Source: an uncultured Microthrixaceae bacterium
GTDB lineage: Bacteria; Actinomycetota; Acidimicrobiia; Acidimicrobiales; CAVOFX01
Direction of reading: 5' to 3'
NCBI GenBank assembly: GCA_963695115.1
Contig: CAVOFX010000002.1
Span: 4,427-68,426 of the forward strand
DNA length: 64,000 bases
Shown here: one piece after another, positions 1 to 64,000 of the stretch
How positions within the stretch are numbered: the stretch's first letter is position 1
How the letters are laid out: the number at the start of each line of letters is the position of its first letter
Notes under the pieces: model-generated
Database searches by the model: none
What the model was told of the DNA's origin: nothing
The model's input: the letters and a program-made list of their open reading frames with translations, nothing else
Made by a program: the position numbers and the translations under genes

Positions 1-155
1 TGGAGCTCGGCCGGGACCTGGACTGCGAGATGCCTATCAGCGAGCAGGTCCACGCCGTCTGCCACGAGGGGCGCACCGCCGAGGACGCGTACCGGGGGCT
101 GCTGCATCGCAGGCAGCGTCGCGAGATGCACGGGCTGGACGGGAACGAGGATTGA
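1..155 (+). CDS. gpsA: 3' end of NAD(P)H-dependent glycerol-3-phosphate dehydrogenase (partial; start lies upstream of the window)
   Basis: Frame 3 reads ...ELGRDLDCEMPISEQVHAVCHEGRTAEDAYRGLLHRRQRREMHGLDGNED* with TGA at 153-155. This resembles the GpsA C-terminal region as I remember it. It is absent from the ORF track because no start lies in the window. Confidence 0.5.
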   Translation, partial: ELGRDLDCEMPISEQVHAVCHEGRTAEDAYRGLLHRRQRREMHGLDGNED

Positions 156-1862
156 GCAGGACTGGCCGGAGCTGGGCCACCCCGGTCGGGAACCTGGCCT
201 CGCCGTACCGGGTGCTCGTGGACGCGGGCGGCCGGGTGCTCGTCGGCGGCTGGTCGCTCGGTTGGTGGGTGGGTGCAGACGACCGCTGGCACCTCCCGGA
301 CCGCGAGCCTGCGCTGCGCCAGTGGCTCGTGCGGAGCGCTCCCGTGGTCGAGACCCTGCTCCGCATCCCGTCGGGGGACGCGGTCCAGCGGGTGTACGCC
401 GCGCGCGACGCAGGTCCGCACGGTGGGGAGCACGTGGTCGTGGAGGTCGAGAACCGCTCCCCGGTGCCCGTCGCGCTCGCGTGGGTGGTGACATCGGAGG
501 ACCCGTCGGTGGGCGAGATCGATCTGCGGGAGTGCACGGTGACCGTCGACGACGAAGCGGTGCTCTTCTTCGATCGACAGCCCGCGCGCGTCGCCACCTC
601 GGTCGACGCCGACGGGCTGATCGAGGCCGTCACCTCCGGTGCTGCCGGTCGGGAATGGGAGGGCCGCGCGCGACCCGGCTCGGCAGGTGGGGGAGCTGCG
701 TTCGTCTTCCCGCTGCCGCACACCGCTCGGCTCAGGGCGGTCCTGCCGCTCACGACCGAGAGCGCTCCAGGCTCGCTCCCAGGGCCGACCGCGGTGGCGA
801 AGGGATGGGAGGCCCACGGTGACCGCGGCGCGCGGCTCGTGGTCCCGGGCCACCGGCTGGATGCGGGGGTGGCCGCTGCCCGGCGCTCTCTGCTGCTCGC
901 TCGCACCGGCACCGGACGGGTGTGGGGGGAGCAGCCGGGAGCGTGGGCGGAGACCGCCGGGATCCTGCGGGCATGGGATCGCTTCGGCTTCCACGAGGAG
1001 TCGGCCGAGGTGTTGGGGACCCTCACCGAGGCGCTCGGTCGAAGGGGGTACCTCGGCGGCTCCACCGGTCGGCGGGATGCCAACGGAGCGGCTCTCGTCG
1101 CGCTGGACGATCACCTCAGGTTGAGCGGGCTGGCTCCCGACCGGTCGGTCACCGAGGTGGTGGCGGCAGCGTCGCTCTGGATCCATGATCAGGATCCGCG
1201 CTCCTTCGATCCCGCCGAGGCGCGCTGGTCGTGGAGGGGCCTGGTCGCCGCCGAGGATCTCTTCGATCTCGCGGGTGAGCACCGGGCCGCGTCCGATGCC
1301 CGGGCCGACCGGTCGCGGTTGGAGGAGGCTCGGGGTGATCTCGCGTCCGGCGATGGAGCCGGCACGGGCGGGGAGGAGCTGTGGGAGCGGATCGGCGGGC
1401 TGCTGGACTCGGCCTCGCCGACGTGGACCTGGGCCGGGGACGAAGTGGTCCCGTACGGAGCCGCACCACCCGCACGCCGGGCCGATCTGCCGCGTCACGG
1501 CCCTCCTGCTCAGGGCGGTCCGCCTGCTGCTCGTGGCCGAGTCGGGCGGGTCACCTCTCTCGCCGTGCCGTGTCGCACGAGACGGTGTCCGGGAGTTGGA
1601 GATCTGCCGTCACTGGCCTGGCGCGTGGGGTGCCGGCAGCCTGGAGGTGCACGGGGCGCCGACCGGCGTCGGCGACCTCTCCTATGCTGTGCGCTGGCAC
1701 GGCGACCGGCCGGCCCTTCTCTGGAGACTCGCGACGACCGACGAGTCGGCTCCCGTCCGGTTGCGGGCTCCCGGGTTGGATCCGGGGTGGCAGACCGAAG
1801 AGCCCCGGGGCGAGGCGCTGCTGGCTCCGTTCGCCGCCGCAGAGGGAGGGGTGTCACCGTGA
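152..1862 (+). pseudogene. conserved hypothetical protein (~570 aa), apparent +1 frameshift near 1460-1490
   Basis: The N-terminal ~435 aa read well in the frame of ORF 152..3280 (...GILRAWDRFGFHEESAEVLGTLTEALGRRGYLGG...SPTWTWAGDE). The C-terminal ~125 aa read well only in the frame of ORF 1185..1862 (ICRVTALLLRAVRLLLVAESGG...WHGDRPALLWRL...). The stop overlaps the next gene's GTG (GTGA at 1859-1862). Confidence 0.6.
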
Positions 1863-3134
1863 GCGAGACCCGCACGGACGACGAGTTCTGGCAGGAGGTG
1901 CTGAGGGACCAGGGCGCCTCCGAGGAGGAGATCGCCCGGGCCCGGGACGAGGGTCCGCTCGAGCTGGTGGCGCTGGAGCGCTACATCCTCACCGACACGC
2001 CGGTGCACGACATCGCGGCGGCGTCGGAGCTCTCGGGTGTCCCCCCCGAGAAGCTGCGGGCGTTCTGGCGGGCCCTCGGGTTCCCCGACCCCGAGCCGGG
2101 CGAACCCACCTTCGGCGCCACGGACCTCTCCGTCCTGAGGACGGTCGTCGAGTCGATCGGCTCAGGGGTGCTCGACGAGCGGATCGCCCTCCAGATGGCG
2201 CGGGTGATCGGCTCGTCGCTCGCCCGGATCGCCACCGCCCAGGTCGAGGCGGCCACCGAGATCCGCGAGGCCCACCTCGGCAAGGACGTGGCGGATCTCG
2301 AACCGGCCTCGGAGGCGCGCGAGATCGAGCGGACGGTCGGGATGCTCCCGATGCTGTCCGAGCTGATGGAGGCGGTGTGGCGCCGCCACATCGCGGTGGC
2401 CGCAAGGCGTCGGCTCATGCACGAGGACGACGGGCACGAGCGCGAGGTGACCGTGGGCTTCGCGGACCTGGAGGGGTTCACCAGCCTCAGCCAGCAGCTA
2501 CCGGAGGACGAGCTGGCAGCGGTCGTGAACAGCTTCGAGCACATCGCCTACGACGTGGTGGCCACCCACGGCGGGAGGGTGGTGAAGATGATCGGCGACG
2601 AGGTGATGTTCGTCGCCGACGACACCCGTACCGGAGCCGAGCTGGCCCTGGCCCTGGCGGACGCCTACGCCGCCGAGCAGGTGCTGGGCGACGTGCGGGT
2701 CGGTCTGGCGACCGGCCCGGCCCTCAAGCTCGAAGGCGATCTGTACGGACCCGCCGTGAACCTCGCCAGCAGGATCGTCAGCATCGCCTACCCCGGGACC
2801 GTGGTCGTCCCCCGGGAGGTGAAGGACCACCTGGAGGAGGGCGAGGGCGAGGGGGAGTTCACCTTCAACCAGCTCCGCCCCCACTACCTGCGCCACATAG
2901 GACGGGTGCGCCTCTGGGTGATGCGCCGTGCCGGGGACGCCGAGGAGCCGGGCTCGACCCTCCGGCGTGCACGGGAGCACCGCGCCGCTGCGCCGCGCGT
3001 GGATCGCCGACCGCATGGCCGACCGGATCGGGGGCTTCGTGGCCGAGACGGCCGGGGAGACGACCGAGCGCGCGGTGAGGCTGCTCATCGAGGGTCGCAC
3101 GCAGCCCGAGGACGCCGAAGGCGGGCGCGACTGA
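1859..3134 (+). pseudogene. class III adenylate/guanylate cyclase with N-terminal helical regulatory domain; apparent +1 frameshift near 2975-2995
   Basis: The cyclase catalytic core is present: VTVGFADLEGFTSLSQQL...GGRVVKMIGDEVMFVADD...GLATGPALKLEGDLYGPAVNLASRI. After ~2985 the plausible tail (LRRAWIADRMADRIGGFVAETAGETTERAVRLLIEGRTQPEDAEGGRD*) is in the frame of ORF 2928..3134. That frame ends exactly where the convergent mannosidase ends. Confidence 0.8.
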
Positions 3135-5761
3135 TCACTCGGAGAGGCGGGCGGTCGCGATCGCGTGGGGGCCGAGCGGGAACGATCCGTCGAAGGTCTC
3201 ACCCGGCCGCCCCCGCAGGTCCACGAGCCGCCCCCGGCGCCCGGCGATCCCGACGCTCACCGGCTCGCCGGTGGGGTTGAACACCCGCACGACCACGGCT
3301 CCGTCCTCACGTCGGACGGCCGAGACCTCGGCACCGTCCACCTCGAGCGCCCGACCCTCGTCGGGCTGATCACCTCCACCCGGGGCCTCGACCACGGCCA
3401 GCGGGAGGAACGCCAGGTCGGCCAGCTCGAAGGGGTCGGCGTCACCGACGTGCAGCGCGTAGCGGAGCCGGTGCGCTCCGAGCACCTGGGATCCGTCGAG
3501 CGGCAGCAGCGGTCCGGCAGGCAGGGGCCGGTACGGCATCGGGCCCTGCGAGAGCATGCCCGTCGCTCGCAGCAGGGTGAGGGCGAGCGTCTCGGCGCCG
3601 AGCGGCCCCGGGTCCACGAGCTCGTACTCGAGCAGGCCGTCGTGCACCACCGTCAGGCCCCCTGCCTGCACGAAGCGCCGTGAGGGGAAGGTGGGCAGGC
3701 CGCGCTCGGTCGGCCCCCCCTCCGCCTCCAGCCCGCGCTCGACCATGTCGAAGGCGCACTCGGCCCGAGAGGAGGTGGCCGCCGCTGGAAGCGGGAAGTG
3801 CGCCCGGAGGCGGTGGTCACGGCAGGTGTTTTCCAGCTCGACGGTGACGCGCAGCAGCTCCTCGCCGGCGCGCAGCTCGAGGGTGGTGCGCACCACGACC
3901 TCCCGCTCGCCCACGCGTGCGTCACCCGAGGCGCGCTCGGGCCAGCGGTACGTGGAGTCGAGCCGCAGGCGCGAGCGCAGAGGGCCCGACTCGAGCACCG
4001 CGACGCCGACGTCCAGTGGCTGGTCGACGATCCGGTCGTCGGTCGGCGGGTTGTGGTTGTAGGTGTCGCCGGTGTCGCCCCCGTCGACGAGCCGGCCGAG
4101 CCCGGCGAGCCCGTCGTAGGAGAAGGTGCCGGTCCGGTCGTCGACCTCGACCCGCACGAGCCCGTTCTCCATCCAGTCCCGATCCGCGGTGACCGGGTCG
4201 ATGCCGAGCGGCCCCGGCAGCCACCGTCGCCAGCCGAACCCGGGGACATCCTCCACCCTGGCCAGCACCCGACGCAGTGGGGGCCGCGTCAGCCGCATCC
4301 GCACCTCGCCCGCCGGGTCGCCGGTCTCGCGCATCCGGCGCCGCACCGACACCGCGTCGACCTTCTCCGGGCGCGACGGATCGCGGTGCAGGTGAACCTC
4401 GAGCGCACCGTCGGCGCTCGCGAGCACCTCGACGGAGGTGACGCCGTCCGGCGAGCCCAGCATCGCCGACACGATCTCGAGCGCGTCGCCCAGGGCGAGG
4501 GGGAAGGCGATCTCCGTGGGCCGCTGGCTCACGAGCTGCAGCCCCTCCTCCTCGCCCTCGCCGGGGATGCGCAGCTCGACGATCCCGCTCCTCGTGCGGG
4601 CCGAGGAGTTGACGACCACCGCACCGGAGGATCTCAGGGAGCCGGCGAGCGCGCCGAGCGCACGGGTCGCCAGCCCCTCGCCGATCGCTCTCGCCTCGCC
4701 GTAGCGGTGCAGGACCGCGTCGCAGACCTCGTCGACCGAGCAGGCGCAGACCGAGTCGTGCGCCGCGTTGCGGATCATCGCGAGCCAGGCTTCGTCGAGC
4801 AGCCGACCGGGCCAGCGGTCGGGTGGGAGGAAGAGAGCCGAGAGCGGCTCGGCCATGCGCTCGAGCTGGCGCTCGGCCGCGGCCGCGGCCTGCTTGACGT
4901 CGACCCGGTTGGACGCCACCCCCATGAGCAGGTTGGCCCGCGCCCCGGAGCGCAGCTCGCCTCTCCAAGTGGGAGGTCGGCGTCGGCGGTCTCCGCCTCC
5001 GCGTCGGCCAGGTACGCGGCGAGCGAGGTCACGACGAGGTCGTGGTCCTGGAGGCGTCGTACGCCTCGGTCACCACCCGGCCGAGCCGCGGGTTGGGGAA
5101 GAGGTGGTCGGTGCCGTTCATCCACAGCAGGGTGCCGGTGAGCATCCCCGAGTGGTCCTGCTCGAACTCGTCGATGCGGCTGAGCAGGTCCTCGGCGTCG
5201 TCGGGCAGGTGAGCCCCGTTGCCGTAGCCCTCGAGGAGGTACTCGGCCCGCACCTCCGATCCGTCGGGAGCCTCCCACCGGAACGCGTCGCGGTCGACGG
5301 CCGCGGGGACGCCCCGCCAGACGACGGCGTGGTCGCAGGCCGAAGTGCCGGAGGAGCTGGGGCATCTGGGCGACGTGGCCGAACATGTCGGGGAGGTAGC
5401 CGACCTCCATCGCTCCTCCGAGGGCCTCCGCCTTCTCGAAGCCGAGCTGGAGGTCGCGGACGAGCGTCTCGCCGGAGACCAGGAACTCGTCGGGCAGCGT
5501 GTACCAGGGGCCGATGGAGAGGCGGCCCGACCCCACCAGCCGTCGGATGCGGTCCTCGGCCTCGGGGCGCACCTCCAGGTAGTCGTCGACAGCGGCCATC
5601 TGGCCGTCGAGCTGGAAGTGCGAGAAGGAGGTGTCGGTCTCGAGCGTCGGGAGCAGGCCGTCGAGCAGGTCGACGAGCCGCAGCCGGAAGCTCTGGAACG
5701 GCTCGTACCACTCCCGGTCCCAGTGGGTGTGGGGGACGATCGCCACCCGCCGTCGCGTCAT
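3135..5761 (-). pseudogene. GH38 alpha-mannosidase, three apparent frameshifts (~5338, ~5062, ~4970)
   Basis: The N-terminus is MTRRRVAIVPHTHWDREWYEPFQSFR...YLPDMFGHVAQMPQLLRHFG in the ORF 4775..6157 frame. It continues as RAEYLLEGYGNG...LLWMNGTDHLFPNPRLGRVVTEAYDA in the ORF 5029..5253 frame. It then reads QDHDLVVTSLAAYLADAEAETADADLP and finally TWRGELRSGARANLLMGVASNRVD... in ORF 3135..4925. The shift at ~4970 sits in a GGG/CCC run. Confidence 0.85.
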
Positions 5762-5783
5762 CGGCTCAACGTAGTCTTCGGGT

Positions 5784-6197
5784 GTGCGGATCGCGTTCGG
5801 CACCGACGAGCGGACACCTGTGAGCGAGGCGTTGGAGGCGCATCTCGTGTCCTCGGGCCATGAGGTCGTCGTCGTCGGTGAGGACGTGGCGTGGACCACG
5901 GTCGGTCGTGAGGTCGCCGAGGCGGTGGCGAGGGGCGACGTCGACCGGGGGGTGGTTTGCTGCTGGACCGGCACGGGTGTCTCGATCGCCGCGAACAAGG
6001 TCCCCGGGGTGCGGGCCGCGCTCTGCACCGACGCGGAGACGGCGCGGGGCGCGAGGCGCTGGAACGACGCCAACGTCCTGGCGCTCGGGCTCCGCCTCAC
6101 CTCCGAGGCGCTGGCCCGGGAGGTCGTCGACGCGTTCCTATCGACCGAGGTCGACACCTCCGAGCTTGACGTGATCGCAGCCTTGGAGCCGGAGTGA
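5784..6197 (+). CDS. rpiB: ribose-5-phosphate isomerase B (RpiB/LacA/LacB family)
   Basis: 137 aa with a GTG start. Motifs: MRIAFGTDERT...GVVCCWTGTGVSIAANKVPGVRAALCTDAETARGARRWNDANVLALG. Confidence 0.85.
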   Translation: MRIAFGTDERTPVSEALEAHLVSSGHEVVVVGEDVAWTTVGREVAEAVARGDVDRGVVCCWTGTGVSIAANKVPGVRAALCTDAETARGARRWNDANVLALGLRLTSEALAREVVDAFLSTEVDTSELDVIAALEPE

Positions 6198-6316
6198 GGG
6201 CTGCGGGCGGGGACGGGTCCGCTGCCGACGGGTCATCCTCATCTGCCCCTGCACGGGGTGACCCGGCCCGGCCTGATCAGCACCGACGTCACCCGACGCT
6301 GAAGTAACGTCGAGCC

Positions 6317-6610
6317 ATGCCGCTGTACGTGATGCTGTCGACACTCGGACCGCAGGGCTCGGCCACGCTGAGGGAGAACCCGGCGAGGCTGAAGGAGGTG
6401 AACCGCGACGTCGAGGCGATGGGTGTGCGGATCGTCTCGCAGTACGCGCTGCTGGGTCAGTGGGACTTCCTCAACGTGGTCGAGGCGCCCGACGAGAAGG
6501 CCGTGGCCCGGGTGGCCACCTTCCTCTCCGCGAGAGGGACGCTCAAGACACAGACCCTCACCGCGATCGAGGTCGACGAGTTCATCGAGGTGCTCGAGAA
6601 GGGGATCTGA
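6317..6610 (+). CDS. GYD domain-containing protein
   Basis: 97 aa: MPLYVMLSTLGPQG...VSQYALLGQWDFLNVVEAPDEKAVARV. This is the typical GYD-family pattern. Confidence 0.8.
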   Translation: MPLYVMLSTLGPQGSATLRENPARLKEVNRDVEAMGVRIVSQYALLGQWDFLNVVEAPDEKAVARVATFLSARGTLKTQTLTAIEVDEFIEVLEKGI

Positions 6611-6637
6611 TCAGGCCGGCCGGTCGGGAGGGTGGGC

Positions 6638-6874
6638 TCAGTACCACCACATGTCGTTGGTGCGCTTCTTCTCGGCTCGCACGTCGTCGTGGACGAAGAC
6701 CGTGGGGAGCTCCGCCCCGTCGGAGAGTCGCCTGACCCGGTAGCCGTCGTCGGTGACGCTCACCACCTCGAAGCCACGGGTCCACTGGCCCTCGAAGCGG
6801 TTGCGAACCTCGACCGCGGTTCCGCGCTGGACGGCGCCGTCCTCGTCGACGCGTACAGCCAGCTCAGCCAACAT
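6638..6874 (-). CDS. small hypothetical protein (78 aa)
   Basis: The composition is not Arg/Pro-biased (MLAELAVRVDEDGAVQRGTAVEVRNRFEGQWTRGFEVVSVTDDGYRVRRL...MWWY). It lies convergent with the GYD gene. Confidence 0.6.
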   Translation of the reverse strand: MLAELAVRVDEDGAVQRGTAVEVRNRFEGQWTRGFEVVSVTDDGYRVRRLSDGAELPTVFVHDDVRAEKKRTNDMWWY

Positions 6875-7066
6875 CTCTACCGCACTCCCTGCCTTGCTCG
6901 ATGATCGTTCCGGGTCCGCCCGTTGATCTATGCGTCAATTGTCGACGCGTTGCGGCGACGGTTCAAGGCGGTTTCGGGGAACACCGCGTCAACGCTGCGT
7001 GTACCGGAGCTTTCGAGGCGCACCGGAGCTCTCGCGGGTCGGAGATCCGGAGGCGGCGGGCGACGA

Positions 7067-7639
7067 TCAGGCCGCGGCCCGCCGAGGGGGGCCGTGCCAG
7101 GCGGCAGCCAGCGCTCCGAGCGCCATGAGGCGCGCCAGCCGGCGGACCTCGGCGACCTGCGCCTCGGGCGGCAGCTCCTTCGCGCGGGCGCCGGCACCCA
7201 GGCTGAGGATCGACCCGGCACCCCCGATCGAGAGGATCGAGCCGGCCGAGCCGATCGAGAGGATCGAGCCGGCCGAGCCGATGGACAGCAGCGAGCCCGA
7301 GGAGGCGAAGGAGCCGATCGAGCCGATGGCGAGCACCGACCAGGCCGAGCCCACCGAGGCCGTCGACTTCCAGCTCAGCACCGAGAACAGAGAGCGGCCC
7401 GAGGCCACGGACGCCCGCCTCCCGACCCGGAGCAGCTGGTCGATGGTGAGCTGGACCGCGAGCGTCCGGGTGATGGTCCGGATGTCGCGCGGGCCCGCTG
7501 CTCGGCGGCGGCCAGGCGGGCGGTGCCGCTGCACCGGCCGGCGCCCTCGGGCCCGGTGACGGTCGGCTCGCTCGACCCCCGCGCCCGGTCGGCGTCGCAG
7601 CCGTTCGTCGAGGAGCAGCCGGGCTTCATCGAGATCCAC
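7067..7639 (-). CDS. hypothetical Ser/Gly/Ile/Leu-rich repeat protein (9-aa units LSIGSAGSI)
   Basis: 190-aa ORF with strong third-position GC in the repeat half. It contains an in-frame 27-bp tandem repeat. Function is unknown and the N-terminal limit is uncertain. Confidence 0.5.
   Translation of the reverse strand: MDLDEARLLLDERLRRRPGAGVERADRHRARGRRPVQRHRPPGRRRAAGPRDIRTITRTLAVQLTIDQLLRVGRRASVASGRSLFSVLSWKSTASVGSAWSVLAIGSIGSFASSGSLLSIGSAGSILSIGSAGSILSIGGAGSILSLGAGARAKELPPEAQVAEVRRLARLMALGALAAAWHGPPRRAAA
7205..7290. repeat. 27-bp tandem repeat, 2 identical units (7224-7250, 7251-7277) plus degenerate flanking copies
   Basis: ccgatcgagaggatcgagccggccgag occurs twice back to back. It encodes SIGSAGSIL repeats on the minus strand. 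Confidence 0.8.
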
Positions 7640-7698
7640 GGGCCAGACGTTAACGGCTCCTCCCCCGACCCGTTCGGCTCAGGTCGTAAGGTCGTCGC

Positions 7699-8400
7699 GT
7701 GGCCGTCACCACCGCCCCGGCTCTGCGCCCTTCCCTGCGGAGCACGGCCCCGTCGCGGCGGGTCGAGCAGGAGCTGTGGGAGGCGGGCCACCGGGTCGTG
7801 GTCGGGGTGGACGAGGTGGGCCGGGGGGCGTGGGCGGGGCCGCTATCGGTCGGTGCCGCCGTGATCCCCCGCGACCGGCGGGTGTACAAGGTGCGCGACT
7901 CCAAGATGCTCACCGAGGCCGAGCGGGAGGCGCTCTTCGAGCGCATCGCCGAGTGGTGCACGGCGTGGAGCGTCGGCCACGCCTCCCAGGAGGAGTGCGA
8001 CGCGCTGGGGATGTCGGCGGCGCAGAGGCTCGCCGCCCGCCGTGCGATCGAGGGGCTGGGGGTCGGTCCCGACCAGGTGCTGCTGGACGGCCGGTGGGAC
8101 TTCGTGGGTGGGGGCAACACGCGGCAGATCGTGAAGGGCGATGCCACCTGCCTCTCGATCGCTGCGGCGTCGATCCTGGCGAAGGTGACCCGCGACAGGC
8201 TGATGCGCTCCGAGGCGGAGCACTTCCCCGGCTACGACTTCGACGGCAACAAGGGCTACCCCTGCCCCCGGCACAAGATGGCCCTGGCGGGGATGGGCCC
8301 GACCGCCATCCACCGGCGCAGCTGGGTCTTCATGGACTCGCTGCCGTGGAGGGGTTGCAGGCGCGTCGCTCCCGGCGGACAGCAGTCGCTGTTCAGCTGA
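7699..8400 (+). CDS. rnhB: ribonuclease HII
   Basis: 233 aa: VVVGVDEVGRGAWAGPLSVGAAV...RDSKMLTEAERE...LLDGRWDF...KGDATCLSIAAASILAKVTRD...YDFDGNKGYPCPRH. Confidence 0.9.
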   Translation: MAVTTAPALRPSLRSTAPSRRVEQELWEAGHRVVVGVDEVGRGAWAGPLSVGAAVIPRDRRVYKVRDSKMLTEAEREALFERIAEWCTAWSVGHASQEECDALGMSAAQRLAARRAIEGLGVGPDQVLLDGRWDFVGGGNTRQIVKGDATCLSIAAASILAKVTRDRLMRSEAEHFPGYDFDGNKGYPCPRHKMALAGMGPTAIHRRSWVFMDSLPWRGCRRVAPGGQQSLFS

Positions 8401-8443
8401 GAGGTCGGCCGCGAGGCCGGAGGGAGACCCGAGCCGGCGAGCC

Positions 8444-9721
8444 CTACGCGCTCTGGGTGCCGACCTTCAGCTCGCGGAACGGGGCCTTGCTGTCGATCCC
8501 GGGATCCTTCGGCAGGCCCAGCACCCGCTCACCGATGATGTTCTTCATGATCTCGTCGGTCCCCCCGGCCACGCGCAGCCCCGGGATGCCGAGGAGAAGC
8601 TGGTTCCAGGCGTAGGTCCCCCACTCCCCGGTGTCGGCGCAGAGGCGCGGCCCGAGCACCCGTGCGACGAACTCCGTCGTGCGCGTCATGTTCCGGGTGA
8701 GCGAGAGCTTGGCGATCGACATCTCGGGCCCGGGGAGCTGTCCTGCCTTGATCTTGTCCATCGCCCTCTGGTTCGTGTACTTCGCCACCTGGAAGTGGAC
8801 GTAGACGTCGGCCAGCTCGTCGCGGACCACCGCATCGTCGGAGAGGCCGAAGTGGTCGACCATCTGCTTCAGGCGCTCGACGTTGCCGAGGCCCATCCCC
8901 ACACCGCCGCCGCCACCGCCGATCGACGCCCTCTCGTTCATGAGGGTGGTGAGCGCCACCGTCCAGCCCTGGTTCACGTCACCCAGCCGCATGCGGTCCG
9001 GTACCCGGACCTCGGTGAAGAAGACCTCGTTGAAGTTCGCTCCACCGGTCATCTGCCGTAGCGGTCGCACCTCGACGCCGGGCGCGCGCATGTCGACGAC
9101 GAAGCCGGTGAGGCCCTTGTGCTTGGGCAGGTCCGGATCGGTCCGGCAGATGATCTCGCCGATGTCGCTGTAGTGGGCCCCGGAGGTCCACACCTTCTGA
9201 CCGGTGATCACCCACTCGTCACCGTCCTGCACGGCCCGCGTCTGGAGGCTCGCGAGGTCGGATCCCGCTCCCGGTTCGCTGAAGAGCTGGCATCCCAGGA
9301 TGTCGCCCCGGTACAGCTTGGGCAGCAGGTCGGCGCGCACCTCGGGATCGGCGTGGTCCTTGATGGTGGGGGCCACCATCCCGAGACCGATCCCGAAGAA
9401 GCTCTGGTCCGGCACCCGGTACTGGCTCTCGAGGCTCTGGTAGAGGCGCTCGTGCGCCTGGCCGAGGCCCCTCCCGCCCAGATCCGTGGGGCCGGTGATC
9501 CAGCCGAAGCCCGCGTCGTAGCGCTTGGCGCGCCACGCCTTCGCCCGCTCCAGCTCCGCCAGCTCCTGGGCGCGGTCGACCTCCTCGAAGAGGGCGACGT
9601 CGTCTCGCCCCTCGCCCCACTTGAACTCGGCCTTCTCGGCCGCCCTCTTCTCCGCGTTGGCGTCGAGGAACGCGAGCACCTCTTCGCGGAAGGCGTCGAT
9701 GCTGATCTCGGAATCGGCCAT
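8444..9721 (-). CDS. acyl-CoA dehydrogenase (FadE-like)
   Basis: 425 aa: ...GCQLFSEPGAGSDLASLQTRAVQDGDEWVITGQKVWTSGAHYSD...GGTDEIMKNIIGERVLGLP. Confidence 0.9.
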   Translation of the reverse strand: MADSEISIDAFREEVLAFLDANAEKRAAEKAEFKWGEGRDDVALFEEVDRAQELAELERAKAWRAKRYDAGFGWITGPTDLGGRGLGQAHERLYQSLESQYRVPDQSFFGIGLGMVAPTIKDHADPEVRADLLPKLYRGDILGCQLFSEPGAGSDLASLQTRAVQDGDEWVITGQKVWTSGAHYSDIGEIICRTDPDLPKHKGLTGFVVDMRAPGVEVRPLRQMTGGANFNEVFFTEVRVPDRMRLGDVNQGWTVALTTLMNERASIGGGGGGVGMGLGNVERLKQMVDHFGLSDDAVVRDELADVYVHFQVAKYTNQRAMDKIKAGQLPGPEMSIAKLSLTRNMTRTTEFVARVLGPRLCADTGEWGTYAWNQLLLGIPGLRVAGGTDEIMKNIIGERVLGLPKDPGIDSKAPFRELKVGTQSA

Positions 9722-9841
9722 GGCTCTCCCCCTCGGACCGGGATCTCGACGGATCTTCTTGACTGCTCGGTCAATTTAGCCCGCCCCGCCTCCGCGGCCG
9801 AACTCGCTGGACGGGGAGCACCAGCCGGTACCGTCTCGACG

Positions 9842-10552
9842 GTGTCGAGGCTCCGCTCGGGTGTGCTGTACGGGTTCGTGGTCTGGAACCTCTCGATCTG
9901 GTCGGTCCGCATCCGCAACGTCTGGACGGACCTGCTGCCCACGACCCTCGAGCGGGTCTGGGTCAGCCTCTTCGCGTTGACCCACATCGCCGCGGCGCTG
10001 ATCGTGCTGGACCTGGCGCTGAGCCGCCGCCGGCGCCCGACCTCGCGGACCGACGTGTTCCTCGCTGGAGGGGTGGCGGGTTGGACCGTGGCCTCGTGGA
10101 TCGTGCGGTCGGCGGCCATCGTCGCCGGGGGGCACGAGGCCGGCTTCGTCGCCGTGCACCTGGTGCTCGCGGCGGTGTCGATCGCGCTCGGCCTCGGCGT
10201 GTGGTGGGCGGTGCGTGCGAAGTACGCTCCCGAGGCCATGGGCCAGCCGATCTCCGTCATCCAGAAGCCGTCTTCCCGACCGGGGGTGCTGCGCTTCGAG
10301 ACCAACCGCAGCCTCACCGGGATGGGCAAGGAGATGTACGCGTCGATCGACGACATCCAGCGCGACAGGCCGCCCGACCGCCTGGCGCGCCGGCTCTTCG
10401 AGAGCGGCGGGGTGAACCACGTCTCGGTCGCAGGCGGGACCATCACCGTCGAGGTGACCGATCCGGGGAGGGCCGACGAGATCCGCGGGATCATCGAGGA
10501 CCTGTACCTCTTCTACCAGCCGGGTGACGAACCCCAGGTGGTGGCCGAGTAG
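9842..10552 (+). CDS. membrane protein (about 4 TM segments) with C-terminal Nfu_N/NifU-N-like domain
   Basis: This is the in-frame tail of ORF 9119..10552. Hydrophobic segments (LYGFVVWNLSIW, WVSLFALTHIAAALIVL, VFLAGGVAGWTVASWIV, FVAVHLVLAAVSIALGLGVWW) are followed by VLRFETNRSLTG...VSVAGGTITVEV. The GTG start at 9842 is my choice and the domain call is tentative. Confidence 0.55.
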   Translation: MSRLRSGVLYGFVVWNLSIWSVRIRNVWTDLLPTTLERVWVSLFALTHIAAALIVLDLALSRRRRPTSRTDVFLAGGVAGWTVASWIVRSAAIVAGGHEAGFVAVHLVLAAVSIALGLGVWWAVRAKYAPEAMGQPISVIQKPSSRPGVLRFETNRSLTGMGKEMYASIDDIQRDRPPDRLARRLFESGGVNHVSVAGGTITVEVTDPGRADEIRGIIEDLYLFYQPGDEPQVVAE

Positions 10553-10582
10553 CCCCGGGCCGCTGACTGCGCCGCTGGGGTC

Positions 10583-11296
10583 TCAGGCCGGGAGCGGGCC
10601 GACCACGTAGCGGCTGGTGGGGATCACCTCGATCCGCGCGAGGTCGACGAAGCGCTGCACGCTCTCGAACATCACCCGCTGGTGCTCCGCGAGGCGCTCG
10701 TCGTCGCCCCGGGCATCGAAGAAGGCGTGGGAGTCGGTCATGGCGTCCGCGGGGAAGCCCTCCTCGACGATCGCGTCCCACGGGGTCGCCCCCGGAGTGA
10801 GCACCCGTGTGACCACGTTCTGCACGTATAGGAAGGTGTCCTGCGTGTCGATCGCGATCTGGGTGTGGCTGTTCAACCAGATGTCGAGCCACGCGTCGAC
10901 GGCGAGGTCTTCGGGCCGCCGGAGGAACGCCACCTGGCTGAACCCGTGGGTCCGCTCGCCCGGGACGGCCGGCGGGTCGGGCACGAGGGGCACCGACTCG
11001 GTGACCAGGTACGCGGCGAGGGTTGCTGCCTCCTCGGCCAGGGCCCGGTCGACCGGTGCCCGGAACCGGTCGTTCGCGCTGTCGACCCAGACCGAGACCA
11101 GGGCATCGGCAGGAGCCGGAGAGGTGACGATGCGCAGCCCGTCGGCGGGGGCGGCCGCTTCGTCGACCACGTTGAGCTGGATGCCCCTGGCTCCGAGGTC
11201 GGCGAGCCGATCGACGGTCCGGCCCCGGAGCCGCTCCGCCAGCTCGGCCGCGCCCGCTCCGGGCTCGGCGGTGAGCGAGTAGACGACCTTCTCCAT
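10583..11296 (-). CDS. conserved hypothetical protein (possibly EthD-like alpha/beta barrel)
   Basis: This is the ATG-initiated 237-aa tail of ORF 10583..11641: MEKVVYSLTAEPGAG...WLDIWLNSHTQIAIDTQDTFLYVQNVV... The upstream part of the track ORF looks non-coding. Confidence 0.6.
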   Translation of the reverse strand: MEKVVYSLTAEPGAGAAELAERLRGRTVDRLADLGARGIQLNVVDEAAAPADGLRIVTSPAPADALVSVWVDSANDRFRAPVDRALAEEAATLAAYLVTESVPLVPDPPAVPGERTHGFSQVAFLRRPEDLAVDAWLDIWLNSHTQIAIDTQDTFLYVQNVVTRVLTPGATPWDAIVEEGFPADAMTDSHAFFDARGDDERLAEHQRVMFESVQRFVDLARIEVIPTSRYVVGPLPA

Positions 11297-11404
11297 GGAG
11301 AGAAGATAGGCACCCGGAGCAGCGGAGCGGGCACCGGTCCGGGCGGCCCGCGATCGGCTCGCAGGTCGGCATACTGTCGGGCGACGACGACTGGAGGGGA
11401 CGAG

Positions 11405-12170
11405 ATGGCTCGGTTCAAGGTCGGAGTGCAGCTGCTGCCCCAGCACACCTCGGTCCAGGCGCTGCGAGATGCGGCACGAGCGGCCGACGAGATGGGGGTC
11501 GACAGCATCTGGACGTGGGACCACTTCTACCCCCTGTTCGGTCCCGAGGACGGCAACCACTTTGAGGCCTGGACGCTGCTCAGCGCGTTCCGCGGCCGAC
11601 ACGAGCCGGGCGATGCTCGGCATCCTGGTGAGCGGCAACACCTACCGGAACCCCGAGCTGCTGGCCGACATGGCCCGCACCGTCGACCACATCTCGGGTG
11701 GACGGGCGTACCTCGGCATCGGCGCCGGCTGGTTCGAGCGCGACTACGACGAGTACGGCTTCGAGTTCGGCACGGCCGGTGGTCGGCTGCGGGCGCTCGA
11801 GGCGAGCCTCGAGCGGATCCGGGCCCGCGTCCCCGAGCTCTCGCCGCCTCCCGTGGGTCGGCTGCCGGTGATGGTGGGCGGAGCGGGGGAGAAGGTGACC
11901 CTGCGGCTGGTGGCAAGCCACGCGGACGCCTGGAACACCTTCGGACCGCCCGAGAGCTGGGCCGCCAAGAACCGGGTGCTCGACGAGTGGTGCGGCAAGG
12001 TCGGCCGGGACCCCGCGGAGATCGAGCGCACGGTGCTGCTGAACGTCCCCGACGAGCTCGACGACGTGGACGCCTACGTGGAGGCCGGCTGCGACCACGT
12101 CCTCGTGGGCGCGGGGGACCCGTTCGATCTCTCGCACGTCCAGCTGGCCCTCGACCTGGCTCGGGGGTAG
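11405..12170 (+). pseudogene. LLM-class F420-dependent oxidoreductase, apparent +1 frameshift near 11590
   Basis: MARFKVGVQLLPQHTS...MGVDSIWTWDHFYPLFG...EAWTLLSAF is in one frame. ADTSRAMLGILVSGNTYRNPELLADMARTVDHISGGRAYLGIGAGWFERDYDEYGF... continues in the ORF 11469..12170 frame. Confidence 0.8.
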
Positions 12171-12198
12171 CCGCCCAGCCCCGTCGGGGTTGCGTAGA

Positions 12199-12214
12199 GC
12201 GAACAGGTGTTCGA
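12199..12214 (+). promoter_or_regulatory. LexA (SOS) box upstream of imuA'
   Basis: GCGAACAGGTGTTCGA matches the actinobacterial SOS-box consensus TCGAAC-N4-GTTCGA. It lies 12 nt upstream of the imuA' ATG. Its 15-nt core CGAACAGGTGTTCGA is identical to the box at 16798-16813. Confidence 0.8.
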
Positions 12215-12225
12215 TACTGGCCGGG

Positions 12226-13110
12226 ATGGCTCTGGCCGAACGTCTCGCCCACCATCCGAACCCGTGGGCCGCCCCGCCGTCCGAGCTGGACCACCTGGCC
12301 TGGCGGGTCCGGCCGGTGGTCACCGCCGATCAGCAGGTCCTCCCCGTGCTGCCCCCGCTCGAGGACCTCGTACCCGGCGGCCTGCTCCGGGGCCTGGTCG
12401 TCTCCGTCGGCGGGTTGGCCGCCACCTCCCTGGCCTTGGCGGTGGCTGCAGGCCCGTCCCGGTCCGGTTCGTGGGTGGCGTCGGTGGGGATCCCCACGCT
12501 GGGCCTGGCGGCGGCCGCGGAGATCGGGGTCGACCTCTCCCGGCTGGCGGTGGTGCGCCAGCCCCCATCGGCGCAGTGGGCTCCGGTGGTGGCCGCTCTC
12601 ATCGGGGCCTTCGACCTGGTGCTGCTCCGGCCTCCGCGACGGGTGGGCCGCAGCGAGGCACGGCGCCTGGCGGCTCGGGCACGCGAGAGGGGGACGACCC
12701 TGCTGATGGCGGGCGGCAGGGAAGCGGCCTGGCCGGAGAGCCCTGACCTGGGCATGACGGTGACCGGGGTCGAGTGGCAGGGGTTGGGCCGGGGCCACGG
12801 CCACCTCAGCGCCCGCCGGGTCCGTGTCGCGTCCGAGGGCAGGGGTCGGGCCGGGCGTCCCCGCGAGGCCGAGCTGTGGCTTTCCGACGCCGACGGGCGG
12901 GTGGCTCCGGTGAGCCGGTCCGTGGTCGTCCCGTTCGACCTGTCGCAGCGCGCCGAGCCGTCGCATCGCGCCGAGCCGTCGCATCGCGCCGAGCCGTCGC
13001 ATCGCGCCGAGCCGTCGCATCGCGCCGAGCCGTCGCATCGCGCCGAGCCGTCGCATCGCGCCGAGCCGTCGCAGCGCGCCGAGCCGTCGCATCGCACCGA
13101 GTCCACATGA
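12226..13110 (+). CDS. imuA: ImuA' (actinobacterial ImuA-like mutasome accessory protein) with C-terminal (RAEPSH)8 repeat
   Basis: ...QQVLPVLPPLEDLVPGGLLRGLVVSVGG...SGSWVASVGIPTLGLAAAAEIGVDLSRLAVVRQPP..WAPVVAALIGAFDLVLLRPP is the typical ImuA' core. The SOS box lies upstream. The stop overlaps the imuB ATG (ATGA at 13107-13110). I prefer the ATG at 12226 over the track's start at 12190, which lies upstream of the LexA box and would put the box inside the coding sequence. Confidence 0.8.
   Translation: MALAERLAHHPNPWAAPPSELDHLAWRVRPVVTADQQVLPVLPPLEDLVPGGLLRGLVVSVGGLAATSLALAVAAGPSRSGSWVASVGIPTLGLAAAAEIGVDLSRLAVVRQPPSAQWAPVVAALIGAFDLVLLRPPRRVGRSEARRLAARARERGTTLLMAGGREAAWPESPDLGMTVTGVEWQGLGRGHGHLSARRVRVASEGRGRAGRPREAELWLSDADGRVAPVSRSVVVPFDLSQRAEPSHRAEPSHRAEPSHRAEPSHRAEPSHRAEPSHRAEPSQRAEPSHRTEST
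12949..13092 (+). repeat. 18-bp tandem repeat x8 (cgcgccgagccgtcgcat), in frame in imuA'
   Basis: Units fall at 12949, 12967, 12985, 13003, 13021, 13039, 13057 and 13075. Seven are identical and unit 7 ends cag instead of cat. A diverged ninth unit (13093-13110) carries the imuA' stop and the imuB start. Confidence 0.95.
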
Positions 13111-14750
13111 GCAGCGTCGCCGAGGCCCCGACCCGCATGGCGGTCGTGTGGTGCGGGGACTGGCCGGTCGTGGCCCTCGGAGCCCCTCTCGACCGCCCGG
13201 CGGCGGTCGTCCACGCCAACCGGGTGGTGGCCTGCACCCCGGCCGCTCGCACAGAGGGGGTGGCGGTGGGGCTCCGGCGGCGCGAAGCGCAGAGCCGCTG
13301 CCCCGGGATGGCCGTGCACGAGCGCGACCTGCTCGCCGAGGCCCGGGCCTTCGAGCCGGTGGCGGAGGTCGTCGAGCAGTTCACCCCCCGCTTCGAGATG
13401 ACCGTCCCCGGTTCGTGCTCTCTCCACACCAGGGGACCGTCCCGATACTTCGGTGGTGACCAGGCCCTGGCGGGTCGCATGGCCGAGAGGATCGGAGAGG
13501 TGCTGGCGGGCCGCGGCTGGTTCCGGATCGGGGTGGCCGACGGGTTCTTCGCCGCCCGCTCGGCGGCCCGGATGGCCGCTTCGGCCCCCTGCGTCATCCC
13601 GCCCGGGGAGAGCCCGGGGTTCCTGGCCCCGCTCCCGATCGGCACCCTCGAACGCCCGGGGCTCACCGACGTGATCTCCCGGTTGGGCCTGCGCACCCTC
13701 GGCGATCTGGCAGGGCTGCCCCGAGGCGACGTGATCGGGCGTTTCGGGCGCGAGGGGGAGGAGGCCCACCGTCTGGCCTCCGGCCTCGACCCGCGCCCAC
13801 CCGCCGTGGGCCCGCCGCTCGCCTCGCTCGAGGTGGCCACCGAGATCGACCCCCCGACCGAGCGGGTCGACCAGGTCGCCTTCGTCGGGAAGTCGTTGGC
13901 CGACGAGCTGCACGCCGAGCTGGGGAGGAGGGGCCTGGCCTGCATCCGGGTGCTCATCGAGGCCGAGACCGAGCACGGCGAGTGCCACCGTCGGTGGTGG
14001 AGGCACGAAGGGGCGCTCTCCTCGCCGGCGCTCGCCGACCGGGTGCGCTGGCAGCTCGAGGGTTGGTTGAACGGCCCCACCCGCCACCGCCCGACCGCCG
14101 GCGTCATCCGGCTGGCCCTCGTGCCCGACGAGGTCGTAGCGGCCACCGGACGCCAGCTCGGCTTCTGGGGGGGCGAGACCGAGGCGGCCGAGCGGGTCAC
14201 CCGTGCCCTGGCCAGGGTGGAGGGGTTGCTGGAGGCGGCGGCGGTCACCGTGCCGGAGTGGAGGGGAGGGCGGGGTCCGGCCGAGCAGGTGGATCTGGTT
14301 CCCGCCGGAACCGTCGATCTCACCGCCGACCGCACGGTCGAACGGGGAGGATCGCCTCCCATCTCTGCTTCCGCCGCCCGGGCGGTGCCTGCTCGAACCC
14401 CGCCTGCGACCGGGGGTGGGTCGGCTCCCTGGCCTGGGGTCCTGCCGGCCCCCGCTCCCGCGCTCGTGCACCCCGAACCGGTGCCGGTCGCTCTCGTGGA
14501 CGCGCGCGGCGAGCCGGTCGGGGTGAGCGGCCGGCTCGTGCTCAGCGCCCCACCTGCCCGCTTGGCGGTACGCGACGGACCGGTCGTGCCGATCGAGGCG
14601 TGGGCCGGTCCCTGGCCCGCCGACGAGAGGTGGTGGGACCCGGAGCGCCGTAGGCGTCGCGCCCGCTTCCAGGTGATCACAACCGAGGGCGCTGCCCACC
14701 TGCTCACCCTCGAAGGCGGCCGTTGGTGGCTCGAGGCCACCTATGACTGA
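13107..14750 (+). CDS. imuB: ImuB (Y-family polymerase-like mutasome subunit)
   Basis: MSSVAEAPTRMAVVWCGDWPVVA...VVACTPAARTEGVAVGLRRREAQSRCP...FEPVAEVVEQFTPRFE...FLAPLPIGTL...LGLRTLGDLAGLP. It is translationally coupled to imuA'. Confidence 0.9.
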   Translation: MSSVAEAPTRMAVVWCGDWPVVALGAPLDRPAAVVHANRVVACTPAARTEGVAVGLRRREAQSRCPGMAVHERDLLAEARAFEPVAEVVEQFTPRFEMTVPGSCSLHTRGPSRYFGGDQALAGRMAERIGEVLAGRGWFRIGVADGFFAARSAARMAASAPCVIPPGESPGFLAPLPIGTLERPGLTDVISRLGLRTLGDLAGLPRGDVIGRFGREGEEAHRLASGLDPRPPAVGPPLASLEVATEIDPPTERVDQVAFVGKSLADELHAELGRRGLACIRVLIEAETEHGECHRRWWRHEGALSSPALADRVRWQLEGWLNGPTRHRPTAGVIRLALVPDEVVAATGRQLGFWGGETEAAERVTRALARVEGLLEAAAVTVPEWRGGRGPAEQVDLVPAGTVDLTADRTVERGGSPPISASAARAVPARTPPATGGGSAPWPGVLPAPAPALVHPEPVPVALVDARGEPVGVSGRLVLSAPPARLAVRDGPVVPIEAWAGPWPADERWWDPERRRRRARFQVITTEGAAHLLTLEGGRWWLEATYD

Positions 14751-14921
14751 TCGGATGCACCCCGGCCCGAACGGTGTTCGGTCGTCCCACGGCGGTGATG
14801 CGGTCCCGGATGACGGGCGTCACATGCCAGATCTGCCTACGCTGGTATGTCTGGTCCCACGGAAGGCTGATGCGGTCCCGGCTCATCGCAGACGGTGGGC
14901 TGCCGACAGGAGGAGCTGAGG

Positions 14922-16688
14922 ATGGCGGGAAAGGAGTCCAGCATGGCAGGGTCGAGACCCGGAGCGACGCGGTCGCGGAGGATGTGGGCAGTAGGAGCTG
15001 TGGCGGTGCTGGCGCTCCTCACAGCAGGGGCATCCAGCTGCGGTGACGACGAGGGCGGGGGTGGCGGGTCGGAGCAGACCACCGTCACCGAGAAGCCCGT
15101 GGCCGGCGGCAAGGTCGTGATGGGCATCGCGGGGGAGACCCCCACCGGCTTCAACCCGACCAGCAGCCAGTTCAGCCCCTCCAGCAACAACGTCAACAAG
15201 GCCATCTACGACCCGATCGCCGTGCTCGACCCGGACGGCATCGCTCAGCCGTACCTGGTCGAGAACTTCGAGCCCAACGAGGACTTCACCGAGTGGGTCT
15301 TCACCCTGCGGGAGGGCGTCACCTTCCACAACGGCGATCCCCTCGACGCCGAGGTCTTCGCGACCTTCTTGAAGGCGGTGCAGGAGGGTCTGCTCACCTC
15401 GATCGCGCTCCGTCCCATGGACGCGGTGCTGAACCTGGCCGAGGGCCAGGAGGCCGCCAGGCCCATGGTCGAGAGCGGCGACATGAGTCAGGAGGATTGG
15501 GAGCTCATGAGCCGCCAGGTCGCGGTCACCACCTCGATCCCGTGGGCAACCCTGCCGGCGTTCTTCAGCACCCAGCCCGGCTTCGTCGCCCACCCCGACT
15601 ACACGGGCACGGTCGACAGCGAGCCCACGGCGGAGGAGCCGATCGGGACCGGCCCGTTCGTCTTCGACGACTGGGTGCTCGACGACCACCTCACCGCGGT
15701 ACGCAACCCCGACTACTGGCGCACCGACGCCGACGGGAACCAGCTCCCGTACCTCGACGAGGTCGAGTTCAGGCCCCTGCCCGACGACCAGACCCGGCTG
15801 GCCTCCCTCGACACGGGCGACATCGACATGATGCACACGAACTCCGCGGAGCTGCAGATGCAGGCGGGCGCGGACGGATCAGGTGTGTCAGAAGGTCAGT
15901 ACGTGGTCTTCGACGGCGGTGCCGGCGACGAGATGACCGTGATCCTGAACACAGCCGAGGAACCGCTCTCGGATGTCGAGGTCAGGAGAGCGCTCGCCCT
16001 GGCGACGGACAAGCAGCTCATAGTGGACGGTCTGTACGACGGGTTCTTCGAGGTCGCGAACGCGCCTTACGTGCCGGACGACTTCTGGTACACGGACCCC
16101 GAGTGGCCGGAGCCGGACCCTGATGCAGCGAGTCAGATGGTCGAGGAGTGGGAGGCCGAGAACGGCGACCTGGTGATCGACCTCACCATCATCTCCATCC
16201 CCGAGAACCAGCGACTGGCCCAGACGCTGGAGGAGCAGTGGTCCGCTGTGGGGATCGACGTGAACATCAAGGCGATCGACGAGGGCTCGGTCGCAGCGTC
16301 CTTGCTCGAGGGCGACTACGACGGGATCATGGTGGCGTTCTTCCCGTACTCGGACCCGGACGAGCACTACCACTTCTGGGATCCGGAGAACATCGGTGAC
16401 ACCGGGGTCCTCAGCGTGAACTTCTCCCGCTACACCAGCGAGATCACGAAGGAGAACCTCCAGGCAGCTCGCGGGATCGACGACCGCGAGGAGCGCAAGG
16501 CGCTCTACGCCGACGTCTGGAAGGACTGGGCGGAGAACGTCCCTTACCTCTTCCTGTACCACCAGAAGTGGATCGTGATCGCCCGGGACAACGTGCATGG
16601 CATCGAGTCGGTCACGTTCCCCGACGGGAGCCCGGCTTCACCGATGTCGTGGGGCTCGATCTTCCTCACACAGGCCTGGGTGACCTGA
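14922..16688 (+). CDS. ABC transporter substrate-binding lipoprotein, family 5 (peptide/nickel type), orphan
   Basis: An AGGAGG-like RBS precedes the ATG at 14922. The signal/lipobox is [14 protein letters not shown]. Family-5 motifs are present: KVVMGIAGE...[31 protein letters not shown]...[27 protein letters not shown]. There is no permease or ATPase gene adjacent. Confidence 0.85.
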
Positions 16689-16705
16689 TCGAGCAGCAGC
16701 ACTGG

Positions 16706-16744
16706 GAGAGGCCCCCCGCTCCGGCGGGGGGCCTCTCTTCTTTT
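16706..16744 (+). terminator. rho-independent terminator after the SBP gene
   Basis: A 13-bp perfect stem GAGAGGCCCCCCG (16706-16718) pairs with CGGGGGGCCTCTC (16725-16737). The loop is 6 nt and is followed by TTCTTTT. Confidence 0.85.
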
Positions 16745-16797
16745 CCCGGGGAGGGTTCCTCCCGTTCCCGGGTCGGGCACCGGTGCTCCCTGGACCG

Positions 16798-16813
16798 ACG
16801 AACAGGTGTTCGA
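16798..16813 (+). promoter_or_regulatory. LexA (SOS) box upstream of dnaE2
   Basis: ACGAACAGGTGTTCGA lies 15 nt upstream of the dnaE2 ATG. Its core CGAACAGGTGTTCGATAC is identical over 18 nt to the imuA' box region. Confidence 0.8.
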
Positions 16814-16827
16814 TACCCTGCGTCCCC

Positions 16828-19800
16828 ATGGGCTGGCGCAACCCCCCGATCCCCTGGTCCGAGCTGGAGCACCGGCTCTCCGACCGGGGCGTCCTCCCGG
16901 GCGGTCTGCCCGGCGAGGGTGGTGACTCACCGGCCTGGTCCCGTCGCCGTGCCCCCTACCAGCCTCCGGAGGGGATGGAGCATCCCCGATCCGATCAGGG
17001 CCCGGGGTACGCCGAGCTGCACTGCCACTCCAACTTCAGCTTCCTCGACGGCGCCTCCCACCCCGAGGAGCTGGCCGAGGAGGCGGCCCGGCTCGGGCTC
17101 CGGGCGCTGGCCCTCACCGATCACGACGGCCTGTACGGCGTGGTGCGCTTCGCCGAGGCCGCCGCGGCGTCTGGGTCTGCCCACGGTGTTCGGGGCCGAG
17201 CTCACCCTGGGCCGCACGCGGTCCCAGGCCGGGGTCGCCGACCCGGATGGCGATCACCTGCTGGTGCTGGCCCGGGATCCCGAGGGCTACGCCCGGCTGA
17301 GCCGGGCCATCAGCGAGGCTCAGCTCCGGGGAGGCAAGGGGGCACCCCGGTGCTCTCTGGGCGATCTGGCGGAGCTGGCTTCGCGCGACGGCGAAGCCGG
17401 CCACTGGGTGGTGCTCACCGGGTGCCGCAAGGGCACGGTGCCCCGAACCCTGCTCGAAGCCGGGCCGGCCGCGGCGGGTCGCGAGCTGCACCGCCTGATC
17501 GACGCCTTCGGCCGCGGGAGCGTGGTCGTCGAGCTCTGGGATCACGGCGAGCCGCTCGACTCGGCCCGCAACGACGCCCTGGGCGAGCTGGCGGTGAGGG
17601 CCGGGGTCGAGGTGGTGGCGACCAACGACGTCCACTACGCCACCCCTGGCCGCCGGCGCCTGGCCACCGCGCTGGCGGCGGTGAGGGCCCGTCGCTCCCT
17701 CGACGAGATGGACGGGTGGCTGCCCGCGGCGGGTGGGGCTCACCTGAGGTCGGGGGCCGAGCAGGCGGCACGCTTCGCCCGCTACCCCGGCGTGGTCGAG
17801 CGGGCAGCCGAGCTGGCCCTGGAGTGCGCGTTCGACCTCCAGCTGGTGGCTCCCGAGCTGCCGCCGTTCCCCTGCCCGCCGGGTCACCACGAGATGTCGT
17901 GGCTGCGGGAGCTGACCGAACGCGGAGCGCGGACACGGTACGGCCCGCGGGGAGCCGAGAAGGTGCCGGGCGCGTACGCGCAGATCGACCACGAGCTCCG
18001 GATCATCGAGCAGCTCGGGTTCCCCGGCTACTTCCTCATCGTCTGGGACATCGTCGAGTTCTGTCGCCACAACGACATCTACTGCCAGGGACGGGGGTCG
18101 GCCGCCAACTCGGCGGTCTGCTACGCCCTCGGCATCACGAACGCCGACGCGGTGGGTCTCGGGCTGCTCTTCGAGCGCTTCCTCTCACCCGAGCGCGACG
18201 GCCCACCCGACATCGACCTCGACATCGAGAGCGGTCGTCGTGAGGAGGTCATCCAGCACGTGTACGAGAAGCACGGCCGCCACAACGCTGCGCAGGTGTG
18301 CAACGTCGTCACCTACCGCGCCCGCTCGGCGGTGCGTGACATGGCCAAGGCCCTCGGGTACTCGACCGGCCAGCAGGACGCCTTCGCGAAGCAGGTCGAC
18401 CGCTGGGGGCCGCTGAGCGAGGTGGGTGAGGTCCCTCCCGACGTGTTGGAGCTGGCCACCCAGCTCGAGCACGCGCCGCGCCACCTCGGCATCCACTCGG
18501 GCGGCATGGTGCTCTGCGACCGGCCGGTGATAGAGGTCTGCCCCGTCGAGTGGGCCTCGATGGAGGACCGCAGCGTCCTGCAGTGGGACAAGGACGACTG
18601 CGCCGCCGTCGGCCTGGTGAAGTTCGACCTGCTCGGGTTGGGGATGCTCAGCGCTCTGCACGGCGCCGTGGACCTCATCCGCGCCCACCACGGCGTCGAG
18701 GTCGACCTTGCCACCCTCCCCCAGGAGGACAGCGTGTACGACATGCTCTGCGCCGCCGACTCCATCGGGGTGTTCCAGGTGGAGAGCAGGGCCCAGATGG
18801 CCACGCTCCCTCGCCTCAGGCCCCGGTGCTTCTACGACCTGGTCGTGGAGGTGGCGCTCATCCGCCCCGGTCCCATCCAGGGCGGGTCGGTCCACCCCTA
18901 CATACGCCGTCGCAACGGCCAGGAACCGGTCACCTACCTCCACCCCCTGCTCGAGCCGTCGCTCGCCAAGACGCTCGGCGTGCCGCTCTTCCAGGAGCAG
19001 CTCATGCAGATGGCGATCGACGTCGCCGGCTTCACCGCCGGCGAGGCCGACCAGCTCCGCCAGGCGATGGGGGCGAAGCGCAGCCGCGACCGCATGGAGA
19101 GCCTGAGAGCGCGGTTCTACGACGGCATGGCCGAGAGGGGGATCATCGGCGAGGTGGCCGACGTCATCTGGGAGAAGCTGGCGGCGTTCGCCAACTTCGG
19201 GTTCCCCGAGAGCCACTCGGTCTCGTTCGCCTACCTCGTGTACTCCTCGGCCTGGATCAAGCTCCACCATCCGGCGGCGTTCTGCGCGGCCCTGCTCAAC
19301 GCCCAGCCGATGGGGTTCTACTCGCCCCACACCCTCACCCAGGACGCGTGGCGCCACGGTGTAGAGGTGCGCACCCCCGACCTGAACCGATCCGGGGCGG
19401 CCGCGACCCTGGAGTGGGACGGTGTGGACAGGGATGGCGTGAACGGTGACGGGGCAGGCTCCCCTCAGCCAGCGGTGAGGTTGGGGCTCTCCTCGGTGCG
19501 CACGGTGGGCACCGACCTGGCAGAGCGCATCGAGGCCGAGCGGGCGAGGAGCGGTCCGTACGTCTCCATGGAGGACCTGAAGCGGCGGGTCGAGGTGAAG
19601 CTCGACACCCTCGAGGCTCTGGCCACCGCCGGGGCGTTCGGGTGCTTCGACGCCGCCCCGGGCGAGTCGCTGAGCAGGAGGGAGGCGCTCTGGGGGGCGG
19701 GGGCGGTGGCCCAGGCCGGAGCCGATCGGCTGGCCGGCATCGTCACCGGCACGGTCGCACCTGCACTGCCGCAGATGAGACCCGAGGAGGTGGCCCGCGC

Positions 19801-20221
19801 CGACCTCTGGGCCACCGGGGTGTCACCCGACGGCCACCCGACCCGTTTCGTCCGCCGTCTCCTCGACGAGCGGGGCGTGGTGACCTCGGAGGGACTGAAG
19901 ACCCTCGACCACGGGGACAAGGTGCTGGTGGCCGGGGTGGTCACCCATCGGCAGCGACCGGCGACCGCCGGAGGCACGACCTTCCTCAACCTCGAGGACG
20001 AGACCGGCCTGGTGAACGTGGTGGTGTCGCGGGGCTGCTGGACCCGTTACGCCCAACTGGCCCGATCGGCGCCGGCGCTCTTGGTGCGGGGGCGTCTCGA
20101 GCGGGCCGGGGGAGTGGTGAACGTGGTGGCCGAGAAGCTCGAGCTGCTGCCGGTCGGTGGGACACGCCGGCGCGACGCTTCGCCGGGCGAGCCGGTGCTG
20201 CGCTCACGCGACTTCCGTTGA
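16828..20221 (+). pseudogene. dnaE2: error-prone DNA polymerase III alpha subunit DnaE2, apparent +1 frameshift near 17165-17170
   Basis: The N-terminus [18 protein letters not shown]...[55 protein letters not shown] is in the ORF 16783 frame. The sequence then continues as [13 protein letters not shown]...[19 protein letters not shown]...[22 protein letters not shown]... to SRDFR* in the ORF 16568..20221 frame. Confidence 0.9.
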
Positions 20222-20238
20222 GATCGCAGCGACCCCCG

Positions 20239-20538
20239 TCAGCGGAGCACCTGGGAGAGCTCTCCGATGGCCTGGGCGATCGCGAGATGGGCTTCAGCAG
20301 TCTCGGTATCGGGCAGCCCGGAGGCCTTGTCGTTCACCTGCTCCGCCAAGAGGCGGAGGCGGGTCGACACGTCGTAGGCCTCGGCCTGCGTCACGTCGAT
20401 GCGGTCGCCACGGAGAAGCGGGGCGATCTGCTCGGCCTGGAGGCAGAGCGCCTGGGCGGCCTCCACCGGGTCGAGTCGCTCGTCGAGCACGGCCCGGGCG
20501 GTCTCCATCACCATCTTCACCCGAGTCTCGGGATGCAC
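20239..20538 (-). CDS. small helical hypothetical protein (99 aa)
   Basis: The composition is coding-like (MHPETRVKMVMETARAVLDERLDPVEAAQALCLQAEQIAPLL...). It lies convergent with dnaE2. Confidence 0.55.
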   Translation of the reverse strand: MHPETRVKMVMETARAVLDERLDPVEAAQALCLQAEQIAPLLRGDRIDVTQAEAYDVSTRLRLLAEQVNDKASGLPDTETAEAHLAIAQAIGELSQVLR

Positions 20539-20673
20539 GCGCTCACTCTGCCACGCCAGGGTCGGTCGACGGGTGGAGCTGCCACGCCAGCGTCGGCACA
20601 GCGCGACGGGCGGACCTCCGGGCGATCGACGCGCTCTGCACGCCGCCTCGGCGCCGTCGACCCGGCGCGGAGC

Positions 20674-21234
20674 TCAGTCGGTGGTGCTCACCGCCGGTGC
20701 CTCGCGGACCGCGGGCTCGACCTCGAAGTACTCCTCCTCGGTGAAGTGGAAGAGCCGGGCGACGATGTTGGAGGGGATCGATTGCACCCGCCGGTTCAGG
20801 TCGCGCACGTTGTTGTTGTAGAAGCGACGGGCGGCCTGGATGCGGTTCTCGGTGGTGACCAGCTCGCGCTGCAGCTCGAGGAAGTGCTGGGAGGCCTTGA
20901 GGTCGGGATAGGCCTCCGCCACGGCGAAGAGGTGCTTCAGCGAGTCGACCAGGAGGTTCTCGTCCTGGGCCTGCGAAGCGGCGCTCCCCTGGTTGGCGAA
21001 CGCCCGCGTCCGGGCCTCGGTCACCTGCTGGAGGGTGGCCTGCTCGTGCGCGGCGTAGCCCTTCACGGTCTCGACCAGGTTCGGGATGAGGTCGTAGCGC
21101 CGTCGCAGCTCGGTGTCGACGTTCGCCCAGGAGTTGCGGATGTACTGCTTCTGGCTGACGAAGCGGTTGTACGAGAGGAAGAAGGCGAGGGCCAGCAGCA
21201 AGAGCAGAACGATCACCGCCGCGACGACGCCCAC
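20674..21234 (-). CDS. lemA: LemA family protein
   Basis: There is an N-terminal TM segment, then YNRFVSQKQYIRNSWANVDTELRRRYDLIPNLVETVKGYAAHEQATL...AEAYPDLKASQHFLELQRELVTTENRIQAARRFYNNNVRDLN. Confidence 0.9.
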   Translation of the reverse strand: MGVVAAVIVLLLLLALAFFLSYNRFVSQKQYIRNSWANVDTELRRRYDLIPNLVETVKGYAAHEQATLQQVTEARTRAFANQGSAASQAQDENLLVDSLKHLFAVAEAYPDLKASQHFLELQRELVTTENRIQAARRFYNNNVRDLNRRVQSIPSNIVARLFHFTEEEYFEVEPAVREAPAVSTTD

Positions 21235-21274
21235 GTCCCGACCTTACCGCCCCGGGATCGGAGCCTCCTGCTCC

Positions 21275-21649
21275 CGTGGTGTCAGTGCCCGCCACCGGGT
21301 CGTCGGCACGGCCGAGACCGCCGACGGCACCCCGCACGCCTTCGTCTGGGACGATGGGGCGATGGTCGACATCGGAGCCGCCCTGGCAGGAGCGAACGAG
21401 TCCCACGCCTACGGCGTCAACGACTCCGGCCAGGTCGTGGGCTGGTACCTCGACGCAGCGGGCCACGCCCAGGGCTTCTTGTGGCACGACGGCGACGTCA
21501 TCGCACCGCTCGGCGACCTCGGCGGCGGCGAGGCCAAGGCCTACGCCATCAACGACCACGGGCTGATCACCGGGAGCTCGCGCCTCGCCTCGGGAGCGTG
21601 GCACGCCTTCTTGCGCGGAGGGCCCGACCCCTCGGGAGGTGGGTCGTGA
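21275..21649 (+). pseudogene. HAF-repeat protein fragment (about 3 repeats; no credible start or signal peptide)
   Basis: ...VVGTAETADGTPHAFVWDDGAMVDIGAALAGANESHAYGVNDSGQVVGWYLDAAGHAQGFLWHDGDVIAPLGDLGGGEAKAYAINDHGLITGSSRLASGAWHAFL matches the HAF extracellular-repeat pattern. The in-frame upstream sequence runs antisense into lemA. Confidence 0.5.
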
Positions 21650-21717
21650 AGCGCTCCCGTGTCGGTGCCCGGCCCTGGAGTTGGGCGGTCTCGGCGAAAC
21701 CCATCGGAGGTGCAGCT

Positions 21718-22587
21718 GTGAGGGATGTGCGACGACACCTGCGCCCCGGCGCCGTGGCCCTCGTGGCGGCGGTGCTGGCGTTCGCGGGCTGCGGTGACGC
21801 CGACGAGGTCGAGTCTGCCCAGAGCACCACCGCCCCCACGACCACCTCCGCGCCCGAGAGCACGACGACGACCACGACCGCCCCGGAGCCCGCCACCGCT
21901 CCGACCAACCCTCCCAAGCCCGACGTCTGCGCACCCGACATGGGAAGCACCCTGCAGGCCCAATACGCCTTCTACCCCTATCCGGACTTCCCCTACCCGC
22001 CCGAGGGCTGGGAGGAGCCGGACCGCGACGTCTTCGACTGGGACGGAGACGGCACCACGGACACCCTCGTCCTCGCCGACGACACCGTCACCCTCACCTG
22101 GGCCACGGGCCAGGTCGTGGTCACCGGCGTGCAGACCGACTACCTCTCCCGCCCCGCGGTCGACGACGACGGGAGGGAGTTCCACTTCTACCCGAACACC
22201 TACGGCGAGGCGGAGCTGGCGGCCAGGCACATCCCCGCGGCGGTGGGCGACGTGACGGGCGACGGGCTCGGCGACCTCGTCGTGTTCCACGGCGGCCACA
22301 CAGCGGTGATGATCGGCCAGGGCGCCGCCACACCGTCTCGGACCCTCGCCTTCGACGACGTGGGGCGCACCACCCTCGGCTGGAGGTCTCCGCCGGTGCG
22401 TTTGGCCGGAGGGGATCGCGTCGTCGACCAAGACGACTTCTTGTTCCCGGCACCAGTCGGTGACCTGGCGGTCCTGTGGGATGTCAATGGGGATGGTGCC
22501 AGGGAGTTCTCGGTCAGCAGATTCGAGGAGCGCAGTGTTCATTCGGCCTACTTGGCCGGGGTGCTGTGCGACCTACCGCCCGGGTAG
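21718..22587 (+). CDS. FG-GAP/VCBS-like repeat lipoprotein, paralog 1
   Basis: A GGAGG lies 7 nt upstream of the GTG at 21718. The lipobox is LAFAGCG, followed by a Thr/Pro-rich linker and DxDGDG-type motifs (FDWDGDGTTD, GDVTGDGLGDLVV, WDVNGDGAREF). This is the last ~290 aa of track ORF 19642..22587. Confidence 0.8.
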   Translation: MRDVRRHLRPGAVALVAAVLAFAGCGDADEVESAQSTTAPTTTSAPESTTTTTTAPEPATAPTNPPKPDVCAPDMGSTLQAQYAFYPYPDFPYPPEGWEEPDRDVFDWDGDGTTDTLVLADDTVTLTWATGQVVVTGVQTDYLSRPAVDDDGREFHFYPNTYGEAELAARHIPAAVGDVTGDGLGDLVVFHGGHTAVMIGQGAATPSRTLAFDDVGRTTLGWRSPPVRLAGGDRVVDQDDFLFPAPVGDLAVLWDVNGDGAREFSVSRFEERSVHSAYLAGVLCDLPPG

Positions 22588-22662
22588 GGATCCAGAGACC
22601 CCGGGCCCCCCGGGCCGGCCCGTCGCTCACCACTACGCTCGGCGGCGATCGGGGGTCGACCC

Positions 22663-23538
22663 ATGGGAGATCTGCGCACACACCTGCTGAGCCAACACCT
22701 GCGCCCCGGCGCCGTGGCCCTCGTGGCGGCGGTGCTGGCGTTCGCGGGCTGCGGTGACGCCGACGAGGTCGAGTCGGCGAAGAGCAGCACCACGCTCGCC
22801 ACGACCACCTCGGTGCCCGAGAGCACGACGACGACCACGACCGCCCCGGAGCCCGCGACCCCGCCGACCAACCCCCCCAAGCCCGACGTCTGCGCACCCG
22901 ACATGGGTACAACCCGGATGTTCAAGTATGCGTATCCGGGCCATGGGGACTTCCCCTACCCGCCCGAGGGCTGGGAGGAGCCGGACCGTGACGTCTTCGA
23001 TTGGGACGGCGACGGCACCACGGACACCCTCGCCCTCGCCGACGACACCGTCACCCTCACCTGGGCCACGGGCCAGGTCGTGGTCACCGGCGTGCAGACC
23101 GACTACCTCTCCCGCCCCGCGGTCGACGACGACGGAGAGGAGTACCGGGTTCACGAGAGATCGGACGGTACGGTCCCGACGCACATCCCCGCGGCGGTGG
23201 GCGACGTCACGGGCGACGGGCTCGCCGACCTCGTCGTGTTCCACGGCGGCCACACAGCGGTGATGATCGGCCAGGGCGCCGCCACACCGTCGGAGACCCT
23301 CGCCTTCGACGACGTGGGGCGCACCACCCTCGGCTGGAGGTCTCCGCCTTTCAGGCCGCCTGGTTTGGACGGAGTTGTCACCGAAGAGGATCGGCTCACC
23401 CCCGCGCCGGTCGGTGACGTGGCGGTCTTGTGGGACGCGGACGGAGACGGCGCGAACGAGCTCTCGATCACGCGGTGGCATGATCGTTCCGGGCCTAGCA
23501 TCATCCACTTCGCGGGAGTCCCCTGCGACCTGCCCTAG
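22663..23538 (+). CDS. FG-GAP/VCBS-like repeat lipoprotein, paralog 2
   Basis: 291 aa with the same signal peptide, lipobox, linker and core as paralog 1. Long stretches are about 97-100% identical at nucleotide level, offset 960-963 bp, and are interrupted by divergent patches. Confidence 0.85.
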   Translation: MGDLRTHLLSQHLRPGAVALVAAVLAFAGCGDADEVESAKSSTTLATTTSVPESTTTTTTAPEPATPPTNPPKPDVCAPDMGTTRMFKYAYPGHGDFPYPPEGWEEPDRDVFDWDGDGTTDTLALADDTVTLTWATGQVVVTGVQTDYLSRPAVDDDGEEYRVHERSDGTVPTHIPAAVGDVTGDGLADLVVFHGGHTAVMIGQGAATPSETLAFDDVGRTTLGWRSPPFRPPGLDGVVTEEDRLTPAPVGDVAVLWDADGDGANELSITRWHDRSGPSIIHFAGVPCDLP

Positions 23539-23555
23539 GTGTGGTTGCGTCAGCG

Positions 23556-24233
23556 CTATCCGGCGGCCTGCCTCGGCGGGTACAGCTCCCAGACGAGGTC
23601 GGGGATGTGCGAGCGGATGGCGTCCGACCGCTGCACCAGCGCCAACGTCTGGGGAGGTGAGACCCGGTCGAAGGTCTCCAGCATCCAGGACCCGCCGACC
23701 TCGAGGCCGTCGTCGATCCCGGAGCGCAGGAGGACATCCATCATCGTCGGATCGAGGAACGCCGTCGCGAAGCGGCGATCCGCGCAGCGCACCTCGAAGG
23801 CCCGGTTGAACTCCTCCGACTCGAGCTCGATGTCCCTCAGCCCGACGAAGTCCTTGAACCGGTTGAAGAGGCCCTCGCGCTCGACCCCGAGGTTCGGCCA
23901 CGCCGTACCGAGGTAGCTCATGACGCAGGTCTTGTTGTGGGTCTGGGAATTCTTCCCCGAGCCCGTCGTGTAGGTGTAGTCGAAGGCCCGGACCTCGGAC
24001 CCGTCGACGGGGCTGCGGCCCACCAACACGTTGCGGACCTTCCGGCTGTGGCCCCGGCGGAAGACCTCGAAGGGGAGCCCGAGGGTCCCGAACGGATCCT
24101 GCGGGTAGTAGCTCAGCCCGTGGGTCCGTGCCAGGGTCTCGAACTGGCGGCGCCTGCGCCGTTCGATCTCGTATGCGAGGAAGAGGATGGCCGCGACGGA
24201 GGCACCGACCAAGAGGAAGAACAGCGCACCCAC
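23556..24233 (-). CDS. membrane-anchored DUF3137-like protein
   Basis: There is an N-terminal TM segment (GALFFLLVGASVAAILFLAY). The motif ...LESEEFNRAFEVRCADRRFATAFLDPTMMDVLL matches my memory of DUF3137, a family commonly next to LemA. Confidence 0.7.
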   Translation of the reverse strand: MGALFFLLVGASVAAILFLAYEIERRRRRQFETLARTHGLSYYPQDPFGTLGLPFEVFRRGHSRKVRNVLVGRSPVDGSEVRAFDYTYTTGSGKNSQTHNKTCVMSYLGTAWPNLGVEREGLFNRFKDFVGLRDIELESEEFNRAFEVRCADRRFATAFLDPTMMDVLLRSGIDDGLEVGGSWMLETFDRVSPPQTLALVQRSDAIRSHIPDLVWELYPPRQAAG

Positions 24234-24258
24234 GGGGAGGATCTTCCCAGAAAGCGGA

Positions 24259-24879
24259 TCAGTCCGCGGTGGAGGGGGCCGATTCGGTCGTCGCCGGGAT
24301 CCCGGTGGCGGTCGCGGTCAGGACGGCACGGGATCCCGGTGCCGAGTCGAGCGCGCCGACGATCTCGATCGGCCCCATCGCATCGGTGACAGCGGGGGGC
24401 TCCGTGAGGGCGTACAGGGTGAGGTTGACCTGGAGCGACTCCCCCGGCCCGGGGCACGGGCCGGCCCAACCGGTGCCACCTTCGGTGTTGGGGCCCTCTC
24501 GCCCGCCGAGGGGGAGTGCTCCCTCGGCGGTACCGACCGACGTCGGATCGATCCCCGGCAACACCCAGTGGACGTCCATCCCGTCCTCGGTCGGGGTGGA
24601 GACCACCAGGGCCAGCTCGACCGTGCCCTCGGGAACGGCGGACCACGAGAGCGCAGGGGAGAGGTCCTCGCCGTTGCAGGTGTGGCGAGCGGGCAGCTCG
24701 CCGCCCGGGGTGAACGCCTGGCTGGACAGTGAGAAGACGCCGACCAGCGATGTCGGGGCCTGGGTCGTCGAGCTGGTCGGTCTCGGCGAGGTGGCACCCG
24801 GGGGAGGATCCCGCAGCTCGGTGCCCGAGGAGCCACAGGCCGCGAGGAGGAGGAGGGAGGCGATCAGCAGAGGGCGCAC
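24259..24879 (-). CDS. YbhB/YbcL-family (PEBP, Raf kinase inhibitor-like) lipoprotein
   Basis: The lipobox is LLLLAACGS. Motifs: FTPGGELPARHTCNGEDLSPALSWSAVPEGT...HWVLPGIDP...GWAGPCPGPGE...YALT. Confidence 0.8.
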   Translation of the reverse strand: MRPLLIASLLLLAACGSSGTELRDPPPGATSPRPTSSTTQAPTSLVGVFSLSSQAFTPGGELPARHTCNGEDLSPALSWSAVPEGTVELALVVSTPTEDGMDVHWVLPGIDPTSVGTAEGALPLGGREGPNTEGGTGWAGPCPGPGESLQVNLTLYALTEPPAVTDAMGPIEIVGALDSAPGSRAVLTATATGIPATTESAPSTAD

Positions 24880-24886
24880 TGGGGGT

Positions 24887-25466
24887 TCAGCCGGTCTCGA
24901 AGGATGCCCGCAGCTCGGCCCGATCGATGGTCAGCTCCTCGATGGCGTCGACCGCCTCGGGACCGGGGGTCTCGGCGGTGATGTCGGGTGTGGCCGACAT
25001 CGCGTGGAGGGTGAAGACGTAGGTGTGGGGCTCCCCAGGTGGTGGAGCAGGGCCACCCCAGCCAACCTCACCGAACTGGTTGAGCCCCTCGGTCGCCCCG
25101 GTGGGGAGCTCCCCCTCGGCGAGCTCGAGCGAGGACGTCGCGATCCCTGTCACCACCCAGTGCACGAAGTTGGCGGCGTCCGGATCGACCACGGTGATCG
25201 CCAGCTCCTCGGCGGCGGACGGTACGCCCTCCCAGCTCAGCGGAGGGGAGACGTTGCCACCGTCCCACGAGTGCTGGTCGGGTATGGGATCGCCTTCCGC
25301 GAACGCCGGGCTGGTGACGCGCGAGCTCGACGGTCTCGGCCGTCTCCTGCGAGGTGGCCGTCGTCCCATCGTTCGACCCGGAGTCACCGGTCTCGTCGGA
25401 CCCGCAGGCTCCGGTGAGGAGGGCCAGGAAGATGAGCACGACCAGCGATCGGCGCACGGCCGACAT
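24887..25466 (-). pseudogene. second PEBP/YbhB-family lipoprotein, apparent frameshift near 25335
   Basis: The N-terminus MSAVRRSLVVLIFLALLTGACGSDETGDS...ETVELAR is in the frame of ORF 25068..26996. The body VTSPAFAEGDPIPDQHSWDGGNVSPPLSWEGVP...HWVVTGI...GWGGPAPPPGEPHTYVFTLHA is in the frame of ORF 24887..26047. Confidence 0.75.
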
Positions 25467-25577
25467 CGTACGCGATGGGTGGGCCGAGATTGCGCAGGGT
25501 GAATGAGGCGCGGCCCGCGGAGGTGCGTGGAGCAGACTGGTCCAGGCGACGAACTCCTGCAGTCGCCGACCAGAGCC

Positions 25578-26822
25578 ATGTCCCAGCGACTTCTTCCTCT
25601 CCGCGCCCGGTTGGGCAGCCTGTCGGGTCCGGGTGCGTCGGATGCCCGGCAGGGCTTCGTCGCGCTCAGCATCGGGCTCGCGGCGTCGCTCGTGGCCGGC
25701 CTCACCCTCGGCTCGATCAACGCCACGCTCGAGGAGCTCCCGGGCCTTCTGGTGCTGGTGCCCGCGGCCATCGGGCTGCGGGGGACGATATTCGGTGCGC
25801 TCGGGGCCCGACTGTCCACGTCCATCCACACGGGTACCTTCAGCGTCTCCCCACGACCGGACACGACCGTCGGACAGAACATCCTCGCATCGGGGGTGCT
25901 CACCGTCGTCACCTCCGTGGCACTCGCCTTCCTGGCGAAGGCCACCGCCGTCGGCTTCGGCGTCGACAACAGCATCTCGGTGATCGACTTCCTGGTGATC
26001 TCGGTGGTCGGCGGGGTGGTCTCGTCGCTGATCGTGCTCGGCATCACGGTCGGCCTGGCCGCGAGCAGCGTCCGCTACGGGTGGGACAGCGACAACGTGA
26101 TGGCTCCGCTCGTGACCGCGGCGGGAGACATGGTGACGCTGCCACTGCTCTACCTGGCGTCGTACCTCGTCGAGTGGGAGGTCCTCTCCGCGGTCATCGC
26201 TGCGGGAGGCGCCGTCGGGGCCGCGGTGGTGCTGGTGGTGGCGCTGCGGAGCCGGCTCACTCTGCTGAAGGGCATCGTGCGCGAGTCGGTGCCGGTCGTG
26301 ATCGTCGCCGGGTCGCTCTCGCTGGTGGCGGGGCTCACACTGGAGGGCAGGCTGGACGCGCTCGTCGAGCACCCGGCGCTGCTGGCTCTGGTCCCACCCT
26401 TCCTCGCCAGCGCCGGGGCGGTCGGAGGCATCCTCTCGAGCCGCCTGACGAGCAAGCTCCACCTCGGGCTCGTCCAACCTCTCGGTGTGCCGGCCCGCCC
26501 GGCTCGCTCGGACATCAGCCTCGCCTACCTGCTCGCGGTCCCGACGTTCGCCCTGGCATCGCTGGTCGCGGATCTGGCGGCGTTCCTGATCGACCTGAAC
26601 AGCCCTGGCCCTCTGGACATGGTCCTCGTCGCCGTCTTGGGTGGGCTGCTGGCCACGACCTGTGCTGTCGTGATCGCCTACTACAGCACGATCGCGACCT
26701 TTCGTGTCGGCTTCGATCCCGACAACTTCGCGATCCCGATCGTCACCTCCTCTATCGACCTGCTCGGGAGCGTCTCGTTCGTGATCGCCGTGACGATCTT
26801 CGTCACGCCTGGAGGAGGATGA
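25578..26822 (+). CDS. MgtE-like divalent cation transporter, duplicated transmembrane domain only (SLC41-like)
   Basis: Two copies of the MgtE TM-domain pattern are present: LPGLLVLVPAAIGLRGTIFGALGARLST...DNVMAPLVTAAGDMVTLPLLY and ALLALVPPFLASAGAVGGILSSRLTSKLH...DPDNFAIPIVTSSIDLLG. No N-terminal MgtE-N or CBS domains are visible. I chose the ATG at 25578. Confidence 0.8.
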   Translation: MSQRLLPLRARLGSLSGPGASDARQGFVALSIGLAASLVAGLTLGSINATLEELPGLLVLVPAAIGLRGTIFGALGARLSTSIHTGTFSVSPRPDTTVGQNILASGVLTVVTSVALAFLAKATAVGFGVDNSISVIDFLVISVVGGVVSSLIVLGITVGLAASSVRYGWDSDNVMAPLVTAAGDMVTLPLLYLASYLVEWEVLSAVIAAGGAVGAAVVLVVALRSRLTLLKGIVRESVPVVIVAGSLSLVAGLTLEGRLDALVEHPALLALVPPFLASAGAVGGILSSRLTSKLHLGLVQPLGVPARPARSDISLAYLLAVPTFALASLVADLAAFLIDLNSPGPLDMVLVAVLGGLLATTCAVVIAYYSTIATFRVGFDPDNFAIPIVTSSIDLLGSVSFVIAVTIFVTPGGG

Positions 26823-26917
26823 GATGCCCACTGACTCGTCATTCCGGCGGACGCCGCGCACGCACCGTCCTATGCTGGAGATGCCCACTGCCCACCGGGT
26901 GAGGGGGTGAACGCACG

Positions 26918-28159
26918 ATGGAAGAACGCCCCCGCAACCTGAAGGCCATGCTCTCGGAGGCAAAGGACCTCTCCGAGACCATGGTCGACATCGCATACGC
27001 CGCCGTGTACTTCGGCGACCGCGAGATGGCCGAAGAGGTCTTCCACCTCGAGGACCGGATGTCCGAGCTGATCCAGGACATGAGGGCCGTGTGCATCCTG
27101 GCGGCGCGCAGCCCGAAGGAAGCGGACGGGATGTCGTCGGTGCTCCAGGTGATCAGCGCGATCGAGCGCATCGGCAACGACGCGACCGACATCGCCAGGG
27201 TGGTCACACACGAGCTGGGCATCCCGGCCGAGCTCGTCTCGGACCTCTCGGATGCGGAGGAGGTCTCGCACCGGGTGGTGGTCCGCGAGGGATCCCACAT
27301 GGCACATCGCCCCCTGTCCGCTCTGGAGATGCCCGTGCAGTGCGGCTTCCGGGTGATGGCGATCCGGCGAGAGAGGGACTGGATCACCGACGTCCACGGG
27401 GAGACCGTGCTGGTGCCCGATGACGTGCTCTTCCTGGAAGGCCCACCTGCCGGGATCGTGCGCCTGCGGCAGCTGGCCGCGGCGCCTCTCTGGGAGCCGC
27501 AGCCCGTGCCCGGCGACGGGACCTTCACCGACCTCGACCGGGCAGTGGATGTGCTTGTCGAGATGAAGAACATCTCCGAGGTCGCAGTCGGCCTCGCGTA
27601 CTCGGCGCTCGTCTTCCGCGACGCCGGTCTCGCTGCAGAGGTTCGCCACCTGGAGGATCGCCTCGACGAGATGAAGGACCGCCTCCAGCTCTGGGTCCTC
27701 CGGGCGGGCGGCCACGAAGTCGACCCTTCGCCGCTGCGAGGCCTGCTCCAGCTCTCGCAGGCGGCCGAGGACATCGGTGATCAGGCCCAACAGATGGTGT
27801 GGCTGATAGAGAAGCGCGAGGAGGTGCACCCGATCCTCTCGATAGCGCTGGGAGACAGCGACGAGGTGATCATGCGGGTGCCGGTGGCGCCCGGTGCGGC
27901 GAGCGACGGGGCGACGCTGTCGGAGCTGCAGCTCAACATCGAGCCCGGGTTCCACGTGCTGGCGGTCCGTCGGGGTGGTCGCTACTTCTACCGACCTCGG
28001 GGACGGGTGCAGCTGCAGGCCGGGGACGAGATCATCGCCGCGGGTCCCGACGAGGGTCGTGAGCCCCTAGCGAAGCGACTCGGGTGGCGGTTCGAGCTCG
28101 ACGAGGAGACAGGGGAGTCGGAGCTCCGCCCCCTGCCGGTCTCAGCCGCCAAGAACTGA
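26918..28159 (+). CDS. cytoplasmic regulator with 2x (PhoU-like + TrkA-C/RCK_C) domains
   Basis: 413 aa with an internally duplicated pattern. The first copy is SETMVDIAYAAVYFGDREMAEEV.HLEDRMSEL...ERIGNDATDIA followed by a TrkA-C-like segment. The second copy is EVAVGLAYSALVFRDAGLAAEVRHLEDRLDEM...AEDIGDQAQ followed by a TrkA-C-like segment. Confidence 0.75.
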   Translation: MEERPRNLKAMLSEAKDLSETMVDIAYAAVYFGDREMAEEVFHLEDRMSELIQDMRAVCILAARSPKEADGMSSVLQVISAIERIGNDATDIARVVTHELGIPAELVSDLSDAEEVSHRVVVREGSHMAHRPLSALEMPVQCGFRVMAIRRERDWITDVHGETVLVPDDVLFLEGPPAGIVRLRQLAAAPLWEPQPVPGDGTFTDLDRAVDVLVEMKNISEVAVGLAYSALVFRDAGLAAEVRHLEDRLDEMKDRLQLWVLRAGGHEVDPSPLRGLLQLSQAAEDIGDQAQQMVWLIEKREEVHPILSIALGDSDEVIMRVPVAPGAASDGATLSELQLNIEPGFHVLAVRRGGRYFYRPRGRVQLQAGDEIIAAGPDEGREPLAKRLGWRFELDEETGESELRPLPVSAAKN

Positions 28160-28246
28160 CCGCCAGCCTCCGACCGGGATCAGCGCCGGAGGCGCCGCGC
28201 CATCCCGGCCGGCCCGAGATGCGAAGGTCCTCCGTGGCGCAGCGCG

Positions 28247-29347
28247 TCAGCTCTGGGAGGGAGTGGAGGCCCCACCGCCCGCGCCTGGTGGCGGAGCCGG
28301 GGCTGCCGGCGGAGCCGGTGTCGAAGGTTCCTGGGCAGGTCTCGACTTGGGCCCGGCGTCACCCGCCCGCCGGCGAGCCGGTCGGGGGTCATCGCCACCA
28401 TCTGACGGCCCTTGGCCGTTGAAGAGCTCGGCGACCCCGGCGAGGGACCCCATCACGCCCGACATCTCGGCGGGAAGGAAGATCTTGGTTGCTCGGCCGT
28501 CGGCGATCTCGGCCAGGGTCTCCAGGTACTTGATGGCGATGAGGTCCTCGGTGGGACGGCCGTCGTGGATCGACTGGTAGACGCTGCGAATTGCGTCCGC
28601 TTCACCCTGTGCGACCGTCTGCTGGCGGTACTGCTCCGCTTCGGCGACCTTGCGGGTCGCCTCGGCCTCGCCCTCCGCCTGGAGGATCTGGGACTCGCGC
28701 CGGCCCTGCGCGGTGAGGATCGCTGCCTGCTTCTCGCCCTCGGCGCGGGCGATCGCCGCCTCGCGTGCCCCGTCCGCTTCTGTGACGACCGCTCGCCGGG
28801 TGCGCTCCGCCTTCATCTGCTCGTGCATGGCGTGCATGACGTCCGGAGGGGGATCGATGCGCTGGATCTCGACCCGCACGACCCGGACGCCCCACTTGTC
28901 GGTGGCGTCGTCGAGGATCTGGCGGAGCTCGGTGTTGATCATCTCGCGAGATGTCAGCGCCGCGTCGAGATCCATGTCGCCAATCAGGTTGCGGAGGTTG
29001 GTCTGGGCGAGCTTCGTGACTGCGAGGATGAAGTTGGCGACGTTGTAGAGCAGGCGTTGGGGGTCGGTCGGCTCGTAGTAGACGACGGCATCGACCGAGA
29101 CGACGACGTTGTCCTCGGTGATGACCTCCTGCGGCGGTACGTCGACCACCTGCTCCCTCATGTCGACCACCCGAATCTTCTCGACGAACGGGTAGATGAT
29201 GCGCAGGCCGGGATCGACAGTCTCGCGGTACTTGCCGAGGCGCTCGATCACGCCCCTCTGGTACGGGCGGACGATCCGTACGCCGGCGGTGACGTAGAGG
29301 AAGATGAAGAAGGCGAGGATGACTGCCACGCCGATGACCGCGTTCAC
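28247..29347 (-). CDS. SPFH/band 7 (stomatin-like) protein with Pro/Ala-rich tail
   Basis: AAGGAG precedes the GTG at 29347. Motifs: IVRPYQRGVIERLGKYRETVDPGLRIIYPFVEKIRVVDMREQVVDVPPQEVITEDNVVVSVDAVVYY...RVEIQRIDPP. The start overlaps the nfeD stop (GTGA). Confidence 0.9.
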   Translation of the reverse strand: MNAVIGVAVILAFFIFLYVTAGVRIVRPYQRGVIERLGKYRETVDPGLRIIYPFVEKIRVVDMREQVVDVPPQEVITEDNVVVSVDAVVYYEPTDPQRLLYNVANFILAVTKLAQTNLRNLIGDMDLDAALTSREMINTELRQILDDATDKWGVRVVRVEIQRIDPPPDVMHAMHEQMKAERTRRAVVTEADGAREAAIARAEGEKQAAILTAQGRRESQILQAEGEAEATRKVAEAEQYRQQTVAQGEADAIRSVYQSIHDGRPTEDLIAIKYLETLAEIADGRATKIFLPAEMSGVMGSLAGVAELFNGQGPSDGGDDPRPARRRAGDAGPKSRPAQEPSTPAPPAAPAPPPGAGGGASTPSQS

Positions 29348-29859
29348 GAAGGGCTCCTTTCGCCTCCACTCGAGATCTGCCCCTGGTCCGGACCGACCGG
29401 GTGCACCAAACACCGCGTTCCGCGGACCTCGACCACCCTGACCTTCTGGCCGGCCTCGATCGGCACCCCGTCGGCCGACTCGGCTCGCCACTCCTCCCGG
29501 TGCACCCGGATGAGCCCGAGCTCGTCCTGTCCGATCGGCTGGAGCACGCTGGCCTCCTGCCCGATGAGGCGCTTCGCGCCGATGCCCTCGGCGGACTCGT
29601 CGCGGTCGAGCCGCCGTGCGAGGGGCCGGAAGGCGAGGAAGCAGCCCCCCGAGACGAGGACGAACACAACCCACTCGATGGTGACGCTCACCCCGAGGAA
29701 GGCGAGGAAGGAGGCGACCGCCGCGCCGATGGCGAAGGGGAGGAGGAAGAAGCTACCCGGCGAGGACATCTCACCTACGGCGAACACCACGGCCGCGACC
29801 AACCAGATCCAGCTCCAGGTCTCCGGCGACTCCATCGCTCCCTGCCTTCTCTCCAGCAT
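29344..29859 (-). CDS. NfeD family membrane protein
   Basis: TM segments are followed by ...GKRLIGQEASVLQPIGQDELGLIRVHREEWRAESADGVPIEAGQKVRVVEVRGTRCLV (OB-fold tail). This forms the classic NfeD-SPFH operon. The start may be the ATG at 29835. Confidence 0.85.
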   Translation of the reverse strand: MLERRQGAMESPETWSWIWLVAAVVFAVGEMSSPGSFFLLPFAIGAAVASFLAFLGVSVTIEWVVFVLVSGGCFLAFRPLARRLDRDESAEGIGAKRLIGQEASVLQPIGQDELGLIRVHREEWRAESADGVPIEAGQKVRVVEVRGTRCLVHPVGPDQGQISSGGERSPS

Positions 29860-29949
29860 CGCTGGCTCTGCGAGCTATCGGGTGCAACCCGGTAGAAGCA
29901 GATCCGCCGGGCATCCGATCGCCACCTTACGTCGTCGGCCGCTGTCGAG

Positions 29950-30831
29950 ATGCAGGGAGATAGCGTGCCAGCGGTGGAGGCCGGGGAGCTGAGCCTGCTG
30001 GCGGTGCACGCACACCCCGATGACGAGGCGTCCAAGGGCGCGCCCACGGTCGCGCGGTACAAGGCCGAGGGGGTGAGGACGACCCTGGTGTGCTGCACCG
30101 GCGGCGAGGTGGGGGACATCCTGAACCCGGTGATGGACATCCCCGAGGTGCGGGATCGCCTGGCCGAGGTGCGGCGGGACGAGCTGGCCCTGGCGGCGAG
30201 GATCATCGGGTACGACGAGGTCGTGATGCTCGGCTACCACGACTCGGGGATGCCGGACTCCCCTGAGAACGACCGGCAGGACAACTTCGCGAACGCCGAT
30301 CTGGACGAGGCAGTGGGCCGGCTGGTGGAGGTGATGCGGCGGGTCCGACCGCAGGTGGTCGTCACCTACTCCGACGACCAGGAGGGCTACCCGCACCCGG
30401 ACCACCTCCGGGTCCACGACATATCGGTACCGGCGTTCGAGCGGTCGGGTGACCCGGGCTGGCGTCCCGACCTCGGTGAGCCGTGGGAGCCGCAGAAGCT
30501 GTACTACGTCGTCTGGTCCCGGCACCGGATGCTCGCCACCCACGAGAAGTTCGTCGAGCTGGGGCTCGAGTCGCCGTTCGACGAGCACTGGTTCGAGCGA
30601 CCCTCCCAGGACCACCGGATCACGACGCAGGTCCCGATCGACGAGTGGTTCGACGTGCGGCTCGAGGCGCTCCTCGCCCACGCCACCCAGGTGGACCCCA
30701 CCTCGCCGTTCTGGTTCGGACTGCCGAGGGAGGAGGCACGGAAGGTCCACCCATTCGACGACTACGTGCTGGCAGCGACCAGGGTCCGGACCGCCCTGCC
30801 CGAGGACGACCTGTTCGCCGGGATCCGCTGA
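29950..30831 (+). CDS. mca: mycothiol conjugate amidase Mca (LmbE/PIG-L family)
   Basis: LLAVHAHPDDEASKGAPTVARY...CCTGGEVGDILNP...EVRRDEL...YPHPDHLRVHD...KLYYV...AHATQVDP...LFAGIR aligns along its length with mycobacterial Mca as I recall it. Confidence 0.85.
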   Translation: MQGDSVPAVEAGELSLLAVHAHPDDEASKGAPTVARYKAEGVRTTLVCCTGGEVGDILNPVMDIPEVRDRLAEVRRDELALAARIIGYDEVVMLGYHDSGMPDSPENDRQDNFANADLDEAVGRLVEVMRRVRPQVVVTYSDDQEGYPHPDHLRVHDISVPAFERSGDPGWRPDLGEPWEPQKLYYVVWSRHRMLATHEKFVELGLESPFDEHWFERPSQDHRITTQVPIDEWFDVRLEALLAHATQVDPTSPFWFGLPREEARKVHPFDDYVLAATRVRTALPEDDLFAGIR

Positions 30832-30841
30832 AGGGATCCGG

Positions 30842-31261
30842 TCACTCCGACGGGGGCCGGACCACTGCCTCGAAGCGGAGATCGGGGTCGTCGCGGTCGG
30901 CGAAGGCCACCGCGCCCTCGGTGTTGACCACGATGACGGTCGTCTCGCCGGGAAGCATCTCGCCGGTGTCGAAGATCAGGTCCTCGTCGCGCCTGCCCTG
31001 GATCCGGTGCGATCCGCCGGCTCCGTTGGTCAGCTCGAATCCCTGATCGGTCTCCAGCTCGATCCGGGACGGGTCGAACCCGTCCTCGGAGAGCGTGACC
31101 GTCCCGATGAGCTCGGGAGCGTTCTCCTCCAGGAGCTCGGGGCCTGGTACGCGGTCGTCGGGAGGTGGATCCCCACAGCCGGCGGCCAGCACGGGCAGCA
31201 GCGCGGCGACGAGCAGGTGAGCCGGTCGGCGCGCCCATCCCGCCCCCCTGGAGTGCCACAT
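30842..31261 (-). CDS. small secreted lipoprotein (possibly cupredoxin-like), 139 aa
   Basis: This is the tail of ORF 30842..31807 starting MWHSRGAGWARRPAHLLVAALLPVLAAGCGD (lipobox). The body is beta-rich. The fold call is tentative. Confidence 0.6.
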   Translation of the reverse strand: MWHSRGAGWARRPAHLLVAALLPVLAAGCGDPPPDDRVPGPELLEENAPELIGTVTLSEDGFDPSRIELETDQGFELTNGAGGSHRIQGRRDEDLIFDTGEMLPGETTVIVVNTEGAVAFADRDDPDLRFEAVVRPPSE

Positions 31262-31311
31262 CGTCAGCGGTCTACCACACCCGGATCCCGTGTCCTCGGC
31301 CACCACGGAGG

Positions 31312-32157
31312 TCAGGACGCAGCGCCATCCGCCCGCTGGAGATCCCTGAGGGCGCGCCACCCGATCAGCTGGATCCCGGCCCGCTCGATCGCGACCCTCA
31401 GCTCGGAGTCGTTCAGCATCAGCTCGCGGTCGTCGACCCGGCCGCTCCAGTCGGGGGCCAGTGCCCGCAGCTCCGGGGTGTCCGCGGCCGGATGCACGTA
31501 GATCTCCGTCACGCCGGGCTCGAGGTCCATGATGACGCGCTCCACGCGCTCGCGGCTGCCCACGCCGTTCACCAGCACGAAGTGGTCGGTGAACACCGCC
31601 CCCTCCTCGGCGGCGAGCTTCCTGAACGGGAAGCCGACCAGACCCTCGGTGGAGGCTCCTGACAGGCGGATCGGCAGTCGGTGCTCCAGCGCGAGCCCCA
31701 GGTAGATGTCGAAGAACTCGGGGCGTAGCTGGAGGGTGCCCATGTGGGAGTCGAGGTGGCTCACGTCGAAGCCCCAGAGGACGGCGCGCTCGATCTGCGC
31801 CTGGCACTCCTTGCGCACCTCGTCGAGGTCGGCGTGGTCCCAGACGTCACCGATCGTGCGAGGGAAGCCACCGTCCCCGTCGAGGAGCGACGGAGCGTAG
31901 GTGATCGGTCCCCAGCGGTAGAGGTCGTGCTCGGAGTTGAGGGTGAGGTGCACCCCGACGTCCTCACCCCGGTAGTGGGCGGCGGCCTCCCGGGCCCAGG
32001 GGCACGGCACCATGAGGGTTGCGCTCGTGGCGAGCCCGCTCCTCAGCGACTCGTAGACGCCGACGTTGGCGGCGTGGCTCGAGCCCAGGTCATCGCAGTT
32101 GATGATGAGCAGGCGGTCCTCTGATCCGTAGCCGAGTCGCTCAGCCAGGGCAGTCAC
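31312..32157 (-). CDS. ChbG/HpnK (YdjC-like) carbohydrate deacetylase family protein
   Basis: LLIINCDDLGSSHAANVGV...ATLMVPCPW...GVHLTL...SHLDSHMG...EIYVHPA. Confidence 0.8.
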   Translation of the reverse strand: MTALAERLGYGSEDRLLIINCDDLGSSHAANVGVYESLRSGLATSATLMVPCPWAREAAAHYRGEDVGVHLTLNSEHDLYRWGPITYAPSLLDGDGGFPRTIGDVWDHADLDEVRKECQAQIERAVLWGFDVSHLDSHMGTLQLRPEFFDIYLGLALEHRLPIRLSGASTEGLVGFPFRKLAAEEGAVFTDHFVLVNGVGSRERVERVIMDLEPGVTEIYVHPAADTPELRALAPDWSGRVDDRELMLNDSELRVAIERAGIQLIGWRALRDLQRADGAAS

Positions 32158-32227
32158 GGGGCAAACGGTACTGCCTGGGCGTCGATGCCGGTCGGGGGCG
32201 GCCCGGGATCCGGCCCCCCGGGGTGCC

Positions 32228-32734
32228 TCAGGACCCGGCGGGGACGTCGGCGCTCCCGCACGCCGACCACAGCCCCCGTCGCTCGGCCCGCGCCCGGGAG
32301 GCCGCCGCCCGGAGCGTCGACTCGTAGGCGGTGTTGGGCTCGATCACGAGGACCTCCGCGTAGCCCTGCTCGACCAGCTCGCGGTTCACGAAGAGGCCGT
32401 CCTCGACCCGGTGCACGTACACGAGCAGCCGGTCGTAGCGGTCGCGTGCCTCCACGTCGCGCTCCAGGCGGAGCTCTGTGCCCGGGGGCAGGAGGGAACG
32501 GGTGAACGCCTCTGCCTCGGGTCCGAAGCACTCGACCGGCTTCTCCGGGTGCTTGGTCTCGGGTGTGTCCACGCCGAGGAACCTCACCGTCTCCCGCCTG
32601 GACGAGATCTCGACGACGGCCGTGTCTCCGTCGATCACCTCGACGACGGTCGCGGAGTCGGGCGGAGCGTGGCTCTCGGCCGAGCAGGCGCTGACGCCGG
32701 CGACGAGAGCCAGCAGGAGCGTCAGGTGACGCAT
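32228..32734 (-). CDS. thermonuclease (SNase-like) lipoprotein
   Basis: MRHLTLLLALVAGVSACS (lipobox), then VVEVIDGDTAVVE...VRFLGVDTPETKHP...RDRYDRLLVYVH...NRELVEQGYA...AERRGLWS. This is the tail of ORF 32228..32926. Confidence 0.85.
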   Translation of the reverse strand: MRHLTLLLALVAGVSACSAESHAPPDSATVVEVIDGDTAVVEISSRRETVRFLGVDTPETKHPEKPVECFGPEAEAFTRSLLPPGTELRLERDVEARDRYDRLLVYVHRVEDGLFVNRELVEQGYAEVLVIEPNTAYESTLRAAASRARAERRGLWSACGSADVPAGS

Positions 32735-32877
32735 GGGTCGCAGACCTCCGGGGGGTGGGCTCGCGGTCGGACGCGGGCCGAACGGTCGGGGCAGCCGGGG
32801 CTGCGAGGCCCGGGCCTGCCCGGGCGCTGCCGGCTCTCCGGACGCCGCGTGCGAGGCCTGCGTCGGGGAGCCTGTCG

Positions 32878-34068
32878 TCAGATCCGCTGGATCAGCGTTC
32901 CCGTCCCGAGGCCACCCCCGCAGCACATGGTGATCAGCGCGAGCTCGCCATCAGATCGCTCCAGCTCGTGCAGGGCCTTGGTCATCAGGATCGCGCCGGT
33001 GCCACCGAGGGGATGCCCGAGAGCGATGGCCCCGCCGTTGGGGTTCACCTTCGCCATGTCGGGCTTCAGCTCGCGCTCCCAGGCCAGCACGACCGAAGCG
33101 AAGGCCTCGTTGATCTCGACGACGTCCACGTCGGCCATCGAGAGGCCGTTGCGCTCGAGCAGGCGATGGGAAGCGGGGATCGGCCCCTCCAGCATGAGGA
33201 CGGGGTCGCAGCCGACGAGGCAGGTGTCGACCACACGGGCGCGTGCCCGGAGACCGAGCGCGTCCACCTTCTCGCGGGTCGTCATGAGCACTGCTCCGGC
33301 CCCGTCGGAGATCTGCGACGAGCTCCCGGCGGTGTGGATCCCGTCTTCGCGAGCCACGGGCTTCAGGGCGGCGAGGCCCTCCAGGGTCGTCTCGCGTGGG
33401 CCTTCGTCGCGCTCCAGCCGGTGGGTGGCGCCGGTGGGCTTGCCCTCCTCGTCCAGGTCGGGTGCGTCGACCGGGACGATCTGGGTGCCGAACCGGTCCT
33501 GGGCCCAGGCCTCGGCTGCCCGCTGCTGCGACAGGAGGGCGAAGGCGTCGGTGTCGGCGCGGGTGATCCCCCACTTCTCGGCGATCCGTTCGGCGCCCTC
33601 GAACTGGGACGTGAACTCGTAGCGCTCGAAGTACGACCGCGGCACGGCCTTCCCCACCCCGAGCCCGCGGCCGAGGCTGGATCCCATCGGGACCTGGCTC
33701 ATCACCTCCACCCCACAGCTCACCGCCACGTCGACGACGCCCGATTGGACCATGGCGGTGGCGACGTTGGTCGCCTGCTGCGAGGATCCGCACTGGCTGT
33801 CCACCGTGGTGGCGGGGGCGGCCTCGGGAAGCCCTGCTGTCAGCCAGGCCGTGCGGGCGATGTTGAAGGCCTGCATGCCGACCTGGCTCACGCAGCCTCC
33901 GACCACCTGCTCGACCTCCTGTGGGTCGATGCCCGATCGGTCGATCACCTCCTTCTGCACGAAGGCGAGGAGGTCCACCGAGTGCATCGTGGAGAGCCCT
34001 CCACCCCTCTTGCCGACCGGTGACCGGACGGCCTCCACGATCACGACTTCACGAGGGCCGGTGCTCAT
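32878..34068 (-). CDS. acetyl-CoA C-acyltransferase (thiolase)
   Basis: 396 aa: VIVEAVRSPVGKRGG...VDSQCGSSQQA...NEAFA...NPNGGAIALGHPLGGTGA...CCGGGLGTG. Confidence 0.9.
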   Translation of the reverse strand: MSTGPREVVIVEAVRSPVGKRGGGLSTMHSVDLLAFVQKEVIDRSGIDPQEVEQVVGGCVSQVGMQAFNIARTAWLTAGLPEAAPATTVDSQCGSSQQATNVATAMVQSGVVDVAVSCGVEVMSQVPMGSSLGRGLGVGKAVPRSYFERYEFTSQFEGAERIAEKWGITRADTDAFALLSQQRAAEAWAQDRFGTQIVPVDAPDLDEEGKPTGATHRLERDEGPRETTLEGLAALKPVAREDGIHTAGSSSQISDGAGAVLMTTREKVDALGLRARARVVDTCLVGCDPVLMLEGPIPASHRLLERNGLSMADVDVVEINEAFASVVLAWERELKPDMAKVNPNGGAIALGHPLGGTGAILMTKALHELERSDGELALITMCCGGGLGTGTLIQRI

Positions 34069-34333
34069 GTCCTGATCCCCTTGGGTTCGACGAGATGGGT
34101 GCGCTGGGAGACCCTAGAGGAACCCTCGCGGGCGGACCAGCGTCACGCGGCCTGCGCGCGCGATGCTCGTCGAGAGCGGCGCGCCGGGCATCCTCGATGG
34201 CCGCCCGGGCGCTCTCCACACCGCGGCGCCCTATGTCGCGAGTCCGATCGTCGATTCGCCACTCGGCTGGGGTCTCGTCGATGAGTGCCAGTTGCTTCTC
34301 CACGACTTCCAGTATGCGGAGAGGGTGTGACAA
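34049..34333 (-). CDS. small hypothetical protein (94 aa)
   Basis: The first ~60 aa look coding (MSHPLRILEVVEKQLALIDETPAEWRIDDRTRDIGRRGVESARAAIEDARRAALDEH). The tail overlapping the thiolase start looks like read-through, so the 3' limit is uncertain. Confidence 0.4.
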   Translation of the reverse strand: MSHPLRILEVVEKQLALIDETPAEWRIDDRTRDIGRRGVESARAAIEDARRAALDEHRARRPRDAGPPARVPLGSPSAPISSNPRGSGHEHRPS

Positions 34334-34471
34334 TGCCGCTCCCCGGGCGGGATCGAATCCTGGCAGCTCGCTGTCGGCTCGCCACCGACCTCCCGCACCT
34401 GATCTTCTCCGGCCCCGACCGGGCCTCCCGCAGCTCGCTGTCGTCTCGCCGGGTCGTCGGCCCGTCTCGGT

Positions 34472-35860
34472 TCAGACCGGTGAGCCGGGAGCGACGAGTG
34501 GCCAGGGGCGGATCTGCTCGACCGCGCGCGCAAGGTCCAGCAGCAGGGCGTCCTCGTGGTGGCGACCGATGACCTGCATCCCGACCGGGAGGCCGTCGAC
34601 GGTGCCGGCGGGGATGGAGATGCCGGGGTTGCCGGTGATGTTGGCGGGTGCGGTGAGTGCGGCGTTGTTCTCGGGTCCCACGGTCTGGCTCCCGACCCGG
34701 GTGTTGATGGTCACGTCCGCGTCGCAGGCCACGTCCGGGTTCGTGGCGGTGATGAGGAAGTCGACCTGGTCGAAGACGTCGGCGGTCGCCTCGTTCAAGA
34801 GCGTTCGCTTCTCCTCCACCTGCGCGGCGATGTCGAGGTTCATCACCTGCTCCGCGAGCGTGAGCCCGAAGGCGATCTCCGAGGTGAGGTCGTCCTTGCA
34901 GTCGGGCCAGAGGTCCCCGAGCGCCCTCTTGAGCTGAGAGAGGTTCGCGACCGCCCACTCGACGGCGATTCCGGGGATCGCGACGTCGATGTCGACCACC
35001 TCGAGCCCCGTCTCGGCGACCAGCTCGCGAGCGACCTCGTTGACCAGCTCCTTCACCTCGTCACGTACCACCGCGTGACCGACGGTGAAGCAGATCGTCG
35101 CCTTCTTGCCCCGGAGGTCGTACGACCCGAGGTCCTGCTCCCAGCCCTCGACGCGCGGCAACGAGTACGGATCCCGAGGGTGGTAGCCGTTGGCGACGTC
35201 GTAGTAGCGGCACACGTCTCGCACCGAGCGGGCGAGGCACCCGACCACGACGGTGAGGGGGGAGATCTCGGTGTGGGGTCCCCGTGGGATCCGACCCGCC
35301 GTCCCCTTCATCCCCACGAGTCCGCAGAAGCCCGCGGGGATCCGGATCGACCCCCCGCCGTCGCCACCGCTGGCGATCGGCACGAGGCCACCGGAGACCG
35401 CAGTCGCGCTGCCCCCCGAGGAGCCACCCGCGGTCTTCGTCGGGTTCCACGCGTTGCCGGACACCCCGTTCAGCTTGCTGACGCTCACGTTCAAGCCGCC
35501 GAACTCAGACGCGATGGTCTGTCCGACCGGCACGAGCCCCGATCCGATCGCGCGGGTCATCGCGGTGCTCGTGTGGGTGGCGATCCGGTCCTTGAACACG
35601 AGCGATGCCTCGGTGGCCGGCCAGCCCTCCACCGGATCGAGCTGCTTGATCCCGAACGGCACACCACCGAACGGCTCGGAGGGGTCGGCGCCCCTGGCGG
35701 CGTCACGGGCCCGCTCCAGGTCGAGGTGGGAGAAGGCGTTGAGACCGCTCGACTCGACGGCGGCGATGCACGCCTCCAGCTCGTCCACCGGCGAACGCTC
35801 TCCGGAGCGGTACGCGTCGACCAGGGAGCATGCATCACCGAGCCATGGGGTGTCAGCCAT
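34472..35860 (-). CDS. amidase (amidase-signature family)
   Basis: 462 aa carrying the AS signature GGSSGGSATAVSGGLVPIASGGDGGGSIRIPAGFCGLVGMKGT. Confidence 0.9.
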   Translation of the reverse strand: MADTPWLGDACSLVDAYRSGERSPVDELEACIAAVESSGLNAFSHLDLERARDAARGADPSEPFGGVPFGIKQLDPVEGWPATEASLVFKDRIATHTSTAMTRAIGSGLVPVGQTIASEFGGLNVSVSKLNGVSGNAWNPTKTAGGSSGGSATAVSGGLVPIASGGDGGGSIRIPAGFCGLVGMKGTAGRIPRGPHTEISPLTVVVGCLARSVRDVCRYYDVANGYHPRDPYSLPRVEGWEQDLGSYDLRGKKATICFTVGHAVVRDEVKELVNEVARELVAETGLEVVDIDVAIPGIAVEWAVANLSQLKRALGDLWPDCKDDLTSEIAFGLTLAEQVMNLDIAAQVEEKRTLLNEATADVFDQVDFLITATNPDVACDADVTINTRVGSQTVGPENNAALTAPANITGNPGISIPAGTVDGLPVGMQVIGRHHEDALLLDLARAVEQIRPWPLVAPGSPV

Positions 35861-35886
35861 AGCGGGTCAGCATAGGGTGACGCTCC

Positions 35887-36691
35887 GTGAAGGCGCACGA
35901 GTTCCTCGGGCTGGAGGCCACACGAGACCCGCTCCGGTATCGGTTGCCCGTCGTGCCGTCGGTGTGCACCTGGGGCGGCTTCCTGTTCGGGGGATCCGGT
36001 CTCGGAGCTGCCATCACCGCGATGGAGTCGGCCACCGGCCGCCCCGTGGTGTGGGCCACGGCGCAGTACCTCTCCTACGCGCGACCGCCGGACGTGATGG
36101 AGGTGGAGGTGGTCGTGCCGTCGTCGGGGCACCACGTCAGCCAGGCCCGTGCTGTCGGGCACGTGGGCTCGAAGGAGATACTGACGGTCAACGCCGCGCT
36201 CGGGGTCCCGCCCTGACCGCGCGGTCGGAACCTGGGCGGCCTTCCCCGACGGACTGCCCGCACCGGAGGCCTGTCGCCCTCTGGACCAGCCCGACCGCGA
36301 GGGGGTTTCGGTCGCCACCCGCTTCGATCGGCGCGTCATCAAGGGGCGCCAGCCGGAGGAGCTCGATGGCACCCCCGGGGACGGCGTCACCCGGCTGTGG
36401 ATCCGTCTCCCGGAGGATCTCGACATGTCGGCGGCCGCGCTCGCGATCCTCGGTGACTACGTGCCGCTCGGCATCCGTCAGGCGCTCGGGGTGGGTGCAG
36501 GCGGGACGAGCCTCGACAACACCCTCCGGGTCGCCCGACTGGTTCCGACGGAGTGGGTGCTCTCCGACATCCACATCCACGCCGTCGCGAACGGGTTCGG
36601 CCACGGGCGCGTGCATCTCTGGTCGCAGGATGGGACGCTGCTGGGCATCGCGAGCCAGTCGGCGATCATCCGATACTGGAAGGACAGATGA
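35887..36691 (+). pseudogene. acyl-CoA thioesterase II-like (TesB-like), apparent +1 frameshift near 36200-36210
   Basis: MKAHEFLGLEATRDPLRYRLPV...GGFLFGGSGLGAAITAME...HVSQARAVGH...NAALG is in ORF 35887..36216. It continues as RPDRAVGTWAAFPDGLPAPEAC...TRLWIRLPEDLDMSAAALAILGDYVPLG...NGFGHGRVHLWSQDGTLLGIASQSAIIR in the frame of ORF 36425..36691. The shift lies in a G/C homopolymer context (cggggtcccgccc). Confidence 0.75.
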
Positions 36692-37659
36692 TGGCGCGTT
36701 GGGGGATGACGATCCCGTTCGGTGGGGTGGCGCTGCACGATCACCGCGACCGGTTCCGGGAGCTGGTCGACCTCGGGTACACCGACGTGTGGTCGGCCGA
36801 GGCGGACGGTGCGGACGCGTTCACCCCGCTCGCCCTGGCGGCTGCATGGGCTCCCGAGCTGCGACTCGGGACTGCGATCGTGCCCTCGTTCACCCGTGGC
36901 CCGGCGACGATGGCGCAGTCGGTGGGTTCGTTGGCCGATGCCGCCCCGGGGCGGTTCGTCTTCGGCATAGGGACCTCCTCGAACGTGATCGTCGAGCGCT
37001 GGAACGACATCCCCTTCGAGGAGCCGTACCGGCGGACGCGCGACATGGTGAGGTTCCTCCGGACAGCGCTGACGGGGGAGAAGGTGAAGCAGGAGTACGA
37101 GACCTTCTCGGTCCGGGGCTTCCGGCTGGGGCAGGTTCCGGCGGAGGTGCCGCCGATCCTCATCGCCGCGCTGCGGCCGGGGATGCTGCGCCTCGCCGGT
37201 CGGGAGGGTGACGGGGCCATCATCAACTGGCTCTCGGCGGAGGACGTCTCCAGGGTCGCGCCCGTCGTGCACGAGGCCGCCGGCGGTGCGGAGCGCGAGG
37301 TGGTGGCCCGGATCTTCGTGGCACCGCTCGACGACGCGGATGCAGTGCGTGGGTTCGGCAGGTTCGCCATCGCCGCCTACCTGAACGTGCCGGTGTACGC
37401 GGCGTTCCACGAGTGGCTGGGCCGTGGCGAGCAGCTGCGGCCGATGTGGGACGCGTGGCAGGCCGGCGATCGCCAGGCCGCCCTGGCCGCGATCCCCGAC
37501 TCCCTGGTCGACGAGCTGATCGTCCACGGGCCGCCCGAGGCCTGCCGCGAGCACGTGGAGCGCTACATCGAGAACGGGGTGGACACGCCGGCCCTCGCGA
37601 TCCTTCCCTTCCCCGGGATCGACCAGCGGCGCGCGCTCCGGGACCTGGCACCGCGCTGA
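36688..37659 (+). CDS. LLM-class F420-dependent oxidoreductase
   Basis: MMARWGMTIPFGGVAL...GYTDVWSAEADGADAFTPLA...LGTAIVPSFTRGP...FGIGTSSNVIVERWNDIPF... The start overlaps the thioesterase stop (ATGATG). Confidence 0.85.
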   Translation: MMARWGMTIPFGGVALHDHRDRFRELVDLGYTDVWSAEADGADAFTPLALAAAWAPELRLGTAIVPSFTRGPATMAQSVGSLADAAPGRFVFGIGTSSNVIVERWNDIPFEEPYRRTRDMVRFLRTALTGEKVKQEYETFSVRGFRLGQVPAEVPPILIAALRPGMLRLAGREGDGAIINWLSAEDVSRVAPVVHEAAGGAEREVVARIFVAPLDDADAVRGFGRFAIAAYLNVPVYAAFHEWLGRGEQLRPMWDAWQAGDRQAALAAIPDSLVDELIVHGPPEACREHVERYIENGVDTPALAILPFPGIDQRRALRDLAPR

Positions 37660-37771
37660 TCTGCCGCCGTGGCTCGGCGTCGGAGCTGAGCTCCGGAGGG
37701 AAGGGCCGGGCAGGCGCCGAGCGTCCTGGGTCGGCGGGTCGAGTCGCGGTGGTCGGCGGTGCCGGCCGGTA

Positions 37772-38497
37772 TCAGCGCTGCGGTCGGATCATCGCGTCGA
37801 AGCAGGAGACGACCCCGAAGGCGTGGCGCTCGGTGGTCGCCCCGTCGGCCATGGCCAGGCTCATCGTCAGTCCAAGGCAGAGCGCCTCGGCCCCGGCGCC
37901 GATCACGTCGGGGTCGAGGTCGTCCCGGAGCTGACCGTCGGCCTGGCCCCGGCGCAACGCCTCGGCCACGGTGTGGCCGAGCTCGTGGATCGCGGGGAGG
38001 TCGACGAGCTGCTTGACGGCGTCGGGCTCCTGGCCGCGCAGCACACGTCGGGTGAGGGGGTGCCTCTCGAGCGCTCCACCCAGGTACAGGACGAGCGCGG
38101 GGATGAGCTGACGTGGGTCCATCGCGGCAGCCTGCTCCGTTGCCTCACCGATGAGCGCCGCGACGTCGGAATCCACCGCATGGCGGAACAGATCGCTCTT
38201 GTTCTCGAAGTACGCGTAGACGGCGGCCTGGGTGAGCCCGGCCTCGCGACTGATCTCCGAGACCGAGGTCTGGCGGAAGCCGTTGGACCCGAACTGCGAG
38301 ATCGCGATCTCGAGGAGGCGGCGTCTGGTGCGCTCACCCTTCGTCTCGGAGCCCGGCGTCTCGGTGTCCTGCGCCGGGGCGCCGACCTTCACGGTCTGGG
38401 CTCGGTGCTCTCCCGCGTCAGGTCGAGGTGTCCCTGTGCCATCGGTCGTGGGCCACGCGCCGTGGAGCTCCGCGCTCTGGACCCCCGCGCCGTCCAT
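37772..38497 (-). CDS. TetR family transcriptional regulator (paralog A)
   Basis: The HTH region is ERTRRRLLEIAISQFGSNGFRQTSVSEISREAGLTQAAVYAYFENKSDLF. The long N-terminal extension is doubtful and a GTG at 38392 is an alternative start. Confidence 0.8.
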   Translation of the reverse strand: MDGAGVQSAELHGAWPTTDGTGTPRPDAGEHRAQTVKVGAPAQDTETPGSETKGERTRRRLLEIAISQFGSNGFRQTSVSEISREAGLTQAAVYAYFENKSDLFRHAVDSDVAALIGEATEQAAAMDPRQLIPALVLYLGGALERHPLTRRVLRGQEPDAVKQLVDLPAIHELGHTVAEALRRGQADGQLRDDLDPDVIGAGAEALCLGLTMSLAMADGATTERHAFGVVSCFDAMIRPQR

Positions 38498-38575
38498 GCC
38501 CTGAGGGTAACGGAAGTGATAAGTCTTGTGAACCTATCAAAGTGTGGGCGCTCCAAGTCCTGGACGGTGCACCGA

Positions 38576-39187
38576 TCACTCGGGCGGCCTGAGCAGGCGG
38601 TCGAAGACGGTCGCGACCCCGACCTGGCGTCTCGGCTCGTGGCTTCCCCCGACCTGCAGCACCGCCATCAGGAGACCGAGGAGCAGCGTCTCCGCGCCGT
38701 CGGCGAAGGCCTGGGGGTCGACATCGGAGCGGGCGATCCCTTCGGCCTGGGCCCGGCTCGCCTCGTCCGCGATCCAGGAGCTCAGCTCGGCCAGAGCCGG
38801 CAGGTTGAGCAGTCGCGTGAGCTGGGCCTGCTCACGACCGGCCAGGACCCGTCGGGCGAGGGGGTGCTGATCGAGCAGGCCGAGGATGTGGAGCAGGAGG
38901 GTGAGCACCAGGTCGTGGATCCCGGTGCCTTCGGTCCGCCGGCGTGCCTCGTGGATGATCGCGGCGGCATCGGCATCCACCGCAGCGTCGAAGAGCGCCT
39001 CCTTGTTCTCGAAGTAGGCGTACGCGGCGGCCTGGGTCAGGCCTGCGGCCCTCGCGATCTCGCTCACCGAGGTCGAGCGGTACCCCCGCTCTCCGAAGCG
39101 GTCGATGGCGATCTCCAACAGCCGCTGTCGGGTGCGCTCGCCCTTGGTGGCGGCCTCGACCTCGAGCCCGATCCCGGGGTCGGTCAT
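38576..39187 (-). CDS. TetR family transcriptional regulator (paralog B)
   Basis: ERTRQRLLEIAIDRFGERGYRSTSVSEIARAAGLTQAAAYAYFENKEALF. It is collinear with paralog A along its whole length. Confidence 0.85.
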   Translation of the reverse strand: MTDPGIGLEVEAATKGERTRQRLLEIAIDRFGERGYRSTSVSEIARAAGLTQAAAYAYFENKEALFDAAVDADAAAIIHEARRRTEGTGIHDLVLTLLLHILGLLDQHPLARRVLAGREQAQLTRLLNLPALAELSSWIADEASRAQAEGIARSDVDPQAFADGAETLLLGLLMAVLQVGGSHEPRRQVGVATVFDRLLRPPE

Positions 39188-39216
39188 GGGTTGAGCGTAT
39201 CAACTCGGGGTCAGAG

Positions 39217-39228
39217 AATCTATAGATT
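39217..39228. promoter_or_regulatory. perfect 12-bp palindrome AATCTATAGATT in the AT-rich divergent TetR/LysR intergenic region (candidate operator)
   Basis: It sits 30 nt from the TetR-B start and 60 nt from the LysR start, in the most AT-rich stretch of the window. No binding data are available. Confidence 0.4.
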
Positions 39229-39287
39229 GACAGCTCTTATTGAAATCTCAGGATCCACCGCTCGGGAGCGGGGCGTAGGGTGGTGGG

Positions 39288-40223
39288 GTGCCAGGGCCCG
39301 AGTACGACCTCGACATCGGTGCCCTGGAGCTGCTGAGGATGGTCGCCCGCGAGGGGAGCGTGGCCCGCGCCGCCGATGCGCTCGGGGTTCCGGCCCCCTC
39401 AGCCAACGCTCGCCTGCGCAACCTCGAGCAGCAGCTGGGTGTGATCCTCCTCGACCGGACACCGACGGGATCCAGCCCCACCGAGCTGGGTGCGCTCGTG
39501 ATCGAGTGGTCGGCCGACCTGATCGACATGGCCGGGCGGCTCGTGGCCGGCGTGGAGGCGCTGGCCGCGACGACCCGGCGCCTGAGGATCGCCGCCAGCC
39601 ACACCGTGGCCGAGCACCTCCTCCCCTCCTGGCTCGCCGGGTTCCGGCGCAGGTATCCCGACGTCACCCCCGAGATGGCGGTGGCGAACTCCTCGGAGGT
39701 CATCGAGCGGGTGAAGGCCGAGGAGGCGGTGGTGGGCTTCATCGAGAGCCGGTCCGCGCCACGTGACCTGGCCTCCCTGGTGGTGGCCGACGACGACCTG
39801 GTGGTGGTCGTGGACCCGGCGCACCCATGGGCGGCCGACGGCAAGCCGCGTAGGGCCGACGATCTGGCCACGGAGCCGCTGGTGGTGAGGGAGCGTGACT
39901 CGGCTACCCGGGAGGTCCTGGACCGAGCGCTGCGGAGGGCCGGCATCGACCTCGACCACCCGGTCGTGGAGATGAGCTCCAGCAGCGCTGTCCGCAACGC
40001 GGTGGTGGGTGGTCAGGCGCCCGCCGTGTTGAGCCGGCTGGCGGTGGGCACGGATCTGAGGGAGGGGAGGTTGGTGGAGGTGCCGATCTCCGATCTGGAT
40101 CTGGCACGCCAGCTACGAGCCGTGTGGCTGCGCCGGCGGCCCCAGCCGGAGATCGTCACCGACCTCCTCGATCAGATCGTCCGGGAGCGCCGGTCGCGGC
40201 AGTCTGCTTCGGAGCGTCGCTGA
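39288..40223 (+). CDS. LysR family transcriptional regulator
   Basis: The N-terminal wHTH is LELLRMVAREGSVARAADALGVPAPSANARLRNLEQQLGVILLDRTPTG, followed by a LysR substrate-binding domain. The start is GTG. Confidence 0.85.
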   Translation: MPGPEYDLDIGALELLRMVAREGSVARAADALGVPAPSANARLRNLEQQLGVILLDRTPTGSSPTELGALVIEWSADLIDMAGRLVAGVEALAATTRRLRIAASHTVAEHLLPSWLAGFRRRYPDVTPEMAVANSSEVIERVKAEEAVVGFIESRSAPRDLASLVVADDDLVVVVDPAHPWAADGKPRRADDLATEPLVVRERDSATREVLDRALRRAGIDLDHPVVEMSSSSAVRNAVVGGQAPAVLSRLAVGTDLREGRLVEVPISDLDLARQLRAVWLRRRPQPEIVTDLLDQIVRERRSRQSASERR

Positions 40224-40233
40224 TCCGGTCGGG

Positions 40234-41229
40234 TCACTCGGCCAGCCCGACGGGGCGGCCCTCCTCGATCTGGTCCAGGTACTCGGACAGCCCGTAGCCG
40301 ACCCGACCGTCCTCCAGGGTCCACTCGGTGAGGCCCTCGGCGATCCGGGTCACCTCGCCCTTGCGGCGGTTGCGGAGAGGGATGAGGTTCAGGACCCGTC
40401 CGGTGATGACCCACTCGCGCGTCCCGTCCGAGCTGCCCGATGATCGGAGGGTCGCGTGGACCTCACGTTGGTTCTGGTCGTCGGTCCACTCGGTGGAGAG
40501 CTCGAAGCCGTCGCAGAGGGTCACCTGCCCGTCCTCCCAGACGAAGCCCCCTCGGATCCCCTCCCGGTCGCGACGAGCGACGCGTGAACCCATGAAGCCG
40601 AACTCCGGGCCGAAGTTGGCGGTGAGCCAGCGGTAGTAGAAGGGGGCCTGCCAGGTCCGTGGCCCCCAGGAGTGGTCGCGCAGGCCGAACCCGCTGATCC
40701 CCCATTCGTCTCCGGCGACCCGGACCGTGCCGGTCGCGGAGACGAGCTGCTCGTAGTGGCCGCGGGCGAACTCCTCACCTTCGGACTCGGGCTCGTCCGA
40801 CTCGCCACCGACCATGTCGCTGACTCTCCGGTAGTCGAGCTCGATCGTGCAGTCCTCGAACGGGTTGTTGGCGAACGCGGCCCTGGGGTCAGCCATCTCC
40901 AGCGGCTGGTCCAGGACGAGGACCTTGCCCTCGTACGAGACGGTGAGCTGCTCGAACGGCTCGACCACCTCGAAGCTCATGCCCCCGGCGTCGAACGCGT
41001 CGTTCCCGGAGATCTCGGGGCGCTGGTACATGAAGCCGACGCGCCCGTCGGGCAGGTAGAGGCAGACGCTCATCTCGGCGTAGCCCTCGTTCGCGCGGTT
41101 GCCGACGCGGAACCATCCGCCGAGCTCGACCGCCGGGTCGTAGACGTTGAAGTACATGCTCTCGTTGAAGGTCGGCTCCGGACCGAGCTCGTGGAGGTAC
41201 TCGTCCTGCGGGTCGAGACGTAGGGCCAT
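40234..41229 (-). CDS. conserved hypothetical protein (331 aa, beta-rich)
   Basis: The composition is non-biased and the ORF is long and intact (MALRLDPQDEYLHELGPEPTFNESMYFNVYDP...GLRDHSWGPRTWQAPFYYRWLTANFG...). I do not recognise the family with confidence. Confidence 0.7.
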   Translation of the reverse strand: MALRLDPQDEYLHELGPEPTFNESMYFNVYDPAVELGGWFRVGNRANEGYAEMSVCLYLPDGRVGFMYQRPEISGNDAFDAGGMSFEVVEPFEQLTVSYEGKVLVLDQPLEMADPRAAFANNPFEDCTIELDYRRVSDMVGGESDEPESEGEEFARGHYEQLVSATGTVRVAGDEWGISGFGLRDHSWGPRTWQAPFYYRWLTANFGPEFGFMGSRVARRDREGIRGGFVWEDGQVTLCDGFELSTEWTDDQNQREVHATLRSSGSSDGTREWVITGRVLNLIPLRNRRKGEVTRIAEGLTEWTLEDGRVGYGLSEYLDQIEEGRPVGLAE

Positions 41230-41359
41230 GGCGCGCTCCTCGGTGGGCCTCCGAGCGGGCGCTGCGGAGGCCGGGCGGAACCGGCGGATCGACGGATCGC
41301 GGCTCGAAGCTAGCGCCTGGGCGGGGAGGCCGCGCCCGGAGTCGGGCCGCCTCTCAGGG

Positions 41360-42445
41360 TCACCGGGCCAGGCGGCGTACCTCGCGAAGGTGCTCCACGA
41401 AGTCCGGGAGCCGGTGGTGGGCGTTCGCTCCGCTGGGGTTGGGCATCACGTACACGGTGGTGTCGTTCCAGCTCCGGGGCTGGGGGCCCGGCTCGGCTCC
41501 CCGGTCGATCGCCGACCGCCACCCGGCGAGCCCGACGACGCAGAGCACCGAGGGCCGGAGCCAGGAGACGAGGCGCCCGAGCCTTGCGGCTCCGTCCCGG
41601 TACTCGTCGGGACCCAGCTCGCGGGCCGAGCGGGTCGTGCGCTTCACCAGATCGGTCATCCCCACCCCATGGGCTCGCAGAGCATGGACGGGATCTCGGT
41701 CGCGCGTCACCAGGCCGGCCTCGAGCGCGGCGGGCCAGAACCGGTTGCCGGGTCGGGCGAACCCGACCCCGGCCTCGGAAGCGGCCGGACTCGGGTTGAG
41801 GCCGCACAACAGCACGCTGAGGTCGGGTCCGACCGTGTCGGCGAGGGTTCGCTCGCGGTTCGTCAGGACGTGGAGCTCGGGTGAGCCTCTCCGGGTGGGC
41901 CTCTCGTTCCACTCGGCGACGGAGAACCCGCCACCTGTGATCACGTCTCGCAGGAGCTGTTGGGGCCAGAGCGAGAAGAGCCGGCCGGCGAAGTCGTCGC
42001 GCTCGAACGGCTCGTGCTCGACGTCGCCCTCGAAGAGCACGAACCGCGCAGGCGCACCGACCGCCAGAGCGCGGTGCAGATCCCACAACGCCATGGGGAC
42101 CGCGGAGCGGGGCAGGTGCACGTAGCAGCGGCTCGCCCAGGCCCCGCCGAGGGAGCGGGGACGGAACGGGAGGGCACCCAGGTCGGCCCGGACCCTGGTG
42201 GCACGGGGGGCGTGGTCGGGGACCATCTCCAGCATCGCAGCGGCTGCATCGAGCGCGATCACCTGGTCCCCCAGAGCGGCCGAGTGCCAGCCCGGGCCGC
42301 AGCCCAGGTCGGCCACGGGACCGAGCCGGGCGCGGCCGGCCAGCGCACCGAATCCCTCGGCCTCTTCGGTCGACGCCGGCGCCCGGAGGCGCGCCCAGTC
42401 GTCCGCCCTCTGCTCGTAGACCTCGAGGGTCGAGTCGCCGGTCAA
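41360..42445 (-). CDS. fusion protein: class I SAM-dependent methyltransferase (N-terminal) + Mug/TDG-type (UDG family 2-like) DNA glycosylase (C-terminal)
   Basis: The N-terminal half carries SAM motif I (VADLGCGPGWHSAALG) and ...ASRCYVHLP. The C-terminal half carries LLCGLNPSPAASEAGVGFARPGNRFW...GVGMTDLVKR...LCVVGLAGW...VYVMPNPSGAN, the G(I/L)NP(G/S) and (M/L)PNPSG motifs of Mug-like glycosylases. Confidence 0.75.
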   Translation of the reverse strand: MTGDSTLEVYEQRADDWARLRAPASTEEAEGFGALAGRARLGPVADLGCGPGWHSAALGDQVIALDAAAAMLEMVPDHAPRATRVRADLGALPFRPRSLGGAWASRCYVHLPRSAVPMALWDLHRALAVGAPARFVLFEGDVEHEPFERDDFAGRLFSLWPQQLLRDVITGGGFSVAEWNERPTRRGSPELHVLTNRERTLADTVGPDLSVLLCGLNPSPAASEAGVGFARPGNRFWPAALEAGLVTRDRDPVHALRAHGVGMTDLVKRTTRSARELGPDEYRDGAARLGRLVSWLRPSVLCVVGLAGWRSAIDRGAEPGPQPRSWNDTTVYVMPNPSGANAHHRLPDFVEHLREVRRLAR

Positions 42446-42455
42446 CCGATCCGTC

Positions 42456-42755
42456 TCAGAAGAGCTCGAGCTGCTCGGTGGAGGTGGCCTGCCGGCTCAC
42501 CGGGACCCACTGGACACCGCCCCGAGGGCCGAGCACCCGGACTTCGAGCTGTTCCACGAGCAGCGCGCGGGCAGCTCCCTTGGCATCGCGCACGCCGACG
42601 CTCCCGTCCTTCTCCCTGCCGACCACCCGTCCCTCCTTCCAGTGCTCGCTCGCGCGTCTGCGGAACCGGACCGTGTCTCCAGCTCGGAGTCCGAGCTCGG
42701 TGAGCTCGGAAGGCGAGGAGGCCGCAGACAGGGGCGAGGAGGGCTTCCTGGTCAT
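42456..42755 (-). CDS. small hypothetical protein (99 aa)
   Basis: MTRKPSSPLSAASSPSELTELGLRAGDTVRFRRRASEHWKEGRVVGREKDGSVGVRD... The ATG at 42755 overlaps the SDR stop (ATGA), so I prefer it to the track start at 42806. Confidence 0.5.
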   Translation of the reverse strand: MTRKPSSPLSAASSPSELTELGLRAGDTVRFRRRASEHWKEGRVVGREKDGSVGVRDAKGAARALLVEQLEVRVLGPRGGVQWVPVSRQATSTEQLELF

Positions 42756-43531
42756 TCGAGGTACCCGACGAAACGGGCGTTCAGCTTGCGCATCCCGGCG
42801 AGCCATCGCTCGTAGTCGCCCGCCTTGCGCTGGAGGTACATCTCCACCTCGGGGTGCGGCAGCACGAGGAATCGCTCGTCGGCCAGCGCCTCCACGACAG
42901 CGTCGGCCACCTCTCCGGGTTCGAGCATGCCGTCGAGGCCGACCACCCCACCACCGTCACCGAGGCCGGTGGTCATCTGCGTCCGCACTCCCTGGGGGCA
43001 GAGGACGGAGACCTTGATGCCCTGGTGGGCGTGGCTGATCGAGAGCCACTCTGCGAGCGCCACCGCCGCGTGCTTGGTCACCGAGTACGGGGCGGAACCG
43101 ATCTGGGTGAGCAGCCCGGCCGCGCTGGCCGTGTTGAGCAGGTATCCCGACCCCCTCGCGATCATCCCCGGGAGCACCGCCCGGGCGGCGTAGACGTGAG
43201 CCATCAGGTTCACACCGATGATGCGCTCCCAGTCCTCGTCGCAGGCCTCGACTCCACCGGCCACCACGATGCCCACGTTGGAGCAGAACAGGTCGATCGG
43301 TCCGAAGGCCTCCTCGGTCGCCCGCACGAGCGCCTGCACCTGGGCCTCGTCGGCGACGTCCGCGGCGAAGGCCAGGCCGCCGACCTTCGCAGCGAGCTCC
43401 TCGGTGGCTGGGACGTCGAGGTCGGCGACCGCGATCCCGCGTGCACCCTCGGCGACGAAGCGCTCGGCGAGGGCTCGGCCGATGCCGTGCGCTGCACCGG
43501 TGACCACAGCGACCTTGCCCCGCAGCTCCAT
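42752..43531 (-). CDS. SDR family oxidoreductase
   Basis: MELRGKVAVVTGAAHGIGRALA...NVGI...SAAGLL...YSVTKHAAVALAE. This is the tail (259 aa) of track ORF 42752..44017. Confidence 0.9.
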   Translation of the reverse strand: MELRGKVAVVTGAAHGIGRALAERFVAEGARGIAVADLDVPATEELAAKVGGLAFAADVADEAQVQALVRATEEAFGPIDLFCSNVGIVVAGGVEACDEDWERIIGVNLMAHVYAARAVLPGMIARGSGYLLNTASAAGLLTQIGSAPYSVTKHAAVALAEWLSISHAHQGIKVSVLCPQGVRTQMTTGLGDGGGVVGLDGMLEPGEVADAVVEALADERFLVLPHPEVEMYLQRKAGDYERWLAGMRKLNARFVGYLE

Positions 43532-43630
43532 GACCTGGACTCTAGGGAACCGGAGGTGGGTGAGCGCCCATCCGGCGGTGTCAGAGAGCACCACGGTGGG
43601 AATCCTGCTGCGACCCGCTAGAACCCTTTC

Positions 43631-44746
43631 GTGTCCTTGGCCCTCCGTGAGATCCGCCGACGCTCGGGTCGCTTCGCCGTCCTCGCCTCGGCCGTCACGG
43701 TGCTGGTGTTCTTCCTCCTCTTCCAGGAAGGGCTGCTCGGGGGCCTGGTCGAGCAGTTCGTCGGCGCGCTGCGGCACCAGGACGCCGAGGTGCTCGTCTA
43801 CAGCGAGCAGGCTCGCCAGAACGCCCAGGCCTCGATCGTCTCCGACGAGACCGTCTCCGCGGTGGCCGGGATCCCCGGCGTCGCCGCAGCGGCGCCGCTG
43901 GGTGTCGGGGTGTTCACGGTCGACACGGCGGAAGAGCGGACTGACGCCGCCGTGTTCGGGTACGAGCTGGGCGGTCCCGGCGCCCCCACGACGCTGAGCG
44001 AGGGCAGGCTTCCCCAACGACCCGGTGAGGCCGTCGTCTCCGCCGGCGCGGGGGAGGGCTTCGGCATCGGTGACGTGGTCGTGGGCGTCCCGGGAGGTGA
44101 GGAGATCGAGGTGGTCGGCCTGGGCGACGAGCTCGCGTTCAGCGTGCTACCGACCCTGTTCACGTCGTTCGACACCTACACCGAGCTGCGGATCGGTCAG
44201 AACCCCGACGCCGTGTCCGTCCCTCCCTCAGCGGTGGCGGTGCAGCTCGAGCCCGGGGTAGAGCCGACCGCGGTGGCCGAGGAGATCTCCTCCTCGATCC
44301 CGGGCACCGAGGCGCTGACCCGGGACGAGGCGGTCCGGCAGGCACCGGGAGTCGAGGCGGTGCAGCAGTCCTTCGCGGTCGTGCTCGCACTCGGCTACAC
44401 GGTGGTCGGGGTCGTGATCGGGTTCTTCTTCCTCATCCTCACCACCCAGAAGCTCCCCCAGCTCACGCTCCTCCGGGCCCTGGGAGTCCCTGCGGCAAGG
44501 CTCATCGTGACCCTCGCGGTGCAGGTGATCGTCCTCGTGGTGGTGGCTCTGGTGGTAGGTGGCGGTCTCGCTGTGCAGGCCCTCGCGTCCGGCACGTCGG
44601 GAATCGATGCCTCGCTCTCGACGCAGCAGCTCGTGCAGACCGCCACCATCGTCGGGGCGATGGCCTTCCTGGCCGTGCTGGCTTCGGCCAGGCGGATTGC
44701 ACGGATCGACCCGGCGCACGCCGTGGACGTGGGGGGTGTGCTGTGA
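43631..44746 (+). CDS. ABC transporter permease (FtsX/MacB-like), subunit 1
   Basis: MSLALREIRRRSGRFAVLASAVTVLVFFLL..., then a periplasmic domain, then ...LTLLRALGVPAARLIVTLAVQVIVL...ARRIARIDPAHAV. Confidence 0.85.
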   Translation: MSLALREIRRRSGRFAVLASAVTVLVFFLLFQEGLLGGLVEQFVGALRHQDAEVLVYSEQARQNAQASIVSDETVSAVAGIPGVAAAAPLGVGVFTVDTAEERTDAAVFGYELGGPGAPTTLSEGRLPQRPGEAVVSAGAGEGFGIGDVVVGVPGGEEIEVVGLGDELAFSVLPTLFTSFDTYTELRIGQNPDAVSVPPSAVAVQLEPGVEPTAVAEEISSSIPGTEALTRDEAVRQAPGVEAVQQSFAVVLALGYTVVGVVIGFFFLILTTQKLPQLTLLRALGVPAARLIVTLAVQVIVLVVVALVVGGGLAVQALASGTSGIDASLSTQQLVQTATIVGAMAFLAVLASARRIARIDPAHAVDVGGVL

Positions 44747-45848
44747 GGGTGGCAGCTCGTGAGCTGTGGCGAAGGCCCGGGCGCTTCGCCCTTGCGGGCG
44801 GTGCGATAGCGCTGCTCTCGGTGCTGCTGTTGCTGCTGGGTGGTCTGCTCGACGGGCTGTTCCTCGGCTCGACGGGCGCGATGCGAGCGCAGGACGCGGA
44901 CGTCTTCGTGTACTCGAGCGACGCGCAGGAGTCGTTCGTCCGGTCACGGATCTCTCCGGAGCTGCGGGCCGAGGTCGAGGAGGTGGAGGGGGTGGATCGC
45001 ACCTCGGGCCTCGGCGTCGCGCTGGTGGCCGGTAGTGACGGAGCGCCGGACGGCTCCGACGATCTCCTGGATCTGGCGGTGATCGGGTACGAGTCGTCCA
45101 CCGATGTCCTCCCGACGCCGCCCGGAACCGGTGAGGGCTACGCGGATCGGAGCCTCAAGGCTCGAGGCGTGGACGAAGGAGACGTGGTGGCGGTCGGGCC
45201 GACCGGGGTAGAGGTGGAGGTGGTCGGGTTCGTGGAGGACACCGACTACCTGCTTCAGGGGAGCTTGTGGGTGACAGCGGAGACATGGCGCGAGGTCCAG
45301 TCGAGCTCCCGACCGGATGCGGCGGTGGGCCCGGGCGTGTTCCAGGTCGTGCTGGCACACGGGGACGGCAGCGTCACCGCCGAGGAGCTCGCAACCGACA
45401 TCGACGAATCGACCGGTGGTGCAACCACTTCGCTGACCAGGGAGGAGGCGGTGTTCTCCCTGCCGGGGACGCGAGAGCAGAACTCCACCTTCGGGGTCCT
45501 CATCGGCACCGGGTTCCTGGTGGTGGGCCTCATCACGGCGCTGTTCTTCGTGCTGCTCACCATCGAGCGCACCCGCCTCTTCGCCGCGGTGAAGGCGTTG
45601 GGGACACCGAGCTCGCGGTTGGTCGCGTGGTCGACCTTCCAGGCGACCGCTGTCTCGGCCGGCTCGTTCCTGTTGGGGGTGATCGTCACCGTCCCCCTTG
45701 CGGCCGTCGTACCGGACGCGATCCCTCTCCGCCTCGAGCCGGGCGCGCGGTCGCGACGGGTCTCCTGCTGCTCGCCACGTCCGCCTTGGGAAGCCTCGTC
45801 ACCCTCCGTCGCATCGTCCGGATCGACCCCGCCAGCGCAATCTCCTAG
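44743..45848 (+). pseudogene. ABC transporter permease (FtsX/MacB-like), subunit 2; apparent -1 frameshift near 45740-45746
   Basis: MRVAARELWRRPGRFALAGGAIALLSVLLLL...FAAVKALGTPSSRLVAWSTFQATAV...IPLRLEPG is in one frame. RAVATGLLLLATSALGSLVTLRRIVRIDPASAIS* follows in the frame of ORF 45267..45848. Confidence 0.8.
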
Positions 45849-45855
45849 GAGGACC

Positions 45856-46614
45856 ATGACCGCGCTCGAGTTGCACGATGTCCGAAAGGTGTACCCGTCG
45901 GGCGACAGCGAGGTGGTTGCTCTGCACGACGCGACGCTCGAGGTCGGCGGCTGCGAGCTCGTCGCGCTCGTCGGGCCATCGGGATCGGGGAAGAGCACGC
46001 TGCTCTCCATCGCGGGTGGGCTCCTCACCCCGACCTCCGGCTCCGTGGTCGTGTCCGGCGAGGAGATCACCGGCTACAGCCTGAAGGAGCTGACCGCGTT
46101 CCGCAGGCGGCACGTGGGCTTCGTGTTCCAGTCGGTGAACCTCGTCCCGTTCCTCACCGCGTACGAGAACGTCATGATCGTGCCGGATCTGACCGGCTCC
46201 AACGACCGCGACGTTCGAGCTCGGGCGGAGCAGCTCCTCGAGGAGCTGGGCCTACGGGAGCGCCGTGACAACCGAGCCGGTGACCTGTCCGGAGGGGAGC
46301 GCCAGCGGGTCGCGATCGGGAGGGCACTCATCAACCGCCCTCAGCTGGTGCTGTTCGACGAGCCCACCTCGGCGCTGGACACAGAGCTGGGAGAGCAGGT
46401 CATGGGGCTGATCCGACGCGAGATCCACGACCGCTCGATAGCAGGGATCATGGTCACCCACGACCGCAGGATGACCGAGTACTGCGATCGGACGCTCGAG
46501 ATCTCCGACGGTCAGCTCGCCGCGGCGCGCATCGTCGATTCGACGACCGCCCAGCGGTCCTCCCCCCAGGGAAGCGGCATGAGCACGGGCCTCTCCACGC
46601 CACCTTCGACGTAG
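45856..46614 (+). CDS. ABC transporter ATP-binding protein (MacB/LolD-type)
   Basis: AGGAGG precedes the ATG at 45856. Walker A is GPSGSGKST, the signature is LSGGERQRVAIGRAL, and Walker B is LVLFDEPTSALD. The last ~30 aa overlap the convergent LLM gene and look non-conserved. Confidence 0.9.
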   Translation: MTALELHDVRKVYPSGDSEVVALHDATLEVGGCELVALVGPSGSGKSTLLSIAGGLLTPTSGSVVVSGEEITGYSLKELTAFRRRHVGFVFQSVNLVPFLTAYENVMIVPDLTGSNDRDVRARAEQLLEELGLRERRDNRAGDLSGGERQRVAIGRALINRPQLVLFDEPTSALDTELGEQVMGLIRREIHDRSIAGIMVTHDRRMTEYCDRTLEISDGQLAAARIVDSTTAQRSSPQGSGMSTGLSTPPST

Positions 46615-47492
46615 TCCTCGACGGTCCTCCGGACCTTCTCCTCATCCCCCATGACGTCGATCTCGTCCGCCATACGATCAGAGATCGCGGCGAGCGCGCC
46701 CTCTCGATCGCCCGCCCGGTGCCGCTCGCGCACCTCGGCCACCTCGTCTCCGTAGCCCGCGCGCTCGAAGTTGGAGGCGTACGCGTCCACCACGGCGTAC
46801 GAGAAGAGATCGCGCCGCGCGTAGTCGATGCCGTGCTCGCGATCGCACACCCCTGCGTGGACGTAGGCGTAGATCGTCGCGTCGCCGCCTGCCCGCACCT
46901 GGCTCACGGACCACGGGACGTGCGAGGCGGGCAGGTAGTTGAGCAGCACGCCGTCGGCGACCTCGCCCGCCAGGCGAAGCATCGCCGGGTTCAGGGCACC
47001 GAGGAGGATCTTGGGTCGCCTCCCCTCGAGACGCACACCGAGCCGGAACCGGCGCACCCGGTAGAAGTCGCCTTCGAACGAGACGCTCTCGCCGCCGAGG
47101 CAGTCGCGCAGCAGCGCGACGTACTCGCGGACGCGGGCGAGGGGCCGGTCGCCGTACGCGATGCTGTGCCAGCGCTCGGTCACGACCGGCGAGGAGATCC
47201 CGATCCCGACGAGGATCTCGCGGTCGGGGTGCAGGGCCTGAAGCGTCGCGGCGCCCATCGCCACGAGCATCGGCGAGCGGAGCTGGAGGGCGAGCACCCC
47301 GGTTCCCAGATCGAGCGAGGGGGCGGCCTGGCCGATCGCCGAGAGGGTTGCGAACGCCTCGGCGCCGACGGTCTCGGCGGTCCAGAAGGAGGTGTAGCCG
47401 ATCTCCTCGGCGAGTCGGGCCGCTCGCAGGCCTGTGTCCAGCCCGAGCGCTTGGAAGCTGGCGAAGGTGACCCCGAGCGGAGCGGCCGTCAT
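46512..47492 (-). CDS. LLM-class F420-dependent oxidoreductase
   Basis: MTAAPLGVTFASFQALG...IGYTSFWTAETVGAEAFATLS...LGTGVLALQLRSP...GIGISSPVVTERWHSIAYG... I prefer the ATG at 47492 to the track start at 47570. Confidence 0.85.
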   Translation of the reverse strand: MTAAPLGVTFASFQALGLDTGLRAARLAEEIGYTSFWTAETVGAEAFATLSAIGQAAPSLDLGTGVLALQLRSPMLVAMGAATLQALHPDREILVGIGISSPVVTERWHSIAYGDRPLARVREYVALLRDCLGGESVSFEGDFYRVRRFRLGVRLEGRRPKILLGALNPAMLRLAGEVADGVLLNYLPASHVPWSVSQVRAGGDATIYAYVHAGVCDREHGIDYARRDLFSYAVVDAYASNFERAGYGDEVAEVRERHRAGDREGALAAISDRMADEIDVMGDEEKVRRTVEDYVEGGVERPVLMPLPWGEDRWAVVESTMRAAAS

Positions 47493-47778
47493 GGCCGGCC
47501 AGGCTACCGGGAGCCGGATGTCCGGGCCGGCGGCCGGGTCGGGTGTGCGCGGGTCGGAGGAGCGTGGCACCGGCTCTCCGTGGGTCGGTCAGGGCAGGGA
47601 GTCCGCGGCTGCTGGCGACGTGGTGTCGGTCGGCCCCCGGGTCGCTGTAGGCGTCTACCGCGGCGCCGGGCCGATACTGACAACCGAAGCCGCCCCCGGG
47701 TGGGTATGGTTGTGCCGACCGCTCCGACCGTGACCCCGGTCACGGAATCGGAACCCGCCGAGGGAGGTTGCACAGGAC

Positions 47779-48006
47779 ATGGTTGCTGATGTGGTGAGCG
47801 AGACACGGGACTTCGAGGTCGTGCAGGACGCCATCGGGATCATCGACGGCGGTCTGAGCACACTGCAGCACCGCGAGATCGTCTCGGCGGCAGAGGTGAC
47901 CGACCTTCTCCTGGATCTGCGAAGCCTCCTCGCGGGGGTCTCGAGCCCTCTGTCGGACATAGAGGATCCGCTTGTGCCCGACATAGGGGCCTCGCTCCCC
48001 ACCTGA
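47779..48006 (+). CDS. small acidic hypothetical protein (75 aa)
   Basis: GGGAGG lies upstream. The composition is non-biased (MVADVVSETRDFEVVQDAIGIIDGGLSTLQHREIVSAAEVTDLLLDLRSLL...). Confidence 0.45.
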   Translation: MVADVVSETRDFEVVQDAIGIIDGGLSTLQHREIVSAAEVTDLLLDLRSLLAGVSSPLSDIEDPLVPDIGASLPT

Positions 48007-48020
48007 CGACCGACCGCCCT

Positions 48021-49421
48021 TCAGGAACCCGCGGCCAGCAGCTCTCCGTAGGCCTCGCGCATGCAGGACTCGAGGAGCACAGGGTCCTCCACCGCACCCC
48101 GGTCGACGTGGAGCCCCATGTCGAACGAACCGCAGTAGCTCATCGCGGTGAGGTTGAAAGCAGTCCCCGCGACGGGACCGAGCGGGAAGTTGGCCTCGAT
48201 GCGGGCACCGGCGATGTACAGGTCGAACGGGGCGGCCCGCAGGTTCGACGTCGTGAAGTCGACGGTCTCGATCTGTTGGCGGGCCAGCCGCACCAGGACA
48301 GAGGTGGGCAGCAGGTTGAGGGCGCCGGCCAGAGCCGCCGTGAGCCCGATCGCCTTCTCGGACTTGGTCGTCGAGAGTCGCCGGTGCACCTCCTGGAACC
48401 GGGTCACCACATCCGACGGTCCGGTGGGAACCAGCACCCTGGTCGGCGCGAAGGCGTTCCCGCCGATCGATCCGTCACGCCTCGAGCTGACCGGCATCGC
48501 CATCCGCAGAGCCTCGACCTCGCTACCCATGGCGTGGTGGTAGGCACCGGCACCGTGGGCGGCTCCGGTCACGAAGAGGTCGTTGACGCTGCCTCCGAGG
48601 TTCTTGGCCGCTCGCCTGGCCTCGTCGAACGGGATCTGCAGCGGGGTGAACCATCGGCGGAGCGATCGGTGTCGCCACAGCGGGGAGCGTGAGGAGCCGG
48701 GCACCATCACCTGTCGGGCGGCCGAGCGGGTCAGCTCGGGAAGCCCGGTGCCTGCGTCGACCAGCCGTGAGGGGTGTCGCACCGCTCCGGTGGTGAAGCT
48801 GAGCGAGCGCTGGGCCACACCGGCGACGCGCCGCGCCCCGTGTCCCATCGTTCCCATCGTCACCTCGGCCAGGTTCGTCACGGTCGGCACCGGTGCCGGG
48901 ATCCCGACTGGCTCGGGATCCTCGGCATCGGCCGTGAGGTCGACCATCCGTTCGGACATCCGGATCCCGCCCTCGCCGTCGGTGACGGTGTGGTGCATCT
49001 TCTGGAGCATCGCCGTTCGACCGTCAGGGAGACCGTCGATGAAGGTGAACTCCCAGAGCGGCCGCGTCCGATCGAGCGGCTGCTGCACCAGCTGGGCGGC
49101 GAGCGCGAAGAGCTCCTGCTCGGAGGCGCCGGCCGGAAGGCCGATGTGCCGAAGGTGGTAGCCGAGATCGAGCTCGGGATCGTCCCGCCACTCCGGGGGG
49201 GAGAGGCGGCCGAGCCCGGACACGACCCGCTGTCGGAGCCTGGGGATCGTCGAGACCACGTAGGCGAAGCGCCGCCGGATCCGGTCGTGGTCGGGAGCCC
49301 GATCGAAGAGGGTGAGGCTGCCGAACGTCGTCGAGAGCGCCGGGTCCTTCTCGACCGTCCACATCATCGCCTCGAGGTCGGTCATCCGACGCTCGGAGCG
49401 GATCGGTCGATCTTCCCTCAT
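48021..49421 (-). CDS. wax ester synthase/diacylglycerol acyltransferase (WS/DGAT)
   Basis: The catalytic motif is HHTVTDGEG. Other matches: ...MTDLEAMMWTVEKDP...RPLWEFTFIDGLPDGRTAMLQKMHH...GGSVNDLFV...SNLRAAPFDLYIAG. The start ATG at 49421 overlaps the PAP2 stop (ATGA). Confidence 0.9.
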   Translation of the reverse strand: MREDRPIRSERRMTDLEAMMWTVEKDPALSTTFGSLTLFDRAPDHDRIRRRFAYVVSTIPRLRQRVVSGLGRLSPPEWRDDPELDLGYHLRHIGLPAGASEQELFALAAQLVQQPLDRTRPLWEFTFIDGLPDGRTAMLQKMHHTVTDGEGGIRMSERMVDLTADAEDPEPVGIPAPVPTVTNLAEVTMGTMGHGARRVAGVAQRSLSFTTGAVRHPSRLVDAGTGLPELTRSAARQVMVPGSSRSPLWRHRSLRRWFTPLQIPFDEARRAAKNLGGSVNDLFVTGAAHGAGAYHHAMGSEVEALRMAMPVSSRRDGSIGGNAFAPTRVLVPTGPSDVVTRFQEVHRRLSTTKSEKAIGLTAALAGALNLLPTSVLVRLARQQIETVDFTTSNLRAAPFDLYIAGARIEANFPLGPVAGTAFNLTAMSYCGSFDMGLHVDRGAVEDPVLLESCMREAYGELLAAGS

Positions 49422-49975
49422 GGGGTCAGAGTACGTTCGCCCCGGGGGCGTCGAGGCCAGATCCGGCGGGCGAGCGCACCGAACGCGATGCCGACGGCAG
49501 CACCCCCGAGCACATCGGACGCGTGGTGGATTCGGACGTACACCCTGCTCGTCGCCACCACAACAGCGGCCCCGTAGTAGAGGGACTTGAGCCGGGAGTC
49601 CTCCGAGAGGAGGGCGGCGGCGGTGAAGGCGGCGCTGGCGTGACCGCTGGGGAAGCTGCTGGTCAGCGGACGCCGCAGGCGGTGGGGCCGCTCGTGCTCG
49701 TGCACCGGGCGTTGGCGGTCGAACAGGCGCTTCACCCCCTGGTTCACCACAAGGGACTCGAGGCCGATCGCGGTGCTGAGCCGGACGAGCTCCCGTCGTC
49801 TGTCCGGTGAGTTGAGCGCCTTGGCCGTGCCCAGGAGGAACCAGATGAGGCTGAAGTCGGCGAGCTCCGATGCGGTGTAGAAGGTCCGGTCGAGGAGTGG
49901 ATCGCCCCGGAGCCGGTCGAAGGCCCGGTCGACCGCGTCGTCGAAGCGTTCGACAGCCGAGGGCTCGGTGCTCAC
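49418..49975 (-). CDS. PAP2 superfamily phosphatase (membrane)
   Basis: Motifs: KRLFDRQRP ... SFPSGHASAAF ... SRVYVRIHHASDVLGG. Confidence 0.85.
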   Translation of the reverse strand: MSTEPSAVERFDDAVDRAFDRLRGDPLLDRTFYTASELADFSLIWFLLGTAKALNSPDRRRELVRLSTAIGLESLVVNQGVKRLFDRQRPVHEHERPHRLRRPLTSSFPSGHASAAFTAAALLSEDSRLKSLYYGAAVVVATSRVYVRIHHASDVLGGAAVGIAFGALARRIWPRRPRGERTLTP

Positions 49976-50072
49976 CGGCGAGATGGTAGGCGGGGTGAGG
50001 GCACGCGTGGCGATCGGGCAAGCCGGCTCCGATCTTCCCGGATGATGGATCGTGGGCGCCAGGCAGTGATCC

Positions 50073-50912
50073 TCAGCTGACCGCTGGGGAGACCTCTACC
50101 AGCTCCGACTCGGCGCCCACGGTGAGCCCGTTGGCGCGGGCGGGATCCCCTCCGAACGCGGGGCAGTACGCGTGGAACGAGCACCAGTCGCAGAGCTTCG
50201 AGGGTCGGGGTCGGAAGTCCTCGCTCTCGCACGCGCGCACCACGGCCTTCCAGATTGCCCTCACCCTGGTCTCCAGCCCGCGCGTCGACTGGTCGGTCGG
50301 CTGGCAGACGATCGCGGTGGGTTGGCCGAGGTACAGCAGCTGTATTCGGGCGGGGCGTTCTCCGAAGGCCTGCTCGCAGAGGTAGGAGTAGAAGTGGACG
50401 CCACCGAGCCGACTCTGTTCGAAGCGCGCACCCGGCGCCCGGCCGGTCTTGTAGTCGGTCACCACGAGCCGGCCGCTCTCGTCCAGCTCGAGTCGGTCGA
50501 TGATGCCGCGGAGGTGGAGATCTCCGACCGCCGCCTCGAGCATCAGCTCGAGGCCGATCGGATTCACTGCGGCTGGGTCCTCGAGCTCGAAGTACTTCCT
50601 GACCAGGTCCTCGGCGTCGTTGACGAAGCGGGCCTCGTCCTCGGCGGACAGGCCGAGCCCTGTGAACTCGGGGTGGTCCTGGATCTCGTCGACGGCCCTG
50701 GCCAGCGAGGTGAGTGCCTGCGGGAGCGTGCGCGCCTCGGCCGGTTCGCAGAAGAGGAGCTCCAGCGCTCGGTGCACCAGGGAGCCCTTCGTCGCTGCGG
50801 CGGAAGGGGGCTCGGGGAGCTTGTCGATCGCCGAGAACCGGAACGCAAGGGCGCAGTCCTTGAACGCCGAGACCTTGCTGGGTGAGAGCGTGCCGGGCGG
50901 TGCGAGGGCCAT
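50073..50912 (-). CDS. PD-(D/E)XK (RecB/Cas4-like) family nuclease with C-terminal Cys cluster
   Basis: LSPSKVSAFKDCALAFRF...GSLVHRALE...GIIDRLELDESGRLVVTDYKTG...QLLYL...CDWCSFHAYCPAF. Confidence 0.8.
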   Translation of the reverse strand: MALAPPGTLSPSKVSAFKDCALAFRFSAIDKLPEPPSAAATKGSLVHRALELLFCEPAEARTLPQALTSLARAVDEIQDHPEFTGLGLSAEDEARFVNDAEDLVRKYFELEDPAAVNPIGLELMLEAAVGDLHLRGIIDRLELDESGRLVVTDYKTGRAPGARFEQSRLGGVHFYSYLCEQAFGERPARIQLLYLGQPTAIVCQPTDQSTRGLETRVRAIWKAVVRACESEDFRPRPSKLCDWCSFHAYCPAFGGDPARANGLTVGAESELVEVSPAVS

Positions 50913-50977
50913 GGGTTCAACCCTACGCCGGGGCGGTGACAGCTTTGCCGGACCGGGGCGGGCATCCCGCCGGCACC

Positions 50978-51694
50978 TCAGCCCTGACGGTCGGCCAGCT
51001 GGGCCTCGAGCCCCCTGATCACCACCTCCACAGCCTGGGCGAAGACCTGCTCCCCCGAGCCGGCGGAGTCGAGGTGCTCCACGTAGGAGCGGGCGTTCGG
51101 GACCGAGTCGCTCAACACGTCGTCCAGGCGGTGCCAGCCCTGCTTGACCCGCTCCTCGACCGACTTGGGAGGTTCGCCCTCCTTTCGCCCGACGAGCAGC
51201 TGGTAGGCCTCGAAGTGCGAGCGGCTGATCGCCACCGAGGCCAGGACGTTCAGCGCCTCGGCGGCCTCGACCTCACCGAAACCCGCGTCACGTAGCGCGC
51301 CCACGCCGTACTCGATGAGGGGTAGGGCACTCGGCGGGTAGTTCTGATAGGTGTAGAGCTGGTCAGCGATGCCCGGGTAGTCGGTGAGCACCGAGTGCAC
51401 CGCCCAGGAGAGCCGCCTCAGTCGCTCCTGCCACGCGCCTTCCGGACCCGGGAGCTCGATGAGGGAGAGCACCCGATCGGTGACCGCGTCGATGAGCTCG
51501 TCCTTGCTCTTGAAGTACCAGTAGATCGCCATCGAGGTGACGCCGAGCTCGTCACCGAGCTTCCGCATGCTCATGCCGTCGAGGCCGAACCGCCGTGTGA
51601 GCGTGAGCGCGGCGTCGACGATCTGAGACCTCTCCAGGAGCGGTCCGTCCGGCCGGGCACCGCCCGGTCTCCTGCGGCTCTCCGTGCCGGTCAT
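50978..51694 (-). CDS. TetR family transcriptional regulator
   Basis: MTGTESRRR...IVDAALTLTRRFGLDGMSMRKLGDELGVTSMAIYWYFKSKDELI. This is the tail of track ORF 50978..51988. Confidence 0.85.
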   Translation of the reverse strand: MTGTESRRRPGGARPDGPLLERSQIVDAALTLTRRFGLDGMSMRKLGDELGVTSMAIYWYFKSKDELIDAVTDRVLSLIELPGPEGAWQERLRRLSWAVHSVLTDYPGIADQLYTYQNYPPSALPLIEYGVGALRDAGFGEVEAAEALNVLASVAISRSHFEAYQLLVGRKEGEPPKSVEERVKQGWHRLDDVLSDSVPNARSYVEHLDSAGSGEQVFAQAVEVVIRGLEAQLADRQG

Positions 51695-51746
51695 CGTCCC
51701 TCCAGCTTCGAGAAGCCTTCTCGCCCGTAGAGGTTGCCACACACCA

Positions 51747-52595
51747 TCAGGGTCGAGCGTGCTTGTCGGTGCGGCCCGCGAAGGCGGCCCGGATCGAGGA
51801 CGCGATCTCGTCCGGAGCCTCCAGCGGGCCGAAGTGGCCCAGGTGCTCTCTGGCCTCCAGGTGTCCGTTGGGTAGGGCGGCGGCCACCGACGCGGCCATC
51901 GACGCCGGACCAGGGTCGATCCGCCCACGCACCACGGTGACGGGGCAGCTGACCAGGTGGAGGTGGTCGAATGCGTCGTGCTGCCCACCCATCTCGTACA
52001 CCCTCGCCTCGTGCTCCGGGTGGCACTTCAGGAGCACCGATCCGTCCGGTTGTTCGGAGAACCCGCCTCTCACGTACGCCCAGATGCTCTCCTCGGGCAT
52101 CCCACCGAACGGCGGCTTGGAAGCGAAGTTCTCGAAGGCGGCGTCCCACGAGGGGAAGCCGGTGCGCCGCCGGCGCGCGCCCGCGGCCATGAAGTTCTCT
52201 CCATCGGTCGGGATCCGGGCCGGGAAGACCACCGGCTCGAACACCCAGAGTGCATCGAACGTCCCCGGCCGGCGCTGCTCGGCCATGAGCAGTGCCGCTC
52301 CACCCTTGGAGTGGCCGGCCGCGACCAGTCCCGGCGCGAGCTCCAGGGCGTCGACGACCGCGAGGACGTCGTCGGCGAACCCCTGCCATTCGAAGGTGTG
52401 GTCGGGGGGAGCTGTGGAGTCGCCGTGGCCCCTGAGATCGGGGGCCAGGCAGTGCCACTCCTGCAGGCGGGCGGCGACCGGTTCCCAGCAACGGCCGTGC
52501 AGGCCGGTGGCGTGGGCCAGCAGCAGGGGCGGTCCCTCGCCATCCAGGTCGTGGAGTGCCAGCTCGACCCCGTCGGTGCTGCTGATGGGCGACAC
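51747..52595 (-). CDS. alpha/beta hydrolase
   Basis: VSPISSTDGVELALHDLDGEGPPLLLAHATGLHGRCWEPVA...APDLRGHGDS...VAAGHSKGGAALL...HLGHFGPLE. The GTG at 52595 is my choice. The track ORF extends to 52877 only by reading through the 72-bp repeats. Confidence 0.75.
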   Translation of the reverse strand: MSPISSTDGVELALHDLDGEGPPLLLAHATGLHGRCWEPVAARLQEWHCLAPDLRGHGDSTAPPDHTFEWQGFADDVLAVVDALELAPGLVAAGHSKGGAALLMAEQRRPGTFDALWVFEPVVFPARIPTDGENFMAAGARRRRTGFPSWDAAFENFASKPPFGGMPEESIWAYVRGGFSEQPDGSVLLKCHPEHEARVYEMGGQHDAFDHLHLVSCPVTVVRGRIDPGPASMAASVAAALPNGHLEAREHLGHFGPLEAPDEIASSIRAAFAGRTDKHARP

Positions 52596-52643
52596 GGGGG
52601 GAATGGTGGCAGGCCCGGGCAGTGGAAGCGAAGCCCCGACATC

Positions 52644-52894
52644 GCATCGACCCACCCCCACCCAGCGAACCGTCGGTTCAGACGCCAGGATTTCCGGCGC
52701 CTCAGCCGGAAGTTCGCATCGACCCACCCCCTGCCAGCGAACCGTCGGTTCAGACGCCAGGATTTCCGGCGCCTCAGCCGGAAGTTCGCATCGACCCACC
52801 CCCTGCCAGCGAACCGTCGGTTCAGACGCCAGGATTTCCGGCGCCTCAGGCGGAAGTTCGCAACGACGCACCCCCACCCAGCGAACCGTCGGTT
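52644..52894. repeat. 72-bp tandem repeat array, left arm (3 full units + 35-bp partial)
   Basis: Units are 52644-52715, 52716-52787 and 52788-52859, with a partial at 52860-52894. The consensus is gcatcgacccaccccctgccagcgaaccgtcggttcagacgccaggatttccggcgcctcagccggaagttc. Confidence 0.95.
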
Positions 52895-52934
52895 GTCCAG
52901 GGGGTTCCGGGTATCGGAGGACGGGGCGGTCGCG

Positions 52935-53867
52935 TCACGGCCGGCGTCGCGTGGCGAGCCCGGCGAGCTCTCGGCTCAGGGTCCTGGTGGCCACGTCCAG
53001 GAGCAGCTCCAGCCCGCTGTCGACGACGACGAAGGCGTCCGAGCTGATGCCGTTCTCGAGGATGATCCGATGCGGGGAGAGGCGGACCGTCGCTTCGGTG
53101 TCCTCTGCGCGCACGCCGATCGCGAGTGGACCCGGCAACCTGAGCACCACCGCCCGCACAGCGGCGTTGGCCAGGTACTGCGGCACCGCGTCGGCCAGCA
53201 TGTGGACCACGAGGTTGGCCTCTTCCCGCGGCGGTCGGTCTATCGGCGGGAGGGCAGGTGCAAGGCGGGTCGCGAGACGCATCGCCCCCGCCGCCAGGAA
53301 CAGCGGCGTGGCCAGAGGTGCGGTGGCGGAGACGAGGAAGGTCTCCCAGACCGCGGCCGGGAAGTCGAAGGGCCGGCGACCCCGCAGGCGGGCCCACAGC
53401 CCGTCAGCCGTGTTGCCTGCCAGCGAGGAGAGCTCTGCCACAGCGACCGTTGCCCGGACCGATCGGACGGCCCGGGGCGGCAGCACCTCCTGCAGAGCGG
53501 TGGCGTCGACGGGCCCACCGGCCAGTGCGGAGTCGCGGGCGAAGTCCAGCAGCACGGGGAGCGCCTCGTCGATCTCCCCTTCGCCGAGGAAGTCCCTCCA
53601 GGCACCGTGGATCCAGGCGGTGTAACGGCAGCCGTTCACCTCTGTCACGGCCATGACGATCTGCTCCCGCGAGCGTGGCGAGAGACTCCGGCTGCCGGGC
53701 AGGACGCCGTCGAGGAGTCCACCGGCGCTCGAGCCGAGCTCTGCCAGCCACGGCACGAGGCGCTGGGGAGTCGCCGTAGGCCGGGCGAACAGGTCCACGG
53801 CCCAAGCGTACGCCCGGACTCGTTCGGTGCCGGGGAGCAGGTGATCCGGCGTGTCGGCCCGGTCCAC
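52935..53867 (-). CDS. AhpD/carboxymuconolactone decarboxylase-like domain protein with SCP2-like C-terminal region
   Basis: 310 aa. The segment ...REQIVMAVTEVNGCRYTAWIHGAW... resembles the CMD/AhpD-like helix motif, with the second Cys replaced. The C-terminal segment ...PLAIGVRAEDTEATVRLSPHRIILENGISSDAFVVVDSGLELLLDV resembles an SCP2 sterol-binding fold. Both domain calls come from pattern memory only. Confidence 0.65.
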   Translation of the reverse strand: MDRADTPDHLLPGTERVRAYAWAVDLFARPTATPQRLVPWLAELGSSAGGLLDGVLPGSRSLSPRSREQIVMAVTEVNGCRYTAWIHGAWRDFLGEGEIDEALPVLLDFARDSALAGGPVDATALQEVLPPRAVRSVRATVAVAELSSLAGNTADGLWARLRGRRPFDFPAAVWETFLVSATAPLATPLFLAAGAMRLATRLAPALPPIDRPPREEANLVVHMLADAVPQYLANAAVRAVVLRLPGPLAIGVRAEDTEATVRLSPHRIILENGISSDAFVVVDSGLELLLDVATRTLSRELAGLATRRRP

Positions 53868-53885
53868 CTGCCCGGGCGGAACCTC

Positions 53886-54105
53886 CCACCGACGGTTGCG
53901 AACTTCCGCCTGAGGCGCCGGAAATCCTGCCGTCTGAACCGACGGTTCGCTGGCAGGGGGTGGGTCGATGCGAACTTCCGCCTGAGGCGCCGGAGATCCT
54001 GGCGCCTGAACCGACGGTTCGCTGGGTGGGGGTGGGTCGATGCGAACTTCCGCCTGAGGCGCTGGAAATCCTGGCGCCTGAACCGACGGTTCGCTGGGAG
54101 GGGGT
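53886..54105. repeat. 72-bp tandem repeat array, right arm (inverted orientation; 14-bp partial + 2 full units + truncated third)
   Basis: Units are 53900-53971, 53972-54043 and 54044-~54105. Unit 53900-53971 differs from the reverse complement of 52716-52787 at 2 of 72 positions (hand alignment). Confidence 0.95.
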
Positions 54106-54129
54106 CGAGCCGGCAGGTCAGTCGGTGCG

Positions 54130-55329
54130 TCAGCGGAAGGCGTTGAGGCCGGTGATCGTCTGGCCCAGGACCAGCTGGTGCACCTCGTTGGTTCCCTCGT
54201 AGGTGTACACGGACTCGAGGTTGTTCATGTGGCGGATGATCGGGTACTCGAGCGTGATCCCGTTCGCTCCGAGCACGGAGCGCGCCTCACGCGCAACCCA
54301 CAGCGCCTCGCGGACGTTGTCGAGCTTCCCGAAGCTGACCTGCGCGGGGCTGAGCCGGCCCTCGTCCTTCAGCCGTCCGAGGTGCAGCGCGAGGAGGGTC
54401 CCCTTCTCGACGCGGAGCATCATCTCGACCAGCTTGCGCTGCGTGAGCTGGAAGCTCGCTATCGGCTGTCCGAACTGCTCGCGGTCGAGCGAGTAGCGGA
54501 GGGCGGTCTCGTAGCAGGTGCGGGCCGCACCCATCGCCCCCCAGAGGATCCCGAAGCGGGCCTCGTTCAGGCACGACAGCGGCCCGCGCATCGACGAGAC
54601 CTCGGGTAGGCGCGCCGACTCGGGCACCCGCACGTCGTCCATGACCAGCTCTGACGTCACCGAGGCCCGCAGCGAGAGCTTGTGCGGGATGTCGGTGGCC
54701 GCGAAGCCGGGGGAGTCGGTCGGGACGATGAAGCCGGCGTAGCTCCCCGCCTCGTCGGGCGTGCGGGCCCAGACGACCGCCAGGTCCGCGACGCTGCCGT
54801 TGGTGATCCACATCTTGGTGCCGTTCAACACCCAGTCGCCGCCGTCCCGCCTGGCGTGGGTGCGCATGCCGGCGGGATCGCTCCCCGAGTCGGGCTCGGT
54901 GAGTCCGAAGCAGCCGATCGCCTCTCCCGAGGCCATCTGCGGGAGCCACTCCTGCTTCTGGTCCTCCGACCCGAAGCGCCAGATCGGGAACATCGCCAGC
55001 GAGCCCTGGACGGAGACGAACGAGCGGGCCCCGCTGTCGGCGGCTTCCAGCTCGAGACAGGCCAGCCCGTACTGCACCGCGCTGGAGCCCGCGCAGCCGT
55101 AGCCGTCGAGGTGCATGCCGAGCAGCCCGAGCTCACCCATCTCCGTGGCGAGCTCGCGGGGGAACACCCCGGCCTCGAACCACCCGGCGACCCCGGGGAG
55201 GATCCGATCCGTCACGTAGCGGTGGACGGTGTCACGGAGCATCAGCTCGTCGTCCGAGAGCAGCGAGCCGATCGCCAGGAGGTCCAGGGGATCGGGATCG
55301 GCGTGCGTGTGCTCTCGTGGCTCGCTCAT
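54130..55329 (-). CDS. acyl-CoA dehydrogenase (glutaryl-CoA dehydrogenase-like)
   Basis: MSEPREHTHADPDPLDLLAIGSLLSDDE...GCFGLTEPDSGSDPAGMRTHARRDGGDWVLNGTKMWITNG...YTYEGTNEVHQLVLGQTITG. I chose the ATG at 55329. Confidence 0.9.
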   Translation of the reverse strand: MSEPREHTHADPDPLDLLAIGSLLSDDELMLRDTVHRYVTDRILPGVAGWFEAGVFPRELATEMGELGLLGMHLDGYGCAGSSAVQYGLACLELEAADSGARSFVSVQGSLAMFPIWRFGSEDQKQEWLPQMASGEAIGCFGLTEPDSGSDPAGMRTHARRDGGDWVLNGTKMWITNGSVADLAVVWARTPDEAGSYAGFIVPTDSPGFAATDIPHKLSLRASVTSELVMDDVRVPESARLPEVSSMRGPLSCLNEARFGILWGAMGAARTCYETALRYSLDREQFGQPIASFQLTQRKLVEMMLRVEKGTLLALHLGRLKDEGRLSPAQVSFGKLDNVREALWVAREARSVLGANGITLEYPIIRHMNNLESVYTYEGTNEVHQLVLGQTITGLNAFR

Positions 55330-55382
55330 CGGGCTCAGCGTAGGGGGCTGCTGCCGGAGCGTGCCGATACGCTGGCGGCTCG

Positions 55383-56165
55383 ATGGGCAGGGACCGCGGC
55401 GATCGCTGGGGTGAGGGTGCGAGCGAGCTCGACGCCGCGAGCCCATACCTCGCGCTTGCCAGAGAGATCCAGCGCGAGGTGGAAGCCGTCGTCGAGGATC
55501 CGGAGGCGGATGGCGAGGCCCTCGTGGAGGCGATCAAGGCGGTACCGGCGCGAGAGCGGTCTCGCATGATCAAGACCGCCTTCGAGAGGCTCCCCGCCGA
55601 GCGACAGTGGGAGATCCTCGAGGCAGCGTTCGGTGACGACGAGATCCGCTCTCATCTGGAACGGGAACGGGCCGCTCACCTCGATGCTCTACGACGATCC
55701 TCCGACCTGGACGCGCTCGTGACCCGTGCCCGCGCCACCAGCCACCTCGATCTGCGCGAGCTACCCAGCACAGTCCAGCTCGCGGTCGGCTTGTTCAGGC
55801 CCTCGGACGTTCGAGCGGCGCTCCGGAAGGGCCATCTCTCAGACAGCTGTGCGCGGATTCTCGTCGTCCGTCCCGTGGATCGGGAGGGCGGGGTCCGGGT
55901 CATCGATGACTCCTTCAACCCCAGGGGTGGCTTGTTCGTGACTGCTGAGTACGACGAGGCCACATGGAGCAGGGAGCAGATCCCGAGCCACACGGTGGTG
56001 CGGCTCGGCTCCATCGCGGGGCACGGTGGCGATCGCCAGCTCGAGCCCTTGCTCTACGCAGGGGCCCGGGTCGATGTCGAGATCAGCGGTGAGATCATCG
56101 AGGGACAGCTCCACTTGGGCTTCGCTATGTTGGGTGACCGGGATGTCTTCAGCGGGCTCGGGTGA
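55383..56165 (+). CDS. conserved hypothetical protein (260 aa)
   Basis: The ORF is intact with a coding-like composition (…ERLPAERQWEILEAAFGDDEIRSHLERERAAHLDAL…VIDDSFNPRGGLFVTAEYDEATW…). Confidence 0.6.
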   Translation: MGRDRGDRWGEGASELDAASPYLALAREIQREVEAVVEDPEADGEALVEAIKAVPARERSRMIKTAFERLPAERQWEILEAAFGDDEIRSHLERERAAHLDALRRSSDLDALVTRARATSHLDLRELPSTVQLAVGLFRPSDVRAALRKGHLSDSCARILVVRPVDREGGVRVIDDSFNPRGGLFVTAEYDEATWSREQIPSHTVVRLGSIAGHGGDRQLEPLLYAGARVDVEISGEIIEGQLHLGFAMLGDRDVFSGLG

Positions 56166-56252
56166 CGACCGGATGCTGCGTCGAGGAAGCAACGGCACGG
56201 AAGGCGCGGCGAGAGGCGCTGCGTCCCGTTCGACGGGAAGGGGGGTGCCTGC

Positions 56253-58289
56253 ATGGAGTACCTCGGAGTCGTGCTGATCATCGGCGCTGCGATCGCGCTG
56301 CTCGCCCTGATGGTGGTGCTGAACAGCTTCCACCTGATCGGGCCGTCCCAGGTCGGGCTGGTGATCAAGCGGCTCGGACGAAAGCTCGCGTCAGATCAGC
56401 TGATCGCGCTCAAGGGCGAGGCCGGGTACCAGGCCGATCTGCTGATGCCTGGTCTGCGCATCAAGGTGTGGCCGATCTACAAGGTCGAGCGCTACCCCTG
56501 GGTGCAGGTATCCCCCGGCGGACATCGGCCTGGTCATCGCCCAGGTGGGCGCTGCACTCCCCACCGGGGCGAAGTCGGCTGCCTACCGCTCGGAGTTCGG
56601 CAGCTTCGCGGACGTGAGGACCTTCCTCGCGGGTGGCGGCCAGAGAGGTGTGCAACGGCCCGTGCTCCCGCCGGGCACGACTGCGCCCATCCACCCGGTC
56701 GGCTTCGTGGTGGTCACCGGCCAGCAGATGTTCGGAAAGGTGATCTCGGAGATGACCGACCGCGGCGCTCGACCAGGTGAGCCAGAACGCGCTGGGCGTG
56801 ACCCACATCACGCCCGCAGGGCGACCGTGACATCGTCGGCGTGGTCACCACCCTGGAAGGACCGCCCTCGGGAGACATCGCCAGCCGCATCGGTGGCTTC
56901 GACGACGTGTGGACGATGGAAGCAGAGGGCGACGGGCTCGGCGAGCCAGGTCATCCAGGCGGTGCTTCGCTCCAAGAACCAACTGCACGACAACTACCAG
57001 GACTACCAGGCCTTCCTCGAGAACGGCGGCTGCATCGGACTGCAGCACGATCCCGCTGCTCTACGGCTCGTACCTGCTGAACCCGTTCCTGGTGCAGGTC
57101 GAGCTGCGGGAGATGCTCGTGGTGCGCCAGGGCGAGGTGGCCGTCATCAAGTCCTACGTGGGCCTTCCCACCGAGGACACCTCCGGCGAGGAGTTCAAGT
57201 TCGGTTCGATCGTGAAGCCGGGCCACCAGGGGATCTGGTCGGAGCCGCTGCGCACGGGCAAGTACACGCTCAACCCGCGCATCTACGAGGCGGAGATCGT
57301 CCCGACCTCGATCCTGACGCTGAACTGGTCGCACGTGACGAGCGAGGCCCACAGCCTCGACGCGCGGCTCGCTCCGATCGATGCGAAGAGCAAGGAGGCC
57401 TTCAACTTCAGCATCGACCTCCAGGTGCAGATCCACGTGCCCGACACCCGGGCCCCGAAGGTGATCACCATGGTCGGGACGATGCAGAACCTCGTCAACG
57501 AGGTGCTCCAGTCCGCGGTCGGCAACTACTTCCGCAACAAGCTGCAGACGCTGGGCGCCACCGAGTTCATCGAGAAGCGCGACGAGGTGCAGAGCGCCGC
57601 GGAGCGCTACATCCAGCAGTACCTCTCGCGCTACGAGGTCGAGACCCGCGGCGTGTACATCCAGGACGTCGTGTTCCCCGCCGACCTGGTGGAGGTGCTG
57701 ACCAGTCGGGAGATCGCTGCCCAGGAGCGGGAGACGTTCGCCCAGCAACGGGCTGCTCAGGAGGCGCGGGTGAGCCTCGAGCAGCAACGTGGCGTGGCCG
57801 ACATGCAGGCCGAGCTCGCCCAGGCCAACGTCTCGATCGACATCGAGACGTCCCGGGCCCAAGCGGCCAGAGCCCGAGCTGAGGGCGAGGCCGCGGTCAT
57901 CACCTTGACCGGAGCAGCCGAGGCGACCCGCACCCGCGACATCGGCGACGCGACAGCCGATGCCGAAGCAGGCACTCGGGCTGGCGCGGGCGAAGGGCTT
58001 CGACGCCCAGCGCGAGGCCATCGGCGCGGAGCAGACTGCGATGGTCGCCGCTCTGCGCGAGATCGGAGACGGTCACGTGAAGATCGTCCCCGACATCCAG
58101 GTCGGATCCGAGGGCGGGGTCCTCGGCGGGCTCGGCGCGCTGCTGATGCGCTCGCTGGCGAACGGGTCCGGAGGTGATCACGACCGAGACGAGGGGGAGG
58201 GTGATGACGCTCGATCGAGCGTCGGCGACATCGCCTCCTCGTCGGACGCGGACGGCAACGGGCGTCGGGGAGCTGGGTCCTGGTGGTGA
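56253..58289 (+). pseudogene. large SPFH/flotillin-like membrane protein, six successive apparent +1 frameshifts
   Basis: The N-terminal TM segment and SPFH start (MEYLGVVLIIGAAIALLALMVVLNSFHLIGPSQVGLVIKRLG...) are in frame 0. The sensible reading then moves 0>1 (~56515, C5 run), 1>2 (~56760), 2>0 (~56820), 0>1 (~56942), 1>2 (~57050) and 2>0 (~57955). The core reads ...LLYGSYLLNPFLVQVELREMLVVRQGEVAVIKSYVG...FSIDLQVQIHVPDTRAPKVITMVG...RGVYIQDVVFP... followed by a coiled-coil. Confidence 0.75.
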
Positions 58290-59880
58290 CGAGGCGGCGG
58301 ACGGAGGGACTCCGTAGCTGTATACCCTTGCCGTCATGTCGCTGTGCCGAACGCCCACCTCTCGACTCCGACGAGCACCGCGAGCACGTGAAGCGAGCCG
58401 AGGCCGCCCTCTGCGACCCGGCGTTCGAGCACATCGTGGAGATGGTGCTCTCGAGGGTGGGCGACGTCTACGAGGCGGCGGCGGTGGACGGCAGGGTCCG
58501 CTTCCGCCGCGAGCCCGAACGCTCACGGATGGCGCTTCGAGGTCGTCGAGGTGGAGGGCCGCAACCCCCTGGAGAACCAGGCCCCGGAGCACCTGGCGCC
58601 CCTTGCCGAGGAGCTGGCCGCGAGGCAGCCACGCCGCACCGAGAACGCCTACCCCTTCGGCTACGAGCAGCTCTCGCAGCTCTTCGACAGCCCGGCTGCC
58701 CCCGACCTGGTGGCCGTCCACACCGCCGCCCACAACTGGGAGGACCAGGGCGGCCACATCGGTGAGCACGGGTCGATAGACGTGGTGCAGGCCCGGGCGC
58801 CGTTCGTGCTCGCCGGCGCCGGCGTCCGCGCCCAGGGGATGCTGCCCCGATCGTGCCGTCTCGTCGACGTGGCACCGACGCTCGCGGCGCTCATGGGGGT
58901 GGCACCCACCGGTGGATGGGGACACAACGGAGCAGCTCGGGACGACGTGCGTCTGGCGCGACAGGACGGGGAGGTGCTCGAGGACCTCATCGCTGAGGAC
59001 GAGCGACCGCGCCACGTCGTGGGCTTCCTGCTCGACGGCGCCAACGCCAACGTCCTGTACGACATGGCGGCGCGGGGAGAGGCCCCGAACCTGGCGCGCC
59101 TGATGGAGATGGGCACCACCTACGCCCACGGAGCGATGTCTTCGTGCCCGACCGTCACGCTCGCCAACCACACGTCGATCCTCACCGGTGCGTACCCGGG
59201 CCACCACGGCATCCTCCACAACGCATGGTGGGACCGCTTCGAGCAGGAGCAGGTCATCACCAACTCGCCGATCCACTGGGTCACCGCGATGGAGACCCTG
59301 GAGCCTGGTGTGGAGACGCTCTTCCACGCCGTCCACCGCACCTGGCCGGATGCGGTGACCGTGGCGATCGACGAGCCGTGCGACAGCGGAGCGGACTACT
59401 CCACCCTGGGGCTGATGCGCCAGGGCGAGGTCCTGCCCCGCACTCCCCACGACCTGCCGCACAGCACGGAGCGGTTCGTGCGGCCGGTCAAGGAGTACGG
59501 CTGGAGCTCGAAGGTCGACCACATCGGGGTGGAGCAGTTCTGCGGCATCTGGGGCGAGGGTCCGTATCGCGGCGTCGACTGGCCGATCCCGCACTTCACC
59601 TGGGTCAACTTCGTCCTCACCGACGCGGCGTTCCACGAGGGCGGGCCGTACTCGGAGATCGCGGCGGCGAGCGTGCACGACACCGACGGCCGGCTGGGCG
59701 AGATCCTCGAGGCGGTGGAGAGAGCCGGGGTGTGGGACCAGACGGCGTTCTTCGTCGTGGCCGACCACGGCATGGAGGAGACGGACTCTTCGTGCACCGG
59801 CAACTGGGCCGACGCGCTGGACGCCGACCGGCCTCGACTACCGCGACGAGGGCTACGGCTTCATCTACGTCAACCCCTGA
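58283..59880 (+). pseudogene. alkaline phosphatase-superfamily / type I phosphodiesterase-nucleotide pyrophosphatase-like protein, two apparent +1 frameshifts (~58525, ~59828)
   Basis: The core is ...VVGFLLDGANANVLYDM...CPTVTLANHTSILTGAYPGHHGILHNAWWDR...FVVADHGMEE. The N-terminal ~80 aa are in the ORF 58283 frame. The true C-terminus GLDYRDEGYGFIYVNP* (TGA at 59878-59880) is in a third frame. The exact start is uncertain. Confidence 0.7.
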
Positions 59881-60002
59881 GGCGGGCTTCGCCCGCAGCA
59901 AGGATGGGGAGTCGACCTTCGTCGACGCGGCCCCTGGATCAGCCCGGCCAGGGTTCGCCGGCGCCCACCGGTCGGGCGGGGCTTCCCTGCGGCCGGTCAC
60001 TA

Positions 60003-60941
60003 CTACGGATCGTCGAGCACCCGTCTGCGACCGAGTCGCTTCGCGTCGTGGAGAAGGCCGTCCGCGTGGTGGAATGCGTCGCCCACCCAGCCTCCGGGAT
60101 CGACCTCCGCCACCCCTGCCGAGAAGCTCACCTCGACCTCGACACCGCCGTTCTCGCTGGAGCCGATCTGGAGCGGGCTCTGCCTCAGCCGCTCCAGGGC
60201 GCGCTCGAGCGCCTCGCGGGCCTGGCGGGGCTCGGTGGCCGGGAAGAGCGCGGCGAACTCGTCGCCGCCCCAACGCGCCACCGTGTCTGCTGCACGAAGC
60301 TCGGAGGCGAGCAGGCGGCCGGTCTCCACGAGCACTGCGTCGCCCACCACGTGGCCGCGCTCGTTCACCTCCTTGAAGTCGTCGAGGTCGATGAGTGCGA
60401 GCGAGAGCGGGTCCCCGGTGCGGCGGCTCAGCTCGGACAGGCGCTCGAGGGCGTCGGAGAGGGCCCGCCGGTTCGGCAGCCCCGTGAGGGGGTCCGTGCG
60501 GGCCAGCTCCTCTGCATGCTTCTTGGCGTCGTCGACCTCGGCGCGCCTCCTGTGGATCTCGGTGACGTCACGTCCGGTGCAGACCACGACCTCCGCGCCG
60601 CGGTCGAAGAAGCCGGTCCAGCGGATCCAGAGGTGGTGGCCGTCGTGGTGGCGGGTTCGGCCCTCCGCGACGAACCGGTCCTCCCCGCGATCCCAGCGAG
60701 TCTGGGCCTCGTTCGTCACCGATCCCCGGTCGGACGGGTGCACGAGATCGAGCAGGTGGGTTCTCTTGAGCTCCTCGGTGCTCCAACCGAGCGTCCGCTC
60801 CCACGCCGGGTTCAGCAGCAGCGGGCGGCCGTCGAGGTCCACGATGCAGAGCAGATCCGGGCTGTGCTCGACCAGGTACCCGGCCAAGGCAGCGTCATCC
60901 CAAGATCTCAGCTCTCGCGAACCCACCGCGGAGCGTTCCAT
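60003..60941 (-). CDS. PAS domain-containing diguanylate cyclase (GGDEF)
   Basis: The PAS-like N-terminus is PDLLCIVDLDGRPLLLNPAWERTLGWSTEEL. The GGDEF domain shows DPLTGLPNRRAL...LALIDLDDFKEVNERGHVVGD...VARWGGDEFAALF. Confidence 0.9.
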   Translation of the reverse strand: MERSAVGSRELRSWDDAALAGYLVEHSPDLLCIVDLDGRPLLLNPAWERTLGWSTEELKRTHLLDLVHPSDRGSVTNEAQTRWDRGEDRFVAEGRTRHHDGHHLWIRWTGFFDRGAEVVVCTGRDVTEIHRRRAEVDDAKKHAEELARTDPLTGLPNRRALSDALERLSELSRRTGDPLSLALIDLDDFKEVNERGHVVGDAVLVETGRLLASELRAADTVARWGGDEFAALFPATEPRQAREALERALERLRQSPLQIGSSENGGVEVEVSFSAGVAEVDPGGWVGDAFHHADGLLHDAKRLGRRRVLDDP

Positions 60942-61081
60942 CGGTCCCCAATCAGAACTCAGTTCCGGTCCGTTGGGATTCTACGGAGTTGAACGGTGAC
61001 TCAGGGTGAAATCGGGCAGAACTTGCGATCAATCTCCGGTCAACGCCGATCGGTGTGCTGAACCGGTCAGACCGCGTCCGG

Positions 61082-61987
61082 TCAGCCCTGGGTGGCCTGG
61101 AAGAGCTCGAGGATCTTCTTCAGCTCGTCCTGGGTGCCCTCTGGGATCACGTAGCCCGCGGGATCCCGGATCTCGTCGAAGCGGTCGCGAACCGCCTCAA
61201 CGGTGAGGTCCCGGTCGAAGATGCCCTCGGTGAGTCCCACGAAGAAGCGGGCCACGTAGCCGCCACCGACGCTGAAGACCTCACCGCTGGCCGGACAGTC
61301 CTCATGGCAGAGCCAGGCCACCACGGGGGAGACGTACTCGGGAGCGAGCATGTCGCCGAGAGGGCCGAGGAGCTCCTCGGTCATCCGGGTCTTCGCGATC
61401 GGGGCGATCGCGTTGGCCTTGATGTTGTACTTGGCACCTTCGATCGCCAGGACGTGGGTCAGCCCCACCAGACCCATCTTCGCCGCCCCGTAGTTCGTCT
61501 GGCCGAAGTTGCCGAGGATGCCGGCGCTGGAGGCTGTGCACACGACCCGCCCGTAGCCCTTCTCCCGCATGACCTTCCACGCCGGGATGGTGACGTGGAA
61601 GGCGCCGCGGAGGTGCACGTCCAGCACCGGATCCACGAGATCCGGCGCCATGTTGTGGAAGCTCTTGTCGCGCAGGATGCCGGCGTTGTTGATGACGATG
61701 TCGACGGTGCCGAAGGCGTCGAGGGCGGTCTTGACCACCGCCTCGCCTCCCTCCGCGGTGGCGACGCTGTCGGTGTTGGCCACCGCGACCCCGCCGGAGT
61801 CCTCGATCTCCTTGGCGGTGGTCTGTGCCGGACCGGCGTCGGCCCCTTCGCCCGACGTCGAGCCGCCGAGGTCGTTGACGACGACCTTGGCGCCACGGGA
61901 CGCGAGCAGCAGAGCGTGCTCGCGGCCGAGCCCACCGCCGGCTCCGGTGATGATCGCCACCTTGCCGTCGAATCCGAGATCAGACAT
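61082..61987 (-). CDS. SDR family oxidoreductase (MFE-2-type 3-hydroxyacyl-CoA dehydrogenase-like)
   Basis: GKVAIITGAGGGLGREHALLLASRGAKVVVNDLGG...VINNAGILRD...TASSAGILGNFGQTNYGAAKMGLVG. Confidence 0.9.
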   Translation of the reverse strand: MSDLGFDGKVAIITGAGGGLGREHALLLASRGAKVVVNDLGGSTSGEGADAGPAQTTAKEIEDSGGVAVANTDSVATAEGGEAVVKTALDAFGTVDIVINNAGILRDKSFHNMAPDLVDPVLDVHLRGAFHVTIPAWKVMREKGYGRVVCTASSAGILGNFGQTNYGAAKMGLVGLTHVLAIEGAKYNIKANAIAPIAKTRMTEELLGPLGDMLAPEYVSPVVAWLCHEDCPASGEVFSVGGGYVARFFVGLTEGIFDRDLTVEAVRDRFDEIRDPAGYVIPEGTQDELKKILELFQATQG

Positions 61988-62094
61988 GTCTTCCCCTTGC
62001 TCCTACGCCTTCGCGAACGGCCGCAGGATAGCGAGCCCCGGGCTGCCGGCAGAAAGCCCGCACGCCCACGACCGAGACGGGGATCAGCCAGCGA

Positions 62095-63713
62095 TCAGCC
62101 GGGGAGCACCACGCCGAGCTCGTCGGCGGCGTAGCTGGTGAGCCGCTTGTAGTCGACCTTCCCGTTGGGTGCGCGGCCGATCGAGTCGATCGTCACGATC
62201 CTCTTGGGTGCCTTGAAGCCGGCCAGGTGCTCCTTCACGTGCGCGATGAGCGACCCCTCCTCGAAGCCCGCGTCCTGCCAGAGCTCCACCACCGCGTTCA
62301 CCGACTGACCCCACTTGTCGTCGGGGAGCCCCACGACGACTGCGTCGTGAACTGCCGGGTGGATCTTCAGCGCCTCCTCGACCTCTTCGGGGAAGACCTT
62401 CTCTCCTCCGGTGTTGATGCACTGCGAACCGCGCCCAACAGCACGAGGGTTCCGTCCGCCTCCACTCTGGCGAAGTCCCCCGGCATGGAGTAGGTGTCGT
62501 CGTCGATGGTCACGAAGGTGGCCCGCGACTTCTCCTCGTCCTTGTAGTAGCCGATCGGGGTGTAGCCGCGAACCGCGACCCGCCCGACCTCGCCGGAGCC
62601 CGGCTCGACATCGCGCCCCTCGTCGTCGATGACGCGGGCGGTCTCGCCCAGGATGAACTTGGCGGTCTTGGCTGAACCGCCGGCCGAAGAGATCGACTGG
62701 CCCATCCCCAGGGCCTCCGAGGAGGAGAACGCGTCGACCAGCATCATCCCGCCGTGATGGCGGAGCAGGGCCTGCTTCACCTCCTCGCTCCACATGACCC
62801 CCGACGAGGTGATGGTGAGGAGGCTGGAGATGTCCCAGCGCTCGGGCTCGCGGTCCAGGGCGGCGAGCATCGGCTTCGCGAAGGCATCGCCGACGATGGC
62901 GAGCGCGTTCACCTTCTCACGCTGGATGGTGTCGAGCATCTCCTCGATGTCCAGGGTCCGGCTCTCGAGCGTCACGGCCGAGCCGCCGGAGCTGAGGAAG
63001 ATGAGCGAGGTGAACTGGCCGGTTCCGTGCATCAGCGGGCAGGCCGGGACCTGCACCAGACCGGGGCCCTGGACCGCCGCGTCCACGGCCGCGAGGTCGG
63101 CTCCGGGCTCGCGGAACGCCGGGTTGACGCTGCCGATGGTCGCCCGGATCAGGTCGTCCTGGCGCCACATCACGCCCTTCGGCATGCCGGTGGTACCGCC
63201 CGTGTAGAGGAAGTTGAGGTCGGTCCCGTCCCTTCCCCAAGGGGCGGCCACCCGTCCGTCGGCAGACGCCGCGGCCTCCTCGTACGGGACGGCCCACTCG
63301 GGGCAGGGCTCCGTCCCGTCGTCCACCCAGAGCCACAGCTTCACCTCGACCTGGTCCCGGATCTCGTCGATGGTGGGTACGAAGGTGCCGTGGAACGCGA
63401 CCGCCACCGAGTCGGAGTTGTCCCAGAGGTACCGAAGCTCTTCAGGTCCGTAGCGGTAGTTCGTGTTCACCGGGACGAGGCTCGCCTTGAAGCAGGCGTA
63501 CATCGTCTCCAGGTACTCGGGGCAGTTGTACAGGAAGACGGCGACCTTGTCCTGACGATCGACCCCGACGTCGAGCAGCGTGCGGGCCAGGCCGTCCGCC
63601 CGCCGGTCGAACTCCGACCAGGTGTAGCGCCGGGACCCCTGCACCTGGGCCTGCGCATCGGGGATGATCTCGGCCACCCGTTCCCAGATGTCCGCGTAGT
63701 TCCAGCCGGGCAT
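62095..63713 (-). pseudogene. acyl-CoA synthetase (AMP-binding, FadD-like), apparent frameshift near 62432-62440
   Basis: MPGWNYADIWERVAEIIPD...LYTGGTTGMPKGVMW...DGTLVLLG is in the ORF 62367..63977 frame. RGSQCINTGGEKVFPEEVEEALKIHPAVHDAVVVGLPDDKWGQSV...FKAPKRIVTIDSIGRAPNGKVDYK follows in the ORF 62095..62793 frame. Confidence 0.85.
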
Positions 63714-63807
63714 GTTTCCCCCCTCTAGCTGTTCGCCCGGATGAAAGCAGACCGGGGGTCGCTCTGCCATTCGGCGGGTCCCGTCGGCAGCGGTTACCTT
63801 GCTCGCG

Positions 63808-64000
63808 GTGGACTTCGAGCTGCCTCCGGATGACGACCCGCGCCGGATCGCGGTGAGGGAGTGGGTGAGCTCGCACCCCGACCCGTCGGGACGTGACCTC
63901 GCGGAGGCGGGGTACGTGGCTCCGCACTGGCCGGAGCCCTGGGGGTTGGATGCCGACCCGATCCACCAGCTCCTCATCGACGACGAGCTGAAGCGGGCAG
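63808..64000 (+). CDS. acyl-CoA dehydrogenase, N-terminal fragment (continues past window end)
   Basis: From the GTG at 63808 the sequence reads VDFELPPDDDPRRIAVREWVSSHPDPSGRDLAEAGYVAPHWPEPWGLDADPIHQLLIDDELKRA. This is the typical actinobacterial FadE N-terminus. It is divergent from fadD and not in the ORF track because no stop lies in the window. Confidence 0.7.
   Translation, partial: MDFELPPDDDPRRIAVREWVSSHPDPSGRDLAEAGYVAPHWPEPWGLDADPIHQLLIDDELKRA

Follow-up and report, generated by a model that had tools for sequence, protein, structure and literature searches.

In-frame coding VNTRs are found in bacterial housekeeping and cytoplasmic genes, with the 6-bp repeat of Mycobacterium leprae rpoT and the 12-bp repeat of Bacillus anthracis vrrA as examples, and to our knowledge no functional consequence is known for repeats of this type. 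VNTRs of the MIRU type occur in mycobacterial operons, where units of 40-100 bp occupy intercistronic positions and are dispersed at many loci. The classical contingency loci of Haemophilus, Neisseria and Campylobacter carry units of 1-7 bp that act as frameshift or promoter-spacing switches, mostly in surface and restriction-modification genes.

In the mutasome literature, Mycobacterium tuberculosis ImuA' lacking its last 40 residues lost ImuB binding in a yeast two-hybrid assay (Warner et al. 2010, as quoted in PMC11791113), and authors in the field themselves caution that the deletion may have destroyed ImuA' folding (PMC11791113). According to the current model, the ImuA' core (G97-M144 in M. 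smegmatis, predicted with AlphaFold) binds the RecA-NT motif of ImuB, and mutations on the ImuB side (in RecA-NT) support this core interface (PMC11791113). In Myxococcus xanthus ImuA, which is only distantly related since ImuA and ImuA' are separate families, the disordered C-terminal 53 residues gate ATPase activity and contain a self-association region (PMC11002988). A literature search retrieved no paper linking imuA with a tandem repeat.

Here we analyze a tandem array in the 3' end of an imuA' gene, located within a 64-kb stretch of DNA from the Acidimicrobiia (hereafter the window, meaning the whole stretch analyzed). We consider it likely that the array is a lineage-specific, slippage-generated and near-neutral in-frame coding minisatellite.

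The imuA' array and its operon

The ORF that hosts the array had been taken for imuA' in a preliminary description, and the ImuA' profile NCBIfam NF058630 confirmed this (residues 49-206; 137.5 bits, cutoff 65). A homolog search with the protein retrieved 1042 homologs carrying PF27531, a domain present in all of the best 120 listed, and its N-terminus, MALAER, is shared by the homolog P0001. The sequence context fits this assignment, with imuB directly downstream, a predicted SOS box upstream and dnaE2 in the same window (Table 1); in the relative L001, the SOS box-like palindrome likewise lies upstream of imuA'. The downstream gene was also correctly named imuB, as seen from its IMS domain (Pfam, 1.1e-10; Pol IV models match only weakly, below cutoff) and from a QLGFW clamp motif (residues 350-354), which is followed by a RecA-NT-like segment. 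The counterpart motif in M. smegmatis ImuB is 352-QLPLW-356 (PMC11791113). The gene just upstream of imuA' (11405-12170), coding for an LLM-class F420 oxidoreductase, is interrupted near 11590 by a frameshift that may stem from a sequencing error and could equally reflect a genuine pseudogene.

Table 1. Coordinates of features around the imuA' array (positions refer to the window).
Feature	Position	Strand	Details
LexA/SOS-box-like palindrome CGAACAGGTGTTCG	12200-12213	+	12 nt upstream of imuA' ATG; exact match to CGAACNNNNGTTCG
imuA'	12226-13110	+	294 aa; RecA-like core at about residues 40-237, repeat tail 242-294
Half unit, degenerate	12940-12948	+	ctgtcgcag (LSQ); abuts array on upstream side
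18-bp units	starts 12949, 12967, 12985, 13003, 13021, 13039, 13057, 13075	+	7/8 are CGCGCCGAGCCGTCGCAT
Unit 7	13057-13074	+	last codon CAG (Gln), not CAT (His); RAEPSQ
Ninth unit, diverged/degenerate	13093-13110	+	CGCACCGAGTCCACATGA; RTEST + stop
Candidate imuB start 1, ATG in ATGA	13107-13109	+	overlaps imuA' stop; analogous TGATG overlap in closest relative
imuB	13107-14750	+	547 aa (start 13107) or 537 aa (start 13137)
SD-like GAGG (13122-13125) and candidate imuB start 2, ATG (13137-13139)	13122-13139	+	N-terminus MAVVWCGDWP
Solute-binding-protein gene	14895-16688		between imuB and dnaE2; Pfam SBP_bac_5
Terminator-like hairpin	16718-16732		between imuB and dnaE2; terminator scan
Second SOS box-like site, identical	16799-16812	+	upstream of dnaE2; 18-mer CGAACAGGTGTTCGATAC shared with imuA' site
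dnaE2 (error-prone DNA polymerase)	16829-20221	+	NCBIfam NF004225, 1368.6 bits vs cutoff 939

Sequence parsing confirmed the array as first described, namely eight contiguous head-to-tail units of 18 bp (12949-13092), seven of them identical and one with a single substitution, so that the units differ by 1 base in 144 (0.7%). Tandem Repeats Finder extended the array to 12942-13101 (period 18, 8.9 copies, 97% matches, score 299) and reported it as the sole period-18 array of the window, with only two 72-bp arrays near 52.6-54.1 kb scoring higher. The half unit preceding the array matches the second half of the unit (ccgtcgcat) at 7/9 bases. The array spans 162 bp with the ninth unit included, which is more than a typical short read, and its copy number is given as assembled.

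Translation continues unbroken from the ImuA' body through the array, giving (RAEPSH)6-RAEPSQ-RAEPSH-RTEST*, so the earlier in-frame reading as (RAEPSH)n held. The array thus shows the features of an in-frame coding minisatellite: a unit that is a multiple of 3, arranged head to tail in frame, with high identity between units. Homology to ImuA' fixes the plus-strand frame, and both the antisense MRRLGA ORF (11527-13092, minus strand), already recognized as a shadow ORF, and the RRAVAS reading in the imuB frame are shadow frames typical of DNA with 77% GC.

When up to 3 mismatches were allowed, the unit had 8 matches in the window, every one of them inside the array (0.64 expected by chance; 0/100 shuffles reached 8). 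The GC content of the array, 77%, equals that of the flanking genes. Since its composition is that of the flanks and its unit is unique in the window, the array appears to have arisen locally rather than by insertion, and a mobile or dispersed element was rejected on the same grounds. Seven of the units use the His codon CAT, which accounts for 7% of the His codons in the four neighbouring genes; this fits amplification of a single founder unit without later codon optimisation.

The imuA' stop codon (TGA, 13108-13110) lies inside the diverged ninth unit within an ATGA overlap (13107-13110), as the preliminary description had it, but its choice of the overlapping ATG as the imuB start is doubtful, with conservation starting only at ATG 13137. 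The 8-10 codons that follow ATG 13107 are not conserved relative to the closest relative, whereas ATG 13137, the GAGG and all sequence from this ATG onward are. The SD-like GAGG is located 11 nt upstream of ATG 13137 (GAGAGG, 9 nt upstream, in L001), and ImuB translated from there is identical to that of L001 over its first 19 residues and 86% identical overall. Judged by this conservation, ATG 13107 may not be the real imuB start, the alternative being ATG 13137. The two candidate starts are 15-45 nt from the end of the array. As the imuA'-imuB junction is downstream of the repeat units, its stop/start geometry cannot be altered by gain or loss of units.

Age of the expansion and the tail in which it occurred

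Among the matches listed, the closest relative shares 76% identity with the ImuA' protein and 82.5% with the imuA' DNA. At the homologous place it carries ...tcgtcgcgg-CGCGCCGAG-ttgccgttg-CGCGCCGAG-tcg-TGA, which amounts to about two diverged proto-units, and its terminal CGCGCCGAGTCGTGA corresponds to the ninth unit of the window, CGCACCGAGTCCACATGA. The repeat tail was absent from the best 120 listed homologs and from 150 family representatives, so that among these orthologs the repeat is either missing or rudimentary. Overall divergence of the flanking genes from those of the closest relative is 14-17%, with 28% of third codon positions differing. With units only 0.7% apart, the expansion, or the last homogenisation of the array, is therefore much younger than the split of the two lineages; and since the closest relative has only about two proto-units, the expansion is lineage-specific. 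These comparisons agree with the recent expansion that had been proposed from the near-identity of the units.

Sequences of the same species were not found in the protein database, the one-genome-per-species collection, the JGI metagenome contigs or by exact look-ups; the best match to ImuA' in the homolog search reached only 76% identity. No record matched ImuA' (294-aa and 306-aa versions), ImuB (547-aa and 537-aa versions) or DnaE2 in exact look-ups, nor did the ImuA' body without its repeat match anything in a metagenome scan. A scan of genome contigs did retrieve proteins with RAEPSH-like repeats, which are unrelated and have no ImuA' body, and the one metagenome match to a 24-nt junction pattern was a chance match inside an unrelated gene.

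The repeat begins at R242, five residues after the V234-x-P236-F237 motif at which conservation of ImuA' stops. In an AlphaFold2 model of the whole protein (121-sequence alignment; mean pLDDT 82), residues 41-230 were predicted with high confidence (pLDDT mostly >90, two loops 76-81), and residues 241-294 had pLDDT values of 47-58 and almost no secondary structure, with one three-residue helix at 239-241. The repeat tail is thus predicted to be intrinsically disordered, and the array falls in a segment that is both unconserved (beyond residue 237) and predicted to be unstructured. The best Foldseek matches of the model were RecA (E ~1e-12, probability 1.00); a profile search of PDB sequences found RecA as a distant match (E 2e-6) and no solved ImuA' structure.

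In 228 homologs of the family, between 6 and 303 residues follow the conserved Trp (median 36.5), a roughly 50-fold spread in tail length, and the tails share no sequence. The tail studied here has 76 residues, a length equalled or exceeded in 8% of these homologs; subtracting the eight units leaves 28 residues, at the 26th percentile. Five other homologs were found to carry unrelated tandem peptide repeats in their tails, with units of 17 residues x3, GDLIG x5, GTGSG x3, ERTAT x3 and GAVPA x3. A further homolog, P0241, contains TLPAP x4 (residues 213-236) at a position that cannot be placed relative to the Trp anchor. The occurrence of unrelated repeats in five homologs points to the tail being a permissive site for repeats rather than the seat of a specific motif. 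No other tail repeat among the 267 ImuA' homologs examined is as long or as regular as the array of the window, and this could reflect selection rather than chance.

If the array is indeed a near-neutral minisatellite, its starting point would have been a pre-existing proto-repeat of two copies (RAExxxRAE) at the very 3' end of imuA', most likely expanded by replication slippage or unequal exchange. The expansion adds about 48 residues, a proline-containing polyampholyte of the form (RAEPSH)n, to a C-terminal tail that is unconserved, variable in length and predicted to be disordered. Because this tail lies outside the RecA-like core that binds ImuB, the expansion was presumably tolerated and is probably neutral or nearly so. 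Gain or loss of units would preserve both the frame and the stop/start junction, so that imuB would still be translated close behind imuA' at any copy number. We infer both the slippage origin and the neutrality of the array from these features, and the array is probably still unstable in length today. Nothing indicates an effect beyond the lengthening of an already variable tail.

Alternative explanations

It is possible, although we regard it as improbable, that the array is a contingency-type VNTR, in which gain or loss of units tunes ImuA'-ImuB assembly, self-association or ATPase gating, such that subclones differ heritably in their capacity for SOS mutagenesis. Eight near-perfect units form a structure that general work on VNTRs identifies as slippage-prone, and changes in unit number remain in frame. 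The regulation of ATPase activity and self-interaction by the disordered C-terminus of M. xanthus ImuA (PMC11002988), together with the two-hybrid result for the 40-residue deletion in M. tuberculosis (PMC11791113), would also agree with such tuning. By likeness to the M. xanthus protein, the ImuA' tail might have a function of its own, and for the tail itself the two-hybrid result has not been formally overturned. However, M. xanthus ImuA belongs to another family, the deletion may have unfolded ImuA', and the modelled interface (G97-M144) sits in the core, in agreement with the ImuB-side mutations (PMC11791113). The repeat lies beyond the last conserved motif in a region predicted to be disordered, the tails of the family vary 50-fold in length with no common sequence, and none of the homologs examined has the RAEPSH peptide. 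The case for the C-terminal tail as the ImuB-binding part, raised in the preliminary description, is accordingly weak. In addition, ImuA' is cytoplasmic and an in-frame repeat provides no on/off switch: the 18-bp units are part of the coding sequence, at a distance from the promoter and SOS box, and they precede a junction that does not change, leaving neither frameshift nor promoter spacing to act on. The more specific idea of a rheostat, in which the number of RAEPSH units would set ImuA' activity, oligomerisation or ImuB stoichiometry and thereby produce reversible, heritable subclones differing in SOS mutagenesis, is an analogy that we consider highly improbable.

An assembly or sequencing artefact would leave the array real, with its copy number or perfection produced by collapse, expansion or homogenisation in assemblers and polishers. 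The 162-bp length in excess of typical short reads, the frameshift near 11590 in the upstream F420 oxidoreductase gene as a candidate sequencing error, and the lack of an independent copy of this genome in the collections searched would all be compatible with this. Yet the ImuA' frame is kept exactly, the last unit of the array is the ancestral terminal one, the stop/start junction is intact, an internal variant unit is present, and the proto-repeat of the closest relative makes an array expected at this site; the frameshift, moreover, could equally be that of a genuine pseudogene. We therefore judge an artefact to be unlikely. A role at the level of the nucleic acid, as an unstructured spacer for imuB initiation, a rare-codon (CAT) pause, a set of binding sites or an internal imuB promoter, seems very unlikely. 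In its favour, the repeat forms less stable RNA and DNA folds than shuffled sequences of matched composition (z = +4.2), seven rare CAT codons are present, and the candidate imuB starts follow the end of the array at 15-45 nt. But low self-structure is expected of any direct repeat without an internal palindrome, and the 18-bp unit is not palindromic; a structural role of the RNA or DNA was rejected on this basis. Furthermore, a promoter scan of 12000-17000 found no promoter-like site and hence no internal promoter candidate, Rfam had no matching family for any part of the window, the unit has no copy in it outside the array, the closest relative manages with about two diverged units, and the tails of homologs are unrelated.

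Significance and comparison with known repeats

The locus provides an example of the growth of a low-complexity tail, with a two-copy proto-repeat in one lineage and a nine-copy array in its sister lineage, and it illustrates that the ImuA' family tolerates a tail of almost any length. The array is a candidate strain-typing marker for a poorly sampled lineage of the Acidimicrobiia, and, since it exceeds the length of a short read, a warning for annotation and assembly. Were tail length to affect the mutasome, a slippage-prone tract would be linked to the control of induced mutagenesis, that is, a hypermutable tract would control a mutagenesis machine; what is currently known of the ImuA'-ImuB interface speaks against such a link.

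Like the classical contingency loci, the array is a perfect, slippage-prone tandem repeat inside a gene; unlike them, it is in frame in the gene of a cytoplasmic protein, so that no switch is possible. With MIRU-type VNTRs it shares its actinobacterial setting at the junction of close or overlapping operon genes, and the preservation of frame and stop/start overlap. It differs from them in its 18-bp unit, in lying inside the coding sequence of the upstream gene and in being unique in the window; an intercistronic VNTR of the MIRU type was rejected on these grounds, as no further copy was found in the window at up to 3 mismatches. The tail of M. xanthus ImuA (PMC11002988) resembles that of ImuA' in being a C-terminal segment of about 50 residues, predicted to be disordered, in a RecA-like accessory protein of the ImuB/DnaE2 mutasome. 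It contains no tandem repeat, and its regulatory role was measured, whereas the ImuA' tail is known here from its sequence.

The rpoT and vrrA VNTRs resemble the array in having short, nearly identical units that are a multiple of 3 bp, arranged head to tail in an ORF, such that changes in copy number affect only the length of a low-complexity segment. These VNTRs were defined by polymorphism between strains, whereas the array in imuA' is known here from one genome, and its 18-bp unit, RAEPSH peptide and host gene are different. Within the ImuA' family itself, the homologs P0194, P0222, P0207, P0218 and P0176 likewise carry a tandem peptide repeat in the same C-terminal tail; their units of 17 or 5 residues are unrelated and present in 3-6 copies, the longer repeats (P0194 and P0222) being imperfect, as compared to the 8-9 copies of the array described here.

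Structure and age of the repeat array

The imuA' gene of the window ends in eight contiguous 18-bp units encoding the hexapeptide RAEPSH, seven of which read CGCGCCGAGCCGTCGCAT, and these are followed by a diverged ninth unit. Reading and parsing the window sequence thus confirmed the tandem arrangement of the preliminary description, and Tandem Repeats Finder retrieved the same array. All 8 matches to the unit with up to 3 mismatches fell inside the array (0.64 expected by chance; at least 8 in 0/100 shuffles), and none was found elsewhere in the window. Since the array also shares the GC content of its flanks, it is of local origin. The unit's His codon, CAT, is used for only 7% of the His residues in four neighbouring genes, the pattern given by amplification from a single founder unit.

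Features of the window considered here (window positions)
Feature	Position	Details
Degenerate 27-bp repeat (9-bp sub-period)	7205-7325	4.5 copies, 78% matches
LLM-class F420-dependent oxidoreductase gene	11405-12170	directly upstream of imuA'; split over two frames near 11585-11595
ORF with remainder of oxidoreductase	11469-12170
imuA'	12226-13110
Open imuB frame	12774-14750	RRAVAS repeats
Half unit	12940-12948	ctgtcgcag, directly before array
Tandem Repeats Finder array	12942-13101	period 18, 8.9 copies, 97% matches, score 299
Eight units	12949-13092
Unit 7	13057-13074	terminal CAG in place of CAT
Ninth unit	13093-13110	CGCACCGAGTCCACATGA; ATG 13107-13109, stop TGA 13108-13110
ATGA overlap	13107-13110
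Second ATG	13137	26 nt past imuA' stop
Solute-binding-protein gene	14895-16688	between imuB and dnaE2; SBP_bac_5, family 5, nickel/oligopeptide type
Terminator-like hairpin	16718-16732	after solute-binding-protein gene, between imuB and dnaE2
dnaE2	16829-20221	NF004225, 1368.6 bits
72-bp array	52642-52894	3.5 copies
ORF between 72-bp arrays	52935-53867	minus strand, 310 aa
72-bp array	53897-54105	2.9 copies
Acyl-CoA dehydrogenase gene	54130-55446	after 72-bp arrays

The closest relative of the protein, P0001, comes from a 1.8-kb Logan contig and is 76% identical; it ends in ...VVVPFESPQDSGSSRRAELPLRAES*, and its DNA in tcgtcgcgg-CGCGCCGAG-ttgccgttg-CGCGCCGAG-tcg-TGA. About two proto-units of period 18 are thus already present there, and the partial unit at its end is the counterpart of the window's ninth unit. 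The two genomes are 82.5% identical in imuA' DNA and 85.9% in the 5' part of imuB, with a 28% difference at third codon positions, whereas the units of the window differ among themselves by 1 base in 144; the expansion or last homogenisation of the array must thus long postdate the split of the two lineages, bearing out the recent expansion first proposed. Neither a RAEPSH tail nor a comparable repeat was found in the 120 nearest ImuA' homologs, and the hexapeptide tail is in this sense lineage-specific.

A genome scan for such repeats retrieved only unrelated proteins with similar hexapeptides. At loci L002, L003, L004, L006 and L009 these lie in protein tails, mostly from actinobacteria, and their DNA unit is often almost that of the window: the one in Salinispora mooreana, CGTGCCGAGCCGTCGCAT, shares 17/18 bases with it. 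The hosts, judged by sequence appearance with Pfam not run, include a Kitasatospora chain-length-determinant/tyrosine-kinase-like and a Rhodococcus malate:quinone-oxidoreductase-like protein; two MAGs ('delta proteobacterium' and Planctomycetota) also encode such proteins, and several of these other repeats use the CAT codon that is rare in the window's genes. They may reflect convergent slippage on GC-rich codons.

The window holds other repeats as well. The two 72-bp tandem arrays (94-96% matches) are inverted about 1 kb apart, with 211-nt arms that are 95% complementary, and the longest ORF of the segment between them had no Pfam match; they could form a cassette that inverts or moves, or serve as a regulatory array. 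The 27-bp repeat has long ORFs on both strands, reading IERIEPAEP repeats on one and SIGSAGSIL repeats on the other.

Mutasome genes and the imuA'-imuB junction

The host ORF was identified as ImuA' by NCBIfam NF058630 (137.5 bits, cutoff 65, residues 49-206); its 1042 database relatives carry PF27531, and the few that are named all come from Acidimicrobiia/Acidimicrobiales. The following ORF has a Y-family IMS domain, far under every Pol IV cutoff, and its product carries QLGFW at residues 350-354 and then a RecA-NT-like segment, a layout that agrees with M. smegmatis ImuB (352-QLPLW-356 and RecA-NT; PMC11791113). An exact match to the SOS-box-like palindrome CGAACAGGTGTTCG lies 12 nt 5' of the imuA' ATG, and the 18-mer before imuA' recurs identically before dnaE2. 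Profile matches, IMS domain, clamp motif and SOS boxes together uphold the original imuA' and imuB gene calls. The solute-binding-protein gene and its terminator-like hairpin divide the mutasome genes into two separate units, and an SOS box precedes each of them.

The relative has a TGATG overlap analogous to the ATGA of the window. Conservation is lacking in the 8-10 codons that follow these two overlaps, which read MSSVAEAPTR in the window and MDTERSSR in P0001. Starting at the second ATG, the two proteins share their first 19 residues and are 86% identical over the 134 residues compared, and an SD-like GAGG lies 9-11 nt 5' of this ATG in both genomes. Judging from this comparison, the second ATG may be the real imuB start. 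With either start, the array ends before the junction, whose geometry copy-number changes therefore cannot alter.

The imuB frame is also open upstream through the whole repeat, so that a tail indel shifting imuA' into it would join ImuB to the body of ImuA' in one fusion protein. At 77% GC such alternative open frames are frequent, nothing indicates that this one is used, and we set it aside.

The repeat as an ImuA' tail

Conservation across an alignment of 121 ImuA' sequences, also used for AlphaFold2, is strong through L217-W218-L219 and G224; a last, weaker motif is V234-x-P236-[L/F]237, beyond which columns are sparse and unconserved, and the repeat begins at R242. In the AlphaFold2 model, blocks of residues 41-230 are mostly above 90 (76-81 in two loops), while residues 241-294 have pLDDT 47-58 and nearly no secondary structure apart from a three-residue helix at 239-241. 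The core matches RecA structures (E about 1e-12), with a weak match at the sequence level. The repeat is thus modelled as an appendage outside the ImuA' fold.

Searched with the profile, 1.84 billion representatives yielded 3546 family members. Of these, 267 sequences were aligned to the profile; in 228 homologs the tail after the conserved Trp spans 6-303 residues (quartiles 28, 36.5 and 48). At 76 residues (28 without the eight units), the window tail is matched or exceeded in length by 8% of homologs; many long tails are of low complexity, with abundant Pro, Ala, Gly, Ser and Arg. Tandem repeats of unrelated peptides occur in the tails of five other homologs (a 17-residue unit x3, GDLIG x5, GTGSG x3, ERTAT x3 and GAVPA x3); a sixth, P0241, has TLPAP x4 at residues 213-236, a position that could not be related to the conserved Trp. 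The window array is the longest among the sampled homologs. The spread of lengths and the unrelated repeats suggest that the tail is a permissive site in which repeats arise repeatedly.

Many otherwise unrelated tails (P0002, P0003, P0005, P0094, P0106, P0194, P0207, P0218 and others) end alike in ...(L/V)-x-G, ...AG or ...EG, perhaps a trace left by the overlapping ribosome-binding site and start codon of imuB and not a protein motif; the window protein ends in RTEST, without such an ending.

Origin and possible effects of the array

The preliminary description had proposed a slippage-prone VNTR that could tune the mutasome through a C-terminal ImuB-binding region. According to PMC11791113, a C-terminal deletion of 40 residues in M. 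tuberculosis ImuA' 'seemed to abolish' its binding to ImuB in yeast two-hybrid, with loss of structural integrity not excluded there. In the shorter mycobacterial protein such a deletion would probably cut conserved core strands and not a tail like that of the window. The predicted interface, ImuA' G97-M144 against the ImuB RecA-NT motif, lies in the core, backed by truncations and point mutants of ImuB and none of ImuA' (PMC11791113). This location argues against a contingency role, which has no positive support and which we consider unlikely. In M. xanthus ImuA, of a separate family from ImuA', the C-terminal 53 residues are disordered and their removal gives DNA-independent ATPase; residues 223-290 of that protein mediate self-association (PMC11002988). 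This single precedent of a tail with a function leaves some room, at low probability, for a regulatory role. Our literature search retrieved no paper tying imuA to tandem repeats.

An artefactual copy number is unlikely too, much as the contingency role is. At 162 bp the array is longer than a short read, and its count is that of the assembly; moreover, the split of the upstream oxidoreductase gene, whose N-terminus MARFKVGV... lies in another frame than the remainder, reflects pseudogene formation or else a sequencing error, which bears on trust in the assembled count. Exact look-ups of ImuA', ImuB and DnaE2, alternative starts included, gave no record, and of two metagenome scans one was empty and one gave a chance match: none of the collections reached contains the species. 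We infer the array's instability from its structure and general knowledge of VNTRs. A role at the nucleic-acid level is very unlikely: the predicted folding of the repeat, as RNA or as DNA, is weaker than that of shuffled sequence (z about +4.2), as expected for a direct repeat without palindrome, so that no designed feature is read from it, and neither a promoter-like site in 12000-17000 nor an Rfam family anywhere in the window was found.

The array is thus probably a recent, slippage-generated in-frame minisatellite that lengthens a disordered ImuA' tail, itself labile in evolution; most probably this has little or no consequence for function. As such it would be an instance of a coding VNTR in a low-complexity tail, a kind already known.

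Follow-up and report, generated by a model that had tools for sequence, protein, structure and literature searches.

What does it mean that a single gene within a minus-strand block of four co-directional genes is bracketed by two inverted arrays of the same 72-nt tandem repeat? The gene, of the AhpD/CMD superfamily (hereafter AhpD-like), lies between an acyl-CoA dehydrogenase (ACAD) gene and an alpha/beta hydrolase gene that is followed by a TetR-family regulator (Table 1). An initial annotation of the 64-kb stretch of DNA analysed here (hereafter the window) had proposed four explanations, namely REP/MIRU-like intergenic repeats, a non-autonomous cassette with a passenger gene, an invertible segment, or operator arrays for a nearby TetR protein. 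The first is the best supported of the four, with relatives that carry the gene at the same site free of repeats and a diverged array located elsewhere. We consider it likely (a probability of roughly 0.6) that the arrays are an intercistronic minisatellite, MIRU/REP-like in kind, that was duplicated around a resident gene with one copy inverted.

Two inverted copies of one repeat block

Tandem Repeats Finder recovered a 72-nt period on both sides of the gene, at 52642–52894 (3.5 copies, 96% matches) and 53897–54105 (2.9 copies, 94% matches), and an inverted-repeat search paired 52654–52864 with 53895–54105, i.e., arms of 211 nt with 95% complementarity (149 nt at 97% when the arms are shifted by one unit in register). 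The inverted arrays of a 72-bp unit around a single gene reported in the initial annotation are thus real, and the two mismatches it had counted in 72 positions between the reverse complement of 52716–52787 and 53900–53971 were reproduced. An nhmmer profile of the unit matched these two arrays (E-values of 1e-48 and 3e-34), and neither this profile nor a palindrome search found a third array within the 64-kb window.

The left array occupies the spacer that separates the stop of the AhpD-like gene from the hydrolase start, with a degenerate tail that may reach ~52912; the right array occupies the spacer on the other side, which separates the ACAD stop from the start of the AhpD-like gene. On the inner side, the left array ends 40 nt short of the AhpD-like stop (52935) and the right array 19 nt short of the GTG (53867), in line with the distances first given. 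The left outer end had been described as abutting the hydrolase start; homology instead sets this start at GTG 52595, 46 nt away.

Table 1. Features of the repeat-bracketed locus (coordinates of the window).
Feature	Position	Strand	Basis or remark
Predicted long-range RNA duplex (span)	52609..54128	-	ViennaRNA minimum free energy fold of 52630-54120; cofold of the two spacers
Left array	52642..52894	+	3 full 72-nt units and a 37-nt partial fourth; Tandem Repeats Finder, repeat search, nhmmer, arm alignment
Right array	53886..54110	-	Left block in opposite orientation; Tandem Repeats Finder, repeat search, arm alignment, nhmmer
GAACCGNCGGTTC copies, left	52667-52679, 52739-52751, 52811-52823, 52883-52895 (innermost, 1 mismatch)	.	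Palindrome search
GAACCGNCGGTTC copies, right	53936-53948, 54008-54020, 54080-54092	.	Palindrome search
AhpD/CMD-superfamily gene with SCP2-like C-terminal domain	52935..53867	-	Homologues, structure model, synteny
ACAD gene, upstream operon gene	54130..55446	-	Pfam Acyl-CoA_dh_N/M/1; start probably near 55332
Alpha/beta hydrolase gene, downstream	51747..52595	-	Pfam Abhydrolase_6/1; start GTG 52595 from L004 homology
TetR-family regulator gene, last of the co-directional block	50978..51694	-	Pfam TetR_N, TetR_C_1
Candidate TetR-binding sequence GAGAAGCCTTCTC	51710-51722		

When the arms were aligned, the right array proved to be in register with the left along the whole block, with three units and a partial fourth rather than the 14-bp partial, two full units and truncated third originally described. 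Relative to the left block it has lost 5 nt from its outer end, 4 nt from the outermost unit and another 22 nt from the partial unit on the inside; 10 substitutions and three indels separate the arms. Both arms have the same unit count and start and end in identical phase (TCG(CATCG)ACCC ... ACCGTCGGT(T)). Both arms represent the same ~250-nt non-coding block, and the in-register alignment supports the earlier proposal of a common ancestral block as opposed to independent expansions. Either one arm was recently copied from the other (~5% divergence), or gene conversion keeps the arms alike. Similarity between the arms is not significant in the inner flanks past ~11 nt of degenerate tail. The block has no terminal inverted repeats, its ends (TCGCATCGACCC... 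and ...GAACCGTCGGTT) not being inverted copies of each other, and no target-site duplication was found in the flanks of either block.

Each unit carries the 13-nt palindrome GAACCGNCGGTTC, as initially noted, with seven copies in total (the innermost left one with 1 mismatch) against 0.12 expected by chance, all within the arrays when the full 64 kb were searched. Each unit also carries local hairpins, as initially described; against shuffled sequences, these single-unit hairpins are not exceptional (z-scores of -0.5 to -2.9). Five of the six frames through the 72-nt unit are open, not a single one as had been stated, and an open frame is therefore uninformative here.

A resident gene in a conserved gene order

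The AhpD-like open reading frame encodes 310 aa from the GTG at 53867; since most homologues are ~286 aa long, the true start may be up to ~66 nt further in. Some of its 99 homologues reach the Pfam CMD gathering score, the protein's own CMD/AhpD matches are weak, and its AlphaFold2 model (pLDDT 89.5) gave only weak domain-level Foldseek matches, to AhpD-like 2gmy and to SCP2/UbiJ, all with E > 0.08. Among the ~50 likely genes of the 64-kb window, no Pfam domain of a transposase, integrase, recombinase or invertase was detected, which confirms the earlier statement that the window lacks a transposase or recombinase. No tRNA was predicted by ARAGORN.

In relatives with a 62–80% identical orthologue, the order of the AhpD-like, hydrolase and TetR genes is kept and the spacers are short and repeat-free; relatives at 78–80% identity additionally keep ACAD directly upstream of the AhpD-like gene. 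The locus L004 (protein 80% identical) thus consists of ACAD, AhpD-like, hydrolase and TetR genes with spacers of ~85 and 30 nt and no unit, and the unit is likewise absent from L005 (78%), L018 (69%), L012 (67%) and L013 (62%), with no match of the unit profile to any of these five loci (nhmmer). In L004 and L005, as here, the end of the ACAD gene lies ahead of the AhpD-like gene, and synteny with L013 extends > 12 kb downstream. The hydrolase is identical to its L004 orthologue at 233 of 283 aligned positions, and the TetR protein shares 85% identity with its L004 orthologue, the two N-terminal DNA-binding regions being almost the same. The initial annotation had asked for an empty site, with the hydrolase gene adjacent to ACAD; relatives show the AhpD-like gene present instead.

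Since these repeat-free relatives keep the gene order, the AhpD-like gene is native to the locus, and the repeat blocks entered both spacers in this lineage. A native CCTGCCA(A/C)CATT..CCCCC stretch just upstream of the hydrolase start is retained outside the left array (p ~0.006). At the nucleotide level the AhpD-like gene is 79% identical to that of L004 and the arms are 95% alike, so that the duplication or homogenisation of the arms is younger than the split from L004.

A rare, apparently dispersed repeat family

Searches for the unit beyond the window were largely negative. An exact scan with a 20-mer from the unit core returned only isolated, non-extending chance matches from 185,579 species genomes, JGI metagenomes and IMG/VR, and no match to the unit was found by blastn against plasmids and phages, nor any Rfam family at gathering or permissive thresholds. 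A literature search for the palindrome GAACCGNCGGTTC yielded nothing relevant, and the RCELPAEAPEILASEPTVRW repeat peptide, used as a protein query, had no match even at E <= 10.

A single protein was matched (P0100, E 1.5e-5) when the unit, translated in five frames, was used as a query against 1.84 billion protein representatives. As read from the protein translation, its C-terminus consists of two diverged units with a 71-nt period and a frame shift between them, in which EPTVRW/LNRRF (corresponding to GAACCGACGGTTC) is conserved and the palindrome is the best-conserved part. The ORF that contains this array is spurious and belongs to another NCBI/ENA contig, of 637,497 bp; the remainder of P0100 has no match to the window. 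Because this diverged array sits on another large contig, the repeat family seems to be dispersed but rare, with three arrays in public data, one of them seen through protein translation. The initial annotation was prepared to call the arrays ordinary repeat noise if relatives had the gene without repeats and the unit were scattered singly over the genome: the relatives compared here are repeat-free, whereas dispersal extends to one further array.

We also considered that the unit derives from the native spacer, or that remnants of it persist in a lineage with a rearranged locus (L014–L017); strings picked out by eye (GGAACCCCC..AACCG and CGGTTC.CTG.C) were no better than shuffles (p 0.3–0.9), nhmmer found nothing, and both ideas were rejected.

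Comparison with known intergenic repeats

MIRUs are 46–101-bp tandem repeats present at 41 loci of M. tuberculosis H37Rv, and were first found inside an operon (PMC3914561). Like MIRU-VNTR loci, the arrays described here are actinobacterial, GC-rich and built of units of tens of bases (72 nt vs. 46–101 bp); they are few-copy arrays in intergenic spacers inside operons, and their family seems to occupy more than one locus. The period of 72 nt and the copy numbers (3.5 and ~3) fall within what defines a head-to-tail, low-copy minisatellite of 46–101 bp, and the placement is of the MIRU type, both arrays being located between co-directional genes at spacers that measure only ~30–85 nt in relatives. 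Set against MIRUs are the perfect 13-nt palindrome of our unit and the number of arrays, i.e., 41 loci in one genome vs. three arrays known here. In work by Supply and colleagues from 1997 and 2000, MIRUs are also reported to be constant in orientation with respect to the genes beside them, and their small ORFs reportedly overlap the neighbouring stop and start codons. Unlike this constant orientation, the two arrays here are opposite within one co-directional gene block. MIRUs are further marked by copy numbers that vary between strains; for the present species no second assembly was found, P0001 having a single member on a single contig. The kinship proposed with MIRUs is one of kind and not of family; the unit is without match in Rfam or the literature.

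REP units are imperfect palindromes of ~20–40 nt, usually present in hundreds of copies alongside a cognate RAYT gene. Together with BIMEs, they are described as short extragenic units containing a palindrome, which often cluster, alternate in orientation, lie between operon genes and affect mRNA (review PMC2229807). Our unit similarly contains a palindrome and is inserted between operon genes, but is 72 nt long, arranged head-to-tail in each array and rare in public data; the 13-nt palindrome occurs at only two places in 64 kb, and no RAYT or IS200/IS605-like Y1 transposase domain was found among the ~50 likely genes of the window.

Other mobile or repeat-based systems fit less well. Unlike MITEs or other cassettes bounded by terminal inverted repeats, the arrays have no such termini and no duplication, and the gene between them is present in relatives. 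Integron cassettes are each followed by an attC site, all in direct orientation, and have an integrase close by, whereas the present arrays are tandem and face in opposite directions, and the window yielded no integrase. Readings of the arrays as integron attC sites, CRISPR, iterons or centromeres, or diversity-generating retroelements were rejected on architecture and on the absence of cognate genes.

We return to the MIRU/REP-like minisatellite as the preferred reading. The block would be a short minisatellite (3.5 units of 72 nt, each with GAACCGNCGGTTC and local hairpins) from a rare, dispersed intergenic family similar in kind to MIRUs and REP/BIME-type repeats. Only in this lineage would it have come to occupy both spacers around the AhpD/SCP2-like gene, once in each orientation. 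The gene is not its cargo, and nothing in the window appears to encode an enzyme that moves or flips the block. To our knowledge, neither MIRUs nor REPs have been described to form inverted pairs of whole arrays, in register with each other, around one gene, so that an extra event is needed, be it a local inverted duplication, two insertions of the block, or gene conversion. Most likely the block is a selfish or neutral repeat; both its neutrality, judged here from a single genome, and its copying mechanism are inferred.

If this reading holds, the locus represents an undescribed, very rare intergenic minisatellite family in a poorly studied actinobacterial lineage, and a clean example of a block copied inverted across a gene. 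Its practical weight would lie mainly in annotation and assembly quality control; for annotation, the arrays matter because they create spurious ORFs and false N-terminal extensions.

Could the paired arms have a function?

In the minimum free energy structure of the minus-strand transcript (ViennaRNA, 52630–54120), the arms pair with each other; the duplex runs from an outermost pair at 54128/52609 to an innermost pair at 53897/52862, with the AhpD-like cistron inside the loop. When the two spacers were cofolded, 218 intermolecular pairs formed, the longest unbroken runs reaching 50 bp; the energy was -539 kcal/mol vs. -304 kcal/mol for the spacers folded apart, hence a gain of 235 kcal/mol (the local folds of the 5' arm itself amount to -121 kcal/mol). 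The arm-arm duplex is thus thermodynamically preferred. Co-transcription of the four genes is suggested by their orientation and by the short spacers in relatives, and the search for promoter or terminator consensus sequences, none of which was found, speaks neither for nor against it. The main physical consequence predicted under the preferred reading is that, if the genes are transcribed together, the arms would pair into an ~218-bp duplex that loops out the AhpD-like cistron, and this duplex would be a natural substrate of RNase III, by which it may be cleaved, and could hinder nearby translation starts.

It is tempting to speculate that the arms form a functional RNA device, cut by RNase III or masking starts, that tunes the AhpD-like and hydrolase genes relative to ACAD and TetR. 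Both arms are in intercistronic spacers, 19–46 nt from start codons, and the processing stems that flank rRNAs offer one precedent for RNase III-type duplexes. Correia elements, which are Neisseria MITEs made of a single unit of 100–155 bp, bounded by terminal inverted repeats of its own and by a TA duplication, offer another. Their inverted repeats, in co-transcribed RNA, form hairpins in mRNAs that are bound by RNase III and cleaved or protected (PMC2649163). By analogy, our non-coding repeat might work in a similar way, being co-transcribed with its neighbours and forming double-stranded RNA from inverted repeats, although its pairing partners are two arrays 1 kb apart, without terminal inverted repeats or duplication. 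However, the closest relatives run the operon without any duplex, and transcription reaches the 3' arm ~1 kb after the 5' arm, which may be trapped kinetically by its own stable local folds. The fold is also no evidence of selection, because any inverted repeat within one transcript folds in this manner. Overall, we regard such a device as unlikely.

A broader version, in which blocks of this family preferentially land or persist as inverted pairs around single cistrons and set the expression of one gene, as an RNase III-processed double-stranded RNA clamp or a recombinase-independent flip switch, is distinctly unlikely. If true, it would amount to a repeat-borne re-wiring of operon expression in uncultured Acidimicrobiia-like actinobacteria. 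The ~218-bp duplex would be of wider interest only if its processing, or flipping of the segment, were demonstrated.

Such flipping could proceed by homologous recombination between the 211-nt arms, which would invert the AhpD-like gene and thereby silence it in the operon. Identity between the arms is 95%, with unbroken stretches of 30–50 bp, a length sufficient for RecA-type recombination, and in the L014–L017 lineage a SnoaL + AhpD-like block is inverted relative to hydrolase-TetR; this junction has therefore inverted at least once in evolution. Yet the L014–L017 junctions have neither unit-like sequence nor an inverted repeat, the orientation assembled here is the ancestral one, and the 5% divergence, indels included, argues against frequent exchange between the arms. 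Switches of the fim/hin type similarly bracket a short DNA segment with inverted repeats, but these are short (~9–30 bp), have a dedicated recombinase next to them and usually flip a promoter, whereas here the arms are tandem arrays of 211 nt, the content is a whole conserved gene, and no invertase or recombinase domain is present in the 64 kb. We thus find an invertible segment highly unlikely.

The suggestion that the units are arrays of binding sites for TetR or another DNA-binding protein, with GAACCGNCGGTTC repeated every 72 bp and the gene possibly looped, found no support and is very improbable. A perfect palindrome at fixed spacing, a TetR gene in the same block and the strong conservation of the palindrome in the P0100 array would all agree with it, but the L004 locus lacks the palindrome despite its near-identical TetR DNA-binding region: L004 and other relatives have no match at <=1 mismatch and only isolated matches at 2 mismatches. 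Nor is there a near-match upstream of ACAD or elsewhere near the operon. A better candidate for the TetR operator than GAACCGNCGGTTC would be GAGAAGNCTTCTC, another palindrome, which is conserved between the window and L004 immediately upstream of tetR.

The palindromic unit also raises the question of an assembly artefact, i.e., a fold-back or strand-switch error, the more so as the source may be a metagenome-assembled genome (its closest named relatives are Acidimicrobiales MAGs). Fold-back artefacts have identical arms and mirrored flanks, whereas these arms differ by the substitutions and indels given above, the loop holds a conserved gene that is intact and in ancestral orientation, and both outer flanks continue in conserved synteny; we thus judge an artefact extremely improbable. 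Finally, a non-autonomous mobile cassette, with terminal inverted arrays and a passenger gene inserted into the operon, has the inverted-repeat geometry in its favour and is refuted by conserved synteny, as the gene has the same place and neighbours in repeat-free relatives, the > 12-kb synteny with L013 continues downstream, and the bracketed segment shows neither a target-site duplication nor a compositional break, which leaves this reading a negligible chance. Each block is rather an insertion into a pre-existing spacer.

Inverted arrays around a resident gene

Searches for tandem periods and for inverted arms both recover the opposed arrays of a 72-nt unit that the initial annotation placed around a single gene, so that this structure is real (see table). 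A shift of the inverted arms by one unit still pairs 149 nt at 97%, and the count of two differences in 72 positions between a left unit, reverse-complemented, and its right counterpart proved exact on recheck. The 13-nt palindrome GAACCGNCGGTTC occurs in seven copies, every one within the arrays (chance expectation 0.12), with none elsewhere near the operon at up to two mismatches, and a unit-profile search of the 64-kb window found no copy outside the two arrays. The open frame of the unit, singled out earlier, carries no meaning since five of its six frames are open, and the units described as hairpin-rich fold, taken singly, not much more stably than shuffled sequence (z -0.5 to -2.9).

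Features of the repeat-bearing locus (window coordinates; array periods from Tandem Repeats Finder)
Feature	Position	Strand	Remark
PD-(D/E)XK nuclease	50073-50912		
TetR regulator	50978-51694	-	
Palindrome GAGAAG(C/G)CTTCTC	51710-51722		~20 nt upstream of tetR
Alpha/beta hydrolase	51747-52595	-	start GTG 52595 set by homology
Left array, 72-nt period	52642-52894		3.5 copies, 96% matches
Bracketed AhpD-like gene	52935-53867	-	310 aa
Right array, 72-nt period	53897-54105		2.9 copies, 94% matches
Inverted arms	52654-52864 / 53895-54105		211 nt, 95% complementarity, 1030 nt between
Acyl-CoA dehydrogenase (ACAD)	54130-55446	-	

When the right arm is turned into the unit orientation of the left, each begins with TCG(CATCG)ACCC, runs through three full units and breaks off within a fourth unit's palindrome (...ACCGTCGGT(T)). 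Relative to the left arm, the right one lacks 5 nt at its outer end, 4 nt of the first unit and 22 nt of the last partial unit; the arms further differ by 10 substitutions, and their innermost units form the most similar pair (1 difference). As equal unit numbers and end phases are not expected from independent expansion, the arms represent one block, as first proposed, which was either copied whole or homogenised by gene conversion. The nucleotide identity of the AhpD-like gene to that of the related locus L004 is 79%, as against 95% between the arms, so that the arms are either younger than the split from L004 or maintained alike. Beyond the arms, no significant similarity continues into the flanks, and a MITE was rejected because the block ends show no inverted-copy relation (i.e., no terminal inverted repeats) and no target duplication was found in the flanks.

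Five related loci carrying an AhpD-like orthologue place these arrays in context. L004 (protein 80% identical) presents the ACAD end, AhpD-like gene, hydrolase and TetR gene with repeat-free spacers of ~85 and 30 nt, and in L005 (78%), also repeat-free, the AhpD-like gene directly follows ACAD. The AhpD-like gene adjoins hydrolase(-TetR) in L018 (69%) and L012 (67%), and spacers there and in L013 (62%) are 3-50 nt; nhmmer with the unit profile gave no match in any of the five. In L013 the order continues with PDDEXK, PAP2, DSBA, WS/DGAT, luciferase-like, short-chain dehydrogenase and methyltransferase/UDG genes, and the window keeps this order over >12 kb, with DSBA missing. L004 and the window share the conserved string CCTGCCA(A/C)CATT..CCCCC, which lies shortly before the hydrolase start and outside the array (p ~0.006). 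Together, the short spacers of repeat-free relatives and this native string argue that each array is a ~220-250-nt insertion into a pre-existing short spacer, and that the AhpD-like gene is native. The proposed cassette with a passenger gene is thereby refuted, as the gene already lies between the same neighbours in repeat-free relatives; the empty site that was to be sought proved to be one lacking the repeats and keeping the gene. The left arm likewise does not abut the hydrolase start, as had been stated, but lies outside the gene, 46 nt from the homology-set GTG. The inverted-array structure is real and no obvious artefact: substitutions and indels separate the two arms, the gene in the loop is intact and keeps its ancestral orientation, and synteny holds in the flanks.

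What lies immediately upstream of the AhpD-like gene differs from one relative to another (L012 1-1740; L018 1-820; L013 900-2160; window 53868-54129), making the spacer that holds the right array a rearrangement-prone junction. ACAD adjoins the gene directly in the window, L004 and L005; L012, L018 and L014 have a SnoaL-like gene in between (L012 an amidohydrolase as well), and an unannotated 400-aa gene holds this position in L013. In L014-L017 (Logan runs SRR33696244-296; e.g., L014 7405-8923; AhpD-like protein 63% identical), the SnoaL and AhpD-like block lies inverted with respect to hydrolase-TetR-PDDEXK-PAP2, and 18 nt separate the divergent starts. The four contigs all break off 62-65 nt past the AhpD-like stop codon, suggestive of a repeat or variable junction there; unit-like sequence or an inverted repeat was undetectable at these junctions.

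The bracketed protein

The description of this protein as AhpD/CMD-like plus SCP2-like is reasonable but weakly supported, with weak scores of the protein itself against CMD/AhpD models and uniformly weak Foldseek matches in the PDB (best E 0.085, none <=0.001). Among 99 clear homologues, some exceed the Pfam CMD threshold and some carry the JGI name "AhpD family alkylhydroperoxidase". An AlphaFold2 model (pLDDT 89.5) combines a helical N-terminal part with an alpha/beta C-terminal domain, and the weak domain-level matches are to the AhpD-like structure 2gmy and to SCP2/UbiJ structures. Homologues are mostly ~286 aa long, so that the true start may lie downstream of the annotated one. Named relatives are Acidimicrobiales metagenome-assembled genomes, and G+C along the window (~70% throughout) shows no compositional break at the locus.

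The AhpD-like and hydrolase genes share a reading frame with one TGA between them (52935-52937; 52595-52934), open across the entire left array. The same relation holds in L004 (1089-1124) and L012 (2597-2605), not with the called starts of L013, and may be coincidence.

Distribution of the unit

A 20-mer taken from the unit's invariant core (GCGAACCGTCGGTTCAGRCG) matched 3 times in 185,579 species genomes, 6 times in JGI metagenomes and never in IMG/VR; none of these matches extends past ~21-29 nt, and their surroundings, where inspected, were unrelated. The unit had no match in plasmids or phages and no Rfam family, a literature search on the palindrome returned nothing, and a repeat-peptide search of 5.8 billion proteins gave no match. 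Five open-frame unit translations, joined and scored against 1.84 billion protein representatives, retrieved exactly one protein, P0100 (E 1.5e-5), a spurious 226-aa ORF and the sole other trace of the unit family in that set. Its last 53 residues (RTELPAETTGIPSPEPTVRWGVGLGRNFRLRRRVSRRLNRRFDGAWAWG) are two consecutive diverged units in two different frames, which implies a 71-nt period there; the stretches encoding GAACTTCCG and GAACCGACGGTTC are conserved, and the palindrome is the best-kept portion of the array. The remaining 173 residues match neither the window nor Pfam. P0100 lies on a single 637,497-bp NCBI/ENA contig and our locus on a different one of 633,780 bp. The protein route is insensitive, missing even the window's own two arrays because no called protein contains them, so that this one match is a lower bound. 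We conclude that the 72-nt unit family is dispersed but rare.

Possible roles of the arrays

The four co-directional genes are inferred to be transcribed together from their orientation and the short spacers of relatives; no sigma-70-type promoter or intrinsic terminator consensus was found in the region. If so, the right and left arms would be complementary within a single RNA. For 52630-54120 (minus strand), minimum-free-energy folding yields the arm-arm duplex, which leaves the gene looped out, and the two spacers folded together form 218 intermolecular pairs (5 G-U, uninterrupted runs up to 50 bp) at -539 kcal/mol, vs. -121 and -183 for each alone. RNase III cuts long RNA duplexes of this kind. 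Repeat-borne double-stranded RNA in mRNAs, bound by RNase III, is documented for Neisseria Correia elements (PMC2649163). The duplex is a predicted consequence rather than evidence of selection: any inverted repeat in a transcript folds so, relatives manage without it, and local folding of the 5' arm can occur well ahead of synthesis of the 3' arm.

In the DNA itself, stretches of 30-50 bp that are identical between the arms could allow occasional homologous inversion. A site-specific invertible switch or an integron failed the tests applied, with no recombinase in the window and the wrong geometry. As first noted, the window appears to lack transposases and recombinases: about 50 likely genes, selected by third-position G+C and scanned against Pfam, have functions usual for a chromosome, and none carries a transposase, integrase, invertase or Y1/RAYT-like domain, although several ORFs are matchless and the result is hence not absolute. 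The PD-(D/E)XK nuclease falls within synteny conserved in repeat-free relatives.

Arrays of TetR operators, another early suggestion, find no support in L004, whose TetR is 85% identical overall and nearly identical in the N-terminal DNA-binding region, yet where, as in other relatives, no palindrome match occurs within one mismatch and those at two are isolated only. A better operator candidate is the perfect palindrome upstream of tetR, also present in L004 (1995-2007), which may be a TetR autoregulatory operator or an RNA hairpin. The unit palindrome might conceivably be bound by another protein.

Comparison with known repeats

The closest in kind are the MIRUs, 46-101-bp tandem repeats at 41 M. 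tuberculosis loci first seen inside an operon (PMC3914561); resemblance to REP/BIME-type palindromic units (PMC2229807) is looser. The earlier REP/MIRU-like reading therefore stands as a likeness, not, on the tests run, as membership of either class: here the two arrays point in opposite directions with respect to the genes, the unit measures 72 nt and carries a 13-nt palindrome, a RAYT gene is not in view and three arrays are known so far. The best explanation for the locus is a MIRU/REP-like minisatellite block, new and rare, that lies between cistrons and occurs as an inverted pair on the two sides of a resident gene. This block is probably selfish or neutral, with the predicted long RNA duplex a side effect. 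It is unusual in that whole arrays are paired in inverted orientation and in register; with a single example, chance local copying is a likelier account of this pairing than a device.

Other repeats in the window

An 18-nt tandem repeat (GTCGCATCGCGCCGAGCC; 12942-13101, 8.9 copies, 97%) occupies the 5' end of an ImuB-like (IMS domain) ORF (12774-14750) or the stretch just before it. This ORF comes ahead of a second gene (16400-20221), which has DNA polymerase III alpha-subunit domains and is possibly DnaE2-like; the repeat would then be a minisatellite heading a mutagenesis cassette. At 21728-23450, a ~960-bp tandem duplication (pieces 88-96% identical), whose overlapping ORFs have an FG-GAP-like repeat match, is probably a recent duplication of a gene or domain. 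A 27-nt tandem repeat at 7205-7325 (4.5 copies, 78% matches) has a 9-nt sub-period.
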